Shown here: piece by piece, positions 1 through 64,000 of the stretch | How positions within the stretch are numbered: the stretch's first letter is position 1 | Layout of the letters: every line of letters begins with the position of its first letter | Source: Psammoneis japonica | Taxonomy: Eukaryota | NCBI GenBank assembly: GCA_008632985.1 | Contig: QPGO01000035.1 | Location: forward strand, 173,899 to 237,898 | Length of the DNA stretch: 64,000 nt | Direction: 5' to 3' | The notes under the pieces: model-generated | Database searches by the model: none | What the model was told of the DNA's origin: nothing | The model's input: the letters and a program-made list of their open reading frames with translations, nothing else | Position numbers and translations under genes: made by a program

Positions 1-273
1 CCTTTTCGGGTGCGCAGCCACCGGATATTATTGCGGAGCAACTCGAAGCAGCGGCGGAAGCATAGGTATTGGCGTTGAGATTGTGGGGCTCGTTTCGAGC
101 GCAAGAACACGAGAATGACCATTGGTACATGAAAGATACAATTCTAGGAATGAGTACGTCATGGCCAGTGTGATGTGCGTGTTGTTGGCTTTTGGAGCAC
201 TCCTCAGACAGTTTCAAATAAAGGTTACATCCATACTGTACTGTAACTCTTGTAAATACATCTTCCCAACTCC

Positions 274-1362
274 TTAGCCTTTCTGCATGCGTTGCTCCAA
301 CAATGCTACAACTTCGTCTTTGTCATTGGTGCGTGCTGCATCTAACGGGGTCTGTCCAAAGTCATTCTCGGCCGTCAAGTCCAAATCGGGAAAGTTGTCA
401 AGCAGGTATTGAACCATCTCGATCTTGCCAGACCGGGCACAAAAATGCAGGGCTGTCATGCCTTGTCGCCCCTTGACGTTTGGAGACAGTCCGAGCCGCG
501 TAAAACAAAACTTGACAAAATCCAACTCGTTACGCCGTGCACCGTCCAATAAGAGTTGCTGCAAAGACGCATCCACCTGGGCGTCGCCCTTGATGAGCAA
601 GGTTGCGACTTGTTCCAGAAGTAAAATTTGATCTTGTTGCTTTTTCTTGTACGCATTTCGTAGTACCACACAAATACTCTCCAAGGCTGTCTCATTGGTG
701 GTCTCAATATCGTCACGTACAGCCGGTATTGCATTTGGATCCGCGCCTCGCTCCATCAGCAGCTTTAGCATTTCTACCGTTTCATCTGCATTGGAGGGGA
801 GTTCGTGTTCATCTTGCAGGTGCTTTACCAAATCCTGAACAAGCTGCAGTAGACGCGTCAGCCCGCCATACCTAATGTCTGCATTGTCGTCTTTCAATAC
901 ACGCTTCAGTTCCTCCGCGGATTTCGCCTCAAACACGTCTGGCATGGTTGGTGTTAATAGCTCCATCAGGCAGTCATCTTGACAATAATCGAGAGGAATG
1001 CTTCCGTAAATATCTTGAATACTCGGATCTGCCCCGTTTTCGATTAGCACTTGACAACACTCTTTTCGTCGTTCGATTGGGCCACGAGTACGAGATTGAA
1101 CGGCGATGTGGAGGGGCGTTGCTCCCGTGACCTTGTTGGGTGCATTTACATTTGCTCCCAATTCCACCAGCGCACGGACAGATTCTAGGTTTCCCCACAG
1201 TGCCGCAATGTGCAAGGCGCTTTGATTGACGACATTGGCATGATCGGGCGACACACCCTGTTCTACTACCAGCCGTCTGATTTCATTGGGTAGATTCTTT
1301 TGACTTGCAGACAGAATGAGATCCCATTCCGGAGGAGGCGGTTGTTCCGAAGATGCTTGCAT
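274..1362 (-). CDS. Ankyrin-repeat protein
   Basis: 362-aa ORF with ankyrin consensus repeats (SALHIAALWG..VRALVELGANVN, TPLHIA, GMTALHFCARSG, GQTPLDAA). Confidence 0.9.
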   Translation of the reverse strand: MQASSEQPPPPEWDLILSASQKNLPNEIRRLVVEQGVSPDHANVVNQSALHIAALWGNLESVRALVELGANVNAPNKVTGATPLHIAVQSRTRGPIERRKECCQVLIENGADPSIQDIYGSIPLDYCQDDCLMELLTPTMPDVFEAKSAEELKRVLKDDNADIRYGGLTRLLQLVQDLVKHLQDEHELPSNADETVEMLKLLMERGADPNAIPAVRDDIETTNETALESICVVLRNAYKKKQQDQILLLEQVATLLIKGDAQVDASLQQLLLDGARRNELDFVKFCFTRLGLSPNVKGRQGMTALHFCARSGKIEMVQYLLDNFPDLDLTAENDFGQTPLDAARTNDKDEVVALLEQRMQKG

Positions 1363-1450
1363 TTTGCATAAACGAACAAAATGACGTTGATTTCGTTCTG
1401 AATACAGGAGATAAGAAAGAAGAGATGCGGCTCAACGACAAAACAGCATC

Positions 1451-1479
1451 AGCAACGAGCAACGAGCAACGAGCAACGA
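1451..1479 (+). repeat. Heptamer microsatellite (AGCAACG) x4 upstream of the ankyrin gene
   Basis: agcaacgagcaacgagcaacgagcaacga read directly. Confidence 0.8.
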
Positions 1480-1599
1480 ACGTTGTGTTGTGGGTCGTAA
1501 CGTTGTTGTGTGGGTTGTTGGTGCCGGGCAGATTTTGGATCCTGGATCTTTCGGTCGCGCGGTGAGAGATGGGAAGACATTGATGATGACTAACTCCCA

Positions 1600-4500
1600 A
1601 CTGCCCAACTCCCAACTCTACCATTGCCATTTCTCGTGGCTCGTGGAGATCTTGGGCGAACCTCTGCTGATAGTCTATGATACAATCACGATGAGGGATG
1701 ATGACCTGGAGGAATTTGTCAGGCAAGTGCAGCTCCCAATCAGCGAGCAGGTCGAAATGCATCGAGATTTTGCGGTGGAACAAGCAGAACATTTTTGGCC
1801 CATGCAAGACAATCGCCTGAAATGTTTCTTTGACACGCACAAGGAAGAATCATCCAAGTTCCCTGCTGGTGATGTTGGATGAGGTCATGCTGGTCATGTT
1901 GTGAAAATGGCTTTGCATTGCCGACCCCCTCTGTTCCAACAAGACAAAGAGTTGGTGGTGTGATGAAGTCCTCTCGAAAGAGAAACTTGATTGGCCTTGA
2001 GATGTTGCTCGGAAGAGTGTGAAGAAAACTTGAAAATCTTCTGTTCAAAGACATGCTGGAAGGACACCCTTTTTGCAAAGGGGATGCAGCAGAATTTTCT
2101 GGGCTCAAAGCGGCGCAGTTCAATGACAGCCCTCACAGTCCAGCAAGGGGTTTTGACCCAAATGCAGAAGGAAGGATCCGTTTCCAACTGTCGCCAGATC
2201 CTTGTGATCAAAAGAGCTTCAAACAAGAAAATCCAACTTGTTTTGGAGAAGCTTTGATGGAAAACTCAGCCCTTCACTCCACAAGGGAGGATGGGACACA
2301 TCCAGAGTGGAGGGGAAAAATGATTGTCAAAGTTGGATGAGAGTCAATGGCTTTTGCACACTGCAAGGTGCCGTGTACAGCAAGTGGCAGAGTTGCACTT
2401 AGAGAATCACCAAGAACAACTGTTGCCAACACAGCTCTGCAGGCAAGCTCCCAGGCACCAGCCAAGAGATCTGCAATCTAAAAAAAGGGCATTGCAGTCA
2501 CCCTGGTCATGATGCTTCGTTGAGTTGTGGGCTTCCTCAAAGGCCACTCATGTGTCTTGCAACATTGTGGTCCACAGAAGTTTGTCCTGCACCATGAAGC
2601 ATTGGCAGTTGGCAAATCTTCTGGCAAATTCTTGGCACATTTTGCCTTGTCATTCATGAGTTTAAAGGTGTCAGAATCACTGACCTGAGACATTCTAACA
2701 AAGAATGTTTTTTTCGTGTTCTTGCTCCAGAGATGTCATCAAGAAGCTCTTGGGTTTTTGTGATGTCAACAACAACAATCAGCTCTTGGTTGTCTCTTGT
2801 GTCCATGTCCTCAAACAAGCTTCAATGTTGCCAAAGCAGATCACAATTTCCAACCTGCAAGCTGCCCAGGTTGCTTTGTCTGTCCCGTCTGATTTGTGAA
2901 TGTGTGTTGCATGGCTGGGGTGCATGGCTGGCCAGCGCAACATGTGAGGTCATGCCAGAAGAGCATTGGAGAATGTGGCCATGTCACTTTGATGCCCAAC
3001 GCCATCTTCCTAAAACCAAAAATCATGCCACAAGCACGTGATGGTCTGTTCTGTCAGTCTTGGCACACCTGCCAAGCTCCTGGGCCTTTGGCACCATCTT
3101 TTCACAGATTGTGGTGCCCTCATCCTCCTCTGCCGATGCTTGCTTTTTTGCACTGTGTTTCTTCTGTCTTTCATTGGAGAGAGACAAGATGATGATGCAG
3201 AGCTCCATGTGCATCAGCAGGGGTGGAGATTGATGCAGCCAGAGCTCTTTTTTTGGTGGCTGGGGCAAAAACTCTCTGTGTGCACCATGTCCCACAACAG
3301 AGCCATGGCACAGCCCTGCCATGGTGGCTTGTGCCTCAATGACTCCCTCTGCACCACTTTGTGAGGCATGGCTGTTGTTTCATTTTCCAGAAATCAAAAA
3401 GTCATTTGATGTGCAATGTGCTGTGCACTCTTGTCCTGTGCCAACTGGCAGCCCTTGGAGAGGATGTGCCACAAAAAGCAACAGAAGTGCATCAAGGCAT
3501 TGCAGGCCATCACACATCCATGCTGGTGACAACAAAGCCAGTTGATTGTGAGAGTGACACCTTGTTGAGAAATGCCTTTGCTCTCTGGGCAAGCACTCGG
3601 CCTCCCCACAAGGGGTCACGTGCAACAGTGAGCAAGCTCAAGAGAGATTTCTGGCACCTCTTTTGAGAGAAGCTAGCATGTTTGCCCAAGCCAGCAGCCC
3701 AAACTGTGACATGCTTGGCTCTGCATCTTTGAGTGGAGATGCTGCTGTTCACAATGGATGGCACATCTGTTGAGACATGGTGCCCATTTTTGCCTGCATG
3801 CAAACACAAAAATTTGTGCTGCCAGCAGCCCCAGCACAGCGTCAGTCAAAAATGTGCGAAGAGGAGAGGGTGCTGCTGAGAGGCGTGTGTGCATGAGAAG
3901 GTGGCATTGTGGACAATTTGTGTGCACCCGCCAGCAGCAGAACCCAGTTGGAACAATGCTGAGTGCAGCATGAGGTGCCTGCTGGGCAGGTTGTGTGTTG
4001 ACACATGGCACGCGAGGACCCACACACTGAGGAGCAGCCAGAGATCCTCAGGGGGGGTCATTGTGGGTGGAAATCTGCTGGGGAGCTGATCTTCTTCGAT
4101 CAAACTTGCGAAGTCCCCCCTTGTTGAGTGTTCTTGTGGTGGGCCTTTGCCCTGGAGATTGTCATGCAGCCAAGGTGCTTGGTGCCCAAGTCATCGAAAA
4201 GCCGCCTCTCTCCCCTCATCACACTCGCTTGCGTGGAGCTTTGTTGAAGAGATTGTTGGTTTGGTGGTCAAAAAGCTTTCTCAGTGCACTTTGCAAGGGT
4301 GTCAGTTTGTTTGCCTGAAATTGCAGCTGGCCACATCCCAGAAAATTGCCCCCCTGCAATCACACGTGGGGTGGCTGTGGCCATTTGTTCAGGTTGGCAC
4401 GCAGAGGATTTGCGCTCGGGAAGCAATGCTCGAGGCTCTTGTTTGGGTGGGAGCTGCTGCACCAAGCACCAACACACATGGCTCTGGTGGATAAAGCAGC

Positions 4501-4660
4501 AGGCAGCAGGGGGGATGATGATGTCAAAAGAAATCATTTGCAAGGATGATGCAGTTGTTGTGGTCATCAGCTTTGGTCGCATTTGAAAAGCTCAGTGAAG
4601 GCTCATAACCTTTTGGTGAGTTGACAACACGGCGCATCGCGCAAGAATTCTGACACCAGC
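1600..4660. mobile_element. TpA-depleted degenerate repeat/TE relic, family not identified
   Basis: TA almost absent from ~1900-4600; six-frame ORFs are Cys/His-rich and nearly Tyr-free, the same signature as the identifiable TEs at 34-42 kb. Boundaries approximate. Confidence 0.55.
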
Positions 4661-4943
4661 CTCTTTATGTCTAGAGTAGAGCCTAGCTAGCTAGTAGCTA
4701 GTAGCCTGCGCAACGAGAACGCCGTCTGATCGCTGGTCGTGTGGATGGTGGCGGTTCAGTCATGGATTGTGATCCCACTCGGCGATTTCGTGTCATGTTG
4801 TCACAAGCGTGCTCATCTCACCACGAGACATCATCCTGGATCCGAACACACATGTCAACGATCCCGGCTTCTCACAAAAAAAACAAGTCAGCTCGTCACA
4901 ATCACACTCGTCAAAGAATCAATCCCAACAAGTAGGAATCAAC

Positions 4944-5387
4944 ATGCTCGTCCGCGACTTTATGGTAAAAAAGGAAGGTGTCGTCACGTGCACCAACACG
5001 GAAACGATTACCGAGGTCATTGAGACTCTCATGAAGCACAATATTTCAGCCTTGCTCGTTTTGGATCTCGAAGGAAAGCCCGAGGGTATCGTGACGAACA
5101 CGGATCTCATCAAGGCCTATCACGACAAGGTCGATCTCGACAAGAAGGTGACGGAAATCATGTCCAAGGACCTTCACCCCGTCCGGGACACCATGACGCG
5201 TGATGACGCTGCCAAGAGCTTTGAGGCCCATCATACTCATCATGCACTCGTGGTGGACAAGGACGACCAGTTTGTGGGATTCATTTCCAGCTTTGACATT
5301 GCGTCCGAAGTGGCCAAGGATTCTCGTGCCTGGCCGTGGAATCGGACCGCCAATGGCAAAATGTGGAATCCCATGGCGGCCCATTAG
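4944..5387 (+). CDS. CBS-domain pair protein (147 aa)
   Basis: MLVRDFMV...LMKHNISALLV...GIVTNTDL and VTEIMS...ALVVD..FVGFISSFDI are two CBS motifs; first ATG at 4944. Confidence 0.9.
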   Translation: MLVRDFMVKKEGVVTCTNTETITEVIETLMKHNISALLVLDLEGKPEGIVTNTDLIKAYHDKVDLDKKVTEIMSKDLHPVRDTMTRDDAAKSFEAHHTHHALVVDKDDQFVGFISSFDIASEVAKDSRAWPWNRTANGKMWNPMAAH

Positions 5388-6984
5388 CGATGACGCCGCT
5401 GGAGGTGTAGTTGAACGAGAGAGAGATCTGCATCCGTATACACATTTACTTTCATGTTTCATATTCAGGCTACGAATAGATAGGATTAGAACCGCTACAT
5501 ACTTAAATATCGTTTAATCTAGAGATAACAATTCGTACTCTAGGTCTGTTTGGTGTATATTCCATGTGGACGAATCCTAATGATTGCCTCAAAGATCCAA
5601 AAACACCGTCGCTCTCGGCACGACTGGACTGTCTCAGAAAGATTTTTGTTTGAAGAAGGCAACAAACGGTATCGCACGCGTACGAAGCCGTTGTTCCAGC
5701 CATACCAATCACTGCACTGCCGCCCTCGCGTTCTCGAGCTGCTCTTGTCAGGTCGAAAAAAGACGCATAGTGTATGACGACATGGGTTTCTGGGTTTCCT
5801 TAAAACTAGGCCTACTAGAGAAAAAAAGCGCGTGACAGTGGGAGGTTCATAAGACATGAAGAAGAGCAAGAAGAAACCAATTATTGTCGCAGTGTGTCTG
5901 TTGGATACCAGTCGCAGTCACCGTATCGAGCTGGTAAAAACTGTAACCATATCACTTTTGCATAGAGGGAGGATTCTTTCTATCGCTGTAGAATAAAGCT
6001 CATGCTGACGGATCGTATTCCCTTGACCGGCTTTCACGTCAAGGAGAGCACGCATCACAGTCAAGCCCTTCAATTTCTCCTCATCAACACATTACACTCA
6101 CGAGTGGAACTCTCAAGCAGCAGAAAAAAAAACGGGGGAAAGCAACATGAAGTCATTTTTTCGTCTAGTGTACAATGAAACATGTCGTAATTACTCCAGA
6201 GGCAAGACAAAAGGAGAAAGCGGTCGTCTTTGTGTGCGCAAGATTAGCATTCAACGAGGGAGACACACCAGATCTCCCTCTCTCGCTCTCGGAGTCTCGG
6301 AGAGAAACACAAGGATTTGATTCCCCCCCTCTCACTACAATGCCGTTGCTGTGCTTTGGATTCGGTCGCTCATTGGCAGCCAGTGATTGTTTAGTACCGC
6401 GCACATACGAGTACACAAGAAAGTTCAGGCACACATGAGAGTGAGAGCAAAACTTGTTTTGCGTCGTCAGCATCAAAAACAAAAGCGACCATGATGAGCA
6501 TCTCTGCTTTCGTTTTCACGATTCTTTTTGCACACAAGATGGAATCTTAAGGGGACACATCCAACGTGTCTCTCTATGACAGTGCCACAGCTCCGCTGCT
6601 GAGCCCGTCAATCAACAGTGTGTCGCAGTCATTGTCCTCTAGCTAGTTAGCTAGAGGTGCGGTGAAAAGTGAAATGAAAAAAATGAACCGCACGACACGA
6701 ACAACGAAATGAAAATCCGGGTGTCTCTATTTTTTGAGGAATTCGGAATTCTGCCATTTTTGATTTTTCAAACGAACTGACGACCGCACGTCCACGCACG
6801 TCTGCTTTTTTTCGAAAAAACAAAAAACGAAAAAATCCACACAACACAACCGGATCCGACAACAAACTGAAAGCGGAGGCGAGAAGTCCTGTGTTATTGT
6901 TTGTAGCTGTTGTTGCTTGCATCATCATCATTCGTTAAAAGGTACAAACAGTTGCTTCTGCTGCGCCTAGAAATAACAGCAAGT

Positions 6985-9611
6985 ATGACTGCTGATTTGG
7001 AAAAACTCAAGGCCAGCGTGGAGGATCACGCGGCAGCCGTCAAGAAACTCAAGGATGAGGGTGCCGAAAAAGAAGCCATTGGACAAGCCGTTCAGAAATT
7101 GTTGGAGGCAAAAAAGGCATATGCCGAACAAAATAACGGAATTGGAGTCGACGGCAAGCCCTACGAAGAGCCCCTCACCAAGGCACAGAAAAAAGCAAAA
7201 AACAAGGCGGAAAAGGGCAGTGGTCCAGCCAAACCGCAAGCCAATCCCAATTCCAAGGGTGCGGCAAAAAAAGCTGCAAAAAAGGCAGCCAAGAAACAAG
7301 CCAAAGAGGCACATAAAGAAGCTGGTGGAAAAGTAGCAAGTGCAGGAGGCGCTGCTACGACACAGCCACCACGCCGTACGGCTGCTGCTACTGCTCCTCC
7401 AATGCATACCAAGACCAAGTCGTTACAGCCCCTCCAAGTTGCCATGAATCCCAATGTGCCCCTGTCGCAACGTCCCGTGGTGGCTCTGACGGCAGCCATT
7501 TGTACCAATACCATTTTGGACTTGTCTCTGACGAGTGATCATCGTTTGCATCAAGCCAGCATGGGTCTTCCAGAGGGTAAAGTCGTGGTGGGTGATTTAT
7601 CCATGGCTCGCTATGTTGTGCGTCGTTCCAACAATACCAAGCTTTTGGGTGGAACCTGTCCCGAGACTCTAGCACTTGTGGATGCCTGGGTGGATTATGC
7701 ATCGTCTCTGTCTAGTATTCAAGACAAAGCGCAACGCATCAAGGCTGTCTCCATGACTCTAGAGCATTCCTTACAGGAACGCACCTACTTGGTGGGATCC
7801 GCGCTTACCTTGGCGGATCTCGCACTCTTTGCAGCCATTGGATTTCCGTCTCAATCCAATGATTTGGCCGCGGTTCTCGACCTCTCCAGCGATACAGCCA
7901 AGCGCTGGATCAAAATGATGGCGTGTCTCCCCGCCATTCGTCAAGCGACGCAATTGGCCGTGGGCATTGCCAACAACACCGAGGCTGTCTTTGACGGCGT
8001 GACGCTCGAACCATTGGCAGAGGCATGAATTTGCTGGAGGGCGCCACACCGGGCAATGTGGTGACGCGCTTTCCTCCGGAACCATCCGGTTATCTTCATA
8101 TTGGCCACGCCAAGGCGTGTCTATTGAACGACTATTATGCTCGACGCTACAAGGGACGACTCTTGGTGAGATTTGATGACACGAATCCGTCCAAGGAAAA
8201 GGAAGAATTTCAACAAGCCATTTTGGAAGATTTGGGCAAACTCGGTGTCAAGCCCGATTTGGTGTCGTACACGTCGGATTACTTTGAAACCATTCGTGGA
8301 TACGCCGTGTACCTGATCCAGCATGGCTTGGCCTACATGGATGACACGCCCCAAGACCAAATGAAGGAGGAACGGCTCAACAAGGTGGAATCCAAATACC
8401 GCAACAGTCAAACTCCAGAGGAATGTCTTGCGTTGTTTCACAAAATGTGCAAGGCTACCGAGAAGGATTCCGACAAGTGGTGTTTGCGTGCCAAGATTGA
8501 TATGCAATCCGTCAATGGGACCATGCGTGATCCCGTCTTGTATCGTCAAAATACAACACCCCATCATCGGTCGGGAACCACCTACAAGGCATATCCAACG
8601 TACGATTTGGCCTGTCCCATTGTCGACTCGATTGAAGGAGTGACGCATGCATTGCGCACAACGGAATACAACGATCGGGATGAACAATACCAATGGATCC
8701 AATCGGCACTTTCGTTGAGACGTGTTCGTATTCACGCCTTTGCACGCATGAATTTCATGTACACGGAATTGTCCAAACGCAAACTCACGTGGTTTGTCGA
8801 GAATGGACACGTGACGGGATGGGACGATCCCCGCTTTCCCACGGTCCGCGGTGTGGTGCGTCGGGGCATTTCCATTGCGTCGCTTCGCAACTACATGTAT
8901 GCGCAGGGTGCATCGCGTCGTGTCGTCAACATGGAGTGGTCCAAATTTTGGGCGGAAAACAAAAATGAAATCGACAAGACGGCCAAGCGCTTCATGGCGA
9001 TTGACGGTGAGAATCATGTCGTCTTGACGGTTACCAATGCACCGGATGCCGCCGACAATGCATTGGTCGAGACGGATGTTCATCCGAAAAAGCCAGAAAT
9101 GGGCAAGCGTGTCGTGCGGATTGCCAAGCAAGTCTTGTTGGAAGCAGTTGACGCAGAGGGAATGGTGGTTGGAGAAGACATTGTCTTGGTGCGGTGGGGT
9201 GTTGTCAAGATTACAAAGGTGGATGATGATGGTGCTGTGGAAGGCACCTTTGTTCCAAACGGCGATTTCAAGGCTACCAAGAAAAAGTTGAGTTGGATTG
9301 CTGACGTTCCCAACCACAATACGCCGTGTGTCTTGACGGAGTTTGACAATTTGATTTCCAAGGAAAAGCTCGAAGAGGGCGACAACTTTCAAGATTACAT
9401 TAATCCACACACCATGGCGTCGTCCCATGCCATTGGTGATGCGGGGCTCAAGAATTTGCAACAAGATGAAATTATTCAGCTGGAGCGTCGTGGTTATTAC
9501 CGTGTGGATCGTCCTTATATCAGCAAGGACAAACCACTTGTACTCTTCATGGTCCCGGACGGCAAGTCCAAGGCCATGTCGGGATTGGCTGGGAAGCTTG
9601 CTCATCGTTGA
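6985..9611 (+). CDS. Cytosolic glutamyl-tRNA synthetase (N-terminal WHEP-like and GST-like domains, class I catalytic and anticodon-binding domains); apparent one-base frameshift near 8020
   Basis: VTRFPPEPSGYLHIGH (HIGH), RFDDTNP, YPTYD.ACP.VD, LSKRKL, GWDDPR, IQLERRGYYRVD in ORF 8025-9611; ORF 6985-8028 has a WHEP-like helix pair and a GST-C-like TYLVG..LTLADL. Confidence 0.92.
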
Positions 9612-9792
9612 GAGGTTTATTACAGTGTGAAGTTTGTCGTTTTTGTGTAGTGGAGGTACTTTTGTAACCCGAAGCAATACCTAAGTAGAGGAAAGCAAGA
9701 GTCCGAAACGTCCGCTTTGGATCGCTTCTAAACATATTATAGTTGCATTACATGTTTAGTGTCAGTGCGGGTACGTGCTTCCTTTCTTTATT

Positions 9793-12700
9793 TTAATTGT
9801 AACCAACAACCGTACCAAAGTCACAGCGTGGCTGAAATTCATTTTGCACCACGCGAACGCCCTCTAGAGCTTCATAATCGCAAACAAATGTAACAGTGTT
9901 TTCCTCGTCTTCCTGCGTATTGGGTCGCACCATGCCGCAAGGATACGGAGGTGGATTTGTCAAGTCAATCGAGTAGCCATCTGTTCTGCCCTGATTGACG
10001 CAAGCAAAGACAGATTGCAGGATGGGCGCCTTGGAACTTCCGGCCCCACAAAAAATCACATGGCGAGTCTTGGTATTGAGAAACGGTAGTGTCAGAGTAA
10101 TTCTTTTCGGCGGTGGTTTCGGTGAGTCCTCGATGGGTGCTACCCATTTTGTATCTTCTTTCAAAAGGTCGTGATCAGGAAAGAGAGAGCAAGTGTGTCC
10201 ATCCGGTCCAAATCCAAGAACTGCTAAATCAAGACAGCCGCCAGATTTGGCAACAACAGTCTTTACACATGCTTCATAATCCGTAGCAATGTCGAGAGGC
10301 GAAGACAAGCCAGGCGTGATACCAAATATTTGTGAAGGCGGCACTGCTGTAATTTTTGAAAAGAGGAGTTTCACCAGTGCGCCCATGTTGGAATCCTTGT
10401 CTGTCAGCGGGACGCATCGTTCATCTGCCAAAATTACAAACCATTTCTCAAAGTGCGGATCAACGCCTTTGGACTCGAACGCCTCTTTGATGGTGGCTAA
10501 AAAGCCGGGTAATGAACCCCCACTCAATGCAATCGTAAAAGCACCATGCTTTCCAATGGCAGCCTCGCAGTGATCAACAATCGCTTCATTCAAACAAGTG
10601 CCAATTGTATCTTTGGACTTTGCCGGAATCAATTCCGCAACATAAGGTCCGAATTCAAAAGGGTCAACAACTGGATGAGATGGCTCCCAAAATGCCTCGG
10701 TAGCAGGCGTCATTACTGCCTCTTCCTTGGTTTTGTCGGACGTGACCATCACGTTCACGCCCTCTAGAGCGGCAACATCACAAACGAACGTAACAGAGTT
10801 ATCGCCCGCAGTACGCTTGTCGGGACGCACCATAGCGCAGGGATAGGGTGGAGGATTGGTTAACAAAGCATGATAACTCCTGTCTGCATCTTTGCCGACA
10901 TGAGCAAAGACTTTTTGTAATATCGGAGCCTTGGAACTTCCTGCTCCACAAAATATCACGTGGCGCGTCATGGTATTCAAAACGGGAAGGGTCAAAGTGA
11001 TTCGCTGCGGGGGTGGCTTTGGCGAGTCTTCGATCGCAGCTACCCACTTTGTTTCTTCGATTAAAAGCTCATGGCCAGGAAAGAGAGAGCAGGTATGACC
11101 ATCGGGGCCAAAACCCAAGACAGCTAGATCCAATTGGCCACCGGACTTAACCATGACCATTCTCACGTAGGGCTCATAACTATCCGCAACGGCGGTAGCT
11201 GCATCCGAGGTTTCTCGCTGAAGCACTTCTTCGTCAATCCCATAAACTTGCTCAGCCGGTATTGCAACTTTACTCAGCAAATGCTTTCGGAGCGCACCCA
11301 AATTAGAGTCTTCGTGTGTGCTGGGGACGCAACGCTCGTCCGCAAGTATCACGAACCACTTGTCAAAGTTGGGAACGATTTCTTTCGCCGTGAAGGCATT
11401 TTCAATCGTTGACAGGAATGCGGGTAACGACCCGCCGCTCAAAGCAATCGTGAAACAACCACGCTCCTTAATGGCGACTGCGCTACGTTCCACAATCGCC
11501 TCGTTCAAAACAATGTCCATGTGCTTTTTCGATCTAACGGGAAGAAGCGTGACCTCATACGGCTCCATCTTGACTTGGTTGCCGACACTTGCTCCGGCGC
11601 TGGTCACTGGCGTCTCTGTTTCTGATGACACCTCAGGAGCCGCTGGCGGTATATGCTGGTTGAGGTCATGTTCCTTACACATAGTAGTAGAAGTGCTTTC
11701 TGTGGGAAGATCGTTTTTATCCGTGTCCATGACGGGGGCTTTCGCCAGCACGTTGACTCCGTCGAGCGCGTCCTCGTCGCACACAAAGGTGAGCGCACCG
11801 TCTTTACCGCTATCAGGTCGTACCATGCCACAAGGAAGCGTCGCAGGATCGCAAAGTGTAGCTTGTAAGGTATGATCTTTGTCCTTGACAACATGCGAAA
11901 AGGTGGACTGAAGTACGGGAGCTTTGGAGCTTCCTGCACCACAAAACACAACCTGGCGTGTCTTGGTATTCAAAAAGGGAAAAGTCAGAGTGATGCGTTT
12001 CGCTGGAGGTTTCGGCGAATCTTCAATGGATGCTACCCACTTTGCATTCTCCGCGAGCAACACGTGATTTGGAAAAAGCGAGCAGGTATGACCATCCGGT
12101 CCAAAGCCTAAAAGCGCCAAATCGAGTTGGTCACCCGATCTGGCAATGACGGTTCGAACCTTTTCCTCGTAATCAGTGGCAACAGCTGCAGTACTCTGTG
12201 TTGCGAGAATGCTTCATCGATACCCATTATTTGATCATCTGGAATGTCTGGAATCTTTGAAAAGAGGTGCTGTCGCAAGGCGCCCATGTTGGAATCCTCG
12301 TGTGTTGCAGGCACACAGCGCTCATCGGCCAAGATTACATGCCACTTTTCAAATTGAGGATCAATATCCAACGCCACAAATGCTTCTGGTAAAGACGATA
12401 GAAACGATGGGATTGAACCCCCCGACAGAGCAACGGTAAACACGTCACGCTCCTCGATCGCTTGAGCACATTTCTTTGCAATGACTTTATTCAATACCCT
12501 CGGCAAGGTCTTTTTCGATTCGCAAGATACGACCTTTGCAATCAGAGGCGGTCTGTTAGTCCAGTCCTTCATAGCGTCAGTATCAACGATATAAGTCAAA
12601 GAGTTGGCGCGGACCATCCCGCACGGAAATGGGGTTTTCTCGACCAATTCCACATTGTACACATTCTCCTCTTGTTGGTCCTTTGTCATGGATGAAAAGA

Positions 12701-13361
12701 GTCTTTCTAATATAGGACCCTTGGAACTTCCTGCGCCACAAAAGATTACATGCCTTGTTTTGCTATTGAGGAGCGGCAATGTCAGAGTAATACGTTTTGG
12801 TGGAGGCTTTGGTGAATCGTCAATGGATGCTACCCATTTCGTATCCTCCTTCAAAAGTTCATGCCCCGGAAAGAGAGAGCAGGTGTGTCCATCAGGTCCA
12901 AATCCTAGTACCGCCAAGTCCAACTCTCCACCAGATCGTGACAAGACCTCCCGAACCACAGGCTCGTATTGTTGCGCGACATTGGCTGCGACCATCGAGG
13001 TATTCTCTCGCACAAGAACTTCTTCATCAATTCCATAAACTTGTTCTGGAGGAATGGGTACGTTACTCAGCAAGTGTTTCCGGAGCGCACCCAAATTCGA
13101 GTCGTCGTGTGAACTGGGGACACAACGCTCATCGGCGAGAAGAACATGCCATTTCTGAAACCGCGGTTCTACATTGTGTTTCCAAAACACTCGAGGAAGC
13201 GTCGCGAGGAACGATGGAAGCGATCCCCCGGATAACGCAATTGTGAAGATTCCACGTTCGTCTATTGACTCTGCACAACACTCCACAATACGAGAATTCA
13301 ACAGCTCGGACACATGGGCCTTGGATGGTGCCTCAATCAACTTGGCTGATGGATACGGCAT
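9793..13361 (-). CDS. PGL: 6-phosphogluconolactonase with four tandem catalytic domains; apparent one-base frameshift near 12210
   Basis: Four copies each of ALSGGS, LADERCVP..DSN, LGFGPDGHTCSLFP and DSPKPPP.RITLT. Domain 2 continues across a frame change (GIDEA/ILATQSTAAVATDYEEKV...LDLALLGFGPDGH). Confidence 0.88.
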
Positions 13362-13709
13362 TTTCGTCGAGTCGTATCTTGTGTTTGAAAATTGCTCCCT
13401 ATGTCCCGGAAGCTCCAAAGTGTGCCTTAACCTGCGATCAACCAAAACAACAGATGTAATAACTAGCCTTCTTTATATAAGTACCTGCCGCCGCCAAGTG
13501 GTTCTTTCCTCTCAAGGTGCCTTTTAGGCGGCAAAAGACGACAAGAAGACAACCTCAACTCGCTGTAATGTGACAACGGTATCTTTTATCTTTTTCTGGT
13601 GATTTTTCTGAAGCGCGCAATTCTGGTTTCTGGACTACTTCGACTGCTTTCAGAAAGCTTTATGTAGTAGAAAAATTCCTTCACGAGCAACCATCAACAC
13701 ATCCCAACC

Positions 13710-13791
13710 TTCGAATGGTCACGTGTTCGACTCACGTCTGGTGCTTGCCCGTCTGGCACTAGTAGCTCAGTGGTAGAGCGTTCGATTGCAG
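13710..13791 (+). tRNA. trnC-GCA: Circularly permuted tRNA-Cys(GCA): 3' half 13710-13745, 10-nt spacer, 5' half 13756-13791
   Basis: 5' half GCACTAG TA GCTC AGTGGTA GAGC G TTCGA TT GCA G; 3' half T TCGAA TGGTC ACGTG TTCGACT CACGT CTGGTGC T. Acceptor stem 7/7 (one G-U), D stem 4/4, anticodon stem 5/5, T stem 5/5, U73 discriminator; flanks form a BHB-like motif. Confidence 0.88.
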
Positions 13792-13799
13792 TGATGTTC

Positions 13800-13813
13800 T
13801 TTTTGATTTTTTT
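13800..13813 (+). terminator. Pol III oligo-T terminator of the permuted tRNA
   Basis: T5 at 13800-13804 and T7 at 13807-13813, just after the trailer. Confidence 0.65.
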
Positions 13814-13814
13814 G

Positions 13815-15710
13815 AATTCAACAGGCACAGTCTGCTGCGGTGGACTCGTCTCATGTTTCGCAGTCTTTCTGGAGTGCTGCACATCACAGCTGTAAGCAAC
13901 AGTGGCTTTTGTCAACCACTGTTTGAGCAGTGAGTGACAAGCTTCCACGATGTGCAACGAGTGCACCAACAAGCAACAACTTTGCTGGCTCTTGGTGTGT
14001 CAGCTGCATGATTTTTTGTGCACACTCATCTTTGATGTGCCAGCACACCACAAAAGCACATGCCCAACATGGCCTCCAACAAAGGAGAATCATTTTCTCA
14101 ATGAAAAACAAGCTCCTCCTCCTGGCGCAACAAGCACACGATGCCCCAGCTGCTTTCTCTTTTGCCTTGAGCTGACAAAAGCAGCGCCGCCGGATGTGTT
14201 CTCCTGGCCGCAGGTGGGGCTGATGTCACATCCATCAGAACACATCCAGCTCCACAGCAAAATTGTTGAGCAACAAACGTGTGGATGATTGCCAACAGAA
14301 AAAGAGGCAATTTTGCGACATGTGTTGGGTTCTCCAATGTGCCAAACACCTTGGCACTGACAAGACTCTGTTTCGTCTTGCCTGACCTGCAAAGCTCGAC
14401 GATGCAAGCTTTCGCTTTCGCTTCATCAGTGCGGATTTTTCTCATGAGCCAAAAAAGTCGAGATCGGCACTTTCAACGGCTGAGGTTGCAGCTGACCTCA
14501 CTTGCCGTTAAAAAACAACGGGCCGTTGGGAACGTGCCGATGCGCGCTGTGCGCACAGTCTTTGCCCAAAACTCCGTTGTGGAGAAAAAAGTGGGCGTCG
14601 TCTTCTCAGTTGACAGTCTGAGCCTGAAGGCAAGACCAGATGGCATGGACTGGCCCACTGTTGTTTGGTGATTGGGGTTTTGTGGCCCCTAAATTCAAAA
14701 AAACTCAAATGAGCACATTTTGTTTTTGGTTTGCCCAGGTGCATTCTTCGGCATCAAAGAATGCACCCAGCTTGCTTTTGTTCTCATGAGTGCAGAAAAC
14801 AGAAAGCCTTTTTGGCTTTGCAAAGCAAGGAGCATGAAACAAGCTGGCAGAAAATTGCACGCAGAAATGTGCGCGCGCATGACGTGCGGCACAATCCAAA
14901 AAACTCTTGGCACCACAATCAAGTTTGGGCGCAAGATCCCACATGGGCATTGCCATCAAAACTGTCACATTTTGCTTGGCACAAACAGGCACCTGTGGTT
15001 TCTCTCTTTTCCCCTCAGTTGGTGATTTCAAGTGAAAAGCTTTTGAACCCTCTTCTTGGGTCATTTCAACCCCCTGCTCTGAAACAGCCCTCAACACGTG
15101 AAGACAGTGCTGTGTTTGCCTGGGGCATGTGGGCATTGAAAGTGGACAGAGGAGAGGGCAATTCTTGCAAATGATGAACTTCAAGCATTTTGCTCATTGG
15201 CGGCGTGAACCAAGTTCTGTTGGCCATTGCCAGATGGGATGACGTGGGCGATGTGCCCCAGGCACACCCAGCACCCAGCATGAAAACATGCATGTGCACA
15301 GCTTGGGCCACACATTGAGCAAGATGACAAAAGAGCTGCCAGGTTTTTGTTGCTCAAGGGTTGGTTGAACAAGTTGCTTTTGATCTCTGGAGTGTGAGAA
15401 GTTTCAGCTGCTGGCCCGATTGGCTTGTGGAGATGTGGCATGTGGCTGGCATGTTTGTCAATTTTCTGGGTGACAGGTGTGGCTCCTGGGCAGCCTTTTT
15501 TTTAAGGGCAGCCTGCTGGTGGCAAAAGAGCTCGCCTCTGCCTCAGCAAGAAGTGCGTGATTGTGGTGTGCCAAATGATGCTGCGCTCCCAGCACCGTTT
15601 GCGTGCAACACTTTGTGTTGCATTGCTTCCAAAACATGCTGAGGTTGGAGCATGGAAAAAGTGGTGTCATGCACACCCGCACGATGGGAAGGACCACACC
15701 TCCACCTTGT
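13815..15710. mobile_element. TpA-depleted degenerate repeat/TE relic, family not identified
   Basis: Only a handful of TA in ~1.9 kb; Tyr-free Cys/His-rich ORFs in all frames; TA returns abruptly at ~15715. Confidence 0.55.
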
Positions 15711-16195
15711 TTGTTAGAACAATTAGAGGGTCTAGGGCTATGGTGTTGGAAGGGCTTGATCTTCCATCTCGTCGCGGGTTCGCACGTGCAAACTCACTGC
15801 GCGCGCGGTTCGATCGGTCACTTTCGGAGAAATTCTTTCCCGACGTCAGAAAATCTGCTACCGTCCTAAATTTACGGTATTACGAGACATTACACATTGC
15901 CCACCGAAGAAAGAAACACCGAGAAACCTACTCAAGACATATCAATTTGTGGTGCGCACTTAAGAGTCAATGACCCTTAAGTCATTAATTAGTGTGGGTC
16001 ACCAATCAGAAATGCGGAATTCGTGAATGAGCTGTTTTCTCACGTAGATTTCTACGTACGTCGTATAGTGAATTCACTATCGATATTCTGTACATCAGAA
16101 CAGCGATGGCGAAATGAGCGAAATTTCTTGTCGCTGCCAGAAAGTGACAGCAACAAAACAAGCCAACGCATTTCCCTTTCTGCAACACAGACGCG

Positions 16196-17835
16196 ATGGT
16201 TTCGACAGACACAGAAGACAACATTGGGTCCTCCACATCGAAGTCTCCCGAACCGGATGACGAGGTAGAAGACAAGGAAGAAGAGGAGAAGTCACAGGAT
16301 AAGAAAAGCCTCGAGAAGGATGCGGAAGCAGAAGACGCACCAAGCGAAAAGGACGAAGCAGCAACGGCAGCAAAAGCAAAAGACGCACCAACCGAAAAGG
16401 ACGAGGCGGCAACAGCAGAAGAAACGGGTTCCAGTAATGAACCGAACATCATTGATGTGCCCACTGTGTCGCCTACAGAAGGCGCTGGTCGTAAGTCTTC
16501 CTACCGCGACTACTCAACTGTACTCCCCGAAAAGAGCGATGGAGCCTCGTCGTTGATTGCCCAAAGCACGACCGCCAAGGAACCGACTTTTCCTGTTAAG
16601 CTCCACATGATACTAAGCAACCCAGAGTTCCAAGATATTATAAGTTTCCTTCCACACGGTCGCTCCTGGAGGATCCTTCAGCAGAAGGCATTCGAAGAGC
16701 GGGTGATTCCTCTCTACTTTCGCCACGGTCGCTACTCCTCTTTTGCCCGCCAGGTAAGTTGTTTGATTGTTGTTTGTAGAAAAGTCTACTTCTGTCGTTC
16801 ACAACTCATGACTGGTCTACGTTCATAACCACACTCGCAGGTCAACGGATGGGGATTTCGTCGCGTTACCCATGGCAGCGATTACAACTCGTATTACCAT
16901 GAGGTGAGTTGAGTTTCCGTGACAACTTCGAAGCTTGCTCGTCTCGTACTTTTTTTCGTAGCTTCTACGCGAAAGTTTCGAGTGTTTCGACGTGACATAG
17001 TATGTTGTACGTGGGTTCTACGGAGAAAGTGACACCATCGTAGACTGACGTTTTCGCGAGCGACGAATTATTTGCAACGGAAAACGCCTTGGGTTTGTTT
17101 TTCTTTTTTCTTGATACTGCTGGAAATGTCTCTTGTATGTAATTGCCCTTCGACGTCATAGTATGTCTCATCCGGCTTGGTTGTCCGTGCTTTCTCTGCC
17201 GTTTGTACTGCATGCAGATGTTTTTGCGGGGCATGCCTCATCTTTGCGAGAAGATGCGTCGTCTCACAAACAAAGACACAGCCACGAGAAAGAAGATGGA
17301 AGATGAACCAGCTCCTGATTTCTATGCACTGAGCCGTACACATCCATTGCCGGAGAACGTTCCGACAACAGTTCCATCTCTTCCAGGTAGCGCAGTTGGT
17401 CCCCATTCGTTTTTGGACGTAGAGGCTGCACTCCTAGAACGCCGTCGGGCGGATTTTCTGGATCGCATCAATCTTCTCGCATCGTCAAATGCACTCCGTC
17501 AAGATGCCTTGGCCGCTTCTTTGCGTCAACCTGATCTCTTGCAAATGCAGGCCAGTTTGGCGGCCAACCCGGCACTTGCAAACTCGCTTATGGGTCGTCC
17601 TCAACAACCCGTAGCAGCAGGCTTTGGTGGTATGTACGGCGGCGCGATGCCTGGCGGGGGGATGCCTGGTGCTTCCCCGCCGGCCAACGATGCGGCAAGC
17701 TTGCAGCAGTTGCAAATGTTGCAAGGACGAGCACAGGGGGGTCCTGATATGGCTCAGCTTTTGGCTATGAACGGTGCTAATATGGGAAATATGCGAGGTG
17801 GTAGTGGCTTCATGCCGAATCAGTTTGGCATGTAA
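16196..17835 (+). CDS. Heat-shock transcription factor (HSF DNA-binding domain); exons 16196-16753, 16841-16903, 17218-17835
   Basis: FPVKLHMIL...IISFLPHGRSW...YFRHGRYSSFARQ|VNGWGFRR...YYHE|MFLRGMPHLC joins in frame over GTAAGT..CAG and GTGAGT..CAG introns. Confidence 0.92.
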
Positions 17836-18302
17836 ACCGTCTCGTTGGGTCAAGAGATATTGAATTGGGGTTTTACTCGTTGTCCGCTATGATTGAATAA
17901 TGTTGCATATAGTAATATAGCCTTCTTGTTGTTTTCACATGTTGTGTTACCTTCTTGCCAACCACAATAGCAGAAGCTCATTGGATGAGATGCACAAGAT
18001 GTAGGACTACAGTATGGTATGCATGGTAGCAATAACAGAGCGAGCGGCCCGAGACCAAGCTGAAATAAAGCAACCTCGCGCCAGGAATAATTTGCAATTT
18101 GCACGACTCCTCCCTGCTCACCGCATCGCGCGCTTTTTCGGGTGACGTGGCCACGCACCGCAAGCAGCATGCAGGAAGTGTTGGAACACTGCATGGAAGA
18201 GCTCACAAGAAGCCATTGGAGGCCCTAGAAAAGTCAGAAATCCAGAATCACTTGCTTTTCTCTAAGCAACTGAAACTTGGCTTTTGGTTCGCTAACGGAG
18301 CC

Positions 18303-21116
18303 ATGACGACAACACATTCCAAAAATGTTTCCAGCGCTTGGAACTTCAGGCTTGGTCTCACAGTATTTTTTCTTCTACTTTCACACTCGCTAGCGAGACA
18401 AGACACCGGTGTCCTGCAGTCACTGCGATCTCTGGAGGCTCTTCGATTAACTCTCACAAATGAGAACAGAACACGAACGTTTAACCTGGATGTGGTAGGA
18501 AAAGGAACTGGAGAAGAAATAGCCTTATGCAACTTGATCGAAATGAACCGGCACTCAGTTGTTGTTGGAGGAGGCAGGCGCATTACGTTTCCAACAAAGT
18601 TTCCGTTGGAGGCTCTTGCTGCCGTATCTTTGGCTCTGGAACACTTGAATACGGGCAACGGACAAGTTGTAAAAGAAGTGGAGGGTCTTCCCGATCGATG
18701 CAACGTGCGATTCGTTTCAGAATTTGTGGATACTGCGGGAAGAGAAAACCAGGCAGTTGACAGAGTTATCGAAATTCTCGAGCGAGACGAGACAGAAAAC
18801 TTGCCTTGTGGGTTCATTGGGGCATTTCGATCTCCAGCGAGTGTGGCAACGTCTATTCTCACAGGTATCAAGGGGTACCCGCAGTTTAGCGGCCTCTCTA
18901 CTTCAACTCAGCTAAGCGACAAATCTATCTTTCCACTCTTTGGAAGAGTTATTCCGACGGCCAATCTGTACGCTATTCCTTTGCTTGACTTTCTGTATAA
19001 TCGACTCGGCTTACGGCACCTTGCTGTGCTACATACCGATAATACAAACGGGCTTTCCCAGATCGATGGAATCCGCCAGATCGCTGCCGATATTTTCCCT
19101 GATTTCGAAATCAGGGCCTTTGCTTACCGAGACGAGATTTTAGAGGATGAGTGGGAAGGTCCAATCACAGCTGTTCGTCAAACGGGCTTTCGATACATAT
19201 ATGTCATATCGGCGGCGAATCAGATAGCTGCCATGATTCAAGAAGCGTACAAACAAGGCATCTCTGGCAATGGCGAATTCAATTGGATTTTCTCAAACGC
19301 GATTGGCGCTGCCACGGATTTGGGTAGTTTGATGCCTCCCGATTCACCCCTCCACCTCTCTGGGACAGGGGCATTGACGTTCTCAACAGTTGGTATGTTG
19401 CCCGGTGTTGGGCGAGTTGACGCCTTTGAAAAGGCTTGGAAGGAACTCTCAAACGAAGATGATCTCGCCTACTTGCAAACCAAGGTTCCTCAATACCCTG
19501 GCGTTCCCACATATGATCCACAGTTCTCTCCTGCTATCTTCTCTTCTATGCTACCCTTCACCCCCTTATTCTACGATTTGACCATTGCATTGGGCTTGGG
19601 AGCTTGCGGCCAGTCGACTCCTGCCAACTCAAGCGTCTACTTGGATGGTCCGGCTCATTATGCGAACACGCTTAAAACAAGTTTCGTAGGTGCTAGTGGA
19701 AAGGTTGCATTCAACCCGCAAACAGGTGATCGAAACGCATCTACAGCGCTTTATGTGATGGAAAACTTGGTTCCTCGTGCAGCAGTTGATGAGAATGGAG
19801 TTGAAACGGGCAACTACTCTCTAATCCCGGTTAGAGTTGCATATTATGACGACGGCGAATGGGTTGAACAAGGTGAAATTGTTTTCAACGACGGCACTTC
19901 TGAAATTGCCAGAGATCTACCCAGATGGAGAATGGATTACAACTATCTTTCGCCTGGACTACGTGCAGCTGGTCTGGTCATGGCTGGCGTGATAGTGGCA
20001 ACGTCCGTTTTTCTCTCGATTTGGACTCATCGACACAGAACATCTCGAACTGTCCGTGCTTCCCAGCCCATATTTCTTCATCTTCTTTGCCTTGGTACGT
20101 TATTGATAGGAGCCAGTATCATCCCTTTGTCATTCGACGACAACGTTACAAGCGATGGTGGATGCGACATTGCGTGTATGGCATTTCCTTGGTTGCTTGC
20201 TTTGGGTTTTTGCATTTCCGCGTCTGCCCTGTTCACCAAAACACACCGTGTCAACAGGATCTTTCACAATCCCAGCTTCAAAAGGGTCACTGTCACTATC
20301 GCTGACGTCGTGAAGCCCATGGCAATCTTCATTACTTTGACGGTCTTGATATTGTCTCTTTGGTCTGTCATAGATCCAATGAAATGGACCCGTACGGTAA
20401 CTTCATACGATCGATTTGGTCGCCCTAATGCATCCCGAGGTTACTGCACTGCTGATCATGCCCTAGCCTTTGCAATTCCATTGGCGGTAACCAATTTTGG
20501 AGTGTTACTCTTTGCCATGTACGAGGCTTATGTGGCCCGTAAGATAAGCACCGAGTTTGCCGAAAGTGAATACATTGCACGGGCAATGGTCATTGTATTG
20601 GTCCTGGGGTTTTTGGGAATCCCTATCGTGTTTCTTTGCAAAGATGACTTTCGAGTATTCTTTTTTGTCGTCTCTGCAATAATTTTCATCGGCACCATGT
20701 CTCTGCTTGGCTTGATCTTCATTCCCAAGATGGTTTACCACAAGAAGAAAACAAAAGACAGTAGAGCAACTGTAATTGCTGGTTCCGTTGAGAACCGTAC
20801 TTCGATCAATCGAAACGACACGACGAGTATGACAAACAGGGATAGCTCCATGAGCGAGTCTTCCGAAGTGGGCGCCAAAGTTGTAGAGCATCCAAAGCTG
20901 AAGGAGGAATCGAACGCCAAGATAAAGCAATTAACAACCGAAAACAAAAGCTTAAGGAAACGGGTAGGTGAGTTGGAAACTCTGTTCGAAGACTGTGAAG
21001 ATGATAGTTCTCTTTTGGCGCGGTACAATGAGATCAAGAACAGCAGCGTTACTTTGACAGAAGTGCCCGGAGACGCGTCGGAGAATCAGACATCGTCACA
21101 GAAGACAGAAGAATGA
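18303..21116 (+). CDS. Class C (GABA-B-like) GPCR with ANF/Venus-flytrap ectodomain, 7TM domain and coiled-coil tail
   Basis: Signal peptide; LSDKSIFPLFGRVIP; F.GASG.V.F...GDR; seven hydrophobic segments with RASQPIFL, C.AFPWL..LGF, LFTKT.R and EFAES.YI. Confidence 0.88.
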   Translation: MTTTHSKNVSSAWNFRLGLTVFFLLLSHSLARQDTGVLQSLRSLEALRLTLTNENRTRTFNLDVVGKGTGEEIALCNLIEMNRHSVVVGGGRRITFPTKFPLEALAAVSLALEHLNTGNGQVVKEVEGLPDRCNVRFVSEFVDTAGRENQAVDRVIEILERDETENLPCGFIGAFRSPASVATSILTGIKGYPQFSGLSTSTQLSDKSIFPLFGRVIPTANLYAIPLLDFLYNRLGLRHLAVLHTDNTNGLSQIDGIRQIAADIFPDFEIRAFAYRDEILEDEWEGPITAVRQTGFRYIYVISAANQIAAMIQEAYKQGISGNGEFNWIFSNAIGAATDLGSLMPPDSPLHLSGTGALTFSTVGMLPGVGRVDAFEKAWKELSNEDDLAYLQTKVPQYPGVPTYDPQFSPAIFSSMLPFTPLFYDLTIALGLGACGQSTPANSSVYLDGPAHYANTLKTSFVGASGKVAFNPQTGDRNASTALYVMENLVPRAAVDENGVETGNYSLIPVRVAYYDDGEWVEQGEIVFNDGTSEIARDLPRWRMDYNYLSPGLRAAGLVMAGVIVATSVFLSIWTHRHRTSRTVRASQPIFLHLLCLGTLLIGASIIPLSFDDNVTSDGGCDIACMAFPWLLALGFCISASALFTKTHRVNRIFHNPSFKRVTVTIADVVKPMAIFITLTVLILSLWSVIDPMKWTRTVTSYDRFGRPNASRGYCTADHALAFAIPLAVTNFGVLLFAMYEAYVARKISTEFAESEYIARAMVIVLVLGFLGIPIVFLCKDDFRVFFFVVSAIIFIGTMSLLGLIFIPKMVYHKKKTKDSRATVIAGSVENRTSINRNDTTSMTNRDSSMSESSEVGAKVVEHPKLKEESNAKIKQLTTENKSLRKRVGELETLFEDCEDDSSLLARYNEIKNSSVTLTEVPGDASENQTSSQKTEE

Positions 21117-21413
21117 GCGCATGGATGGGGAGAGGAAGCGTCGTTACAAAAAAAGACAGAGCTTGGTCTGTACGCAAGAAACCGCCGTATAACAAGTTCC
21201 CATGAGCGAGAAGTGAGTCACTACTAGATTACATAGTATATATTTGTAGAGCCAATCCTGATCTTGCGAAAGAAAGAGCCCAACTTAAAAATGCAAGTTT
21301 GAATGTATTACGAAGTAGTATGAAGCTGAAAAAGTATGCAAGTACAAATCCAAGCATGTTCGATGTAGTCGGAATCCAACTCAGCCGGAGAATGCAACAG
21401 GAATGAAGAGAGA

Positions 21414-23650
21414 TTACCAAAAGCCAAACATCTCGACGACGCCCCTTTCGTTGTTGTTCCGCGGGCCGCCACACGCAACTATATGTTGCGACGAGGCCGT
21501 TTTGGCAAACGAGACTGACTTGCCATACTCTTCGTGTGGATCATACCCATTGATGTCGGATCCCTTCTGAACCCAAGAGCTGTTACTAATAATATGTTCA
21601 AAGATCCTCACCTGGCCAGTGTTGTTGCCGTTGTCGTCGTTGAATCGTGCTCCCGCCGCCACAAATCGGGCATCAGGACTCAGCGAAACGGACCATCCAA
21701 ATTGATCACCTGCCTTCTTGCCGTGAATGAACTGCCCAATTTGTGTCCAATTTGAATCCGTATTATACTTGAAAACGGATACACTCCCTTGGCCAAACTT
21801 GCCCCACGCGGAGCCCACGGCCATTTTCAAACCACTGCTGTCGAGAGACACGGAAAACCCAAAACGTTCTTCAGCTGTGTCACCATACAAAGTCTTGCCC
21901 ATTGGGACCCAAGTGCGAGAAGTATTCTGATACTGATATACCGAAACCTGCCCTACAGAGCTGACGCCCACTGTATTGTTGAGGTCGCTTGAATTAACGA
22001 GGCTGTGCTGGAAGGCACCAACACTAACAATAGTCCCACTGTTACTAAGCGAAATCGACGCTCCGAACAAGTCATCAAATGCCTCTCCGGTAAGGTCTTG
22101 CCCAATTTGCTGCCAATCTGAGTTCCCTTCGCGTTTAAATACACGAACTGCTCCAGCACCAACCTCCCATTCTGGAATCCCTACTGCTACGACGTCGCCC
22201 GCCTCGGACAGCGAGACGGCTTCTCCAAACGAGTCGCCATTTCGAATTCCAACGATATCAGAGCCCAGTTGATTCCATTCTGAGGAAGAGGCATTGTACT
22301 GGTATACACCAACATAACCTGTACGATTCGGAAGGACCCCATAACGAGGAGGTGCTCCGACAGCCATAATGCTCCCATCACCATTGGCTGCCACCGACCA
22401 AGCAAAGCGAAAGTCGCCCCTTCCTCGAACTTTCTTTCCCATTGGTGTCCAAATTTGAGTAGTTGTATTCAAACGATACGCTGCCGCGCCCCCTTTGGAG
22501 CTTGCAGATCCAATCACCACCGTCGTTCCGTCTCGTGATAAAGAAAGAGTGTGACCAAGAAACTTCGCGATTCCTAAATCGGGTGACGCTGTTGCTTTGA
22601 GGGTTTGTCCAATCCGCTTCCAATTTGGTGGGGTTTCGGGAGTAGGCATGTTAGTTTCGGGAGGAAGTGTTTCTGGCGGAACAGTGACCGGAGGTGTGGA
22701 CACCGGAGGATTGGTTGTCTTATTATTGATCTCTCCAGTCGGATCGTCTTCTGTTGAGCTCGAACGTGTTGCTACAACAACCCCTGCAATCACAGCAGCC
22801 ATTATAGCAATCAACGCCAGAAGAATCAAGGCAATCAGGCGCCGACGTCTCCTGCTCTCTGAGGTATCGAGGGAGGCCGTTTTACTCTTTTGATTCGTTA
22901 CTTCTGCGTATGCTTGTGGTTGAAGAGCTGTCCTCATTTGTGTTTGGAGAGCATCAACTTGATCATGTAGAGGATCGTCTTGAACAACCACCTCAACTTC
23001 CGCCGTAATCGGCCCATCTCGAAATTGCTCTGTGATGTTATGTCTGGATCTTGCTCTGGTTTATCCCTCATGGAAGACTTGAAAGAGGGTGAAAGCTTTA
23101 GTTTGTCCTCATCAAAGCAATCGCCCGTTCTGCTCCCAGCCACCTCGTCATCATTGGTGACAGTAATGACACCAATCTCAGGAAATGGGGGGAGGCTTTG
23201 CAAATGCTCTTTGGCATCATCGTCGGAAGAAGAACCCATGGTCCGAGGCGAAGCATGTTCCTCGTCCCCAGCGTCCTCGCTACTTCGAAACGGCGGTAGA
23301 CATTTCAAAGCTTCTTCGTCATCGTCGTCAGTAGAAGGAAGCACAGAACGCGGCGAAGCAGGCTTCTCGTCTCCAGCACTTTGAAAGGGTTGTTGACCTT
23401 TCACAGCTTCTTTGCCATCAACCTCAGAGAAAGGAAGTACGGATCGAGGTGAAGCTGGTGCCTCATCTTTGGCGTCGTCTTCATTTTGGCCATGGTCTGA
23501 ATAGTCGTCCCTTTGTTGCCCGTCGCCGCTTGACTCCTTGCCGGAGTGCATGACACTGCCGGCAAGAGGCACCGGAGGCTTTCTTGTTCCAGCGTCATTT
23601 CCACAAACAAGATGGTCCAAATAGGGCTTTGGCTTCTTGTCAGAACTCAT
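21414..23650 (-). CDS. Type II membrane protein with extracellular FG-GAP-like beta-propeller (paralog 1); frame change at ~23010-23060
   Basis: Acidic N-terminus, RRRRR plus one TM helix, Pro/Thr stalk, then repeated W.Q.G..I.G....D.FG.SVSLS..G..VAVGA blades. The alternative frame EQFRDGPITAEV matches the paralog EEYEDVPIAAEI. Confidence 0.75.
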
Positions 23651-23717
23651 GTTGGGCAACACAAGCAAACGTGGCGATATCTACCTTTGGTCTCTAGAGA
23701 AGATGACACAAGCAAAA

Positions 23718-23833
23718 TGAGTTGTAAGAGATTGACGCACGTTTGCTTCGTAATCGCCCGGCTGCACAAGCACAAGTCTATGTTGTGAGTTGTAAGAAAC
23801 TGACGCAGCGTCCGGCTGCACAAGCACAAGTCT
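23718..23833. repeat. Short tandem duplication upstream of the propeller gene
   Basis: tgagttgtaaga.a.tgacgca and ccggctgcacaagcacaagtcta each occur twice. Confidence 0.75.
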
Positions 23834-24534
23834 AGGAGCATAAAAAGAAACCAAACGTACCAATTGAGCTAATCTCTCGTCGAGATATAGTATCTGCTGA
23901 TTGGTTCGCTTCAGCAACTTCGATAGGAAATGAAAAATAGAGAGAGGAGAGGTGCGTTCGCATCGCTTCACTCACTTCCGCGGATGGTTGATCGTGATTT
24001 GATTGAAGATTTTTCTCAAGTCGTGAGTAAAACGCCACCACAGCTTCGTATCGTCCCCGGGTCGTGGGACTTCTTTTGATTCCGCTACCAAAATACTGTA
24101 CCGGTAAGCAACAACACGACAAAACAAAACCTGTATTGAGTATTCTCTAGTTGTAGAGGTACTTCTACGATATGTTTGAAGTGCTGCTATGCTTCCACCC
24201 TGCAACTCAGGCAACAGCACAGACAGAAAAGCAGTCCAAAATGCATGAGATTACCCTTTCTTTTCAGTCCACTCTATTAGAGTCCCTACTTCACTTTATG
24301 AGAGAGAAAGCTGTAAAGTGAAGACTCTATCACGATGGAATACGTATGGGTGTTACTTTAGATATAAGAGATAGTGCATGATGAATAGATCGGTGAATAG
24401 ATCGAGACACCAGTTACACAATGAATCAAATGTTGCGACTTGAACAAAAGGCCGAACTTGAACTTCATTGAAAAAAGCACGTAAGCATGTAGTCTTGAAG
24501 AGCAGAAATACCTAACACGAAATAGAAGCCGCTT

Positions 24535-26578
24535 CTACCAAAACGAAAACACTTCGACATGTCCCTTTTCATTGTTGTATCGGGGACCGCCACAGGCAAC
24601 AAATGGCGAGGAGGAAGTCCCAGCGAATGAAACGGACTTGCCATACTCTTCGTGAGGATCATCGCCGTTTAAGTCCGAACCCTTCTGAAACCAGGCACTA
24701 TTACTCGGGTTGTATTCAAAGATTCTCACTTGACCAGTGTTGTTTCCGTTGTCGTCGTTGAAGCGAGCACCTGCGGCCAACATGTCTCCATCAGGGCTAA
24801 TCGACACGGACCACCCAAACAGGTCATACTCGGCTTTGCCATGAATAACTTGACCTTGCTGAGTCCAACTTTTTGTCGACGCATCGTAGAGGAAAGCAGT
24901 AACGCTCCCTTGACGGAGAGCCTTGCCCCACCTGGAGCCAACAGCCATGGTTGAGCCACTCTTGTCGAGCGACACTGAAAATCCAAAACGTTCTTCAACT
25001 GCATCTTGATCTCCGTACAACGGTTCGCCCAATGGAACCCAACTTTGTGTATCATACTGAAACTGAAACACGGAAACCTGACCCTGGTTTTCACCACCGT
25101 AGTCGTATGCACCAACAGTAACAATGGTGCCTGGTGCGCTAAGTGCTACTGAATAACCAAACATATCGTTACTCGATGCACCAACGCCTTTGAGAACTTG
25201 ACCCATTGGCTCCCAAACATCGCTAAAGTAGCGCCGATAGAGTCGAACGGATCCAGCACCTTGAAACCCCTCCTCGGTTGAACCGATTGCAATAATATCT
25301 CCCGCGTCGGAAAGAGCAAGAGATTCGCCAAAGTTGTCGCCAACCACACCTCCAAAAATAGTTTCACCCAGCTGATTCCACTGCGAGGAAGATTCATCGA
25401 ACTCGTATACTTTGACGAAACCAGTCATGTTTCCCATTTGACCATAATGAGGAGGTGCTCCGACCGCGACAATGTTGCCATCACCATTGGACGAAACCAC
25501 CCACCCAAATCGATATTGGTTCGTGTCTCGAATTTCTTGCCCAAGCGGCTTCCACACTTGTGAAGATTCGTCCAACCGAAACACGGCGACACCGCCAAGT
25601 TCGCCTGGAGCACCAACCGCAAGGGTTGTTCCATCTCGAGACATGGAAACCGTGTGACCGACAAAGTTTTGCGCATTCACTCCCTTCATTTCTTGTCCGA
25701 TTCGTTTCCACGATGGTGATCCACGGAGCGTTGGAGACATGGTTTCGATAGAATTGATAAGCGGGGGGAGGCTTTCCTCGGGAGGATCATCGTCAGAGGA
25801 TGAACCCGATCCTGTCCACCACTACAATTGCTGCAACCACTCCAGCCAAGACAGCAAGCAATACCAGAAGAATCACAACAAGCCTTCGACGCTTCCGTGC
25901 TTCCTGGGAGGCATTAAGCTCGGGTGATACTCCTGAATCATCCTCAGCTGTTACGGCTCTTTTTTCTGGCGAGAGCATCGACGTCATTTGCGCCTGAAGT
26001 GCATCGACCTGCGCCTGCAACGTATCATTTGGGGCAATCTCCGCTGCAATCGGAACATCTTCATATTCCTCGGGTATAGAATTCTGGTTTCGGCTGACTG
26101 GGTGCTGTTCTCGTTGTTGCTCCCAGTCTTCACTTTGTTGGAGGGATGGAATCGTCGACTGATCGTCTCCCTCGTAGTACTGGCGACTTCGATGCACAAC
26201 CTCCTGTGTTTCCATGGATACAGCAAACGCTCCAATCTGAGGAGCAGGTGGGTGGACCTTCATTGCAGCATGAGCCGTAGAGGCAGAAGAGACAGATCTA
26301 GGAGGAGCCGGCTTGATTATTTCATCATCATCTTCAAACTTGTTCCGGTGCGCCTTTCTCTGCTGCAATGCATAATGCCGTTTCTTCTCGGGATCGATCC
26401 ACTTGGGAGACTCAAAGCTTCGCGACACGTGGCTGACTTGTGGTTTTGATGTTCCTTCGTCGTCTTCATAGCGGTGGTTGATGTGAGCATCTGGCATGGA
26501 GGGAGGCTTCGTTGCTCCTTCGTCGTCTTCATGACGGGCGTTGCTTCCCTCGTAGTATGCTTTCTTTTCGGGGTTCAT
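24535..26578 (-). CDS. Type II membrane FG-GAP-like beta-propeller protein (paralog 2); frame change near 25815
   Basis: Same architecture as paralog 1, with a near-identical C-terminus (GARFNDDNGNNTGQVRIFE...DPHEEYGKSVSFA). After the TM helix the frame continues as TGSGSSSDDDPPEESLPP into ORF 24535-25740. Confidence 0.78.
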
Positions 26579-27141
26579 ATTGTGATTGTAAAATCAGGTG
26601 AAGTGCCGAAGGATTTGAGTCGCAATAGAATACAGCGGTATTAGTCTGAGAAGAAGCAACATCAATCACACGTGAGTCGTCACAGGAACGTTCTCTTTTC
26701 AATCTTCCCAAACAATTTTCACAAGGCTGCACACAACTGAGCAATTAGACGCTATGCAATGGACTTAACCACAACTTACGAATGTTATAATGACAACGCA
26801 AGAGATGGCTGACACGTTGTTGACACACTGTTGTCTGAACGATGGTTTTTTTTTGTCAACCATTGCCGCGATAACTTGGTCGTGGCGGCGGGCTTCGCGT
26901 TGAAACACGCGTGACCGACTGCATCGAAGAAGAAGGCGCAAACGGACGGATCTTTCCTGGGTCGTGGATAATGACATTTTTAACCGTTTTCACGAATCAT
27001 AGGCGCGACCACCTGTCAGTTGATCGTGTGTCTGTGGGACAACGGAATGACTGAACGACGTTGAACGGACCATGAGAGATAGAGCGAGATGAAAACCCAT
27101 CGCAGCAACGCTGTCTCCCTCAATACACGTATATAGCGTTC

Positions 27142-27978
27142 ATGCCTTCCTTCAAGAGCTCTGTTATGTTGTGGACCGCAGCAGCAGTCACTGTCGGCAC
27201 AATCCTCCTCCTCATTGAAGGACGACGGCGTGGGGGAGAAACGACCAAAGAAGACGACGAAGATCCTTTTGCTATTCTGAAATGGGCCCGCGAAGATAAA
27301 TGTTGCTTTTGTCGTCCAACGATTCGGATGAATTTGAACAAACTTGAACCTACACCCGAGACAGTTGGTGCCATTTTTGGTTTGCGGCGCGTCGACAAGA
27401 TTCGCATCACCGCAGAGAACGGAGCGCCGCTTCAACTGATGCCATCCAATGGTTCGACGTTATCCTTGTGGCCAATCAAGGCAGGCAGCACATACAAGGT
27501 GGAGTATGATTGCGACGACGTGTCACCGTGCTCCATAAACGAAATTTACTCGTTTCTTGGCGAGAATGAAGAAACAATTCACAAAATGTCGTTGGCCTTC
27601 TACACTCGCATCTGGAAGGATGGTAAATCACCAGACTTTCAGATTCACTTCACTAGATCTGTAAAGAGTCCTCACGAAGCGGCAGACAATCAAGCTCGAT
27701 GGTTGATTGAAATGTGGGGTGGTCCAAATCGTTATTCCGAAAAGCATGGCGTTGGACTGCTCGAACGACGCATGCTGGCAAAACACTCGTCTCGGAGGCG
27801 CATGACGTTTGCTCACGCGTGCACATGGCTTGACTACATGACTGAGGCTGTCCAAGAAGTATTTGGAGATGACAAAAAAGTAAAGCTTGTTCTCGGATTG
27901 TACTGGCGGCATTTCTTTGGCTTCTTTTCAATGAACGATCAAGAACGACTCGGCATCCGAGAGAAGGCCGTTGGCTAA
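27142..27978 (+). CDS. Truncated (2/2) hemoglobin-domain protein with N-terminal hydrophobic anchor
   Basis: GENEETIHKMSLAFYTRI...NQARWLIEMWGGPNRYSEKHG...MLAKH...WLDYM..A resembles group II trHb motifs; N-terminal WTAAAVTVGTILLLI. Confidence 0.7.
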   Translation: MPSFKSSVMLWTAAAVTVGTILLLIEGRRRGGETTKEDDEDPFAILKWAREDKCCFCRPTIRMNLNKLEPTPETVGAIFGLRRVDKIRITAENGAPLQLMPSNGSTLSLWPIKAGSTYKVEYDCDDVSPCSINEIYSFLGENEETIHKMSLAFYTRIWKDGKSPDFQIHFTRSVKSPHEAADNQARWLIEMWGGPNRYSEKHGVGLLERRMLAKHSSRRRMTFAHACTWLDYMTEAVQEVFGDDKKVKLVLGLYWRHFFGFFSMNDQERLGIREKAVG

Positions 27979-28451
27979 GACAATGAATTGTGAAACAAAG
28001 ACCGCGTAAAATATCGATAGGGCCTGTTTGAGTGACGGTGATGTTATTATTTTGGGATAAACTACGGTGGACTAGTCAAAATAGGCCCTCTAATAGAGGT
28101 TTTTCTTCAGGATGGCCGGGCCCTGGAGCCTAGGGCTAGGGCCCTAGTGTGCAATGCTGGGCTGTCCTTAGCACCTTAAAAATGCCACTCCTTACTAGCC
28201 CTAGTATGGATGAAGGTAAGAGGAGAGATTCGCAAAAATGCATCATTTCCATGTTAAAATCGCCCACTGGCGAAGATGCTTCATAACGTGTGTGCGTTGA
28301 TGCGTTCCCGGGTTGCGGGTTGCTCAATCCCGGTTACTCGCCAAAACGCCGCCACCGCAGACATATCCGCACGCACTCACAAGACATTTTTTCTGTCTCC
28401 TTCCTCCAGACAAATCTGATCTCATCTTCCTTGAAGAAACGGTCGTCGACC

Positions 28452-31400
28452 ATGAAGTAAGAGCATTCGCGTCGTCTTGCATTCCTTTGTTGGCTTAGTT
28501 TCTAACATCAGTTCTGTTTGTGTGTGTTTTCATTGCAGACTTGGCAAGTCTGCCCGAAAGCTTTTCTGCGGTTGTGGTCCCAACGCGGATCCCTCGGCTG
28601 TCTCTGGAAGCAACAACAACAACAAAGGCGGAAGCAAGAGCAAGACACGTTCCGCCAATGAGCCTGCGGTAGCTAGTACTGCTTCTGAACTAAAGAAGAC
28701 TGAGTTGATCCAAGAAAAGTCTGTGCAGAAAATCCGCAAGACGGACGAAAAGGCCATGAAAGAGATCGCCGCCATCTACAGCGAACGAGGTGTATCCATG
28801 AAGCCATTCGAGCAGTCCACTTCAAGGCCGAAAACCGCTACCACGTCCATCAACGAGTCGTCCACGAAAGCGACAAGCACAGCCGCTACCATGAATAGGC
28901 CGAGAAGTAGTGTGTCTGTCGGTGTTGCTGCAGGATCTGCCACTGTCGTCGGTGCCTCCATTGCCGCCACGGCAGCTGGACTCTCGACCGAAGATGTGGA
29001 AAAGATAAAGGCAATTGAGGACAAGGCTATTGTTGACATTGATCAAGCTGCTGAAAACGCGAATGAAAGTGTATCTAATGTGTACCACAAGAGACATGTG
29101 GAACCCGAAAAGCCTCCGGAGTCGGAAGTTGCTACAATGGCAGCTGCAGCGGGACTTAGTGTTGCTGCACAGAGCAAAGTTGAAGCGGTCAACCAGAGAG
29201 GAGTGGAACAGATGGAAGTAGTTGATGCTAAAGCAGTCAATGATATCGACTCAATCTACAAAAGAAAAGGCGTGACTATGGACAAGTCACCCAAGGAAAT
29301 CAAGGTTGGAAACCTCACTAGTTCTCTCGCCTTCATTGGAGCTGCCGCGGCTGCGGCGAGTGCTGGTATGGGGTCTAAGGACGTTGCCCTTATCCATGAT
29401 ATCGAGAACAACGCCACCAAGAATGTCGAGCGCATCGATGCGAAAATCGGTGATGACATCGCCAAGATCTACGAATCTGAAGGCAAGTGGTACGACACGT
29501 CCGATGGCTCTCGCGGTGCAGCGGTCGCTGCGGCAGCTGGGCTCAGCAATACCGCCGTCAAGAATATTGCCAATGTGGAAGAAAAGGCTGTAAAGAAAAT
29601 CCGTAAGACAGATGAAAAGGCTATGAAGGAGATTGCTGTTATCTATAGCAAGCAAGGTGTGCCTATGCAGTCCACGACAAAGCCGAAAACCGCTACGTCG
29701 TCTATCAACGAGTCGTCCACGAAAACGACAAGAAACACCTCTTCCATGAATAAACCGAGAAACAGTGTGTCTGTGAATGCTGCTGCAGGATCTGCCACGG
29801 TTGTCGGGGCCTCCATTGCCGCAACGGCAGCTGGACTCTCGCCAAAAGCCGTGGAAAAGATAAAGACGATTGAGGATAAGGCCATTGACGACATTGACCA
29901 TACCGCTGACAAGGCCATTGAAAGTGTATCCAAGGTGTATTACAGGAGTCATGTAGAAATCCCAAACCATCCCGATTCGGAAGTTGCTACAATGGCAGCT
30001 GCAGCGGGTCTTAGTGCGGCTGCACAGAGCAAGATTGGAGCTGTCAATCAGAGAGGAGTGGAGCGAATGAAAGCTGTCGATGCTCAAGCAATCAAGAATA
30101 TTGACTTGATCTATGAAGAGAAAGGTATGGCTATGGACAAGTCACCCAAGCAGACCAAGTTTGGAAACCTCACGGCTTCTCTTGCTGTCCCGGGGGCTGC
30201 TGCGGCTGCTGCGAGTGCTGGTATGGGGTCTATGGACCTTGCCCTTGTCCACGATATCGAGAACAACGCCACAAAGAATATCGAGAGCATCGATGCAAAA
30301 GCCGGTGATGATATCGCCAAGATCTATGAATCTGAAGGCAAGTGGTACGACACGTCCGATGGCTCCAGCGGCGCTGCGGTCGCTGCGGCTGCTATGAGAC
30401 CCAGGCCTTAAGTAACTTGAAACTGGCATGGCAGGCGCGCTCCGGATGAGCGTACAGACCATCACCGCGGTGACAACACGGAGAACTTGTCAAAAAACCG
30501 CCGGAGCCGACGATGACATTGACGCGGTAGATAAGGTGTCTAAACATTCGTCGTTTCTTGGGCCATTACAACAGAAGCTCTATTAGACCCTCATCGATAT
30601 ACCGTTGTAATCATCCATTCGGAGAACGGCGGCGAGTCGAGTTTTATGCAAACATGCCGTTGCACCCGTTCGTGACGCCATGTTGCATGCAGACGACGCA
30701 TCAACTCACCATTTGCCGGATTTTCGGCACCCACTGAGTTAAAGTCCGAGTTTATTAAAAGGCAAGTAAGTTGAAAATCAAAATGGTGTTATCCATGTAT
30801 CCGAGGCTCACCACTTGTTGTCTCACTCAACTTTCTTGTCGCCGCAGCCAATTCTCACTGTCTTACCTAGCATGAGCACACATCGACGAATCCAACGTCG
30901 TCGTCACATCGTCAAGCCCATTTGATCAATGGTATTGACCAGACGATTATTTTTGAAGACTTTGATAAAGCAACTGTAATGCATTCAGCCAAGTGTTCTT
31001 GAATGGGAGAGAGTCGGGCGGATGAGAGTGAAAATGAAGAATGAAGTTGGCGTACGGTTCAAGAAAAAAGCAGTCAAACATGGTTGACAAAAAATTCTGA
31101 TGCTGTTATTCTATAGAATGATAAATAATAGTGAATAGAGCTTCTCCCTGGCTTGTATATACTCTAGATTGATCGCAAAGACACAAATGTCAAATAATAG
31201 AAAAGTGCGGCTTGTAAATGAGTATTCGTGGATTGCTTCACCCATTTATAGCGTGAAAGAGGTCAGATATAGTTGTCACGAGGTCAAAGACAAATTAGAA
31301 AGTAGAACATTGCCATAAAATCGGTTTGTGATGATGTTATCATCTAATCTCGGTGTCGAGAACGAGTCACTTTCACCTCATCGTACAGCGAGTCACGTGT

Positions 31401-33779
31401 TTTCAATCCCGTATGACCCATTCGACTCAAAATTTTGGTAAAATTAGCTAGACTTTGACCCCAGCTAGAGCCACAAATTACACAAGATATGAGCATTATC
31501 AGTCTCATACTCTTTAAACAGATGCCTTGCGAGAATGTAATAGGTATGTATTGTTTGTGGTATCTGGTATTTCAAAATAGAACTAACTTTTCGTGGAGCA
31601 CCTTTATTACACGGGCAAGTGCGAGAGTCAACATTCAGTGATTGGTTAGTAACTAACGTTCACCCCCATTCTAGGCCCCCAAAACTGTCGTGAACTACGT
31701 ATCTGAATATTGTTAGTCGATCGAGGTGGGTATTTGGTTAAAAACGGGGGGTTAATTTTTACACGTGGCATCACGAAGCTGGGACGGAAAGCTGCTGGGC
31801 TCAGCATTGCCGCCGTCAAGAATATTGCAAGTGTGGAAGAAAAGGCTGTCGAGAAAATCAGCAAGACAGATGAAAAGGCTATGGGGGAGATTGCTGCTAT
31901 CTATAGCGAGCAAGGTTTGTCTATGAAACAAGTCGACCATTCCATAACAAAGGCCACAAGCGCCACCGCGCCAGTCGGCAAGTCGTCCAAGAAAGCGACA
32001 AGCACCACCGCTTCCGTGAATAGGCCGAGAAGCAGTGTGTCTGTCGGTGCTGCTGCAGGATCTGCCACGGTGGTCGGTGCTTCCATTGCCGCCATGGCCG
32101 CTGGACTCTCGCCTAAAGATGTGGAAAAAATAAAGGCGGTTGAGAACAACGCCACCAAGAGTATCGAGAGCATCGATGCGAAAGCCGGTGATGACATCGC
32201 CAAGATCTACGAGTCTGAAGGCAAGTGGTACGACACGTCCGATGGCTCCAGCGCTGCTGCAAGCGCTGCGGCTGCTGGGCTAAGCATTGCCGCCGTCAAG
32301 AATATTGCCAGTGCGGAAGAGAAGGCTGTCGAGAAAATCCGCAAGACAGATAAAAAGGCCATGGGAGAGATTGCTACTATCTACAGTGAGCAAGGGGTGT
32401 CTTTGAAACCAGTCGAGCAGTCCAAAACAAAGCCGACAAGCGCCACCAAGTCCGTCGGCGAGTCGTCAATTAAAGCGACAAGCATCACCACAACTTTCAC
32501 AAAGCCATCAAGCAATGCGTCTGTTGTTGCTGCGGCAGGATCTGCCACGGTGATCGGTGCCTCTATTGCTGCCACGGCGGCCGGACTATCACCTAAAGAT
32601 GTTGAAAAAACAAAGGCGATTGAGGACAGAGCCATTGTTGACATAGACCGTATCGCTGACACTGTCAATGAAAGTGCGTTGAAGGCCTACCAGAAGGAGC
32701 AGGTGGAACCCAAAAAGCCTCCGGCGTCGGAAGTCACCACCACAGCAGCTTTAGCGGGACTTAGTGTTGCTGCACAGAGCAAGATTGGAGCAGTAAATCA
32801 AAGAGGAGTGGGGCGAATGGAAGCGGTCGACTCTCAAGCAGTCAAGGATATCGATTCAATCTACAAAGAAAACGGCTTGGCTATGGAGAAATCGCACAAG
32901 CAGACCAAGGCTGGAAACCTCACTGCTTCTCTTGCCGTCACTGGCGCTGCTGCGGCTGCGGCGAGTGCGGGTATGGGGTCTATGGACCTTGCCCTTGTCC
33001 GTGATATCGAGAACAACGCCACCAAGAGCATCGAGAGCATCGATGCAAAAGCCGGTGACGACATCGCCAAGATTTACGAGTCTGAAGGCAAGTGGTATGA
33101 GAAGCCCGGTGGCTCCAACGCCGCTGCAGTCGCTGCGGCTACTGGGCTCAGCATTGCCGCTGTCAAGAAAATTGCAAGTGCAGAAGACGAGGCGAAATGC
33201 AATATGGATGCAACTGACCGAGAGGCTGCCAACACGGTGACCGAGGCTGACGAGGCACACACTGCTCAAATGCACAAGTACGCAAAGGAGGGGCGCTCGG
33301 AAGAATTCATCGACGGCGAGGAGAAGAGAGCCTCAGACAAGTATGACTTGATTGAGAGTGAGGCAAACGAAAACATTGCCAAGTTGATCGATAGTGCTGC
33401 CAACAGCATTGATGAAATATACGCGAAGGAAGGTAAAACGCGTACGAGGTCCAGTAACGGAGCTTTCACAGAACGAGGAAAGGCCGGCGCCATACTTACA
33501 GCTGATGCCATTGCTGCAGCCACCCGCGGAGCTGAGGATCGCAAACAGATGATGTTTGCCAACAAAAATCGTACTTGTCCCGAAGAAGAATACAAGAGCG
33601 ACAACAACCCGCTCAGCTCCATCGGCAACGGAGTTCATCTTGCTGTTTACGACGTTGGTGCCGGAGTGGCTTGGGCAGGGAAGTCAATAACGGGAGCCGA
33701 CTTTGAAGGTCCGCCGGAGTATGACGCTCGCGCTGACTACACCCCTGAGCAGAGAGCCATGTGCTGCCCCGCTCCGTGA
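28452..33779 (+). CDS. Large Ala-rich hierarchical tandem-repeat protein, interrupted by an insertion at 30394-31790 (likely disrupted allele)
   Basis: Exon 1 ATGAA (28452-28456), intron GTAAGA..CTAAC..TGCAG to 28538, giving MKLGKSARKLFCGCG. ~290-aa units repeat on both sides of the insertion; removing it plus one GCTGCT restores GAAVAAAAGLSIAAVKNI in frame. Confidence 0.75.
30394..31790. mobile_element. 1397-bp non-coding insertion with 6-bp target-site duplication GCTGCT
   Basis: GCTGCT at 30388-30393 and 31791-31796; the insert is AT-rich with no long ORF; only CCCAG/CTGGG near the ends as a possible TIR core. Confidence 0.7.
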
Positions 33780-33945
33780 GTCACGTGTTTTGTGTCGATC
33801 AGTAACACTCTTTTAGGATGTGTGATAGCATGTTGTAAGGAAGTAGAGTTTTAACATATATAATCAAGCTGCAACTCTTCTGATAACATCCACCGCAAAG
33901 TACCTCTACTCTCAATCATCTGCAGTGCGCCGCCCTAGGATCTAT

Positions 33946-34097
33946 TTCACAATTGAACATGTCTTCTGACGTCGCTCATCTGATGATGTGGACGATGATT
34001 CAGATCTTTTCTCTACACAAGTTCCGGAAGATCGATGAGCACTCTAAACATAAAGCTCACTTTTTTCATCTATTGAATAACGTTACGCTAGCTTAGT
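33946..34097 (+). repeat. Left copy of a 152-bp direct repeat (LTR or LTR fragment)
   Basis: Aligns without gaps to 38168-38319; differences are almost all transitions. Confidence 0.88.
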
Positions 34098-37000
34098 GCA
34101 CAGTGAATTCACTTCACGCGTTTTTTTTTTCACGATGACTTCCAACGATGCTGCGACACCCTCCTTCGAGCTCACCGGACAATGGGGAACCCCGAAATGC
34201 TTCAAGGGGCTCACTGCGAAGTTTGAAGTTCAAGATGTCCCCGATGACATCCACAGTGGAATGCACGAGAAGAAAGTGACATCTTTCAGCAGTGAGTGTG
34301 GTGATGACAACCCTCGTTTTCATGTGATTTCTTTTGAGACAGGTGAAGGAGGTCTTTGACCACAAGCCCTGTGAAGCAGGCCCATCCAAGTTCAGCGTCT
34401 TCTCCACTTGCCTCATCGGCACAGCAAAGACCAATTGGGAGTGAGCGTGACAGGAATTTGAAGTTGCGGCACTGGAGACTGAGGATGTGTTCCAAGCCGT
34501 CCTTGAGACGTTCACAAGACACATTGCTTCAAGAGCGACATGCCTCGACATGACCAGATCGAACATCTGAAGACCGTCAAGAAACTGTCCGGAGCAACTC
34601 ACAAACAGTTTGTCTTGGCAACAGACGGCATGACAACTGACCTTCAGCAGTTTCCACTGGACGTTGATGATGAAGGTGAAACGCTGGACAATCATCCCAC
34701 CTTGTTGGACCACGACTGCATCAACATGCTCATCAAGAGTGCACCACAAGCTTGGTGTGATGAGCTCACGGCAAACAGCATGAACCCTCACAACCTCACC
34801 AAAAAGGACTTGGAAGAGCAATTCCACTGCATGGAGAAAGTGGAGAAGTGCAAGGAGAGATGCCACAAGCGCTCCAATGACCATCGTCACGGAAGCGACG
34901 ACCATGACAAAAAGAAGAACGATCACAAGATGTCTTGCAAGGGAATGTCTGGATGCAAGATTCCCTGGAAACCCAAGTGCTGCAACTTTTGCAAGAAGTC
35001 CGGACACAACAACAAAGAGTGCAGTCACCCGGGACATCCGCGTCACAAGAAAGCATCCTTCAAACATGATGACCGAGACAAAACCGACCGCCACGATGGG
35101 GATTGGAATGACCGTTGCTGCAAGCGCCACTGTCGCATCTCTGACAAGGAATTGGAGCAATCATGCTGCTCCTCGAGTGATGAATCCTTGGACTGCAATG
35201 ACAGACGAGCACGCAAGATCTGCCGTTCCGAGAAACAAAATGGAGAATGTGAACCCAGTGGCAAACAATCTGATGACTGCTGGCTCAACTGCTTGCAAGA
35301 CAAAATAGATCACACAAAAGCGGAGCGTGGGAACTCCGCAATCACGAGAAATTTCTTGTGTCCGATCAGGCCGATTGGCACCAAAATCACAAAGAAGAAA
35401 CACAAAACAGCAGTGCTGGCTGCAACAGTGCCACCAGAAGACATGACACAGTCACCAGATCAAGCACTCTGTCGTTGCCAGATTCTGGAAGCTCTGCTTC
35501 CCTGATGCACAAATCTCAAGCACCCCAGAGATTTTGGCAGAAAGTCAAATCTGCCAGCTTCAATGCAAAAACCGGTGAGTTCACATGCTGTCATAGAATG
35601 GCATGTGATGTTGCTCTGCCAGAACTGTCAACATCAAAGACCTTTAGATGGTCTTTTTGTTGTGTCGATGAGACAGAGGGCAAGACTCATGGCTTGATTC
35701 TTGGAAGTGACTGTCTCAAGGAACTCAAGATCAACTTGTTGTGTTCATCCAAAACCATTCAGTGGGGCAACTCATGGGCTCCAATGCAAAGCCATGATGA
35801 AATGAAGCCTGGTTCAGAAGCTGAAGAAGCATTCTGGTGGATGCAATCAGATGAACATGACATCCACGCAAGCAAAATTTTAAAAGATGCAGCTTCGCAC
35901 GCGACCAAAATCTCAGACGCCAAGTGCGAGAAAGCAGATCTCAACAAGACAGTCAACGAGTGTTCCACACTCGATGGAAAACAAAAGAAAAAATTGCTCA
36001 AAGTGTTGAAGAGCCATGAAACACTCTTCGATGGCATGTCAGGCAACTTCGACAGCAAACCAGCCAACCTGCACATCAAACTGGGCAAAGACGTGCCGTT
36101 TCATGCAAAATGAGCATTCAGCATGCCGCAAATCCACAAGGACACACTGGCAAAAGAGATTCAAAGATTGGTCTCTGTGGAAGTCTCACAATGAAATGAC
36201 AGCAGCAGGCATGCATGCCCTGCTTTCATCACACCCAAGCAAAACAAAACTGTCCACTTTGTTTCTGATTTCAGAAAATCAAACGCGAGATTAAGGCGTG
36301 AACCATGTCTGCCACCAACCATGCAAGAGCTGTTGCAAAACCTGCAAGGGTTTAAGTGTGCTGCTTCTTTGGACCTGAATGTGGGTCACTGCACTGTCAG
36401 GCTCATGCCTCAAGCACAAGAGATGTGTGCACTGTCATTGCCCCATGGGGGAAATTCAGCTGCCAACGCCTGCCAATGGGAGTGGCGCCGGCGTCAGACA
36501 TTTTTCAACTCAAAATGATGCAACTTGTGAAAGGACTAGAGGATTTTGTTGGCACTTGCCTCAACAACCTCCTTCCAACAGGCCAGGGCCCCTTTGATGA
36601 GCACCTTGAGCAACTCAAAACGGTCTTGGATGAGCTGCAACGCGCCGGGCTCAAAGTCAACGATGCAAAATCAAAATTCTTTGCTGCTGAGATTGAACAT
36701 CTTGGTTTCTGGCTCACTGGGGAAGGAATGAAACCTGTGGGCAAAAATGCAAAAGCAACAGATGAGATGAAATGACCAGAAACACAAAAACAACTCCGCT
36801 GTTTCATTGGCACGGTCAATTTTTACCACGACATGTGGTGATCACGATCACACTTGCTCGCACCACTCTCAGAATTAATGTCTCCAGCAAGAAAAGGAAA
36901 AAGCTGAATTGGCTCCCAACACATGAGAGAGCATTTCAAGCTGCAAAAGAGGCACTGAGGCAAGACGTGATGCTCGCGCACCCCGACTTCTCCAAAAAAT

Positions 37001-38167
37001 TTGCTGTCCACGTCGATGCGAGTGATTTTCAACTTGGCGCCATCACATCCCAAGAGGGCAAACCAATTGCTTTTTGCAGCAGGAAGCTTGACAAAGCCCA
37101 AAGAAACTGTGCCACTGCAGAGAGAGAACTTCTCTCTCCATTGCAGAGTGCCTGCAAGAGCACAGAAACATCTTGTTGGGCCACGAAATTGAAATTTTTA
37201 CAGATCATGTCAACCTTGTTGCTTGCAAAACGGCATCGTCAGCACGTGTGCATTGCTGGCACCTGTTTGCAGAAGAGTTCAGACCCACCTTGATGTTTGT
37301 CAAGGGAGAGGAAAACGTTGCAGCCAATGCACCAAGCCGGCTTGACAAACAGATTCTGACTAAGACAGTCGAAGGCCTTGACAGCAGCACGCACCCAAAA
37401 CAATCAAAATCAAAGCGGCCGGAGCAAATTGTGCAATCCGAGCAGCTCTTTGTCCAAACCCAAACTCGAAAGAAAAGAAAGCTTGCTGAAAATGCTGGGG
37501 CCCTTGCAGAAGAGGCTCTGCCGCAATCCCAGCCAGCCTGCAAATGCAGGTGCCTGGAGAAAAAAGAGGAGACAGCTCCCACTGATGGCTTGCCCATCAG
37601 TCACAAGACAATCACGAAACACCAATGGAAAGACACAAAAACATGTGAGAAGCTAGAAACAGATGGCAACTGCATGGTCAGATAGACAGGCAAAAACAAC
37701 GTCACATCTTTTGCAATGGCAATCAAATGCCCATGCCGTGACCGCTCTGAAAACCAATCGTGGATTGGCGCCACATCAATCTCTGTCATCCTGGTGCAGA
37801 TCGAACAGAAGAAACAACACGACAAAGCTTTGCATGGGAAAAATTGCGCAGAGACGTGAGAGACCAAGTGACACATTGTGACAAGTGTCAATGGCTCAAA
37901 AAGCACACCAAAAAATGTGGCCATCTTCCTGCCAAAGCAGCAGAATGTCATCCGTGGCGCAAATTGTGTGTGTGGACCTCATCGGACCTTGCAAAGTGCA
38001 GACCGCTGATGGCAAAATTCACAAACTCCAAGCCCCATCACTGTGATGGATCCAGCCTCATCCTGGTTCGAGATCAAAGCAATGCCAGATGCTGCGAGCC
38101 AGACGGCAGCACTGACAGTCGACCAAGAATGGCTTTGCCGCTGCCCCCCACCCCAGGATCTGTGTGG

Positions 38168-38319
38168 TTCACAGTTGAGCACATCTTCTGATGTTGCTCA
38201 TCTGATGATGTGGACGATGATTCAGACCCATTCTCTGCACAAGTTCCGGAAGATCGATGAGTGCTCTAAACACAAAGCTCACTTTTTTCATCTGTCGAAT
38301 GACACCACGCTGGCTCAGT
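38168..38319 (+). repeat. Right copy of the 152-bp direct repeat
   Basis: See left copy; 7 of the 8 TA dinucleotides of the left copy are TG or CA here. Confidence 0.88.
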
Positions 38320-38344
38320 CCATCATCTCTCTCTGCCATGGATT

Positions 38345-41300
38345 GTGTTGGTGGAGAGGGTCATTCCCACTTAGATGCAGCACATCTGTGCTGTGCACTG
38401 TGCACTCACATGGAATCAGCACTGGAGCCCACAGAGCACACCACAGACTGAAGCACACATCACGCGAGGTCGTGGGCAGTCATGGTGTTGATCGCACCCA
38501 CTCACACTTCTGGTCGTAGAAAAACTGCGGAGGCGCTTCCGCTCACCAGAATTGAGAGTCGCTCCCCGAAACACAAACGAGTGAAGCACGGCGTGACACT
38601 GCTGCAGACAATGATGAACAACGCCATGCATTTCTGTGCATTGGCACGTTCCATCCTCTTGCAGTTTTGCAATGTCGAGTGCAGGCTTGTGATTGACACC
38701 TTTGTTGCACGTCCTGAACTTTGACAGGGGCCCAGAATTCTCTTGCAAAAAACAATCAACCTTGCCATTGCAGCAGTCGTCAAGGCACTGTGCGACCCCA
38801 GTGGCTTGACATGCAAAGCTTTTGATGGGATCTTCAAAGCTGATCTTTCACGTCCTGGCACGCATCTGCAAATGCCTGAACCTTGGTGGCAGCATCCTTG
38901 GTGGATTTAAATTCAGATTGGCAGTCGCGATTTACAGCACAATGGTGTCACTGCTCGGCTTGGCTTTTTTGGCATTCTTTTCACCTTGAGCTGGGTCAGC
39001 AGCAGCTCGCTTCTCCCCTGTGCTGTTGGAATTGGTGAGCACCTCAACACTTGTTGCAGACTGTGCAGCACGCACTCTTTCTGCAGCCAACTTGTCATGC
39101 ACTCGCGTTGCCATCTCGGCCTTGCTAGATCCCAGCTCACGAATCAAGAATTGTTTCATTTCTTCTTCATTGGACAAGTCTGGAGTGCATGATGTGGCTT
39201 TCGTGTGCAGTTGCTTGACTGTCAACAAGTTGCTCTGCTGCACACCAAGCACTTCCAATGACGCACCAATCAGCAAGCTTTGGCAGAGGCTTTCTGCACC
39301 TGGCTGAGTCTGCCATGATGGATGCAAATGAAGAAAGATGTTTCATGTGGATGGGTTCCCATTCACCAACATGGTGAGTGTCCTTGTCCTTTTCCCTGTC
39401 AACTAGAGCCTTCAATGTGCCACTGTCAGAAAGGCAAGTTGCGGCACTTGAAATGTGCTTGTGATGCGCGCTCAGCAAAATGTTCGCTTCTGCCATCTCA
39501 CCCAGCCACCCTCAGTCACGCGCAGAGCCCCATTTGGCAAATGCGAAGCCAGTCCTTCAAAGAATGTGTGTTCCAATGATTTCTGTTGACATCTTGTCAA
39601 TGTCCCTTCCCAGAATGGTTTCACAAGCAAACTTGAAAAAATCCAAGAGCGAGTCGCATGGAAAATTTTCGTCGTGATGTTCCTTGTTAAGCTCCAACTC
39701 GTCTCCAGTGGGAAACAACTTGCCCGACTTGATGCCAGAACAATGCATCCAAATGAGAATGGCAACAGTTCCTGAGAATTCAGGACATTCTTCATCGTCC
39801 CAAACCATGAAATGAAGATCCTTGTTGTCACGCTTGCCACGGATTTTGGTGCAGAGACCCTTGACGGCATTCTCCGACACTTGGAAGCACTCGGTGACAA
39901 ACTTCTCAACCGTCATCTCCAAAACCTCTTCGCAGTGTAGAAATGACTTTGTGCCAACAATGATGACAGTCCAAAGCATTCGATGATGCTTGTCATCATG
40001 TGACAAACAGCCCGGCAAGAATGCAAAAGCACTTCCAGCTTCGTGGCAGTTCGATGCACAGTCTTGCCATTGGTCAATTGCAGCCTTGAAATCTTCATGT
40101 TTGGTGGCATTTCCACGACGCCAGAAATGAGGATCACCAGGGTGTTTGTGGCATCCAGCACCCTTTTGGGCTTCCTCCTCGCCAATCTCATGACAATCAG
40201 CACACATTTCTTGGCATTCGCCATTGGTCGTTTCGCAGTGCTTGTGCACGTGAAGCTTGCTCATGGCAGTGCGGAAGAGCCCAGTGGAAGAGTGACCTTT
40301 CCAATCACCAATGCAGGTGATGGGGTTTCCATGCCAGTCCTTTGCTGGAGCGTTTGTGCGGTTGTGAAGCAGTGGTTTGGCCTTTTGTTTTGTCCTGAAC
40401 TGAGTGAACTGGATTGCTGCATCCAAATTCAAAGGAAAAGGATCTGATGGACACAAGTCACGTGCCAGCAACATGGCACTTTCAGAGTCACCAATGAGGT
40501 GACAGAAGTCACGAAAAAGCCTCCATGTGGGTTCACACCGTGCAATGGAACTGGTCGCAATGGTGTCAGTGCCTGCTTTGCCGGTCTTTTTGTTCTTTCC
40601 TGTGATTGCAAGTTTTGGTGACGTTGTGTCCAGCTTGCACTTCATCAGCGTCTTGTTCAAGCTCGACTCACCAAGAGAGTGGGTTTGCTGCGTCATGTTG
40701 AATCCGCCGCCCTTCAAAATGACATAAGATGCCATCGTCGAGTGTGTGTTTTCTCTCTCGCGAACAAGAAATGCAAGTTTGGGTTGATTTTCTTGTGGTG
40801 CACCCCTCGAGTTTTCGAATGACCCTTTGGACAAAGCTGCTCAGGGATGAAAGAAAGTCAAAATTTACTTGTCAGTGCACCGCTGTGCACTGGAAATCAT
40901 GCCAGTGCACTTGAAGTGCACCGACCCCTTCAACCAAGCACACGTCACTGTCTCAAAACATTGCCCCCCCTCTGGTGCCTGCAGATGCAGGGATCTCTAT
41001 CAGGTTGTGAGCCTCGCCTTCGCTCAGCATGAGGAGGGGCCACACCACATCGCGAAACAACAAAACACCTTCAGCACGTTGTTGTCGACACCGGCGGTGA
41101 GCATTTTCAACGCAAACACCTTCGCTCTGTCGACGCGAATGGCATGTTCATTGTCATTCATCTTGTCGCTTTCGTTGGTGTCATCAGCCGACGTTTCGCA
41201 TGTGGCGTGGCATGCGCACTCTGCTTGCGCAGCGATCCTCTCCTGCTGCACATTGTGCACTGGGAGTGTGGGTCAGCTTGTTGCCGGAGTTGCAGGGTAG

Positions 41301-42458
41301 AAGCGCGGCAGCACTTAAAATGCAGACATTGGGTTTTGCACTTGCGCAGCAATCCTGCGTGAGGTGTGCCATCAAAGATCCAATGTCAACTGCTCCGTGC
41401 GCCGTTGATTTCTTTGAGCGCAACGAAACATCATGATGGCCCCCGCGAATGGCACCTGTTTGAAGACGGCATCATTTTGGCAAGAAAAATTGTCGTTGAT
41501 GTGGGCCGCTCTGTCCCAGGCACCAGCTCAAGATGGCAATTCGCCGATTGCGACTGCAACTGACACCCCACATGGACCCTCAGCTGTCTCTGCTCCATCC
41601 GCCGAGTTTGCTGCTGCACGCGATGCGACTCGCCCTGTCATTGAGTTGCATCCAACAGCGACAACTCCATCCACTGCAACCACCCCACCAGTTGACCCTT
41701 GTTCTTTTTCTGCAAATGTCAAGACTGACCCATTGGCCATTTTTAAGATTGCTTTGGGCAAACTTGGCAAGCCAATTGAGCACAAGAAAGCTGGTGTTGC
41801 TGTTGACCGAGCAACAATGGCGTGCATTGTGAACAAGGTGATTGGTTCAATCAAAATGCTCATCAATGCATTGCATGGCACAAGCTTCTGTCTGTGTGCT
41901 GCAAGCTGATGGCTTCTCTGCACACCGCGAGAAAGAGGCAAATGAATCTGTTGTCTTTTCTGAGAAGTCAATTGACTCGGATTCTCCTCACCCCAACCCT
42001 GCCAATGTTGCAAGCCTCCCGGGTTGCACCACTTGGAGTCATTGTCAGTTGTTGCCTTGGCTGATCCCTGGTGACTTGCTGCTGCCAAATTGGCACTGCT
42101 CCGGTCGCCCACCTGATTTCCTCTTGGATTGGACCAGGTCTGGACGGCCTCCCGACAGTGCACTCTGGTGTCATCCCGGCAGACCTCCCAGTTTGCCATG
42201 TCATTCATGCTCAGAGCAATCTCCCAGTCTGTTAATTGTTGGCGATTCAATGGATTGGTTTAACGAGTGGACGATTGCATGGTGTCGGGCGCAGAAACGG
42301 ATGCACTGTTTCCACTTTGCTGTCTGTCTGTCTGACAGTCATGACTCTCACCACTTCTCTTTTGCACTGGCAGATCTTCAATCCTGTTTTTACCAGGCTT
42401 TTGATTCTCCTAGTGTGGGGGGGTGTTAGTGGAGAGGGTCATTCCTACTTAGACACAG
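38345..42458 (-). mobile_element. Degenerate tyrosine-recombinase (Crypton-like) element bounded by 36-bp direct repeats
   Basis: Repeats 38345-38380 and 42423-42458 match at 32/36. The minus-strand ORF relic ~39170-40830 shows YR motifs: FLHCEE (L-R..E), KIRGKRD, IGTHIL*RTG (H-x-x-R), SAHHK and ATCLSD (catalytic Tyr position). Confidence 0.72.
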
Positions 42459-42704
42459 GGATCTCCATCAGATTGTAGATTTGAGATTTTTGAAATTCCA
42501 AGATCGATCGGCTCATGTATTGCGATCGGGCGTCTGTGCCTTGCCCACATCGTATCTTTTTTTTTTTTTAGATTCTCCACAATGATGAGCATGCGTGTCC
42601 TCTTTGCGTGCCGCGCTTTCATCATCCAACATTGTTCACTGCCTTCTTGCACCCTGGGGTCAACTTTTCGAACAGAACATCTCTGAACCGATTGTCACAA
42701 GACC

Positions 42705-43893
42705 ATGTCCCCACTCAAACGTGCAAAAGTAGAGGAGCGAAAGGAAGGAGATGGTGCGACCTTGATTGTTGATTCAGAATCCAAGCAGGTGGTATCCTTG
42801 AGTACTCGTGCTTGTCGTGACATAGAAAAGTGGGAGGAAATGCCTTCCCTTTCAAAGTATCCAATGCTTGAAGTAGTAGATCTTTACAAATGTCGGTACA
42901 TTACTCATCTTCACGATAGTGTTGGAACGCTGACAAATCTCATCCTACTCAAGCTAACCCAATGTGAAAGTCTCGTTACTCTTCCTTCATCTATTGGTCA
43001 ACTTGGAAACCTCGAAGAGGTAAGTAGACAGTAGCGTTTTCGCTATATGCATGAAAGGATGTGATGCTCACTATTTAAAGCCATTCACTCTGGCATCTGC
43101 AGCTCGATATGTGCGATTGTGAAAACATAGCGATTCTTCCTGATTCCATTGGCAATCTCAAGAGGTAAGACCTATGTTTAGTTTTAGAGGCAAAACCTTT
43201 ACATTGCAGCACAAGCAGTATGATGCTGTCGAGTCCAGAAGATAATAACTGACATGCAGCCTTTTTAGCTTGAAGAGACTTGTACTTGGTGGAGCGGCCG
43301 GGACGGGTAACAAAGTGTTGACTCAGCTTCCCGAGACGTTGGGACAATGCACCAACTTGGAGAGCTTAATCCTTGATAAATGCAAAGCACTCGAATCCAT
43401 TCCAGGATCTATCGGATCCTTGACAAAGTTGTCTGAGCTACAAATGAGAGAGTGCAAGGAGGTTCAGGAGTTTCCACAAAGCATCGGAAACTGCAAAAAC
43501 TTGGTAGTCTTGGGTCTTTCCAAATGCGTGTCGCTCTGTCAACTTCCAGATTCCATTGAACGACTGAAGTTGTTGGAAGACTTGATCTTGACAAAATGCA
43601 AGAAACTCGAACAGTTACCCGAAGTTGTCGGTGGATGCGCGAGTCTTGCGTTGCTAGACCTACGAGCATGCAAGAAGCTTGTACAACTACCGTCGTCACT
43701 GGGAGCGTTGAAGAATCTTCGCATGCTCAATTTGTCAACCTGTAAATCACTGGAACGAATTCCAGATTCTGTTCAAAATTTGACAAACTTGCGGTCCTTG
43801 AATCTGACCAATTGCATCAAGCTAAAGAGTGTACCAGCATCAATCGAGAAAAAGTTCCAGGGCAAGATTATTGGCTGGCCACCATCCGAATAG
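42705..43893 (+). CDS. Leucine-rich repeat protein; exons 42705-43019, 43103-43164, 43269-43893
   Basis: 24-aa LRRs of the form L..LP.SIG.L..L..L.L..C; GT-AG introns join in frame. Confidence 0.9.
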
Positions 43894-43989
43894 CAAGGCA
43901 TGACTCTACTGTAGCCGCAGTTCATCGCAACAGCTTTATACGCACTCTACAAAGCATGTCTACTAAGCATGCCTCGATGTTTCCGTCTA

Positions 43990-44695
43990 CTATTCCTTTT
44001 TCTTACTCTTTATTCCTTGAAAGTGTCTTCGTCTTTGCTTTAGCAGTTGCGTGATGAGTGGATAGAATCCTACTGGCCACAGAGATGCGGCAATGTAAAG
44101 GATAGGCCGGTCATCTTGAGCAGCACGGATTACCATTAGCATTTCCCCAAAGGCGCCTATTTATGAGACAAAGAGCAACAACGTGACGTAGTAAGAAGGG
44201 CGAATTCGAAATGAATGAGCAGGGTAGGAATTGAAAGGTTAACCTACCTATTGGAAACAGAATCGGTCCTACCGTATAACGGATTGATTTGACGGTCGTA
44301 CCCAGTTTCTCAGGAAACATTTCATATATAGCAAAGCACCCGAATCGCACTACTTCACCACATGTCCAACAGAGCACGACACCAAGGTGCTGCCATGCTG
44401 AGCACTCGTAGAGAGGCGAGACCAGCACCTCAACCCCCATTCTCGTTGCCGCAAAAAGCATGACCTGCAGTGGGTTGGAACGTGTAAAGCCCAACAGTGC
44501 AGTCAATAGTTCTAGCAAGGTGGAAACTCCCAGAGCTGTGATCACCATTGGATGAAGGACGTCGACACAAATGTCTTGCTCGATTCCGTTCCAACCGACC
44601 GACATGAAAAGCCACAAGACACGCAACCAAGAGATCATCAGAACCGCGTTGCTAAACACGAGACAAGCTCGTTTCGAACTATCTGACATCTCCAT
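43990..44695 (-). CDS. PTPLA/PHS1-family very-long-chain 3-hydroxyacyl-CoA dehydratase-like membrane protein; intron 44157-44247
   Basis: Multi-TM protein with W.CGEVVRF, IRYTVGPILFPIG|AFGEM and a C-terminal KSKKKE* ER-retrieval signal after splicing. Confidence 0.72.
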
Positions 44696-44994
44696 GATGT
44701 TTCACTGACTGCGTAATGCTTTGATCGACACAAATGAAGCCAATCTTTCTGTGAAATTGAAAATGGCGAGAAGACTCGAGAAACAGCAGACAGCGCAACA
44801 CTTCCCTCTTCCCTCCGACAATTTTTTGGGTTCGCGCGCTCCGAACACTCTAGTCTATAATCTTTGCTATTTTCAGGAAAAGCCATTACACACCTCCCAA
44901 GCCGGGTCAAACTAGAAGTATGATGGTTATAAGCTAGTGCACCTCCATGGTAGGCACTGACATTCAGTTATCGATCTAGAGTCATGTCCTGCCA

Positions 44995-46341
44995 TCATCC
45001 ATCATCCAATGTCCCAAAAAGCTGATCTTCAATGCGGCATCCAATCGTGAAGAGTTGATGCAGGATCGAATCACTTTTATTCGATGTATCTGGATCAACT
45101 TTAGGATGCACCTGTGCCTCCTCCTGAGTCTGGTTTATTTCATCCTCTGTGAATTCTTCCATCTCTGTCATACCAGAAACGCATGTTGAATCATCAAATT
45201 TCTGTCCGTTTGGAACTCTGACACAATACGGTATTTCCTTTCCTTCTTTTCGGGTTCCAACCTTTTTGTTCTTCCTCTTAATTTTCCGCTTTTTCTTCTT
45301 TGGCTCTTCTGCATGTGACGCTGGTGGACTGGAAAAGTTCACCACCGTAATTTCATTGACGTTCATCTTTCTCTTGGACCCTGTCTTCGCTTTATCATTC
45401 TCATCGCTGCAACAATAGTTTTGTTCAGTGATTCGGAAGAACACTTGTTTTGAAGGAGAGGCTTCTGACGGAGGGGCTTCTACCTGCTTTTTTTGCCTCT
45501 GTGCAAAACGAACTTTTGGAATTTTCAATTTTGGCCTTCGAGGAGCTTCTTTCTTGGGTGTCGAAATAACGCCATTTGCGTGTCGCTCTTTTCTGAATGG
45601 AAAAGTAAACTTAGAACGAGCGGCTTTGGGATGGCCAGATCTTTCCTGGTGCTCTCTATTTTCTTCAAAAGAGACACTAGAGTTTGTGGTCCTTCCAGTA
45701 CTGGGTTCTTCTCTTGTTTCGACGCCTGCGCCAAGATTCCCTTCGTCGTCGTCTCTATTCATGAGGTGGCTGTCGTTTTGAGGCGCGGCCGGAGGGTAGC
45801 TACTAACCGGAGCAAAATGTTTGCGCGCACTTTTGCGATGGCTAAACCCAACGAAGAACTTTCTTGTCGCAATCACTGTAACTAAACCAGTTGCTTCCTC
45901 AACAGCGTTTGCCACCATGCCTGCGTTGCACGTTCTGCAGTCCTTGTTGTTCACCCGGACGATTTCATCCCCTATCCGTAACTCCGTAGAAGCAAAAATC
46001 CCATCGCGTGCAATGTTCGATACAACTACGACTCCGTTCAATTTCAAGAATGAAATTCCAGGGTCTGTTTCCCTTGTCGCCTTGAAAGTCGTGGCGGTAA
46101 TGCCCACTCCACTCCAGTCGTTTCTAATCCGATCCATTTCGTATGCTCTAGACTGTGGTGAGCTGTATCCTCTACGCTGCTCAGGCACCCTTACTGCAGT
46201 ATTCAATTTCTTCTGTTTTTGAAAGTGCACCGAAGTATCATCGTTCTTCCAATCCTGCGTGAACTGCGGCTTCCTCCACGGCAGATGATCAGATTCTTCG
46301 AACCTTGCCCATCCATCATTGTCGCCTCGTTCGGACGCCAT
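44995..46341 (-). CDS. PDZ-domain protein with long disordered basic C-terminus
   Basis: GISF....GVVVVSNIARDGIFASTELRIGDEIVRVNN is a PDZ signature. Confidence 0.7.
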   Translation of the reverse strand: MASERGDNDGWARFEESDHLPWRKPQFTQDWKNDDTSVHFQKQKKLNTAVRVPEQRRGYSSPQSRAYEMDRIRNDWSGVGITATTFKATRETDPGISFLKLNGVVVVSNIARDGIFASTELRIGDEIVRVNNKDCRTCNAGMVANAVEEATGLVTVIATRKFFVGFSHRKSARKHFAPVSSYPPAAPQNDSHLMNRDDDEGNLGAGVETREEPSTGRTTNSSVSFEENREHQERSGHPKAARSKFTFPFRKERHANGVISTPKKEAPRRPKLKIPKVRFAQRQKKQVEAPPSEASPSKQVFFRITEQNYCCSDENDKAKTGSKRKMNVNEITVVNFSSPPASHAEEPKKKKRKIKRKNKKVGTRKEGKEIPYCVRVPNGQKFDDSTCVSGMTEMEEFTEDEINQTQEEAQVHPKVDPDTSNKSDSILHQLFTIGCRIEDQLFGTLDDG

Positions 46342-46628
46342 TTTTTATCAAGTAAAGACTGTATCAATAATCTGCATCGACATTTTTTCTATATCGCAAA
46401 GGTGGATTTCAAGAAAACGGAAGACTGAAGTAGGCTGATACGTTCGATGGCAACCGACTGTGAAACAGGTGAAAACTGAAAACCCAACGCGGCCAGATTG
46501 TGAGCACTGAGCAGAAACCATTATTATCCTCATTGTAAACGAAGCTTTAGATAATTAATTCAACTGACTATATAGTCTAATGCATTGAATATTATTCATT
46601 TAAATTAAACGCACGAAAAATATATAAA

Positions 46629-48185
46629 TCTGTATTAAAAGTTTGTTAAAGTTGATGACTCCTGGCGGGCGAGCCGGGCGGGTTCCGGTCGAGCTTTCGT
46701 CAGCTCATCGTCGGTTGGTCTGCCCCCATGGGGACATCCTGTCCTCGATCCATCCTCCATCGATGCTGGTGGAAAACATGGCTGCCACTCTGCTAGAGAG
46801 AGCACAGTGTCCCAGCTCATGTGGGCAGTGCAAGATAAAACATCAACAATCTGCACCAAAGAGGAGCACACACAGCAGCACCAGCAGGGGGTGGGCGCGG
46901 CAAACCTGCCCAGGGGTTCACAGCCGGCGCTGCTGTGCGTGTGGTTTGGCCCAGGAGTGTGCAAACAAACAAACAAGGCACAGCAACACAAGAACAAGAA
47001 GCTGCAAGTGCTCTGAGGCACAAAAGGCCCTCATTGCTGCTGTGCTGGCGGCTGGCGGCCGGCAGTTGATTTTGTGGCTGCACAGGTGCTTGCATGGCGA
47101 GCAATGAGCACCAGCCACAATGGCATGCTGACCCAGGTTTTCCACCTTCCAAGAAGAGAAAAAAGTCTTTGGAGGCTGTGGCAGCACAGCCTGCATGTTT
47201 CCTCAAGAGAGATTGTGGCTTTGTGGTGCACGTGGTGCAGCGCTTTTTTCAATGTCGCCCCCAGCGTTGATGGCTCCCACTCCAACACGGCGGGAGAACT
47301 TCACAAAGTTTGCTGCTGGCAGAGTTTAGAACTGCTGATGCAGTGTCAACCAGGCAGCAAATGTGCCATGGCTCTTGGCTCTTTCCCTCAGCTTCAAGTG
47401 GCACTTTGCCCTCTTCTTTCTTGCTGGCGGAAGTTCGCGTTTGGGAGCTTGATCTTTTGGCTCACACAGCTCTCTTTTTTCTTGTTGCCAAGCTGGTTTG
47501 CAGGTCTTTCTGGCTGGAAAGGGACCCAGGATGAGGCGCCAAAGTCAGGAGTGCAGAGTGCAGCAGCAGCTCCTTTGGGTGGTGCAAGATTGCTGACCAG
47601 CAAGGGGATCTCTTCTTGTGGCAAGCGCGAGGCACACTTTGTCCCCACTTGTCCGCTCTGAATCTGGGGCAGCCACTTCTTGCATGCAGAAAGATGTTCA
47701 GTTGAGTGTGGACAGAAAGATCATGATGCAGTGTCTCACTGCAAAAAGCCTTCACACACAAAAGCAACAAATGCATCGCACTCCTTTCTCAGGTCACTGG
47801 CTGACTTGTGTCAAAACATGCTCTGCAAATGAACCGACAGCACACCATCAGCAGTTCGCTTGCCTTGCATTGTTCACCGAAGTGTTGCAAGCATCTGTCA
47901 CAAGCATGAGAGCATCACTCAGTGCTCACAAGCAGCGGAAAGGCGTGCCGCGTGCCAGTCATCCATGGCACAAACAGCCTTTTGTCCTGAAGTGGCCAAG
48001 TTGGATCGTTTCAACGAAAAACTGAGATCTTCAGCGATTTCGCTTGTCGAGTGTCGCATCACCCCGATATTTTGGGGGGCTTGGGTCTTAAATTTAAGAA
48101 CAGGCAAAACTGTATGTAAAAGTGTGACTTTTAATTGGAAAAAGCTAGAAACCATGCACACTCGAGAGTGAGCTCTATAAACTAG
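46629..48185 (+). mobile_element. Candidate non-autonomous Helitron, TpA-depleted interior
   Basis: A|TCTGTATTAAAA at 46628/46629; imperfect 18-nt hairpin GCACACTCGAGAGTGAGC at 48156-48173, then CTAG|T at 48182-48186; interior nearly TA-free. Confidence 0.55.
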
Positions 48186-48256
48186 TGGACACCTCCAAAT
48201 AGCATTTCATTTCGTACCCCGTACGTGACCGTCACCATTTCTACACGGTTAAACAT

Positions 48257-48894
48257 TTAGTAGTACTTGCCATCGGCCTTTCCTTGGGCATCCAAAACAC
48301 CGGACCAGTAGTTGGCTTCAAAGTTGGCCTTGGCGTTGACATCAACCTGCACGCAAATGTTGGCTCCCTTCTTTTGGACGGGGTAAGTGGGAACACCAGA
48401 GGGGGCGAAAAGACCTCCAAGGAGCTTTCCAATTCCGGATGGGCACCATTTTCCGACAACCTCACCAGTCTTCAAGGAGAACTTTGTTCCAAGAACGGGG
48501 TCCTCAATAGTTCCATCGTCGAAAACCTTTCCGAAAGAAAGAGGCTGGTTCACAGGCGGGCACTTGTCACCAAGAGCGTACACTGATCCCTTGGGGTCGA
48601 CAGCGATACAGATTGCAAGACCACCGGCAACACCAGAAGTAGCACTACCAGGCTTGGGGAGATCAGAGGTGGCAATGCATGGAACATATTGCAACTTCGA
48701 CGCAAACTTGGCCATGTTCAGAGCAGTAGAGCTCTGCGCATTGAGCTGTGGTTTACGAGAGAAAAATGTCACATTAGTTGCAGGGAACGGATAAACGACA
48801 AGGTTGCGCAAGAAGAATCTCGACTTACGGCAGGCTTGGGGCTGGTGAAAGCAGCGGCCGTGGCGGCAAGAGTGGCAAAGATGGCGAGCTTCAT
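48257..48894 (-). CDS. Plastid-targeted Rieske-fold protein lacking most Fe-S ligands (PSB33/TEF5-like domain); exons 48829-48894, 48257-48745
   Basis: MKLAIFATLAATAAA-FT presequence, GTAAGT..CAG intron; YALGDKCPP..PL..G and IEDPVLGTKFSLKTGEV..KWCP follow Rieske spacing. Confidence 0.75.
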
Positions 48895-49800
48895 CCTGTC
48901 TGTGTGTGGGGGGGGCTGAAAAGATCAAGAGACAACGAAAAGAGTGAGAGTCAGCGCATGAAAATCCAAGTATTAACGACACCCATGGACGAGAGGCGAC
49001 CCGGGGAGCGCATCTGAAAAATGAATCAAAGAGATACAGCAGAGCCATGTACAGCACGTGTACGTCGACACTCGGATACGATTGCACGAAAGATGCAACG
49101 CCTTTCGCATCACTCGAGCATCATCTCTGACTCCTTCACTTCGACTGCCCCGGGTCTTTTGTTGAGCCTCATTTCCCCATGAATCATTTCCGTATTCGAT
49201 TGTCCCAGAGCGCCGCAAGGCCTCATCATCTCTCACAGAACAACATGGTACACACCTTGCAAAAGTGACAAAAGTTGTGTTCGACGGTGTGGATGCACGT
49301 ACGAAGTGCGTGGCGAAGGCAGCGGTCTGTTTCTCAGATCTGCGGCCATCCATGACGACACGTAGGTATGAAACTACGTAGAATTCTACGGCAGAGAATC
49401 TTGAAAGAAAGGCAACCTCAAGAAAATGCCGAAAAAACGCGCGAAACGTGCGATTTTCGAGGATCCAAACTGAGTCAAGGATCGCGAAGCCAGAGTTCAA
49501 CTTCGAGGCTGGTACAACTTCTACGTCAAAATCACGTACATAGTTTGTTTGATATTTTGTCTGAAGTTGAAGTCTCTGACTGCCCGAACAAAATGAGCAC
49601 CGCAAAAATTGGCGGGAACCAACGAATGCTGACGTCGGAGTTGCAAAAAACTCAACAGCTCACACCGCATGATCGTTTTCTGCAACCGATGCGAGGCATC
49701 TTTGTCTCGACGTTGTGCAAGCAAGGAGCCCGTGAACACAGCAAGAACATCTACTTACCCTTGTGACTGCTTAACTCAATCGCTTCGACAAAAAGTCAAG

Positions 49801-50748
49801 ATGGGTTCTCGACGATCGCTGGTTGTATTTTTGGCCCTCACATTTTTGGCACCATGTGCAGCTTTTGTGGCTTCTTCCAACCACATGTCGCTTTCACGTG
49901 TTGGGTCGGGAAGTCCTGCCTTTTGTTCCAGAACGCATGCTGTGGCTAGTGGAACCTCATCGTCTCTACGTATGAAGCTAGACTTAGTCACCTATCTACG
50001 AACGGAATGGATTTCTGCAGCTCTCTGCACCAATCAGACTCCAAGGTCCGCCAACGTGTGCTTGCAGCTGGGAACTGAGGACGGCCGTGCTGTAACATTT
50101 ATCCCAAAAACGATTCGGGAGCTCATTACATCGTCCGTTGAACCCGATGGTAAACTTACAGTGACAGCCAAGAGGCAGCTCAAACAACAACAGGACAGAC
50201 GGAACGCTGCGGTAGTAACGATTGTAGACCAACCAGCTGATAATTTGAAAGAAGTGGACGACGAAAGTGTGGATGTGGTAATTAGTCTGCAGGCTGCACA
50301 ACGCATGATTGACAATGGTCTTGATTGGAAGAAAAGTGTGCAAGAGGCGGCACGTGTCTTGAAACCTGGAGGACGCCTCTTGTTTGTAGAACAAACGAAG
50401 TTAAACGGAGAAGGTTACGTTGAATATGTTGCATCTTTGAGAGATCCCGCAGTCGCTCCAAAAGAACTCAAGGACGGCGAAGAAACAGATGAAGAGGTAG
50501 CCCTAGTCTTTGAAGAAGGAAATTACGATGATGTAGACTTGGTGCTGACGCCACATGTGGCTGGAGTTGCCATCAAATCAGAAGACGCTGGACTCACTGA
50601 ATCCGAGAGAAACAAGAAAGCTGCCCGAGCGGAGAAAGAGCGCGTCGCAGATTTGTCGATCGCCGCGTACGAGCGAGGTATCAAAAAACGCAAGAAGAAA
50701 AAGAAGAAGGCAAAGGATGCCGAAGCCAGTGAAGCAACTAGTACCTAG
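49801..50748 (+). CDS. Plastid-targeted class I SAM-methyltransferase-like protein
   Basis: Signal plus CAA-FVA presequence; DESVDVVIS and EAARVLKPGGRLLFVE motifs. Confidence 0.75.
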   Translation: MGSRRSLVVFLALTFLAPCAAFVASSNHMSLSRVGSGSPAFCSRTHAVASGTSSSLRMKLDLVTYLRTEWISAALCTNQTPRSANVCLQLGTEDGRAVTFIPKTIRELITSSVEPDGKLTVTAKRQLKQQQDRRNAAVVTIVDQPADNLKEVDDESVDVVISLQAAQRMIDNGLDWKKSVQEAARVLKPGGRLLFVEQTKLNGEGYVEYVASLRDPAVAPKELKDGEETDEEVALVFEEGNYDDVDLVLTPHVAGVAIKSEDAGLTESERNKKAARAEKERVADLSIAAYERGIKKRKKKKKKAKDAEASEATST

Positions 50749-51131
50749 AGAAAAGTCTTACCTTGAACATTTGCAGAGCGTTTTGAACTGTTGCAGGCAT
50801 AGCAGTTTTTGTGTTTCCAAGTGCTCCATACTTTCTATCCGTATCGCTGAGGTACTCACAAGCTCGGCAATAGCACAATAAAAATCAACAGGAGGCTCTA
50901 AAATGGTGATGTGTGATGTGACTTCCCGTGCCAGCCTGTGATGAGAGTGCTTGTCACGATGGATGGACAGACAGACACGTCTTTTGGAAGCACACCAGCC
51001 TGTACGCAATTTATTCGGGACCGGGAATCATCGAAGAATTTTCATCACATCCATCATTTTTTGTTCACGGCGACACCTGAAAACTTGTTGCAGAATTGGT
51101 GTTTCTATTGTGACGAATTACCTCGGGAACT

Positions 51132-52514
51132 ATGGATATCTTGTCTTTCTTTGACTCTCAGTCGCGATGCGAAGGATCTGATGCTGGCTCAGCTTCTCAG
51201 AATGAGGAAGCGTCTCAACACAATCAAGACAACGCGGACGTCGATGAGTTTCTGCATGTGCCCACGACTCAAACACAAGACGATGCCAACAGCGTGAGGA
51301 GTCTCGAAGATCACAATATCATTGTTGGCTTTCCACCTGGGACGCTTATGGAAATAATCCACTCGAACCAAGAGCAACAACAAGAAGAAGATGCGCTCTC
51401 AAGTTGTGGTGGGACCATTCTTTCCTCGGCGGCGTCCGGGGGTGTTATTGATATGAATATGCCTGCTTATCCCAATTCAAACGACGTCTATGCCCTTTCA
51501 CCGCACCCTCAATTTGCTGCTGGCAGTGCTTTGTCTATTTCTACCACGGAGACCATGTACGGAGACGATTTGGGGGCCATGGGAGATACTGTTGTGATTG
51601 AAGACCTGCCTTCTGAGGTGAATTCCGATGCAACTAGTGTTGAAAGTACACAGCTCCTCTCTGTCCCTACAACGTTGGAGAGCTCACTCGCAGATGACTG
51701 GACCATTGACACTTCTGATACTATATCCAACGATATCATTTCAGCTGCTAGCAGCAACAACTCTAGGGCTGCTCAGCATGATAGATCATCATACTTGAAC
51801 GTCGGTAATCGTCTGGCAACTGTTCCTGAAGGCCAGAGGTGCTCATGGTATTCCAACTACAATGAGCAGGACTGGGAGCGGTTTCGGCAAACGTCAGACG
51901 TGGTCCTGGAGGCCTTGGAACCTGATTATTCGAGCAAGCTTGTGTTACCTCCTGAAGCCCCTCCTGGTGCCTTGACGCTGGGAGCTTCGTACAAGGCCTC
52001 GGAACTCTTGCCCGAAGCACTTGTCTGCCCCCTATGCAACGATGCCATTGTTGGTGCCACAACACTGAGCTGTGGCTGTCCATCGTCAACAGTGTGTGGC
52101 TCATGCTGGGAAGAAAACGCTACAAAGCACGATTCAGAGCCACCGTGCCCCTCATGCAAAGGCCTGGTAAACCAGTCGGTCCCATGTCATGCATTGGATG
52201 TTGCGATTCTCGCTCAGATTCAGAGCTCTGAGCTAGGTACTTCCGCAATGAAAGAGTTACAACAAGCCTACTATCATCGTTTAAATCATTGGCGCTACGT
52301 GCTGGAGAAACGCCTCGAACAAATGTCCAAGGAGAAGGAAGCTCGCCGCGAGAGACTACTAGCCCAGTACATTCAACGCGAAGAGGAACTTCTTTGGAAA
52401 AAGCCTCGTCAGAAAGTCTGCTTTCCCAATATGAAGAAATGGGCATTTCTCAGTGAGATTGCAATGATCTTGCTTGCGGCGTCACTGGGACTGAGGTACA
52501 GACCGAGAAACTAG
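51132..52514 (+). CDS. RING-like zinc-finger protein with C-terminal membrane anchor
   Basis: CPLC...LSCGC....CGSC...CPSC; coiled coil; hydrophobic tail WAFLSEIAMILLAASLGL. Confidence 0.7.
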   Translation: MDILSFFDSQSRCEGSDAGSASQNEEASQHNQDNADVDEFLHVPTTQTQDDANSVRSLEDHNIIVGFPPGTLMEIIHSNQEQQQEEDALSSCGGTILSSAASGGVIDMNMPAYPNSNDVYALSPHPQFAAGSALSISTTETMYGDDLGAMGDTVVIEDLPSEVNSDATSVESTQLLSVPTTLESSLADDWTIDTSDTISNDIISAASSNNSRAAQHDRSSYLNVGNRLATVPEGQRCSWYSNYNEQDWERFRQTSDVVLEALEPDYSSKLVLPPEAPPGALTLGASYKASELLPEALVCPLCNDAIVGATTLSCGCPSSTVCGSCWEENATKHDSEPPCPSCKGLVNQSVPCHALDVAILAQIQSSELGTSAMKELQQAYYHRLNHWRYVLEKRLEQMSKEKEARRERLLAQYIQREEELLWKKPRQKVCFPNMKKWAFLSEIAMILLAASLGLRYRPRN

Positions 52515-52690
52515 ACGGTTGTTGCTATAATATCATACTTATTCTGTCAGTCTAATAAAAAGATAGTAGACCACCTAAAGCAGTCGAAAAAGGAAAAGGC
52601 AACAAAGCTTCATAAATAATATTCTCTGAATGGTCTACACTGACAAGTTATACTTTGTCTATCACAGCCCTGCTATACACTCAGCCGCCC

Positions 52691-53791
52691 TCAACTAATG
52701 GCTAGATCCAAGTCGTGTTCACGAAATTCGCCATTGCCGTTCATGCCCATAAATTCGTGGTCCTTCTTCTTTCCACAGCCACAAATCATTCGACAAGGGA
52801 AGCATACACAGCGAATAATGCAACACGTTGGAATCATGGCACAACGACAGCACGCCGCCCAGCATCCATCGGGGTTCTCTTTCATTTGTTGAGCTGTAAC
52901 AATCATGAGAAACAGGAAAAATCCAACCAGACTTCCCACGACAATAATCACATTGCGGTCATGCATCATTTCTTCTGCCGTCTCGCTATGTTCGTTCCAG
53001 TATGGGCCTTCTTCTGCGCCCAGTCCCTCCTCGTCCTCAATCACGACTGCATCGTCGTCCTTGGGAATGTACTCTACAGGTTTTTCCGTGGGAGGCTCGC
53101 CCCATCCTTCCTCCTCTTCATCCACATACTGGTCGTCGTCATCATATTCCTCATCATCATCGTACTTATCGTCGTTATCGAATACCTCCTCGGTTGGCTC
53201 GGGGGTGGCTTTTGGAGCAGGTGCAGGTGTTTCCTCAGGAGCAGGTGCAGGTGTTTCCTCAGGAGCTGGTGCAGGTGTTTCCTCAGGACCGGCGGTTGGT
53301 TCAGGAGTGTCCTCGTCATCGGGTTCTGGAGTGGGTGCAGCGGTCTCTTCTTCCGGAGCTGGAGCAGGTGTTTCTTTTTTGGGAGCTGGTGCGGGTGTCT
53401 CTTCTTCATCATCCGGCTCTGGAGTCGGCGCCGGAGTTTTTTTCACAGGAGCGGGAGCAGGTGTTTCTTCTTCCGGTTCAGCGGTTGGAGCTGGCGTTTC
53501 TTCCTCATCATCAGGTTCCGGAGTTGGAGCCGGGGTTTCTTCTTCCTCCTCTTCCTCGTCAGGAGGGGTATCCTCATACTCCTCTGGATCATAATCATAA
53601 TCACCACCGTCATTGTCTGGCTCAAGTCTTCGGACATTATTCTGAAGCTCGCCCCCCCGGAGTACTCTCTTATTAACACTACCCTGAGCTGATCTAACCA
53701 ATAAGAGGAGGCATATCAAACAGAGCCGCCCCATAATGAGACGAGAGGAGGAGGACGCCATGTTGTCGTTGCTGCTGCGGCTGCTGCTCAT
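52691..53791 (-). CDS. Type I membrane protein with acidic EETPAP(A/T)P repeats and Cys-rich cytosolic tail
   Basis: Signal-like LCLICLLLLVRSAQG; repeated TPAP units; TM VIIVVGSLVGFFLFLMIV; CWAACCRC...CCIIRCVCFPC. Start codon uncertain. Confidence 0.75.
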   Translation of the reverse strand: MSSSRSSNDNMASSSSRLIMGRLCLICLLLLVRSAQGSVNKRVLRGGELQNNVRRLEPDNDGGDYDYDPEEYEDTPPDEEEEEEETPAPTPEPDDEEETPAPTAEPEEETPAPAPVKKTPAPTPEPDDEEETPAPAPKKETPAPAPEEETAAPTPEPDDEDTPEPTAGPEETPAPAPEETPAPAPEETPAPAPKATPEPTEEVFDNDDKYDDDEEYDDDDQYVDEEEEGWGEPPTEKPVEYIPKDDDAVVIEDEEGLGAEEGPYWNEHSETAEEMMHDRNVIIVVGSLVGFFLFLMIVTAQQMKENPDGCWAACCRCAMIPTCCIIRCVCFPCRMICGCGKKKDHEFMGMNGNGEFREHDLDLAIS

Positions 53792-54311
53792 TGTGACCGG
53801 ATGACTGCCTCTCTCAACGAAAAAAGTGAATGTCTGCGCACTCTGCAGACCAACGCTTTCGCGCACTTTTTGTGTGAGGTCACGGGAATATTCAATTTCT
53901 ATGCATTGCCTAATATCGTTTATGATACTTCTTCAACGGACATGGACGTTATTTTACGGTTTCATGTGAAATCATCTGAGACACGACTCACATTTTTTGG
54001 ATTTATGCCGTGTGTTTTTCATTTGTAATCCGTGAAAGATAGTAGACAAAAGAGATGGAGGATAGGATCGTCTCTTTTCTCGCTCGATCGTTCGAGAGAG
54101 AGACACAGACAGAGCAGTTTTGCAGACCCGATCGACCCTCTTGAGAAATGGTGACCACGTGCGGGTGTGAGATGCCACGCTCGCCCTCTTCACAGAAAGC
54201 AGCGGTCCCACCAGAGGAGAGACGGTATCTCGCTACGTGTTTGAAATTTTCAAAACTCCTGCCGTTTCTACAGCGGGTCGCTTTTCGATTTTGGCGGCGA
54301 TTGCTCGTTTT

Positions 54312-54483
54312 TCGTGAACGCTGTGTAGCGGTACGTGGATTTCCAGTATTCCGGTGCAACCAGGTGAAGGAAGTATCTTTTCCACAGAGAGATCTTTTCT
54401 CCTTGCTCGTGAACGCTGCGTAATGGTACGTGGAATTCCGGTGCAGGCAGTTGAAGAAGTATCTTTTCCAGCGAGATCTTTTT
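54312..54483. repeat. Imperfect ~80-90-bp tandem duplication in an intergenic region
   Basis: cgtgaacgctg.gta..ggtacgtgga...ttccggtgca...gaagtatcttttcca...gagatctttt occurs at ~54312 and ~54407. Confidence 0.75.
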
Positions 54484-54614
54484 CAACTTGGTGCGAAACG
54501 GAGAACGCAGCTGAAGTTTCACTCTTTTTCGAATAGGACACAACGTCCAAAGTTTCACTCATTTGTGGTGTGCCGTTTGCGACAAAGAGTAACTTTGACA
54601 GAGTGAGAGAGACC

Positions 54615-55262
54615 ATGGTCGACTTTACAGTTGACCAGCGCGACATGATTGTTGAGTTGGTACGAGAAAAGCTACAAAACCTTGAAGTTGAAAACAGGGA
54701 GCAACGAGCTATTCTTCGTGTACGCCTTTTTGGCATTGTGGACGCCATCTTTGCCGATCAACCCGATCACCGAATCTTTCAAGATCTGGCAACCGAGTCC
54801 AACATACCCTTCCGAACGACTGTCGTTACAAACGATGAAAGGGGTGGTGAAGCAGGAGGGGCGAGAGTTGTCAGCGACGATGAGGAAGAAAGTGAAAGCG
54901 AGGAGGAACAAGTAAATGAGGATCAAGAAAACGAGGACGACGAAGACGAAGAAAGTTACGTCTATAGCGATGACGACGAGGATGACGAAGACGAAGAAGA
55001 GCAAGACCAGGAAGAAAGAGGATTGGACTTTGACTTTCAGGCTGGCCATGTCTATGGCAGCACTTTTGTGATGACTGGAAATGGTCGATTGGCTGTCGGA
55101 ACAGGATATCACCAAAACGACGACGGCCGACCCATGTACCGTTCCGCACGCGCAAACGATTGGGATATGAACAACTCCCCACCGGGAGCATGCTTCAATT
55201 GTGGGGGCGACCATTGGCGTATCGACTGTCGTCACGCCACTGGGAATACGACCCTTGCTTAG
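54615..55262 (+). CDS. Acidic protein with C-terminal CCHC zinc knuckle
   Basis: D/E-rich tract followed by GACFNCGGDHWRIDC. Confidence 0.65.
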   Translation: MVDFTVDQRDMIVELVREKLQNLEVENREQRAILRVRLFGIVDAIFADQPDHRIFQDLATESNIPFRTTVVTNDERGGEAGGARVVSDDEEESESEEEQVNEDQENEDDEDEESYVYSDDDEDDEDEEEQDQEERGLDFDFQAGHVYGSTFVMTGNGRLAVGTGYHQNDDGRPMYRSARANDWDMNNSPPGACFNCGGDHWRIDCRHATGNTTLA

Positions 55263-55609
55263 GATGCAAAGAATTCTCGGCTTAGTGATAAGTCAGTTTA
55301 GGCCCTCCTATCACAACTACGCCATGCATTGTAGATCAAGTCCTTACCGTGATCCTACGTGTAGCTCAGGGAGACGTCCTGATCTTGTCTACCAGCTGTC
55401 AGTAAGTTCACTACACAAACCTACTGTATATCGAACAGTGCTGGCAGTTCTCTCTAGCTAGGCAAGTTTCGATAGACAAGCCCTTTGCCCAACTACTTTG
55501 CATTCTCACATCGAAAGTGGATCGAGCGAACCACACATATGCCGGTAGCCAACTCAAATACTATTCTCATACTAGGTCGGAGAGATTGGTGTAATGCACG
55601 TACACGTCC

Positions 55610-56883
55610 CTACCAACTAGCGCCACCTCCTCCACCACCATCTGAACTACCACCACTATCACTGCCGCTGTCGTCTAGATCACGGTTGTAATAGTAGCTA
55701 GTTGTGCCGTCGGGCAGCGTCCTCCTGCCATCATATTTTGGGATGGATTTTGATATGCTATCTTGTAGATTGCAAACAGCACATTCACAAGTTCGACGCA
55801 TCTTGCCAGATCTAAAGTCTGTGGCTTCTGTAATTGTTTCCCAGTCTCGTGCAATAGTCCACTTGTTGGATCCGCACTGCTTGCAGGTTTTGCTCCCCAT
55901 TGGATACTGATTATCCAAAAACCTCCCAGCTGCAGCCAGAATAGCAGCTGCTCCAAAAAGTCCAAAAGCAAAGACATTGGCCAATTGGTCCAGCTTGTTG
56001 CCAACGCTTTGGCTCATGGTATTGACAACAATACCACTATCCACCTGGCGAAGACGATTCGCAACCCCAGCCACCACGTTGTAGACGCCTTGTCCATACT
56101 GCTGCACCTTGAACTGAGGTATGGCCTCTCTTTCCAACAAATCCACGGTCCATTCATTGTTCATGTAATTGTTAAGGCTACGTCCCACTTCAATTTCAAT
56201 TCGCCGCTTCTCTAGTAGGACCAAAACTAGGACGCCATTGTTTTTTTCTTCCGATCCAATCCTCCAGTCGTTAAAGAGCGCCGTCGCAAACTTTTTGGGA
56301 GTTGAGTATTGACCAGCGTAATTGTCGACTATGACCACTTGCAGTTCTGTACCCGTGTCTTGTTCCACAGACTGTATTTCTTCAAGGATCAGCTTTGCAG
56401 AGTAACGGTCAATGGCATTTGTGGGATCAATCAAACGTTCGGTTCGGGCCATACCAATTGTAGCAATCGATGATAATTTCGTTTGCGTGTTCTCTATGGC
56501 CCAGGCCGCTTGAGGATAAAAGTGAGCATTGAAGATACTTGTCCAACTTGTTGGTAAGGGCGTGCCCATTAGTGGGTCAGACAAAGGTGATGGTACATGT
56601 CATGTAACGGCAAGCTCGAAAATGTGATCATGAGAAAGAGTACAACACCCAAAATGTGACCACGATGAATTATACCATCACCATCATGATTGGAATTTTC
56701 TAAAGAGAATATACACGCCGAATCCATCCTTTGCTTTCTCTGAAGTTTGCAAGACCGTGCGTTTGTTGAAAACAACGTTTCGTGGAGTTTTTTGTAATAA
56801 TTATGGCGACTGGCAGGAAGAAAAGCCGCATGACAACCAAACCAAGATGAACCACCCAGGAGCCACAACAACTTCTTCATCAT
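55610..56883 (-). CDS. Plastid-targeted TPM (TLP18.3/Psb32-like) domain protein; frame change or short intron near 56530-56600
   Basis: CHA-AFLP presequence in ORF 56569-56883; FATALFNDWRIG..KNNGVLVLV...RRIEIEVG, a TM helix and a GGSSDGGGGGGASW tail typical of TPM/YgcG proteins. Confidence 0.75.
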
Positions 56884-57239
56884 CTTATGGTGTATTCGTG
56901 TACTTCTCTTATATGCTCGCTATCCCCTCGATACTTGCTGGGCTGAACACTGGAAGCTGGCTTCATGCAGTCACATCGCCATCTTCCCTCTGCCCTCTGC
57001 CGCGCTCCGAAATCGCTGCGCCAAAATCTGGAAAGCAGAAAGTGGCGAAGCGGTGGAACGCGCGGCAACTCATGCGCGCGCAACCCCGCGCGAGGATCGT
57101 TGAGTCACGAGTGACAACACGCTCGTGACTCGTGACTGGCGCCAGAACTCAGAACTCCTCATCATTTACATTCATCTCTCTCACTGCCTCACTGCATCAT
57201 CGTCGTTGTGTTTGATGACGAATTGACGAAGCTAATGAT

Positions 57240-58609
57240 ATGCAGACACCAACCAGTCGATCCATTGCTCTGATTTGTATGTATTCTCGGTGTCGTCTTG
57301 CAAGAAGTTTTTCAGTGGTATCGGTTTTATGTACAGCAAGTTGTTGGTGCCCATCAGGAGCATTCAACATTCAAAACAGATCCTTATCTTTCTTGATTCG
57401 ATCCCCAAATTCCACTCTTCTGTCGACAAAAAATCGAAGCGCTCCATTCAATCGCTGTATCAACAGCATGGCGTCCACAGGGTCAACATCGTTATCGCTG
57501 ACTTGGGAGAATGGCCGCGACGAGGCACTAGCCAAATGTGTGCTACCCATGTCGAAAACGTCACACAAGGGCTCGTCGGGTCGAGTGGGTGTGTTGGGCG
57601 GCAGTGCGAGATACACGGGAGCACCCTATTACGCCGCCATGGCCAGTCTCAAGGTTGGAGCAGACTTGGCCTATGTCTTTTGTGCTGAGGAAGCCGCCAT
57701 GCCAATAAAATGTTACTCCCCAGAGCTCATGGTGTCACCGGTATACTGCGCAGCAGATTTTGATCTGCTGGCACCAAACCTAGACAGCAACGAGTCGAGT
57801 AACGAGGAGAAGGAAGAAACCAGGTATGTAAAGGAAGGACCAGCATTAAGTTATGTTGTTGTTGCGATTCCTTTCTAAAGCAAGACCCTTGTTCAAACTT
57901 ATTGCCTTTGTTCGTTCTGCATCTGTACTTCACACAATGGCTTCTTCATACCAGACGCCTTATCGGGTCCATGGTGGACGAAGTGGTATCCATGATGGAT
58001 AGAATGCATGTCTTGGTCATTGGTCCTGGATTGGGTCGATGTCCCATGGTGATGCAAGCTACAGCAGACATTATAGAGATCGCCAAGTCGAAAAACTTGG
58101 CCATGGTGTTGGATGCGGATGCCCTGTTCCTGCTCACCTTGGAACCCTTTCGAAAGCTACTCGTTGGATATGACAATGCCATTTTGACACCCAACGTGAT
58201 GGAATACAGACGGTTAGTCCAGGCCAAGGTGCTGCCGTCTGAGAATGACACAGGCACGTTTCAACATGGGGCAGCGATTGTGGTGAAAAAAGGGCAAACT
58301 GATGTTGTAACTCAGTTCAATTACGACTCTTCCATGCCGATGCGACAATTGGAGTGCATCGAAGAAGGCGGTTTGAAACGCAGCGGTGGCCTTGGAGACA
58401 TTTTGTCTGGGACACTGGGGACCTTTGTGGCATGGAATCAAATCTTGCGAGATCGCCAAGAACCAAACGATATGGCATTGTCGTGTTGGGCGGCTTGTAA
58501 TGTTGTCAAGAGAGCTACGAAATGCGCCTTTTCCGAGAAACATCGGGCCATGACGGCACCTGATGTGTTGAGTGTGATTGGACCTACCTTTCACGAAATG
58601 ACAACCTAA
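57240..58609 (+). CDS. NAXD: ATP-dependent (S)-NAD(P)H-hydrate dehydratase; intron 57824-57954
   Basis: [63 protein letters not shown]; splice is in frame. Start codon uncertain. Confidence 0.92.
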
Positions 58610-58762
58610 CTTTCCTAGGTTTTTGCAGATTCTCTTTTGCTTCTCTAGCGAATTGCATCTTTTAGACTATCAGAAAGCAAACAGTTTATGTCTCGTCGAA
58701 GATACACAAAGAGCGCTTTGCATTGAGTGGCATATTCTACAAATACCTGGAATGCGCAACCC

Positions 58763-60030
58763 CTACCGAGCAAGCATCAAGGATACAGACACAGCGACCA
58801 TACCAATAAGGACAGTGACTGTTTTGGTCGTGGCCATGCTACTTCCTCCGTCATTATCTTTCACAAGCCAGGCACGCCAGGTAGCTTCATTTGTGGCGAC
58901 CCAATCAGCCGCTACACTGTCAATTTCCTCGCCACCAAATTCGACACGTCGAAGAAGCTCTACCTGAATCTCATTGGTCATGACAAACGCCTTGAGAAAC
59001 TCGAACAAGCGAGGGCTCTTGGCCTCCAGGCCATTGGCTCCAAACTTCTCAACAATATCGCGTGGATAATCACATTCGTATAGCCCATCCTGATTGTTTA
59101 TGGATGCGAGGCATCTTTGTGTAACCGGAGGTAAGGCGACCTTGACAAGGTTGTATTCTCCAACGGCAGCCTACGGATGAAGCATGAAACTATAGAGTTC
59201 AGAGGTGCACGGGACGATGGTTTCACACAATGATCAAACCACGAATGCTCACCTCAGGCGTCCACCAGTACATCAATATCGGTTCACGAGCATCAACCGC
59301 GTCCTTCAAAATCTCAAGGGCGTTGGATTCATTGCCAGCATATATCTGTTGAAACGGCAGTTCAAGGTTTTTAATAATTTGGTCGTCAAGGCTCGAGTAG
59401 CTAGGATCCACGCCTAGAAATCGGCCCTTGGGCGCTGTCTCGTTTGTAGCAAACAACTCCGCGGTACTATTGAGCTTGTAGAACTCCCATGACCTTGCCT
59501 CAGGATAATCTTCGATCACACTGAGCGGCAGGCAAGACGAGATGGCGAGCGTCAGAAATCTTCAGCTACAAAACTAGAAAATAAGATCATGCTAACTTAC
59601 TAATCGGGAACAAACCACCCAATTTCACCTGTAATGCCCAATTGACCGAGCCTTACAACGGAGCCATCGGCCACCAGCCCAAGCTGAAGATCATTGATGC
59701 TGGAGGGCCAGATTTCAAGAGCAGCGTCTGCCTTGTTCCCCGCCAGAGCGGTGAAGGTCGCTCCATCCCCCTTGATTTTTTCAATGTCAACTTGAACATC
59801 ATGAATTCCTTGATTAATAATGAGTTTCGCAATTCTAACGTTGAGAGCCGAGGCAGTCCTGTAACAGAAATAATAGATCAAAGGTGTAAGTAGCGTGGGA
59901 GAAATTTCACCTGAAGAGATTTACTCTCGTACCAGGCGTTCTCCACCAGTTTCACCGGTATAAATGGAAGGCTCTCGGCACCCGCCGTAGTAATGAGGGG
60001 GGCGAATGTCAAAGCAATAAAGTTTTTCAT
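58763..60030 (-). CDS. Glycine betaine/proline ABC-type substrate-binding protein (ProX/OpuAC-like); exons 59933-60030, 59601-59858, 59253-59520, 58763-59170
   Basis: Three GT-AG introns join in frame; ENAWTAS, ADAALEIWP, GWFVPDY, PILMYWWTPE, AADWVATNEATWRAWL; signal peptide and hydrophobic C-terminal tail. Confidence 0.82.
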
Positions 60031-60496
60031 CGCAAACAAGAGTCGCAGACGTGATTGTAGCAGATTTCAAGATGATATGAGAGCGAGGGATGCCGGTGCC
60101 CGCGAAGGTGCATCATGCCGCAAAATCATTCGTGGATCTTTGTGACGTCGTACATTCAAATTTATTCATGACTATAGGAAAGTTTTTATTTAGCTAAATT
60201 TTTCGATTTTTTGATTTCATGATTTCGGTTTTCATTTTTTCGGATTGCCCATTTTTTCTGCGTTTTGGAGTTTTGCCGTTCCGAAACGCATCGCGGCGAT
60301 GAGGTCAACGTTCGAGCTCCTACAGTACAGAGCTCCAACAGCCTACGGGTATTGTTGCCAGAATCAATCGCCCCAAAAAGTGAGGCCGCTACCGTAGCTA
60401 GTACAGTAGGAAGTACCGTATCGTGGCATTTTGAGGATTTCTTTTGCATCGTTGAATTAACTGTGGTTGAGGAAAAAGTGCAAAGTGAACAAGAAC

Positions 60497-61252
60497 ATGT
60501 CGTCCAAGTCCCGGACAACCGCCTCACGATGCAGAAAGGAACTTCACTTTGTGTTTGGATACGGCTCGTTGCTATGTCCGCAGTCACGGGCCATTACCGC
60601 TCCAACGTTGGCTAAAAAGTGGGCACAGCCAGTTTTGGCCCGTCATGTTGAACGAAGTTGGACGGCTCGAGGAAGCAACAACACGTTTGTGGGTGTCGAA
60701 TTGAAACCAGACGCAATGTGCAACGGCGTGTTGCTTCAGGTTAACGAGAAGGAATTGGCTCAGTTCGACATTCGCGAGGGAGGATATGATCGAGTTTCGC
60801 TTGCATTGGATCATTTAGAACGAGTGCCATTCCTTTCTGACGAGCATCATGATGAAGATCATGCGGTTTTTGCATCGACACGGAACGAGGAGAATGTCAA
60901 TGAGTGGATGTACATGTCAAGAAACCCGGTTCCTGCCGATTCGATTTGCCCGATTGCACAGTCCTACGTTGACATTATCTTGCGCGGATGTCTCACCATC
61001 TCGCTCGAGTTTGCGCAAGCCTTTGTTGCGACTACCAGGGGATGGTGGCATGATGGAGACAACTCCTCGTTGAAACATCATCACACGTGGGTAAATGATC
61101 GACGCTATCCGCAATACGTGCGGGCTGATTACCATTACTCCAACAAAATGGCAAACCGTTTGGACGAACTGTTACGACATCACCAACAGGATGCCTTTCT
61201 GAGACGAAAACCACTACTAGGAACTTCTGCAGACAGTGACACAGTTGCCTAG
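60497..61252 (+). CDS. Gamma-glutamylcyclotransferase-like (GGCT/AIG2-like) protein
   Basis: HFVFGYGSL, NGVL..V...EL..FDIREGGYDRV, QSYVDIILRGC. Confidence 0.8.
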   Translation: MSSKSRTTASRCRKELHFVFGYGSLLCPQSRAITAPTLAKKWAQPVLARHVERSWTARGSNNTFVGVELKPDAMCNGVLLQVNEKELAQFDIREGGYDRVSLALDHLERVPFLSDEHHDEDHAVFASTRNEENVNEWMYMSRNPVPADSICPIAQSYVDIILRGCLTISLEFAQAFVATTRGWWHDGDNSSLKHHHTWVNDRRYPQYVRADYHYSNKMANRLDELLRHHQQDAFLRRKPLLGTSADSDTVA

Positions 61253-62089
61253 TAGAAGTGATCCCTGGCAAACGGAACGAGGGAGCGAGGTAAGGTTGTC
61301 AGAGTCTTGCATTATTGGTTGTAGTGATTCATTACTGAACTCTTTGATGCTGTAATCTAGGACTCTGTAGGGGTCGTCAACGTTCGACATGGTGTCATGG
61401 ATGCCGACAGCGGGTCTCGAGCAATGCACGAATGTGCCGCGATATTGGGTCTAAAGCTTGCGAATGATAGATCGGAGAACACACTGGTTTTAACGGATAT
61501 GCCGAAGGGAGTCAATAACAGGAGGAATTGTTGTTGATCTTTGCAGAGTTTGGCGAAATCGAAGGTGCTGCCGTCGTAGGAAATGGTCGCGGTTTTCGTA
61601 AGTTATCGAATTAGACTCGCTTGCTCCCTCTCGACGTCATTGAGCTAACGCTGTTTGTTCGCTTTCTTAACAGGACTGGTTCGTTTCAAGTCAATCACAG
61701 ATGCAGAGAATGCCATATATCCCACGCACGTACATAAATTAGAGCCAGGGGGGTGGCGATTCATCAGAGTGTGCGCTTTGGGCGCCGGCCTTAGTTTCGC
61801 TTGTATGAACACTGAAGAATAATCCAACACGGCTTGAAATGATATTGATAGACTATCACAAGTTAGGACCTACGGCTCGAGCACTGCGACAAGCTTCTTT
61901 TCCGCTTCAGTCTTCTGCTTCTTGGTGGCAATTAGTGCCTGCTCTTGCTCAGCGAGCTTACGTTTCGTCCGCTGAATTTCCACTTCCTTGTATTCAACTT
62001 CACGATTAGCTTGCGCCACTGCCCGTTCAGCTCTTCCCTTCTCGTTGCACGTCTTTTCATGTTCGGCAGCACAGAAAAAAAAATCCCCC

Positions 62090-64000
62090 TGAGGTTGCTT
62101 GGCAAGTTTTGGCTGTTGAGTCCAACCCGTCATGGACGTTCTGTCTTGTTCAGACCTTTGCAGGAAACTCATGGCAGGTTTGTTGAGGACCTTTTTGGCA
62201 TGCTGGCACCCTCAAGAGTTTTGGGCTTGGCTTTGACCTGCGGGCAACTCTGTCACCACATTTCATGATACAGTGACCTTGCTGTGCGTTTGATTGGAGC
62301 AGCAAGCTGCCTTTTCCCACAAGAACACTCTGGCAATGACAAAGGCTCAGCACAATGTGAAGATGTCTGCAGAACATGGAAGCTCCAGTCATCACATTGT
62401 TCATGCACAAGTCTGCCTTGGATGTTTTTCAATGCATCCTTTCAAGGGGACACTCTGGAGAATTGTCAGTGCCTGTCTTCAACACAGAAGAAAGTGCTCT
62501 GTCTGGCACTTGGATGACAGAGTTTTGGGTGTGTCTTGGTGCATCTTGAGAGGATCATTTGAGGTCCAGGATTTAGTCATGTTTTTTGGTTCATCAGATG
62601 ACCATGGACTCTCACATTCTTTGACTCAGTCAAGGCACTTGCAGATTTGCTGAATTTCAAGCAACAATTTGCATCATTCAATGATTGTTGCATCATTGAT
62701 CTTAAGACTGAAAGTCACTTCAGTGGCGCCAAGGCTTGGGAAGTTGTGGCAGCCTCTGTCAAAAGGAAATTTGAAGACATGCATGATGCGCACTCACCAA
62801 TCCAGGATGAGCAGGGTGCAGACAAGTTTGTTGTGGTTTGGGATTTGCTGAAGAGAGCCATGAAGTTGTGAAGAGAATGTTTGTTGCATGATTCAAAAAC
62901 CACCCTTCTGTCAACTGTGCACAGTTCTCCAGAAGATTGCAAGCACAAGTCCTGCAAGCATTCGAGCTTGGTTGGCAGCATTGAGAAAATGGCAAACTCC
63001 AGCCATGTGGCATTGATCAATAAAATCAAGTCTCATGTGTTCACTTCAGAGTGCCAGACAAAGTGAGCCTGTCATGGAGGCATCTCCAGCAAATGCTGGC
63101 TGCAAGCTCCCTTCCTCCACCTTCTTGCCTCACAAGCAGTCAGCAGAAACATCCTCTTTTTGCACACATTTCTGTGTGCAAGAAGCAGATGTTGCACATT
63201 TGGTGGGCCCTCTTGGCACATTCAATGAGCCAAAGGTCTGTGTCACATCTGGCTCATCTTGGATGTGGAGCACAGCTGTGCATCAAGTTGGGGCTGCAGC
63301 CTTGGTTTGTTGGTTCCCAGCAAGACTTTGGAAGAAAAAAAAAGGAACCGCGTCATCAGAGACACATCTCTGTCAATCTGAAGGGGGGGGGGGGGGCAAC
63401 TCTCTCAGCCATCAGTGCTTGGCTGAGTTTCACCTTGTTTTTGGCTCTGAGTGATGGTGCCTGTTTGATTGCTGATCTCCCTCACAACACTTTGGCCTCT
63501 TTCCCTGCCACCCTGCAGGTCTCTGTCTGACCATTGCTCCAGTTGAGGTTGTGCACTGACATTTTGCACTCTCTTGACACCACTTCCCAGCTCTGGAGGC
63601 ATCGCTTTCCCTGCCAAAAGCTGAAAAGCCCTGCTGTTTGTAAAGTGCCTTTGTCTTGCACGTGGGTCAAGGTGGCTTGACAGCTCAGCTTGGCGGAGTT
63701 GGGCACCCCTTGCATCCTCCCAACTCCTTCCTCAACCCTGCTGCTCCCCCACTTTTTGGTGCTCACCATCCCCAACCTGAGCACATGGCACCCTGTTGGG
63801 ACAGCTGGCATGAGCACCCATTTCCGTGGCCTTTTCCACCACTGTGGAATGTGCCTGAGTGGACTCCCTCCATCCGTTTTGCTTCAAAGAGCATCGGCAG
63901 CAAGAAACTTGGCCACTTGGGAACAAAGTCAAGCTCCAGATCTTCCACCTGGCTGGCAGGGCTTGAAGAGGCTGGTTGGAAGAGTGGAGAGAGCAAGAGC
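62090..64000. mobile_element. TpA-depleted degenerate repeat/TE relic running off the window end
   Basis: Near-absence of TA; broken plus-strand coding relic around 62650-62950 (KAWEVVAASVKRKFEDM...FKNHPSV); family not identified. Confidence 0.55.

Follow-up and report, generated by a model that had tools for sequence, protein, structure and literature searches.

Can a tRNA gene whose 3′ half lies upstream of its 5′ half be a working gene in the nucleus of a diatom? This question is raised by a locus in a 64,000-nucleotide stretch of DNA (hereafter the window; all coordinates are window positions), where a preliminary description had proposed that tRNA-Cys(GCA) is encoded in circularly permuted form, with a bulge-helix-bulge (BHB) junction between tRNA nucleotides 37 and 38. 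We consider it probable, at roughly 0.87, that positions 13698-13804 constitute a functional, circularly permuted nuclear tRNA-Cys(GCA) gene of a diatom, of type II (junction 37/38). This reading of the sequence, which agrees with that proposal, is supported by a tRNA call on the rejoined cloverleaf, by a junction register that is improbable by chance, and by a conserved family of relatives that shows covariation.

Host of the window

The host was identified from the protein-coding content of the window, which includes genes for a family C GPCR, ankyrin repeats, GluRS, and repeated 6-phosphogluconolactonase domains. Of the 120 best matches to the GluRS open reading frame, all those that carry an organism name are from diatoms, at 66-72% identity. 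These include Chaetoceros, Thalassiosira, Cyclotella, Nitzschia, Epithemia, Eucampia, and Pseudo-nitzschia, and the best match without an organism name is 77% identical. Since the named matches are exclusively diatoms, the earlier characterization of the genome as diatom-like was right and, as judged from its genes, the window is diatom nuclear DNA.

Layout of the locus

The gene is read on one strand in the order 3′ half, 10-nucleotide spacer, 5′ half, with the following features, all on the forward strand.

13659-13679, forward: candidate upstream promoter, AT-rich, with the TATA-like motif TTTATGTAG at −51 from the 3′ half
13699-13703, forward: leader strand of the outer helix, ACATC, pairing with 13793-13797
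13704-13707, forward: leader strand of the central 4-bp BHB helix, CCAA, three of its four bases pairing within U32 U33 G34 C35
13708-13709, forward: two leader bases of a 3-nt bulge at the 3′ site, where a cut after 13709 is predicted from the BHB rule; the sequence itself gives the register
13710-13745, forward: 3′ half of tRNA-Cys, nucleotides 38-73, holding the 3′ anticodon-stem strand, variable loop, T arm (B box), 3′ acceptor strand, and U73; from the sequence, ARAGORN on the joined halves, and a covariance-model match
13746-13755, forward: 10-nt spacer between U73 and G1, closing the acceptor stem as a loop; from the sequence
13756-13791, forward: 5′ half of tRNA-Cys, nucleotides 1-37, holding the 5′ acceptor strand, D arm (A box), 5′ anticodon-stem strand, and anticodon; from the sequence, ARAGORN on the joined halves, and a covariance-model match
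13788-13790, forward: anticodon GCA, inside the 5′ half
13792-13797, forward: trailer, comprising the third base of the 5′-site bulge (13792) and the outer-helix strand GATGT (13793-13797); predicted cut after 13791
13800-13813, forward: oligo-T, a Pol III-type terminator, with T5 at 13800-13804 and T7 at 13807-13813; from the sequence

When the halves are joined, 5′ then 3′, they form a complete cloverleaf. The acceptor stem GCACTAG/CTGGTGC has seven base pairs, one of them G-U, and is followed by a D stem of four (GCTC/GAGC), an anticodon stem of five (TTCGA/TCGAA), and a T stem of five (ACGTG/CACGT) that carries the T loop TTCGACT; base 73 is U73. The universal positions can all be read, namely U8, A14, G18 and G19, U33, G53 U54 U55 C56 G57 A58, C61, and the pair G15:C48. 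The T5 run of the terminator starts 8 nt after nucleotide 37, and the spacer is free of T runs. Every element listed in the preliminary description, together with its coordinates, was recovered on re-reading the sequence. Joining and scoring the halves had been proposed there as a check, and ARAGORN calls the script-joined sequence as a 72-nt tRNA-Cys(gca).

The region is present in three public DNA runs of one sample. A 765-nt short-read contig from one of these, with a depth of 55 compared to about 57 for its neighbours, is colinear with the window over 13546-14309 and has no joints. This run may be the source of the window itself, so the colinearity can show no more than a lack of signs of misassembly. 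Seven differences separate the public contig from the window, of which one lies inside the gene (T>C at 13752, in the spacer). None of the seven falls in the 72 exonic bases, a distribution that is not significant and carries no weight.

Detection by standard and permutation-aware searches

The preliminary description had anticipated that standard scans would miss the gene, and they do: over the 64-kb window ARAGORN reports no tRNA gene and Rfam, at gathering thresholds, no family. The colinear 5′-to-3′ cloverleaf of an ordinary tRNA gene (RF00005) is absent from the locus, where a sub-threshold RF00005 score of 14.8 bits covers the 5′ half plus trailer alone.

A search suited to permuted genes gives a different picture. 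We doubled windows of 150 nt, in which form a permuted gene mimics an intron-containing one, and scanned both strands of the 64 kb. The locus is the sole match, and three Markov-shuffled controls yielded none. The anticodon-arm motif likewise occurs once in the window. A covariance model trained on 33 relatives, with the window left out, gives a single match in the window, at 13698-13803, that is full length and scores 96.1 bits (E about 1e-27).

The bulge-helix-bulge junction

The sequences flanking the two halves fold in strict helix-bulge-helix-bulge-helix register at 37/38. In the central helix U32 pairs with A13707, U33 with A13706, and G34 with C13705, and C35 faces C13704 in a C-C mismatch. 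The two 3-nt bulges are formed by A36 G37 U13792 and by C13708 C13709 U38, and both predicted cuts fall after the second bulge base. Beyond them, 13793-13797 and 13699-13703 form an outer helix of 5 bp. The leader and trailer thereby form the BHB or relaxed BHB that characterizes type II permuted genes. When random flanks from the window were drawn, with a central helix of at least 3/4 and an outer helix of at least 5 bp demanded, a BHB in the exact register arose in 0.19% (0.0019) of 200,000 draws.

In the minimum free energy fold of 13690-13806 the outer helix, anticodon stem, and T arm are all present, and the spacer closes the acceptor stem. The energy of this precursor fold is not lower than that of shuffled versions (z −0.08).

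Relatives in environmental DNA

Relatives were sought in a single pattern scan of JGI metagenome contigs that specified a T loop, 22-52 free bases, a D arm, and a GCA anticodon, and at least 124 loci were found. Among the matches listed, there are 139 pattern matches with the window included, of which 58 have 7/7 acceptor pairs across a short spacer and 54 of these also have at least four of five anticodon-stem pairs. Joining the halves gives a tRNA-Cys(gca) call in all 54 candidates, the window included. These candidates represent 48 unique precursors, that is, the window and at least 47 further distinct ones. The other pattern matches lie in arrays of ordinary tRNA genes, where ARAGORN calls a colinear tRNA-Cys. 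One locus that passed the filter and is counted among the 48 (L115) was rejected as a permuted gene; it is a tandem pair of ordinary genes. A run of four or more T usually follows nucleotide 37 within 0-14 nt across the 48 precursors listed.

We defined a family by the motif at nucleotides 38-48 together with the ending ..TTGCAG, which 39 of the 48 unique precursors have. Three GC-rich oddities (L058, L053, and L097) were kept out of the family. Five incomplete or duplicate members were dropped from the 39, leaving an alignment of 34 non-redundant complete precursors, the window and 33 others.

Flanking sequence of 600 nt was available to the comparison at these loci. When the neighbour genes of the window were compared with the relatives' loci by tblastn and blastn, no similarity of the flanks was found, and the matches obtained were artefacts of the tRNA sequence. 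Genes in the flanks of two relatives point to their hosts. An aldehyde dehydrogenase fragment beside one (L015) shares 83% identity with a Stephanodiscus protein and 74-80% with Thalassiosira proteins, and a homoserine dehydrogenase fragment beside another (L012) has named matches exclusively in diatoms, from Chaetoceros at 62% down to Phaeodactylum at 53%. Given these assignments of two contigs by their flanking genes, and the window as the third case, the permuted arrangement is carried by at least three diatom lineages.

Conservation and covariation

In the 34 aligned precursors, 89.8% of cells are paired compared to 74.8% after shuffling, and none of 500 shuffles reaches the observed value in any of five measures. 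When the pairing partners are slid by one to three columns, pairing falls to 27-45%. Because the T loop, D arm, and anticodon were set by the search pattern, and 7/7 acceptor pairs and at least 4/5 anticodon-stem pairs were required by the filter, the conservation of those parts is partly built in. The acceptor stem, which spans the spacer, shows changes on both sides in all seven pairs, its pairing being selected by the filter; the anticodon stem, which spans the permutation, shows them in two of five pairs, with at least 4/5 pairing demanded by the filter. In the T stem, on which our filter placed no demand, four of five pairs have changed on both sides and pairing is 99.4%.

Positions that both pattern and filter left free are also informative. 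All 34 precursors have the same bases at U38, in the variable loop, and at U73, G26, U32, and G37. The spacer is unconserved, with a majority fraction of 0.42 and lengths of 5-28 nt, and the leader columns are also at about 0.4. The 34 unique precursors thus conserve the permuted layout with compensatory changes.

The BHB itself is conserved in part. Its central helix has 91.9% of cells paired in the 34 precursors, and the changes in it (GCAA, GCAG, GCGA, GTAA, and GTGA) all lie on the leader side and all preserve pairing. The central helix is full (4/4) in 32 of the 39 family precursors listed, compared to 3/4 in the window. The preliminary description had suggested a search of other diatom genomes for the same arrangement, with compensatory changes in the outer helix. 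The environmental contigs, two of them assigned to diatoms, do have the arrangement, but compensatory changes in the outer helix are seen at its first pair alone: this pair is kept in 29 of 34 precursors, 11 of which have changes on both sides, whereas the outer helix beyond it is about 50% paired, near chance. Long outer helices mostly accompany a weaker central helix, as in the window (3/4, 5 bp) and in three relatives (L108, 3/4 and 9 bp; L003 and L120, 2/4 and 7 bp); one exception combines a full central helix with an outer helix of 7 bp (L084).

Transcription and maturation

Here the B box precedes the A box, and with the boxes in the wrong order the normal TFIIIC geometry does not apply, as set out in the account of Soma (2014, PMC3978253). 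The preliminary description had suggested that transcription might instead rely on an AT-rich stretch upstream. This idea is plausible, given that TATA-like motifs occur at the same distance in stand-alone relatives, although the window's own motif, TTTATGTAG at −51 (13659-13667), is weak. Of 24 non-redundant stand-alone loci, 16 have a TATA-like motif at −62 to −32 compared to 0-6 in control windows farther upstream, a count for which the motif list was extended post hoc, the TATGTA variant having joined it after the data were seen. The AT content of the same interval is 0.75, compared to 0.56-0.63. In their database description (PMC3531208), the PlantRNA authors mention that tRNA genes of Phaeodactylum are AT-rich in the region from −30 to −40.

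A second arrangement occurs among the relatives. In 7 of the 48 unique precursors listed, an ordinary tRNA gene on the same strand ends 6-10 nt before the 3′ half. This gene is tRNA-Ala(UGC) in five cases (L015, L038, L046, L055, and L122), tRNA-Leu(CAA) in one (L076), and tRNA-Gly(UCC) in one (L060), and the leader of another relative (L074) also resembles a tRNA 3′ end. The window copy and about 30 other precursors stand alone. For the relatives that sit behind a tRNA gene, the simplest reading would be a dicistronic transcript driven by the internal promoter of the upstream gene. These relatives suggest a simple way in which transcription could proceed despite the reversed order of the A and B boxes.

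If the pathway resembles that of Cyanidioschyzon merolae, RNA polymerase III would start at about 13685-13695, directed by the AT-rich, TATA-like stretch, and transcription would end in the T5 run at about 13804. The tRNA splicing endonuclease would cut after 13709 and after 13791, and tRNA ligase would join G37 to U38 to give an 82-nt circle. The 10-nt spacer would then be excised by RNase P, cutting 5′ of G1 (13756), and by RNase Z, cutting 3′ of U73 (13745), with CCA added last. In C. merolae the maturation pathway was shown experimentally, according to the review's account of that species (PMC3978253); for the diatom window we infer it by analogy.

Alternative explanations

The locus might be a relic without function, made up of the two inner halves that an old tandem duplication left behind and not expressed or not matured, while a conventional tRNA-Cys gene works elsewhere. 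The 2014 review (Soma 2014, PMC3978253) gives as the proposed origin of permuted genes a tandem duplication that then lost its outer halves, and the window's central helix has one mismatch. We nevertheless regard a relic as improbable. The preliminary description had named truncated tandem copies of an ordinary tRNA-Cys as a possible refutation, and our examination of the window's flanks found no remnants of outer halves (3/36 and 9/36 identities). A relic would also not be expected to persist, its layout kept by compensatory changes, in 33 other unique precursors of the family, among them those of two further diatom lineages, to keep unpaired tRNA positions such as U73 invariant while spacers drift, or to retain a conserved BHB strand and terminator. 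The conventional gene that this explanation needs was, in Phaeodactylum, not found by one survey (PMC7678280) and not annotatable in a 2026 study.

Still less probable is a tRNA-like non-coding RNA that is never rejoined, resembling a Y RNA in having a permuted tRNA-like body and a closing stem, and acting as a mimic and not as a decoder. The best Rfam match under an E-value threshold is indeed YrlA (RF02553, 13694-13800, 38.5 bits, E 9e-7), because the two share the order of T arm, acceptor-like hairpin, and D arm inside a terminal stem. However, the score is far under the YrlA gathering score of 69, and it derives from the T arm, the acceptor hairpin, and the D arm, with the stem module aligning with gaps and non-pairs. 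Unlike YrlA, the locus lies in a eukaryotic nuclear genome and has a complete anticodon arm split at 37/38; an arm with GCA, accompanied by U73 and divided at the exact splice register, is not predicted by a Y RNA model. To an assembly artefact or a chance arrangement we assign the smallest likelihood of all. The locus was checked against assembled contigs, and the best run may be the window's source, but the joint-free contig spans the locus at its neighbours' depth and the layout is common to independent environmental contigs. A chance origin is further opposed by the empty shuffled controls and by the E value of the covariance-model match. A permuted tRNA-Cys gene is therefore the reading we adopt below.

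Distribution and significance in diatoms

The permuted gene bears on a gap in current annotation. A 2020 survey has both Cys anticodons missing from Phaeodactylum tricornutum, with tRNA-Cys described as "lost" (PMC7678280), and a 2026 study left out the cysteine tRNA genes of this species as not confidently annotatable. A permuted gene may explain both reports, though the link to this species is indirect, and it offers a testable answer to the gap.

We suggest, tentatively and at somewhat less than an even chance, that diatoms in general, Phaeodactylum included, have no nuclear tRNA-Cys gene other than the permuted one, and that the permutation had a single origin, close to the base of the group, within an ancestral tRNA-Ala(UGC)-tRNA-Cys dicistron. 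A dicistron of this kind, in normal order, is found in some environmental relatives (the L009 group), on contigs whose flanks contain no usable open reading frame. If the permuted gene is the sole one, all cytosolic cysteine decoding in diatoms would depend on circularization by the tRNA splicing machinery, making an essential tRNA dependent on splicing endonuclease and ligase. If the gene arose inside the dicistron, it would be transcribed by read-through from the upstream tRNA or from a TATA-like promoter acquired later. Diatom annotation pipelines would need a model for permuted tRNAs.

Comparison with known permuted tRNA genes

The lists of a 2014 review contain 34 permuted tRNA genes, from six small algae and one archaeon (Soma 2014, PMC3978253). 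The relevant entries of a 2026 review (PMC13578239) and PlantRNA 2.0 name eukaryotic permuted tRNA genes in red algae, O. tauri, and B. natans alone. Our literature searches found no link of permuted tRNA genes to diatoms or stramenopiles, with the qualification that the genomes surveyed by Maruyama et al. (2010) possibly include diatoms. The preliminary description had known of no report from diatoms, and these searches, the lists of the 2014 review (PMC3978253), and the entries of the 2026 review (PMC13578239) agree with it.

What is new is the lineage and not the design. The design and the isoacceptor are known, because permuted tRNA-Cys(GCA) genes of type II with a 37/38 junction are tabulated for three prasinophytes, Ostreococcus lucimarinus, O. 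tauri, and Micromonas pusilla (Maruyama et al. 2010, in PMC3978253 Table 1), a precedent that the preliminary description does not mention. These genes share with the window the isoacceptor, the junction, the lack of an intron, and a T stretch downstream; upstream of them lies an AT-rich region, as does the candidate promoter stretch in the window. Their intervening sequences are 26, 38, and 12 bp long, respectively, compared to 10 bp in the window. Their hosts are green algae, whereas the window comes from a diatom, a stramenopile with a red-derived secondary plastid. In addition, the mature tRNA of the window is 65-69% identical to prasinophyte-like loci, compared to 74-97% within the diatom-type family, and some members of that family, unlike the prasinophyte genes, sit 6-10 nt behind a tRNA-Ala gene. 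Diatoms would add to the known cases a large, ecologically dominant, and genetically tractable lineage of different evolutionary history.

Two other systems are instructive. As described for C. merolae in the review (PMC3978253), its permuted genes have, like the window, the order 3′ half, intervening sequence, 5′ half, a BHB formed from the transcript ends, an upstream TATA-like element (in the window a weak candidate), a downstream T stretch, and a proposed maturation through circular RNA. They differ in that the 11 genes listed there use four junction positions and none is for tRNA-Cys (Soma et al. 2007; PMC3978253). In the archaeon Thermofilum pendens, single-copy, essential tRNA genes are likewise permuted, for tRNA-iMet and tRNA-Tyr, with a junction at 59/60 and additional introns that set them apart from the window (Chan, Cozen and Lowe 2011, as summarized in PMC3978253). 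Among the environmental loci, four that are GC-rich and have spacers of 26 nt or 12 nt fit the published Ostreococcus and Micromonas genes and may represent them.

Ordinary-order and permuted tRNA-Cys genes

Five of the metagenome loci (L009, L010, L016, L045 and L104, among the matches listed) carry a tRNA-Ala(UGC)-tRNA-Cys(GCA) pair in which both genes have the ordinary order, for example:

L009:549-702, ordinary-order tRNA-Ala(UGC)-tRNA-Cys(GCA) pair

The two genes of an L009-type pair are separated by 7-9 nt, and a T run follows the pair. The tRNA-Cys of this pair type shares 93% identity with the mature form of the permuted genes at L003 and L120, and the 3' end of its tRNA-Ala matches the tRNA-Ala end that precedes the permuted copies at L046 and L055. 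The ordinary-order pair of the L009 group may represent the ancestral layout.

Permuted genes also occur in larger arrangements. On a single 3.8-kb metagenome contig (L023:383-816 and L024), the permuted tRNA-Cys gene is present in at least three tandem copies, spaced ~330 nt apart and with slightly different leaders. A "tRNA-Phe" with a 231-319-nt intron, called by ARAGORN at these loci, is a misreading of adjacent permuted copies. An environmental contig belonging to the diatom-type family (L076:1-253) carries tRNA-Ala(UGC), tRNA-Leu(CAA) and permuted tRNA-Cys head to tail with gaps of 2-7 nt, an array that may be a tricistronic Pol III unit.

The order of the tRNA-like arms in YrlA, a bacterial Y RNA-like family, is that of the permuted gene in the window. 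When window positions 13694-13800 were searched against Rfam with an E-value threshold, YrlA was the top match, at 38.5 bits, below the family threshold of 69.

Sequence context in the window

Two pairs of ORFs stand out in the window, the first lying directly upstream of the permuted gene:

9793-13445, - strand, a 775-aa and a 445-aa ORF that abut and carry Glucosamine_iso/6-phosphogluconolactonase domains
21414-22991 and 24535-25740, - strand, two adjacent ORFs, paralogues of each other, that have FG-GAP_2 repeats and match PFU weakly

With three such domains in the 775-aa ORF and two in the 445-aa ORF, the upstream pair looks like a single gene with about five tandem domain copies.

In a public DNA run, contig depth at 14266-14347 rises from ~55 to 50,000-95,000 across some 40-80 nt, and numerous loose ends fall at 14279-14322. 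The spike suggests either a short element present in very many copies or a stretch that this region has in common with something abundant.

Follow-up and report, generated by a model that had tools for sequence, protein, structure and literature searches.

We show that TpA dinucleotides in chromosomal DNA of Psammoneis japonica have been changed to TpG or CpA, on both strands, along a bounded tract of mobile-element sequence and with a clear dependence on the flanking bases. One LTR of a Ty3/gypsy retrotransposon lies inside this tract and the other just outside it. The complete account that we propose, in which TpA was erased by position after insertion and the spared left LTR makes the pair a before/after comparison, we consider probable. 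All positions refer to the window, the 64,000-nt stretch of contig QPGO01000035.1 that was analysed (Table 1).

Table 1 Features of the retrotransposon, the TA-purged tract and their surroundings.
Feature	Positions	Strand	Remarks
Upstream host-like open frame	31707..33779	+	690 aa, internally repeated, unpurged
Target-site duplication, left	33916..33920		TCATC, directly before left LTR
Left (5') LTR	33921..34100	+	180 bp, TG start, CA end, unpurged
Reciprocal site 1	33960..33961		TG, versus CA at 38182-83
Reciprocal site 2	34040..34041		CA, versus TG at 38262-63
TA-purged tract	34095..42390		~8 kb; TA o/e 0.05-0.06; TG and CA o/e 1.4-1.9; CG o/e 0.55-0.58
Ty3/gypsy interior	34101..38135	+	Decayed, several frameshifts
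gag with CCHC knuckle	34507-35505		ORF in Ty3/gypsy interior
Protease, weak match	about 35463-35738		RVP E 0.006, under its cut-off
RT	about 36449-36712		RVT_1 E 1e-6 (match in 36356-36775)
RT_RNaseH_2 and RT_RNaseH matches	36766-37293, 37092-37685		Pfam
RNase H	about 36910-37149		RT_RNaseH_2 E 1e-22
Integrase zinc finger	about 37757-37900		Integrase_H2C2 E 7e-10 (match in 37751-38191)
Right (3') LTR	38136..38322	+	187 bp, purged; start uncertain by a few bases
Target-site duplication, right	38323..38327		TCATC, directly after right LTR
Neighbouring mobile-element gene remains	38662..40711	-	~720 aa, purged

The retrotransposon and its LTR pair

The two repeats belong to a decayed Ty3/gypsy element as its LTRs and have the termini of that group: direct repeats, TG..CA ends and a 5-bp target duplication on both sides. 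Since the duplications match and the ends are TG..CA, an origin of both LTRs in one insertion is supported; the join of the left LTR to the interior at 34100 rests on the assembly and on the target-site duplication. Another genomic copy confirms the 3' end of the LTR, as unlike sequence follows 34100, and the window holds these two LTR copies and no others. RT, RNase H and the integrase zinc finger stand in the Ty3/gypsy order, the protease match being weak, and alignments to homologues span 35388-38136, ending at 38136. Pfam gave no match to the integrase catalytic core (rve) in nine ORFs. As read depth falls in the bin 38046-38216, we take the core to have been deleted from this dead copy. 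Reading the element by eye, we saw neither a primer binding site of tRNA type nor a clear polypurine tract.

Positions 33946-34097 and 38168-38319 align without gaps over 152 nt at 86.2% identity, with 21 differences (20 transitions and one transversion). At seven of the eight TAs of the left copy the right copy reads TG (34014, 34071, 34078 and 34089) or CA (34051, 34084 and 34094), and the sole TA common to both is at 34045/38267, in the context CTAA. The original prediction, made from the letters of the sequence, had described precisely this pattern, together with the TG-versus-CA differences at two sites, and both observations were reproduced. It had missed that TA loss affects one copy: the left LTR has been left essentially intact, and the aligned right copy holds no TA that is absent from the left.

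With a 4-nt gap allowed, the match reaches 33930-34100 / 38148-38322, the first 15-18 nt of the right LTR aligning poorly with the left. Over the full-length LTRs there are 23 transitions and 4 transversions; nine of the ten left TAs correspond to TG or CA in the right LTR, and none of one in the reverse direction. The losses divide into 5 TG and 4 CA (4:3 in the ungapped alignment), bearing out the earlier proposal of changes to chromosomal DNA, on both strands, that postdate the insertion. TA-borne bases, 16 of the 93 A/T bases, carry 7 of the 15 transitions from A/T in the left to G/C in the right LTR (hypergeometric P = 0.0035). About five A:T to G:C changes in the right LTR lie outside TpA (33952, 33957, 34005, 34083 and perhaps 34007), so either the process is not strictly confined to TpA here or a second process is active. 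Five diverged host duplicates from the same window, used as a comparison set, have transition:transversion ratios of 0.8-1.8 and keep about half of their TAs, with change running both ways.

Direction, extent and flank preference of TA loss

Judging from the sequence, TA is the ancestral state at the one-sided sites and was lost by the right LTR, not gained by the left, because the right LTR lies inside a TA-purged tract and the left LTR just outside it. The left LTR has 10 TAs, TA o/e 0.67, CG o/e 1.13, TG/CA o/e 1.2 and 42% G+C; the right LTR has 1 TA, TA o/e 0.09, CG o/e 0.52, TG/CA o/e 1.6-1.8 and 50% G+C. As TG/CA o/e and G+C are ordinary in the left LTR and abnormal in the right, the left LTR would represent the state at insertion. 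The right LTR shares its lack of TA with the interior (o/e 0.05) and with 38323-42230 (0.06), and the left LTR goes with the DNA outside the tract (0.89 in the left flank, about 0.5-0.7 elsewhere).

That TA was lost had been the original prediction, and it is borne out by the purged tract, by Tyr codons and by other copies that keep TA. The element reads Cys or His at 9 of 17 Tyr-consensus columns (Y 1, C 5, H 4, F 5, W 1, R 1); two of these 17 (36808 and 36811) possibly re-align residues of 36821 and 36824. The 151 homologues that define the consensus came from a representative search with the RNase H piece, a first search having given 1 match. Most other conserved residues are still in place (H 7/7, F 14/17, W 7/9, G 16/19), and 6 of 17 Ile columns show Thr or Met. 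In the neighbouring gene 10 of 13 Tyr columns read Cys or His (Y 0, C 8, H 2, F 2, S 1), with every conserved W (9/9), P (10/10) and C (8/8) in place.

The other copies are contigs of one sample, seen in the best 40 of 1054 difference rows and the best 15 of 208 pieces. At 38430-38655 another contig has 14 TAs and 22 CGs where the window has 1 and 15. The LTR is represented by two 30-letter loose ends among the pieces listed, and its snippets have TA at 33936, 33943 and 34014 and A, A and T at 33952, 33957 and 34005, as in the left LTR. A TA common to several copies does not by itself give a direction, as it is also expected from a RIP-like process.

The left edge of the tract, at the LTR/interior junction (34095-34152), is at most ~60 bp wide, and TA and CG content shift together there: the final normal TA is at 34094 and the subsequent one at 35306, and the TA of other copies at 34152-53 is TG in the window. 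The right edge falls between 42233 and 42391. The tract thus passes 4 kb beyond the retrotransposon into a neighbouring mobile element, which argues for a change of chromosomal DNA, on both strands and by position. It takes in two mobile elements, with host-like DNA of ordinary TA content on either side. Host tandem repeats of ~1 kb, 80% alike and 1-5 kb from the tract, are unpurged, and the upstream open frame, for which Pfam gave no family, has its stop codon 141 bp upstream of the left LTR. G+C in the tract is 48-51%, equal to that outside, and there is no A+T enrichment in its vicinity. Read depth rises from 66 to about 390 at the bin starting at 33942, and is 270-380 over the neighbouring element against 66 in the flank.

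The neighbouring gene has four homologues (E 4e-100 to 5e-78). Its look-alikes in the atlas carry NDC10_II, Phage_integrase, DUF3435 and DUF3504, their clusters being most frequent in Bacillariophyta and Oomycota, and we take a Crypton-like tyrosine recombinase element as a lead only. Pfam gave no family for 10 ORFs of 38.4-42.3 kb, for 34114-35160(-) or for the four homologues. LTR patterns had no match in public collections (two patterns in metagenome contigs, one in viral contigs).

Erasure follows a flank rule: RTAY is erased most completely and YTAR is often kept. The 28 TAs surviving in the tract comprise 16 YTAR, 12 mixed and 0 RTAY, and the 1603 TAs outside it 249 YTAR, 863 mixed and 491 RTAY (P = 7e-7 and 8e-5 versus the survivors). 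Such flank-dependent erasure fits an enzyme with a sequence preference. Flanks had no effect on the choice of strand at 22 sites (edited A followed by Y at 14 and R at 8; unedited A at 12 and 10). The window holds four further TA-purged tracts, in which none of 24 ORFs had a Pfam match; their 35 surviving TAs include 19 YTAR and 5 RTAY.

Origin of the changes

We propose that a Ty3/gypsy insertion would have produced the TCATC duplication and two identical LTRs, and that a later mutation process in the chromosome would have converted TpA to TpG or CpA, by an A:T to G:C change at the A on one strand or the other. This process would have been confined to a sharply bounded region, from the inner end of the left LTR over the interior, the right LTR and the Crypton-like neighbour to ~42.3 kb, with ordinary methylated-CpG decay (CG to TG/CA) in the same region, and the left LTR, lying outside, would have stayed near its insertion state. 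Since two LTRs of identical sequence, 4 kb apart, met different fates, targeting would be by position and not by homology, perhaps through silenced chromatin or a methylation domain. The likeliest agent may be an ADAT/TadA-type adenine deaminase acting on DNA, an enzyme of the sort suggested in Bigelowiella natans. Two features sit less easily with this proposal: the left edge is sharper than expected of a chromatin boundary, and it coincides with the LTR end, so that renewal of the left LTR by recombination would also fit.

In that case the whole element would have been purged and its left LTR then renewed from an unpurged family member, such as a solo LTR, through gene conversion or unequal recombination; the edge at 34100 would be the end of homology and the pair two family members, with the direction from TA to TG/CA still standing. 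The narrow edge at the junction, where TA and CG shift together, the many copies of the family (186 matching contigs, depth 4-8x the flank) and the poor alignment of the first 15-18 nt of the LTRs all suit such an event. We nevertheless think it unlikely, because other LTR copies differ from the left LTR by ~9% (7/81 and 3/35 letters), the best 15 of 208 pieces hold no near-identical donor, the target-site duplication is intact, and almost every difference is of a type left by hypermutation or CpG decay and lies on the right LTR, as if the left were the insertion state. Quite unlikely, too, is a different chemistry with the same direction and tract, in which the T of TpA was modified, for example to 5-hydroxymethyluracil (5hmU) as a silencing mark, and mispaired with G to give T to C. 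TA being self-complementary, T to C and A to G are indistinguishable from sequence; 5hmU is described as enriched over dinoflagellate repeats, with old reports placing it at TA and TC (PMC11071213), and an enzyme that makes it is tied to dinoflagellate TE silencing (PMC11572971). However, nothing in the analysis pointed to 5hmU in this organism, the same dinoflagellate study detected no sequence motif for it (PMC11071213), and the off-target changes at ApA, read as A to G, slightly favour an adenine enzyme.

A RIP-like C to T change at CpA/TpG on the left LTR, with the TAs of the left copy as gains and the right copy as the ancestral state, would involve the same dinucleotides as fungal RIP (PMC2621366) and would equally predict TAs common to several copies at the same sites. 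It is contradicted by the Tyr-codon test, the right LTR being part of an 8-kb stretch with Cys or His codons in the place of Tyr, and no working element could begin at a TA o/e of 0.05. The left LTR is ordinary in TA, TG and CA and the right is the outlier, no A+T enrichment is found nearby and the adjacent host repeats are untouched, so that we regard this reading as very improbable. Hardly credible at all are changes made on RNA or cDNA before integration, whether the cause was ADAR-like editing, a reverse-transcriptase error or cDNA deaminated while single-stranded. The interior is purged as strongly as the right LTR, and A-to-G change with a 5' U/T preference does resemble ADAR, which prefers U before the edited A (10.64898/2026.01.13.699255). 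Yet the LTRs share parts of their template and such changes would be common to both, whereas 9 of 10 TAs differ; both strands are affected; and the tract goes on for 4 kb past the element, taking in a gene of opposite orientation. The case made originally against RNA editing and reverse-transcriptase error is thus upheld by the LTR asymmetry and the extent of the tract. We also rejected biased gene conversion, which is not dinucleotide-specific (and G+C is unchanged), a natively TA-poor family, given the Tyr codons and the other copies that retain TA, and co-transcriptional editing from the LTR promoter, as the whole 5' LTR is spared and the whole 3' LTR affected, on both strands.

The headline of the original prediction, that the two sites reading TG in one LTR and CA in the other each record one ancestral TA resolved in opposite ways, is not supported as stated, in view of CpG decay in the tract, of TG in another copy, of two-step routes in the right LTR that we estimate to be of similar likelihood, and of a comparable rate in host duplicates. 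We lean slightly towards an origin other than TA, taking together a CpG whose methyl-cytosines were deaminated on opposite strands and two successive changes in the right LTR, starting from TG at site 1 and CA at site 2 when the element inserted, with either CG or TA, for instance, as the step between TG and CA. The tract bears the marks of ongoing CpG decay (CG o/e 0.55): the CGs of the left LTR at 33970, 33973 and 34081 are TG, TG and CA in the right, a right-LTR CG faces TG at 34074, CGs of other copies at 34656, 34706 and 34720 are CA or TG in the window, and of 19 Arg columns of the element three show His and one Cys. TEs of a model diatom are reported to be CG-methylated (PMC9998398). 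The sole other copy found at 33960-61, among the pieces listed, reads TG like the left LTR, and none of those pieces showed a further copy at 34040-41. Host duplicates have 13 reciprocal sites in 3654 aligned nt, predicting 0.64 per 180 nt, and the two sites are not beyond chance (Poisson estimate, P about 0.14). On the other side, if derived from TA the sites would have been ATAT and GTAC, both of the most completely erased class, RTAY, to which none of the ten TAs of the left LTR belongs (P = 0.026), a hint in favour of ancestral TA; the alternatives also fit loosely, with estimates of ~0.5 sites expected by the CpG route and ~0.3-0.6 by the two-step route against 2 observed.

Implications and comparison with known systems

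The LTR pair is a natural before/after experiment at one locus, with TpA erasure after integration, at the DNA level, on both strands and by position. It would narrow the mechanism to coupling with a chromatin or methylation domain, and makes a flank preference available for enzyme tests. LTR-divergence dating is invalid in such genomes: the raw divergence of 14% comes almost wholly from hypermutation or CpG decay of a single LTR. With its TAA and TAG stops lost, purged DNA also shows long false open frames on both strands, which will mislead gene finders. Whether the alga has an enzymatic genome defence, a position-aimed rewriting of chromosomal TpA to TpG/CpA throughout a silenced domain, with an edge of tens of bases and the flank preference RTAY > mixed > YTAR, we can answer only tentatively: it is possible, but short of probable. 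If so, the process of B. natans would be widespread in distant algal lineages and act on transposons besides viruses, and the flank preference could identify the enzyme.

Like other members of the Ty3/gypsy group (Metaviridae), the element has a gag knuckle, RT, RNase H and integrase zinc finger in order and short LTRs; unlike them, this copy is dead and frameshifted and has no integrase core. Fungal RIP resembles the process described here in its defence-like ruin of mobile DNA by dense transitions at CpA/TpG/TpA. However, RIP creates TpA and A+T-rich DNA, whereas here TpA is destroyed and G+C unchanged, and RIP acts on duplicated sequence as such, whereas here one identical LTR and nearby host repeats are spared. 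The methylated-CpG decay of silenced transposons is seen in the same tract, as CG to TG/CA and Arg to His/Cys; it is a second, co-located process, which cannot remove TpA or convert Tyr codons to Cys or His. ADAR and APOBEC editing likewise gives deaminase-driven, clustered transitions in retroelements. These enzymes act on RNA or single-stranded cDNA before integration and are strand-specific, APOBEC giving G to A; they would mark both LTRs alike, whereas here one LTR is changed, on both strands.

Local TpA erasure is rare and has so far been reported in one other alga, the chlorarachniophyte B. natans, in a 2026 preprint; our literature search found no paper on such erasure in diatoms or retrotransposons. 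The preprint describes TpA-specific hypermutation of integrated viral DNA, measured in real time, and an enrichment of TE-type Pfam domains among TpA-depleted genes (Mettrop et al., bioRxiv 10.64898/2026.01.13.699255). Nothing in its text describes a flank rule, a sharp edge of the tract or an asymmetry between LTRs. In both algae the change is almost exclusively A:T to G:C at TpA, giving TpG or CpA by strand, in foreign nuclear DNA, and leaves TpA-poor, TpG/CpA-rich sequence behind; here nine of the ten TAs present in the left LTR read TG or CA in the right, in a bounded region over mobile DNA. The lineages differ, CpG decay co-occurs here and some changes lie outside TpA, and the targets, a giant virus and a virophage in the B. 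natans account, are in P. japonica an LTR retrotransposon and a putative Crypton-like element.

The LTR pair and the direction of change

The direct repeat at 33946-34097 and 38168-38319 is genuine, and these are its sole copies in the window. It forms most of the two LTRs of a decayed Ty3/gypsy element, which carries between them, in the order typical of that group, a gag with a CCHC knuckle, a weak protease match, reverse transcriptase, RNase H and an integrase zinc finger, with several frameshifts and without the integrase core. Both LTRs start with TG and end with CA, and the target-site duplication TCATC is found on both outer sides; the end of the left LTR was fixed at 34100 because another genomic copy diverges into unlike sequence exactly past this position. 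The family is multi-copy: 186 contigs of one sample match at ≥80% likeness, and the depth of 66 in the flank climbs to 250-500. For such an element, the premise of the original prediction that the LTRs were identical at insertion is therefore reasonable, with the sharp tract edge described below as a caveat. At the junction of the integrase remnant with the right LTR (38046-38216), the depth of related contigs dips to 102, against 506 and 254 on its two sides; the missing integrase core therefore seems peculiar to the copy in the window. Directly 3' of the left LTR no tRNA-type primer site was recognised; a perfect 12-nt palindrome around GAATTC (34102-34113) occupies the place expected for it, followed by a T10 run (34121-34130) whose length differs among copies (4 letters missing in 4 contigs).

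The ungapped 152-nt alignment of left and right copies contains 21 differences, 20 of which are transitions. As had been noted, seven of the eight TAs of the left copy are replaced in the right copy, by TG at four sites and CA at three, and TA survives once, in CTAA. TA bases account for 7 of the 15 transitions from A/T on the left to G/C on the right while making up 16 of the 93 A/T bases (P = 0.0035). The pattern differs from that of five diverged host duplicates within the window, which have transition:transversion ratios of 0.8-1.8, retain about half of their TAs and change in both directions.

The direction of change was assessed by aligning the element with 151 homologues and considering the columns in which homologues agree. 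At 17 Tyr-consensus columns, two of which possibly duplicate alignment of the same residues, the element has Tyr 1, Cys 5, His 4, Phe 5, Trp 1 and Arg 1, with other residues largely retained (His 7/7, Phe 14/17, Trp 7/9, Gly 16/19). Replacement of Tyr by Cys or His is TAY to TGY or CAY, exactly the change of TA to TG or CA, and Ile to Thr/Met at 6/17 columns is consistent with ATA to ACA/ATG. Arg became His or Cys at 4/19 columns, so that CpG decay is a second process. Between 38430 and 38655, another contig of the sample has 14 TA and 22 CG where the window has 1 TA and 15 CG. Snippets from two other LTR copies have TA at 33936, 33943 and 34014 and agree with the left LTR also at 33952 (A), 33957 (A) and 34005 (T). 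The Tyr codons and the TAs of other copies therefore indicate that the right LTR was altered and the left was not, the opposite of the gain of TA by the left copy that had been set as the refuting result, and TA is ancestral at the one-sided sites.

The purged tract, its edges and its neighbour

TA-purged tracts and LTRs in the window (o/e, observed/expected)
Feature	Position	TA o/e	CG o/e	TG/CA o/e
Purged tract	34095 to ~42390	0.05-0.06	0.55	1.4-1.9
Left LTR	33921-34100	0.67	1.13	about 1.2
Right LTR	38136-38322	0.09	0.52	1.57-1.83
Four further TA-purged tracts	1620-4671, 13761-15732, 46637-48112, 61960-63998	0.05-0.09

The final 30 nt of the left LTR contain 5 TAs and the next 1212 nt none. 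At 34152-53 the window reads TG and other copies TA, which places the left edge of the tract at the LTR/interior junction, with a width of at most about 60 bp. Three explanations for so sharp an edge remain: the 3' end of the gene upstream, whose stop codon is at 33777-33779, may have halted a silenced, methylated domain, the left LTR may have been renewed through conversion from an unpurged LTR, or the assembly may have misjoined two copies at the repeat, against which the target-site duplication speaks. Tandem repeats of ~0.3-1 kb, 78-92% alike, occur in this host-like gene and in its neighbour (28712-33193); they encode an Ala/Ser/Lys/Glu-rich protein without a Pfam family and, though repeated, show normal levels of TA.

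Beyond the right LTR the tract passes through a mobile-element gene remnant on the minus strand (38662-40711), a member of a ~720-aa family with no Pfam match. Atlas look-alikes of this family carry NDC10_II, Phage_integrase, DUF3435 and DUF3504, which we take to be relatives of Crypton tyrosine recombinases, a lead suggesting that the neighbour may be a Crypton-like element. None of its 13 Tyr columns keeps Tyr (Cys 8, His 2, Phe 2, Ser 1), with Trp (9/9) and Pro (10/10) kept. The strands are locally unequal at 38430-38655, where TAs lost relative to another contig of the same family became CA 11 times and TG twice; the excess of Cys over His in the neighbour has the same strand preference.

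The four other tracts show no DNA similarity among themselves or to the focal tract, and no Pfam family was found in their 24 longest ORFs (0/24); two have very low CG o/e (0.19-0.26). Purged DNA has long ORFs on both strands, many of them in 38.4-42.4 kb, because TA loss leaves TGA as the only stop codon; one of 348 aa without Pfam match lies antisense to gag (34114-35160, minus strand). Gene finders may thus call false genes in such DNA.

Flanks of surviving TAs and the reciprocal sites

The 28 TAs surviving in the focal tract comprise 16 YTAR, 12 mixed and no RTAY, against 249, 863 and 491 among the 1603 TAs outside (P = 7e-7 and 8e-5), and RTAY motifs such as ATAT, GTAC and ATAC are absent from 34101-42230 (0/28). 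On one strand, TA is followed by two purines in 27/28 survivors vs 37% outside. The same YTAR excess is seen in the other four tracts (YTAR 19/35, RTAY 5/35), and survivors in all five are mostly YTAR (TTAA, CTAA, CTAG) or TAGA/TAAR. These flanks presumably reflect a preference of the mutator, and the rule explains why the sole TA surviving in the right LTR is CTAA. At 22 sites, flanks had no effect on which strand mutates. We found no description of such a preference in the literature searched, and the available text of a preprint on Bigelowiella natans mentions neither flanks nor context (10.64898/2026.01.13.699255).

The alignment also reproduced, in position and letters, the two sites at which the copies differ as TG versus CA (33960-61 and 34040-41), which had been read as reciprocal resolution of one ancestral TA. 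This is the weak part of the finding. If derived from TA, the sites were ATAT and GTAC, of the RTAY class that is missing from the 10 TAs of the left LTR (P = 0.026), which favours a TA origin of both. Such an origin would need the loss of exactly these two TAs from an otherwise untouched left LTR. Against it, the tract shows active CpG decay, at 33960-61 the TG of the left LTR is shared by the only further copy observed there, and the rate in host duplicates (13 TG/CA sites per 3654 nt) predicts 0.64 for the LTR pair; at rough rates, ~0.5 sites are expected through a CpG mutated in both LTRs and ~0.3-0.6 through the right LTR changing twice in succession. We lean slightly towards one or both sites not being derived from TA, and reciprocal resolution is unproven. 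Between 34149 and 34158 the window and three other copies differ as TG/CA, TG/TA and CA/TG inside 10 nt; reciprocal TG/CA differences are therefore common among copies of the family.

Targeting and comparison with known systems

The observation behind the original prediction is real and its main inference right: TA is ancestral, and the change occurred after insertion, in DNA and on both strands. The outcomes in the LTRs are 5 TG and 4 CA, interspersed and unshared by the two LTRs, and the purge runs 4 kb past the element. RNA or cDNA edits would mark both LTRs and could not reach 4 kb into an opposite-strand neighbour. Host tandem repeats about 1 kb long and 80% alike, 1-5 kb away, are not purged; since these were spared and identical LTRs were treated unlike, targeting is not by homology. 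On sequence evidence it appears to go by position.

Editing by ADAR or APOBEC cannot account for the signature, and in the literature searched we found no report of a TpA process in diatoms or retrotransposons. Modification of thymine, e.g. to 5hmU, may be a route to the same signature, with which the sequence by itself is compatible. Compared with RIP, the process is the reverse, and the homology targeting of RIP is absent. The signature is the same as that of Bigelowiella natans, for which the available preprint text describes, from measurements on mutation-accumulation lines, a TpA-only hypermutation of A:T to G:C and proposes an ADAT2-like DNA adenine deaminase as the agent (10.64898/2026.01.13.699255). 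To this the Psammoneis japonica locus contributes a one-sided LTR pair, a very sharp tract edge and a flank rule.

Follow-up and report, generated by a model that had tools for sequence, protein, structure and literature searches.

The window analysed here, a 64,000-nt stretch of a contig of the diatom Psammoneis japonica, contains five islands in which the dinucleotide TA is almost absent, the largest of which coincides with a block formed by a Ty3/Gypsy element and a Crypton-like element on opposite strands. The features are as follows (o/e, observed/expected ratio).

1682..4491, unstranded: TA-depleted island I1; 7 TA, o/e 0.040; CpG o/e 0.23
13894..15714, unstranded: TA-depleted island I2; 3 TA, o/e 0.026; CpG o/e 0.45
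33916..33920, + strand: left target-site duplication (TSD), TCATC
33921..38322, + strand: degenerate Ty3/Gypsy-type LTR retrotransposon, recognised from Pfam domains, tblastn of 151 relatives, and its termini with TSD
33921..34100, + strand: 5' LTR, 180 nt, TG...CA, largely spared; 10 TA, 9 CG
34095..42232, unstranded: main TA-depleted zone; 28 TA in 8,137 nt, o/e 0.054; CpG o/e 0.56
36195..36775, + strand: reverse transcriptase remnants in two frames; LDLNVGHC, and CLNN where YxDD is expected
36766..37685, + strand: RNase H remnants in two frames; E 1.3e-22 and 9.2e-7
37751..38138, + strand: integrase zinc-binding domain and beginning of the catalytic core, which stops at the 3' LTR
38136..38322, + strand: 3' LTR, 187 nt, hit by the change; 1 TA, 6 CG
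38323..38327, + strand: right TSD, TCATC
38337..42418, - strand: putative CryptonS-like element with termini CATGG and TGTGG
38837..40840, - strand: tyrosine-recombinase-like gene, broken; Cys at the catalytic Tyr position
46837..48067, unstranded: TA-depleted island I4; 1 TA, o/e 0.015; CpG o/e 0.43
62008..64000, unstranded: TA-depleted island I5, reaching the window end; 5 TA, o/e 0.040; CpG o/e 0.16

With island limits set by TA-free runs and counts made within the 64-kb window, the five islands together hold 44 TA in 15,992 nt, against 1,756 in the remaining 48,008 nt, corresponding to a TA o/e of 0.04 (0.015-0.054 by island) versus 0.55 outside. In 1-kb sliding windows, TA o/e is 0.02-0.09 over ~34.1-42.3 kb and in the four further islands, and ~0.4-0.7 in most flanks, as the original prediction of an 8-kb block and four islands nearly devoid of TA had described. 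The longest run lacking TA reaches 1,212 nt within islands and at most 386 nt outside; the depleted zones are sharply bordered, and the loss is uniform along the main zone. The dinucleotides TG and CA are enriched (o/e 1.71 and 1.64; 1.18 and 1.19 outside), and AA and TT show no depletion (1.28 and 1.25; 1.16 and 1.16 outside). At the protein level, Tyr makes up 0.05% of nine island open reading frames (ORFs; 1,977 aa) against 2.28% of 14 flanking ORFs (7,503 aa), in agreement with the claim that flanking genes are normal in Tyr, and the shares of Cys (5.06% vs 1.43%) and His (5.97% vs 1.85%) are raised.

The retrotransposon displays the hallmarks of Ty3/Gypsy elements, namely LTRs of the form TG...CA, a perfect 5-bp TSD, and the domain order PR-RT-RH-IN, with Pfam matches to RVT_1 (29.0 bits, the cut-off being 29.6), RT_RNaseH, RT_RNaseH_2, Integrase_H2C2 and, weakly, RVP (E 0.0059). 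It is damaged by frameshifts and by CLNN in place of the reverse transcriptase YxDD, and its truncated integrase core makes it a defective copy. The motifs quoted in the original prediction (LDLNVGHC, CLNN, LAHPDF, AFCSRKL, QRNC and WLCRCP) all occur in the translations; WLCRCP, however, lies across the left boundary of the 3' LTR (38136), and relatives can be aligned only as far as 38138, which leaves its proposed Tyr-to-Cys change unconfirmed.

CryptonS elements end in direct repeats of 5-6 bp, which in most cases read TATGG, have a conserved C-terminal region, and encode a tyrosine recombinase with an R-H-R-Y tetrad and no reverse transcriptase. The termini CATGG and TGTGG of the present element correspond to TATGG after TA>CA and TA>TG changes, so that terminal repeats of the CryptonS type are found if this change is assumed, and the assignment presupposes the mutation. 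Relatives of the recombinase share the motifs GTHxLRKTA and SARHK...TYL; TYL is invariant among them, and the catalytic site reads ATCL here, which upholds the claim that the catalytic Tyr position is occupied by Cys. No reverse transcriptase was detected within the element by tblastn with RT/RNase H relatives, and searches with the recombinase-like gene against Pfam, PHROG and PDB sequences gave no match. An AF2 model of its protein has pLDDT <50 across the catalytic part, and a Foldseek search with this low-pLDDT model returned nothing at E<=0.001, with Cre appearing only at ranks 23 and 50. From its termini and motifs, the element appears CryptonS-like. The right ~185 nt (42233-42418), upstream of its gene, retain 4 TA. 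Among the five islands, mobile-element genes are recognisable only in this main block; the claim that the islands are transposable elements (TEs) thus stands for the Gypsy and Crypton-like elements, whereas islands I1, I2, I4 and I5 gave no match to Pfam or to TE proteins.

The direction of change can be read from conserved protein positions. In the recombinase gene, Tyr is retained in none of 12 conserved-Tyr columns (6 Cys, 2 His, 3 Phe, 1 Ser), whereas all 8 columns with conserved Cys and all 5 with conserved His are intact; in the Gypsy pol region, Tyr survives in one of 13 columns, compared with 164 of 244 for all columns. Among 81 one-step differences from the consensus of relatives, 31.5 are TA>TG/CA changes, 13 are CpG transitions, 29 are transversions and the remaining 7.5 are other transitions, with just 3 A>G/T>C changes outside TpA, and the predicted TpA-specific excess is thereby recovered. 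Judged from these sequence comparisons, the conserved-Tyr columns, the spectrum and the LTR pair described below show a change from TA to TG or CA affecting either strand, as had been proposed. The same footprint exists in public data, where 11 of 155 TE-related proteins contain 0-2 Tyr; their 51 conserved-Tyr columns hold 25 Cys, 16 His, 8 Phe, 1 Pro, 1 Trp and no Tyr.

The recombinase family is not intrinsically TA-poor, as relatives at six metagenome loci have a TA o/e of 0.47-0.74. This bears on the idea that the elements were selected for a TA-free composition, for example through escape from a UpA-directed nuclease. UpA suppression under selection does occur in some viruses, but here the copies are dead (CLNN for YxDD, Cys at the recombinase Tyr, broken frames), TA and Tyr are normal in relatives, and the LTRs of a single insertion differ, so that intrinsic avoidance is barely credible.

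The two LTRs of one insertion are identical at integration. In the present pair, 9 of the 10 TA of the 5' LTR correspond to TG (5) or CA (4) in the 3' LTR. The 27 mismatches over 180 aligned positions, to which indels are added, comprise these 9 TA versus TG/CA sites, 4 CpG transitions, 4 in two TG/CA doublets and 10 others; among the 8 differences that involve neither TpA nor CpG, the 3' LTR shows A/T>G/C at 6, and 4 of those 6 lie in ApA context. Since the once identical LTRs now hold 10 and 1 TA, the change took place after integration, on the chromosome rather than on RNA or cDNA. An RNA stage is also unnecessary, as shown by the Crypton-like element, which lies on the opposite strand, has no detected reverse transcriptase and is just as devoid of TA; the 14 nt separating it from the Gypsy 3' LTR contain no TA. 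The description of the process as repeat-targeted is not supported: no dependence on repetition was seen, and of the two LTRs, which repeat each other, the 5' copy has largely escaped.

Editing before integration would mean that retroelement RNA was modified by an ADAR/ADAT-like enzyme, or cDNA by an adenine deaminase following the logic of APOBEC, the chromosome then receiving pre-mutated copies. Although the sharp borders of the TA-free zones suit this scenario, and ADAR-type enzymes prefer U before the edited A (according to the Discussion of bioRxiv 10.64898/2026.01.13.699255), it is contradicted by the 9 TA versus TG/CA sites and two TG/CA doublets that distinguish the LTRs, by the TA-free spacer and neighbouring non-retro element, by the presence of both TG and CA products, i.e., action on both strands, and by the reported appearance of such mutations in integrated DNA of cultured Bigelowiella natans, considered below. 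The LTRs do not share identical edits, the loss extends beyond retroelements and strand bias is lacking, making this scenario highly improbable. Comparably remote is an assembly or base-calling artefact, whereby modified DNA in silenced islands would have been miscalled, TA and CG being read as TG/CA. The coincidence of CpG and TpA effects in the islands is in its favour; nevertheless, ~95% of the calls at a single dinucleotide would have to be wrong, and wrong in a context-dependent way, and the islands also contain frameshifts, 10 further LTR differences and indels, and the spared 5' LTR differs from the 3' LTR by two TG/CA doublets. Moreover, the Tyr-to-Cys/His footprint recurs in the 11 independent public protein clusters, and the B. 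natans mutations are described as coming from Illumina data.

The surviving TA sites reveal a context bias, for which TA in host sequence serves as a proxy for ancestral TE composition: YTAR accounts for 28 of 44 survivors in islands and 299 of 1,760 TA outside (odds ratio 8.6, p 1.6e-11), and RTAY for 2 of 44 and 522 of 1,760. The residual level relative to outside rises from 0.02 for TAT and 0.04 for TAC to 0.11 for TAG and 0.18 for TAA. As survivors are mostly YTAR, a preference of the process for T-A-pyrimidine is implied. The product side agrees only partly, in that TGC/GCA is 1.79-fold enriched in islands and TGT is not; the product rule expected from the bias fits 4 of 6 informative LTR sites.

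Decay of CpG is superimposed on the same DNA, as originally proposed, with a CpG o/e of 0.43 in pooled islands (0.16-0.56 by island) versus 0.96 outside. Catalytic sites are among those altered by CG>TG/CA, with Arg>His/Cys and Asp>Asn replacements. Within the main zone CpG o/e is patchy (0.13-0.93 per 300 nt), and the ratio of -ln(fraction remaining) for TA relative to CpG is 1.5-4.5, a lower bound; TA loss is several-fold faster than CpG decay and spatially separable from it. The CpG deficit and CG>TG/CA changes resemble the 5mC-driven decay of methylated transposons, which would account for the CpG part alone, being patchy and slower, unlike the loss of TA.

Among known systems, fungal RIP changes C to T mostly at CpA, thereby creating TpA, and requires duplicated sequence and a sexual stage. 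It is similar in inactivating mobile DNA permanently and in situ through dinucleotide-specific transitions with sharp limits. However, instead of the TpA excess and CpA/TpG deficit of RIP, the islands have lost TpA (0.04) and gained CpA and TpG (1.64 and 1.71), the opposite direction, as originally noted; the 5' LTR has escaped where its partner was hit, and neither repeat nor sexual dependence is evident.

In the literature found, TpA-specific hypermutation of foreign DNA is described only in one 2026 preprint on one chlorarachniophyte, B. natans (Mettrop et al., bioRxiv 10.64898/2026.01.13.699255). According to the text available, mutation accumulation yielded 302 new mutations, of which 231 lay in two stretches of integrated viral DNA, 230 of these 231 being A>G/T>C and every one at TpA; they appeared in culture, in DNA that was already integrated, were identified by Illumina sequencing, and reflect a mutation rate raised ~1000-fold and episodic among lines (bioRxiv 10.64898/2026.01.13.699255). 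The original statement that no named pathway exists is outdated by this preprint, although no enzyme is identified in the text there either. As far as the preprint describes them, the systems agree in A>G/T>C change solely at TpA, on both strands, restricted to foreign DNA that has integrated between ordinary flanks, and, as the long-term footprint, in TpA depletion with CpA/TpG enrichment in clusters carrying reverse-transcriptase and transposase genes. At the present locus, nearly all transitions are A>G/T>C at TpA (31.5 vs 3; LTRs 9/10), the change is confined to inserted mobile DNA with ordinary flanks, as judged on the main block, and it acted on chromosomal DNA (TSD TCATC; LTR TA 10 vs 1). 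The systems differ in host, a chlorarachniophyte versus a diatom (stramenopile); in target, given there as viral DNA and here Gypsy and Crypton-like elements; and in degree, the B. natans NCLDV region being reported at Rho 0.45, whereas the islands here are saturated (TA o/e 0.02-0.05). The preprint's available text speaks of TpA only, and the +1 pyrimidine preference, the LTR-based timing, the independence of an RNA stage, the sparing of upstream ends and the separation from CpG decay go beyond it. Because the signature is the same, the islands are read as evidence that a second lineage has a genome defence of this kind, an identity that the signature suggests.

Eukaryotic ADAT2/3 substrates mostly have a purine after A34, unlike the T-A-pyrimidine preference here. 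In other respects TadA/ADAT2 and the DNA editors derived from TadA offer a parallel, with A-to-I change read as A>G and T/U preceding the target A. The TadA-derived editors are described as having an inherent YA preference with YAY > YAR (PMC12528748), resembling the TAY > TAR order in the islands. Natural TadA/ADAT2 act on tRNA, unlike the DNA change observed here, and natural DNA activity is reported only for a few ADAT2 proteins, as cited in bioRxiv 10.64898/2026.01.13.699255. In animals, ADAR/APOBEC editing likewise represents deaminase hypermutation against selfish nucleic acids, but it acts on RNA or pre-integration cDNA with strand bias, whereas the present change is post-integration, affects both strands and includes a non-retro element.

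The islands are thus probably mobile DNA from which TpA has been erased by a localised post-integration process of the B. natans kind. In line with the original proposal, the spectrum and the LTR pair point to a targeted mutator acting on A:T pairs of inserted DNA. Mobile DNA would integrate into the diatom chromosome and then meet this localised process, in which the A of 5'-TpA-3' on either strand would become G, giving TG or CA, and conversion would continue to near-absence of TA, with loss of Tyr and other TA-containing codons. Its limits are sharp, and the outermost ~180 nt at the upstream end of both identified elements largely escape. The chemistry may be enzymatic adenine deamination to hypoxanthine, for which the leading guess is a TadA/ADAT2-like DNA adenine deaminase that is directed to foreign DNA when this is silenced or transcribed, by analogy with the editors above.

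The same TpA-specific process in situ could instead proceed without adenine deamination, through a symmetric base modification of TpA causing mispairing on replication (a TET/JBP-type enzyme might hydroxylate thymine, or adenine might be modified) or through Pol-eta-like patch repair at WA. TpA is palindromic, the LTR strands were hit about equally, and 4 of the 6 extra A/T>G/C LTR differences in ApA context are what a WA-type process predicts. In dinoflagellates, 5hmU prefers TpA. A dinoflagellate TET/JBP enzyme is reported to make TE-silencing 5hmU (PMC11572971), in a paper where the term TpA does not occur. On the other hand, a Pol-eta WA footprint would not leave AA/TT undepleted, nearly all transitions, here and as reported for B. 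natans, are A>G/T>C at TpA, the ranking of T-A-Y above T-A-R resembles the described preference of TadA-type active sites, and such a modification is not known from diatoms. A route of this kind is considered unlikely.

The kind of process is already known from B. natans; what is new is the diatom lineage, the context preference and the LTR asymmetry. A saturated footprint in a diatom means that the process is not confined to one species, and wide occurrence is hinted at by the eleven public retroelement proteins that have almost no Tyr. Since the islands have TGA as their sole stop and lack Tyr, they give rise to long spurious ORFs, and transposons are hidden from homology searches. The sparing of ~180 nt at the upstream end of each element points to transcription-coupled or nucleosome-scale targeting. 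It is conceivable, although rather doubtful, that an ancient defence common to diatoms and chlorarachniophytes, perhaps SAR-wide, recruits a T-A-pyrimidine DNA adenine deaminase to new mobile or viral DNA and erases TpA until coding capacity is gone. In such a defence, recruitment might be guided by the transcription unit of an element and not by its physical termini, because the ~180 nt spared in both elements lie on the promoter side. If true, this would represent a mirror image of RIP with no need for repeats or sex, and a natural double-strand DNA adenine editor, which as a natural DNA adenine deaminase would be of interest for base-editing work. Two distant genomes are now available for seeking a shared enzyme, and the process is placed in a group with established genetic tools.

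The original prediction that TA is nearly absent from a main block and four further islands, amid ordinary flanks, is borne out by the counts, with 44 TA in 15,992 nt of island sequence and 1,756 in the other 48,008 nt of the window (observed/expected, o/e, 0.55), where the limits of the islands for dinucleotide counts are those of their TA-free runs. The islands and the two mobile elements of the main block are as follows.

1682-4491: TA-free island I1
13894-15714: TA-free island I2
34095-42232: main TA-free zone
46837-48067: TA-free island I4
62008-64000: TA-free island I5
33921-38322, forward strand: Gypsy-type LTR element
38337-42418, reverse strand: second, putatively CryptonS-like element

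In sliding 1-kb windows, TA o/e lies between 0.02 and 0.09 over approximately 34.1-42.3 kb and in the four other islands, while in the flanks values of about 0.4-0.7 prevail, dropping to about 0.35 in some coding windows. Inside the islands, the o/e rises for TG (1.71 vs 1.18 outside) and CA (1.64 vs 1.19), and that of CpG falls (0.43 vs 0.96), with the remaining dinucleotides shifting by no more than about 0.2. The longest TA-free run reaches 1,212 nt in the islands and 386 nt outside. The borders are sharp; on the left of the main zone there is a TA every 5-30 nt through 34094 and the next only at 35306. Several island borders are directly adjoined by TA-dense DNA (4666-4702, with 9 TA in 37 nt; 46522-46647; 34045-34094), and the elements may therefore have inserted into TA-rich intergenic DNA.

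The coding consequences are pronounced, as the Tyr share drops from 2.28% of residues in ORFs of the flanks to 0.05% in those of the islands, where Cys and His are about three times as frequent. Since TAA and TAG are impossible without TA, stops in the islands are exclusively TGA, and with this sole stop left, spurious long ORFs appear in six frames in all five islands, for example a 348-aa ORF at 34114-35160 on the reverse strand.

Host genes are long ORFs that show few interruptions. The glutamyl-tRNA synthetase ORF has a best identity of 77%, and all nine of its organism-named matches are diatoms, including Chaetoceros, Thalassiosira, Cyclotella, Stephanodiscus, Nitzschia and Odontella, so that the host of the window is a diatom. 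Together with the overlapping ORF at its start, it probably forms a single gene, interrupted by a short intron or a shift of frame, as in diatom homologues of 700-940 aa. These and other host ORFs are listed below.

6907-8028, forward strand: WHEP-TRS/GST_C ORF overlapping the start of the glutamyl-tRNA synthetase ORF
7995-9611: glutamyl-tRNA synthetase ORF
9793-13472, reverse strand: adjacent ORFs of 806 and 454 aa with three and two 6-phosphogluconolactonase/glucosamine-6-phosphate isomerase domains, an unusual tandem array of a single enzyme domain with internal repeats of about 900 nt (70-78% identity)
21414-23060 and 24535-25821, reverse strand: two paralogous genes with FG-GAP repeats, lying about 3.1 kb from each other, with segments 77-81% identical
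28456-30411 and 31707-33779, forward strand: two ORFs (651 and 690 aa) shortly before the main block, without a Pfam match, Ala/Ser/Lys-rich and sharing repeats of about 300 nt (64-92% identity), apparently paralogous repeat proteins

Among 141 stop-to-stop ORFs from the five islands searched against Pfam, matches were confined to 35.3-38.2 kb, where a weak RVP, RVT_1, RNase H and an integrase zinc domain follow one another in Ty3/Gypsy order and the integrase core stops short at the 3' LTR. A 180-nt segment at 33921-34100, just outside the TA-free zone, matches a 187-nt segment at 38136-38322 inside it; each begins with TG, ends with CA and is flanked by the 5-bp sequence TCATC, so that 33921-38322 is identified as an LTR retrotransposon with its target-site duplication. 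The second element lies 14 nt beyond it on the opposite strand, such that the two are convergent with abutting 3' ends. Its 427-aa recombinase-like ORF has four relatives at 36-46% identity, which have in common the motifs GTHxLRKTA and SARHK...TYL; the three of them that exceed 700 aa additionally carry a conserved C-terminal region. CryptonS elements of oomycetes and a diatom are described as having typical TATGG ends and a conserved C-terminal region (PMC3212892); because the brackets of the second element, CATGG and TGTGG, and the C-terminal region of its relatives resemble these features, it appears to be CryptonS-like. Searches of Pfam, PHROGs and PDB sequences gave no match to the recombinase-like ORF, and its AF2 model was poor over the catalytic region, with no significant Foldseek matches. 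The repeat at 33930-34100 and 38148-38322 was also considered as the trace of an insertion within another element or of an empty site that had been captured, readings abandoned in view of the target-site duplication and the TATGG-type termini.

Neither Pfam nor TE proteins revealed anything recognizable in the other four islands; no LTR-like pairs were found at I1, I2 or I4, and no sequence copies common to different islands were detected, the only repeats being the LTRs and the pair at the Crypton termini. At the borders of I4, a perfect 14-nt inverted match (46498-46511 and 47918-47931, E 0.002) could be the terminal inverted repeat of some DNA transposon or a chance occurrence.

The direction of change was determined by comparison with relatives. 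The motif readings quoted in the original prediction were all found in the translations, and the direction it had deduced, from TA to TG or CA, is confirmed by the fate of conserved Tyr residues. At 186 recombinase columns where at least three of the four relatives agree, the window retains 131, yet none of 12 conserved Tyr is kept (6 Cys, 2 His, 3 Phe and 1 Ser instead, with Cys at the catalytic Tyr position), while all eight conserved Cys and all five conserved His are. The Gypsy element was compared with 151 RNase H/pol relatives, comprising the best 150 of 14,137 matches (E <= 0.001) and the single match of a word-indexed search for longer RNase H relatives; it keeps 1 of 13 conserved Tyr against 164 of 244 columns overall, a count that includes some overlapping-frame columns. 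Its catalytic YxDD reads CLNN, by Tyr to Cys at TpA and Asp to Asn at CpG. Codons were polarized by the consensus of relatives, and after removal of overlapping-frame duplicates, 118 differences remained in 392 columns, 81 of which fit one base change. Their spectrum, a check that had been proposed with the prediction, reveals a TpA-specific excess and a superimposed CpG decay, as had been anticipated.

One-step differences from the relatives' consensus (81 in total)
TA to TG: 20.5
TA to CA: 11
CpG to TG or CA: 13
Other transitions: 7.5, only 3 of them A to G or T to C outside TpA
Transversions: 29, as expected for families at only 26-50% identity

The recombinase family is not inherently TA-poor, since six metagenome loci encoding its relatives have a TA o/e of 0.47-0.74. 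The same footprint is present in other assemblies, as indicated by the replacement of Tyr columns in public proteins: among 155 TE-related proteins, with a median Tyr content of 3.3%, nine of at least 120 aa (up to 424 aa) contain no Tyr and two contain one or two, and at 51 Tyr columns conserved in relatives, these low-Tyr proteins have 25 Cys, 16 His, 8 Phe, 1 Pro, 1 Trp and no Tyr. That the missing TA is an artefact of base calling is highly improbable, with several lines of evidence opposed to it.

The timing of the process can be read from the LTR pair. A retrotransposon integrates with identical LTRs, and here the 5' LTR contains 10 TA and 9 CG and the 3' LTR 1 TA and 6 CG, the lone TA common to both being located in CTAA. 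The label "repeat-targeted" in the original prediction is not supported, as nothing in the window points to a dependence on repetition, and the 5' LTR, which repeats the 3' LTR, largely keeps its TA. Apart from this label and its view that no pathway is known, the interpretation given with the prediction largely holds.

Mismatches between the 5' and 3' LTRs (27 over 180 aligned positions)
TA in the 5' LTR, TG (five) or CA (four) in the 3' LTR: 9
CpG transitions: 4
Two TG/CA doublets: 4
Other changes: 10

The doublets are best explained as ancestral TA struck independently in both LTRs, from which about 14 ancestral TA per LTR are estimated, with about 4 lost from the 5' LTR and 13 from the 3' LTR, so that exposure differed eight-fold. 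Similarly, in the repeats of about 35 nt past the Crypton termini, TA of the outer copy is replaced by TG or CA in the zone copy, in addition to one doublet. The process therefore acted in the chromosome after integration, and editing of RNA or cDNA before integration is excluded as the main source by these LTR and terminal-repeat differences, and also because the element lacking a reverse transcriptase is depleted equally. Between 33930-34100 and 38148-38322, eight differences fall outside the TpA, CpG and doublet classes, and six of these are A/T to G/C changes in the 3' LTR, four of them with an A preceding the changed A, and a weak secondary activity at ApA may be responsible.

The limits of the main zone differ from the physical termini of the two elements. 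The zone excludes the 180-nt 5' LTR, and the last 185 nt or so of the CryptonS-like element (42233-42418), upstream of its reverse-strand gene, is largely spared with 4 TA, so that the upstream 180 nt or so of either element is near-normal in TA and the DNA between is TA-free. This fits a zone that follows the transcription unit of each element, sparing the promoter side, or the escape of approximately one nucleosome on either outer side of the block, two readings that are inseparable in the window because the elements are convergent. CpG o/e is patchy within the zone (0.13-0.93 per 300 nt, about 0.9 at 40.9-41.5 kb), while TA loss is uniform, and TA is equally depleted in islands whose CpG o/e spans 0.16-0.56; the two processes are therefore separable. 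Near-normal CpG patches (o/e 0.85-0.98) occupy 34000-34299 and 40900-41499, with neighboring 300-nt windows at 0.13-0.5. TpA loss is faster than CpG decay, the ratio of their -ln(fraction remaining) being 1.5-4.5, which is a minimum given the saturation of TA loss.

The surviving TA are strongly biased in context, with YTAR at 28 of 44 against 299 of 1,760 outside (odds ratio 8.6, p 1.6e-11) and RTAY at 2 of 44 against 522 of 1,760 (p 7e-5). With both strands counted, a purine follows the A in 80% of survivors and 44% outside, and the base after that is A in 56% and 26%, respectively. Residual frequencies relative to outside are 0.02 for TAT, 0.04 for TAC, 0.11 for TAG and 0.18 for TAA. From these contexts and frequencies, the preferred target is T-A-pyrimidine, relative to a background of host sequence rather than ancestral elements, and the product expected from this rule is right at only 4 of the 6 LTR sites that are informative. 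Among the products, TGC/GCA shows the strongest enrichment (1.79-fold), accounting for the increase in island GpC, whereas enrichment of TGT is not clear. A mass-balance estimate of edited TAN was discarded as inconsistent (above 1 for TAC, about 0 for TAA), host composition being a poor representation of ancestral TE composition. A sense-strand bias, suggested by Tyr-to-Cys against Tyr-to-His ratios of 11:4 in the window and 25:16 in public proteins, was likewise set aside as confounded, since Tyr codons are TAY and fall under the +1 pyrimidine rule, and the host-gene baseline has TG above CA.

The process is thus TpA-specific, converts A:T to G:C on both strands, follows integration, is limited to the islands and is context-biased. 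Neither UV photoproducts at TA nor GC-biased gene conversion would account for a TpA-only, island-limited pattern with sharp borders. For the underlying chemistry, we infer DNA adenine deamination, in which a TadA/ADAT2-like enzyme would convert adenine to hypoxanthine. In most substrates of eukaryotic ADAT2/3, A34 is followed by a purine, which counts against this reading. In its favor, T precedes the target, and TadA-derived editors show a YA preference, with YAY over YAR (PMC12528748). The same in situ process could, with rather low probability, operate through a mispairing base modification at palindromic TpA or through WA-directed error-prone repair. A TE-silencing 5hmU made by a TET/JBP enzyme in dinoflagellates offers a precedent for the former, although that paper contains no mention of TpA (PMC11572971); the latter would accommodate the small A/T to G/C excess at ApA seen in the other LTR differences, but AA/TT is undepleted in the islands.

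The original prediction knew of no named pathway for such a process, a statement overtaken by one directly relevant paper, a preprint on Bigelowiella natans (bioRxiv 10.64898/2026.01.13.699255). In 15 mutation-accumulation lines, two integrated viral regions received 231 of the 302 nuclear point mutations. All but one of the 231, or 230, were A to G or T to C, all at TpA, at a rate of about 6e-7 per site per generation and in some lines only. Additionally, its text reports 324 TpA-depleted coding sequences enriched in reverse-transcriptase and DDE domains, proposes an ADAT2-like protein as the candidate enzyme, gives TpA only as the context, and does not mention diatoms, Phaeodactylum or stramenopiles. 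Searches of the diatom literature for a TpA-erasing signature found nothing relevant, and the wider TpA/TpG/CpA literature gave only fungal RIP papers among the matches listed. The kind of process is thus already known, from a preprint only, and the window adds a different lineage of the SAR supergroup, together with mechanistic constraints on this recently described TpA hypermutation.
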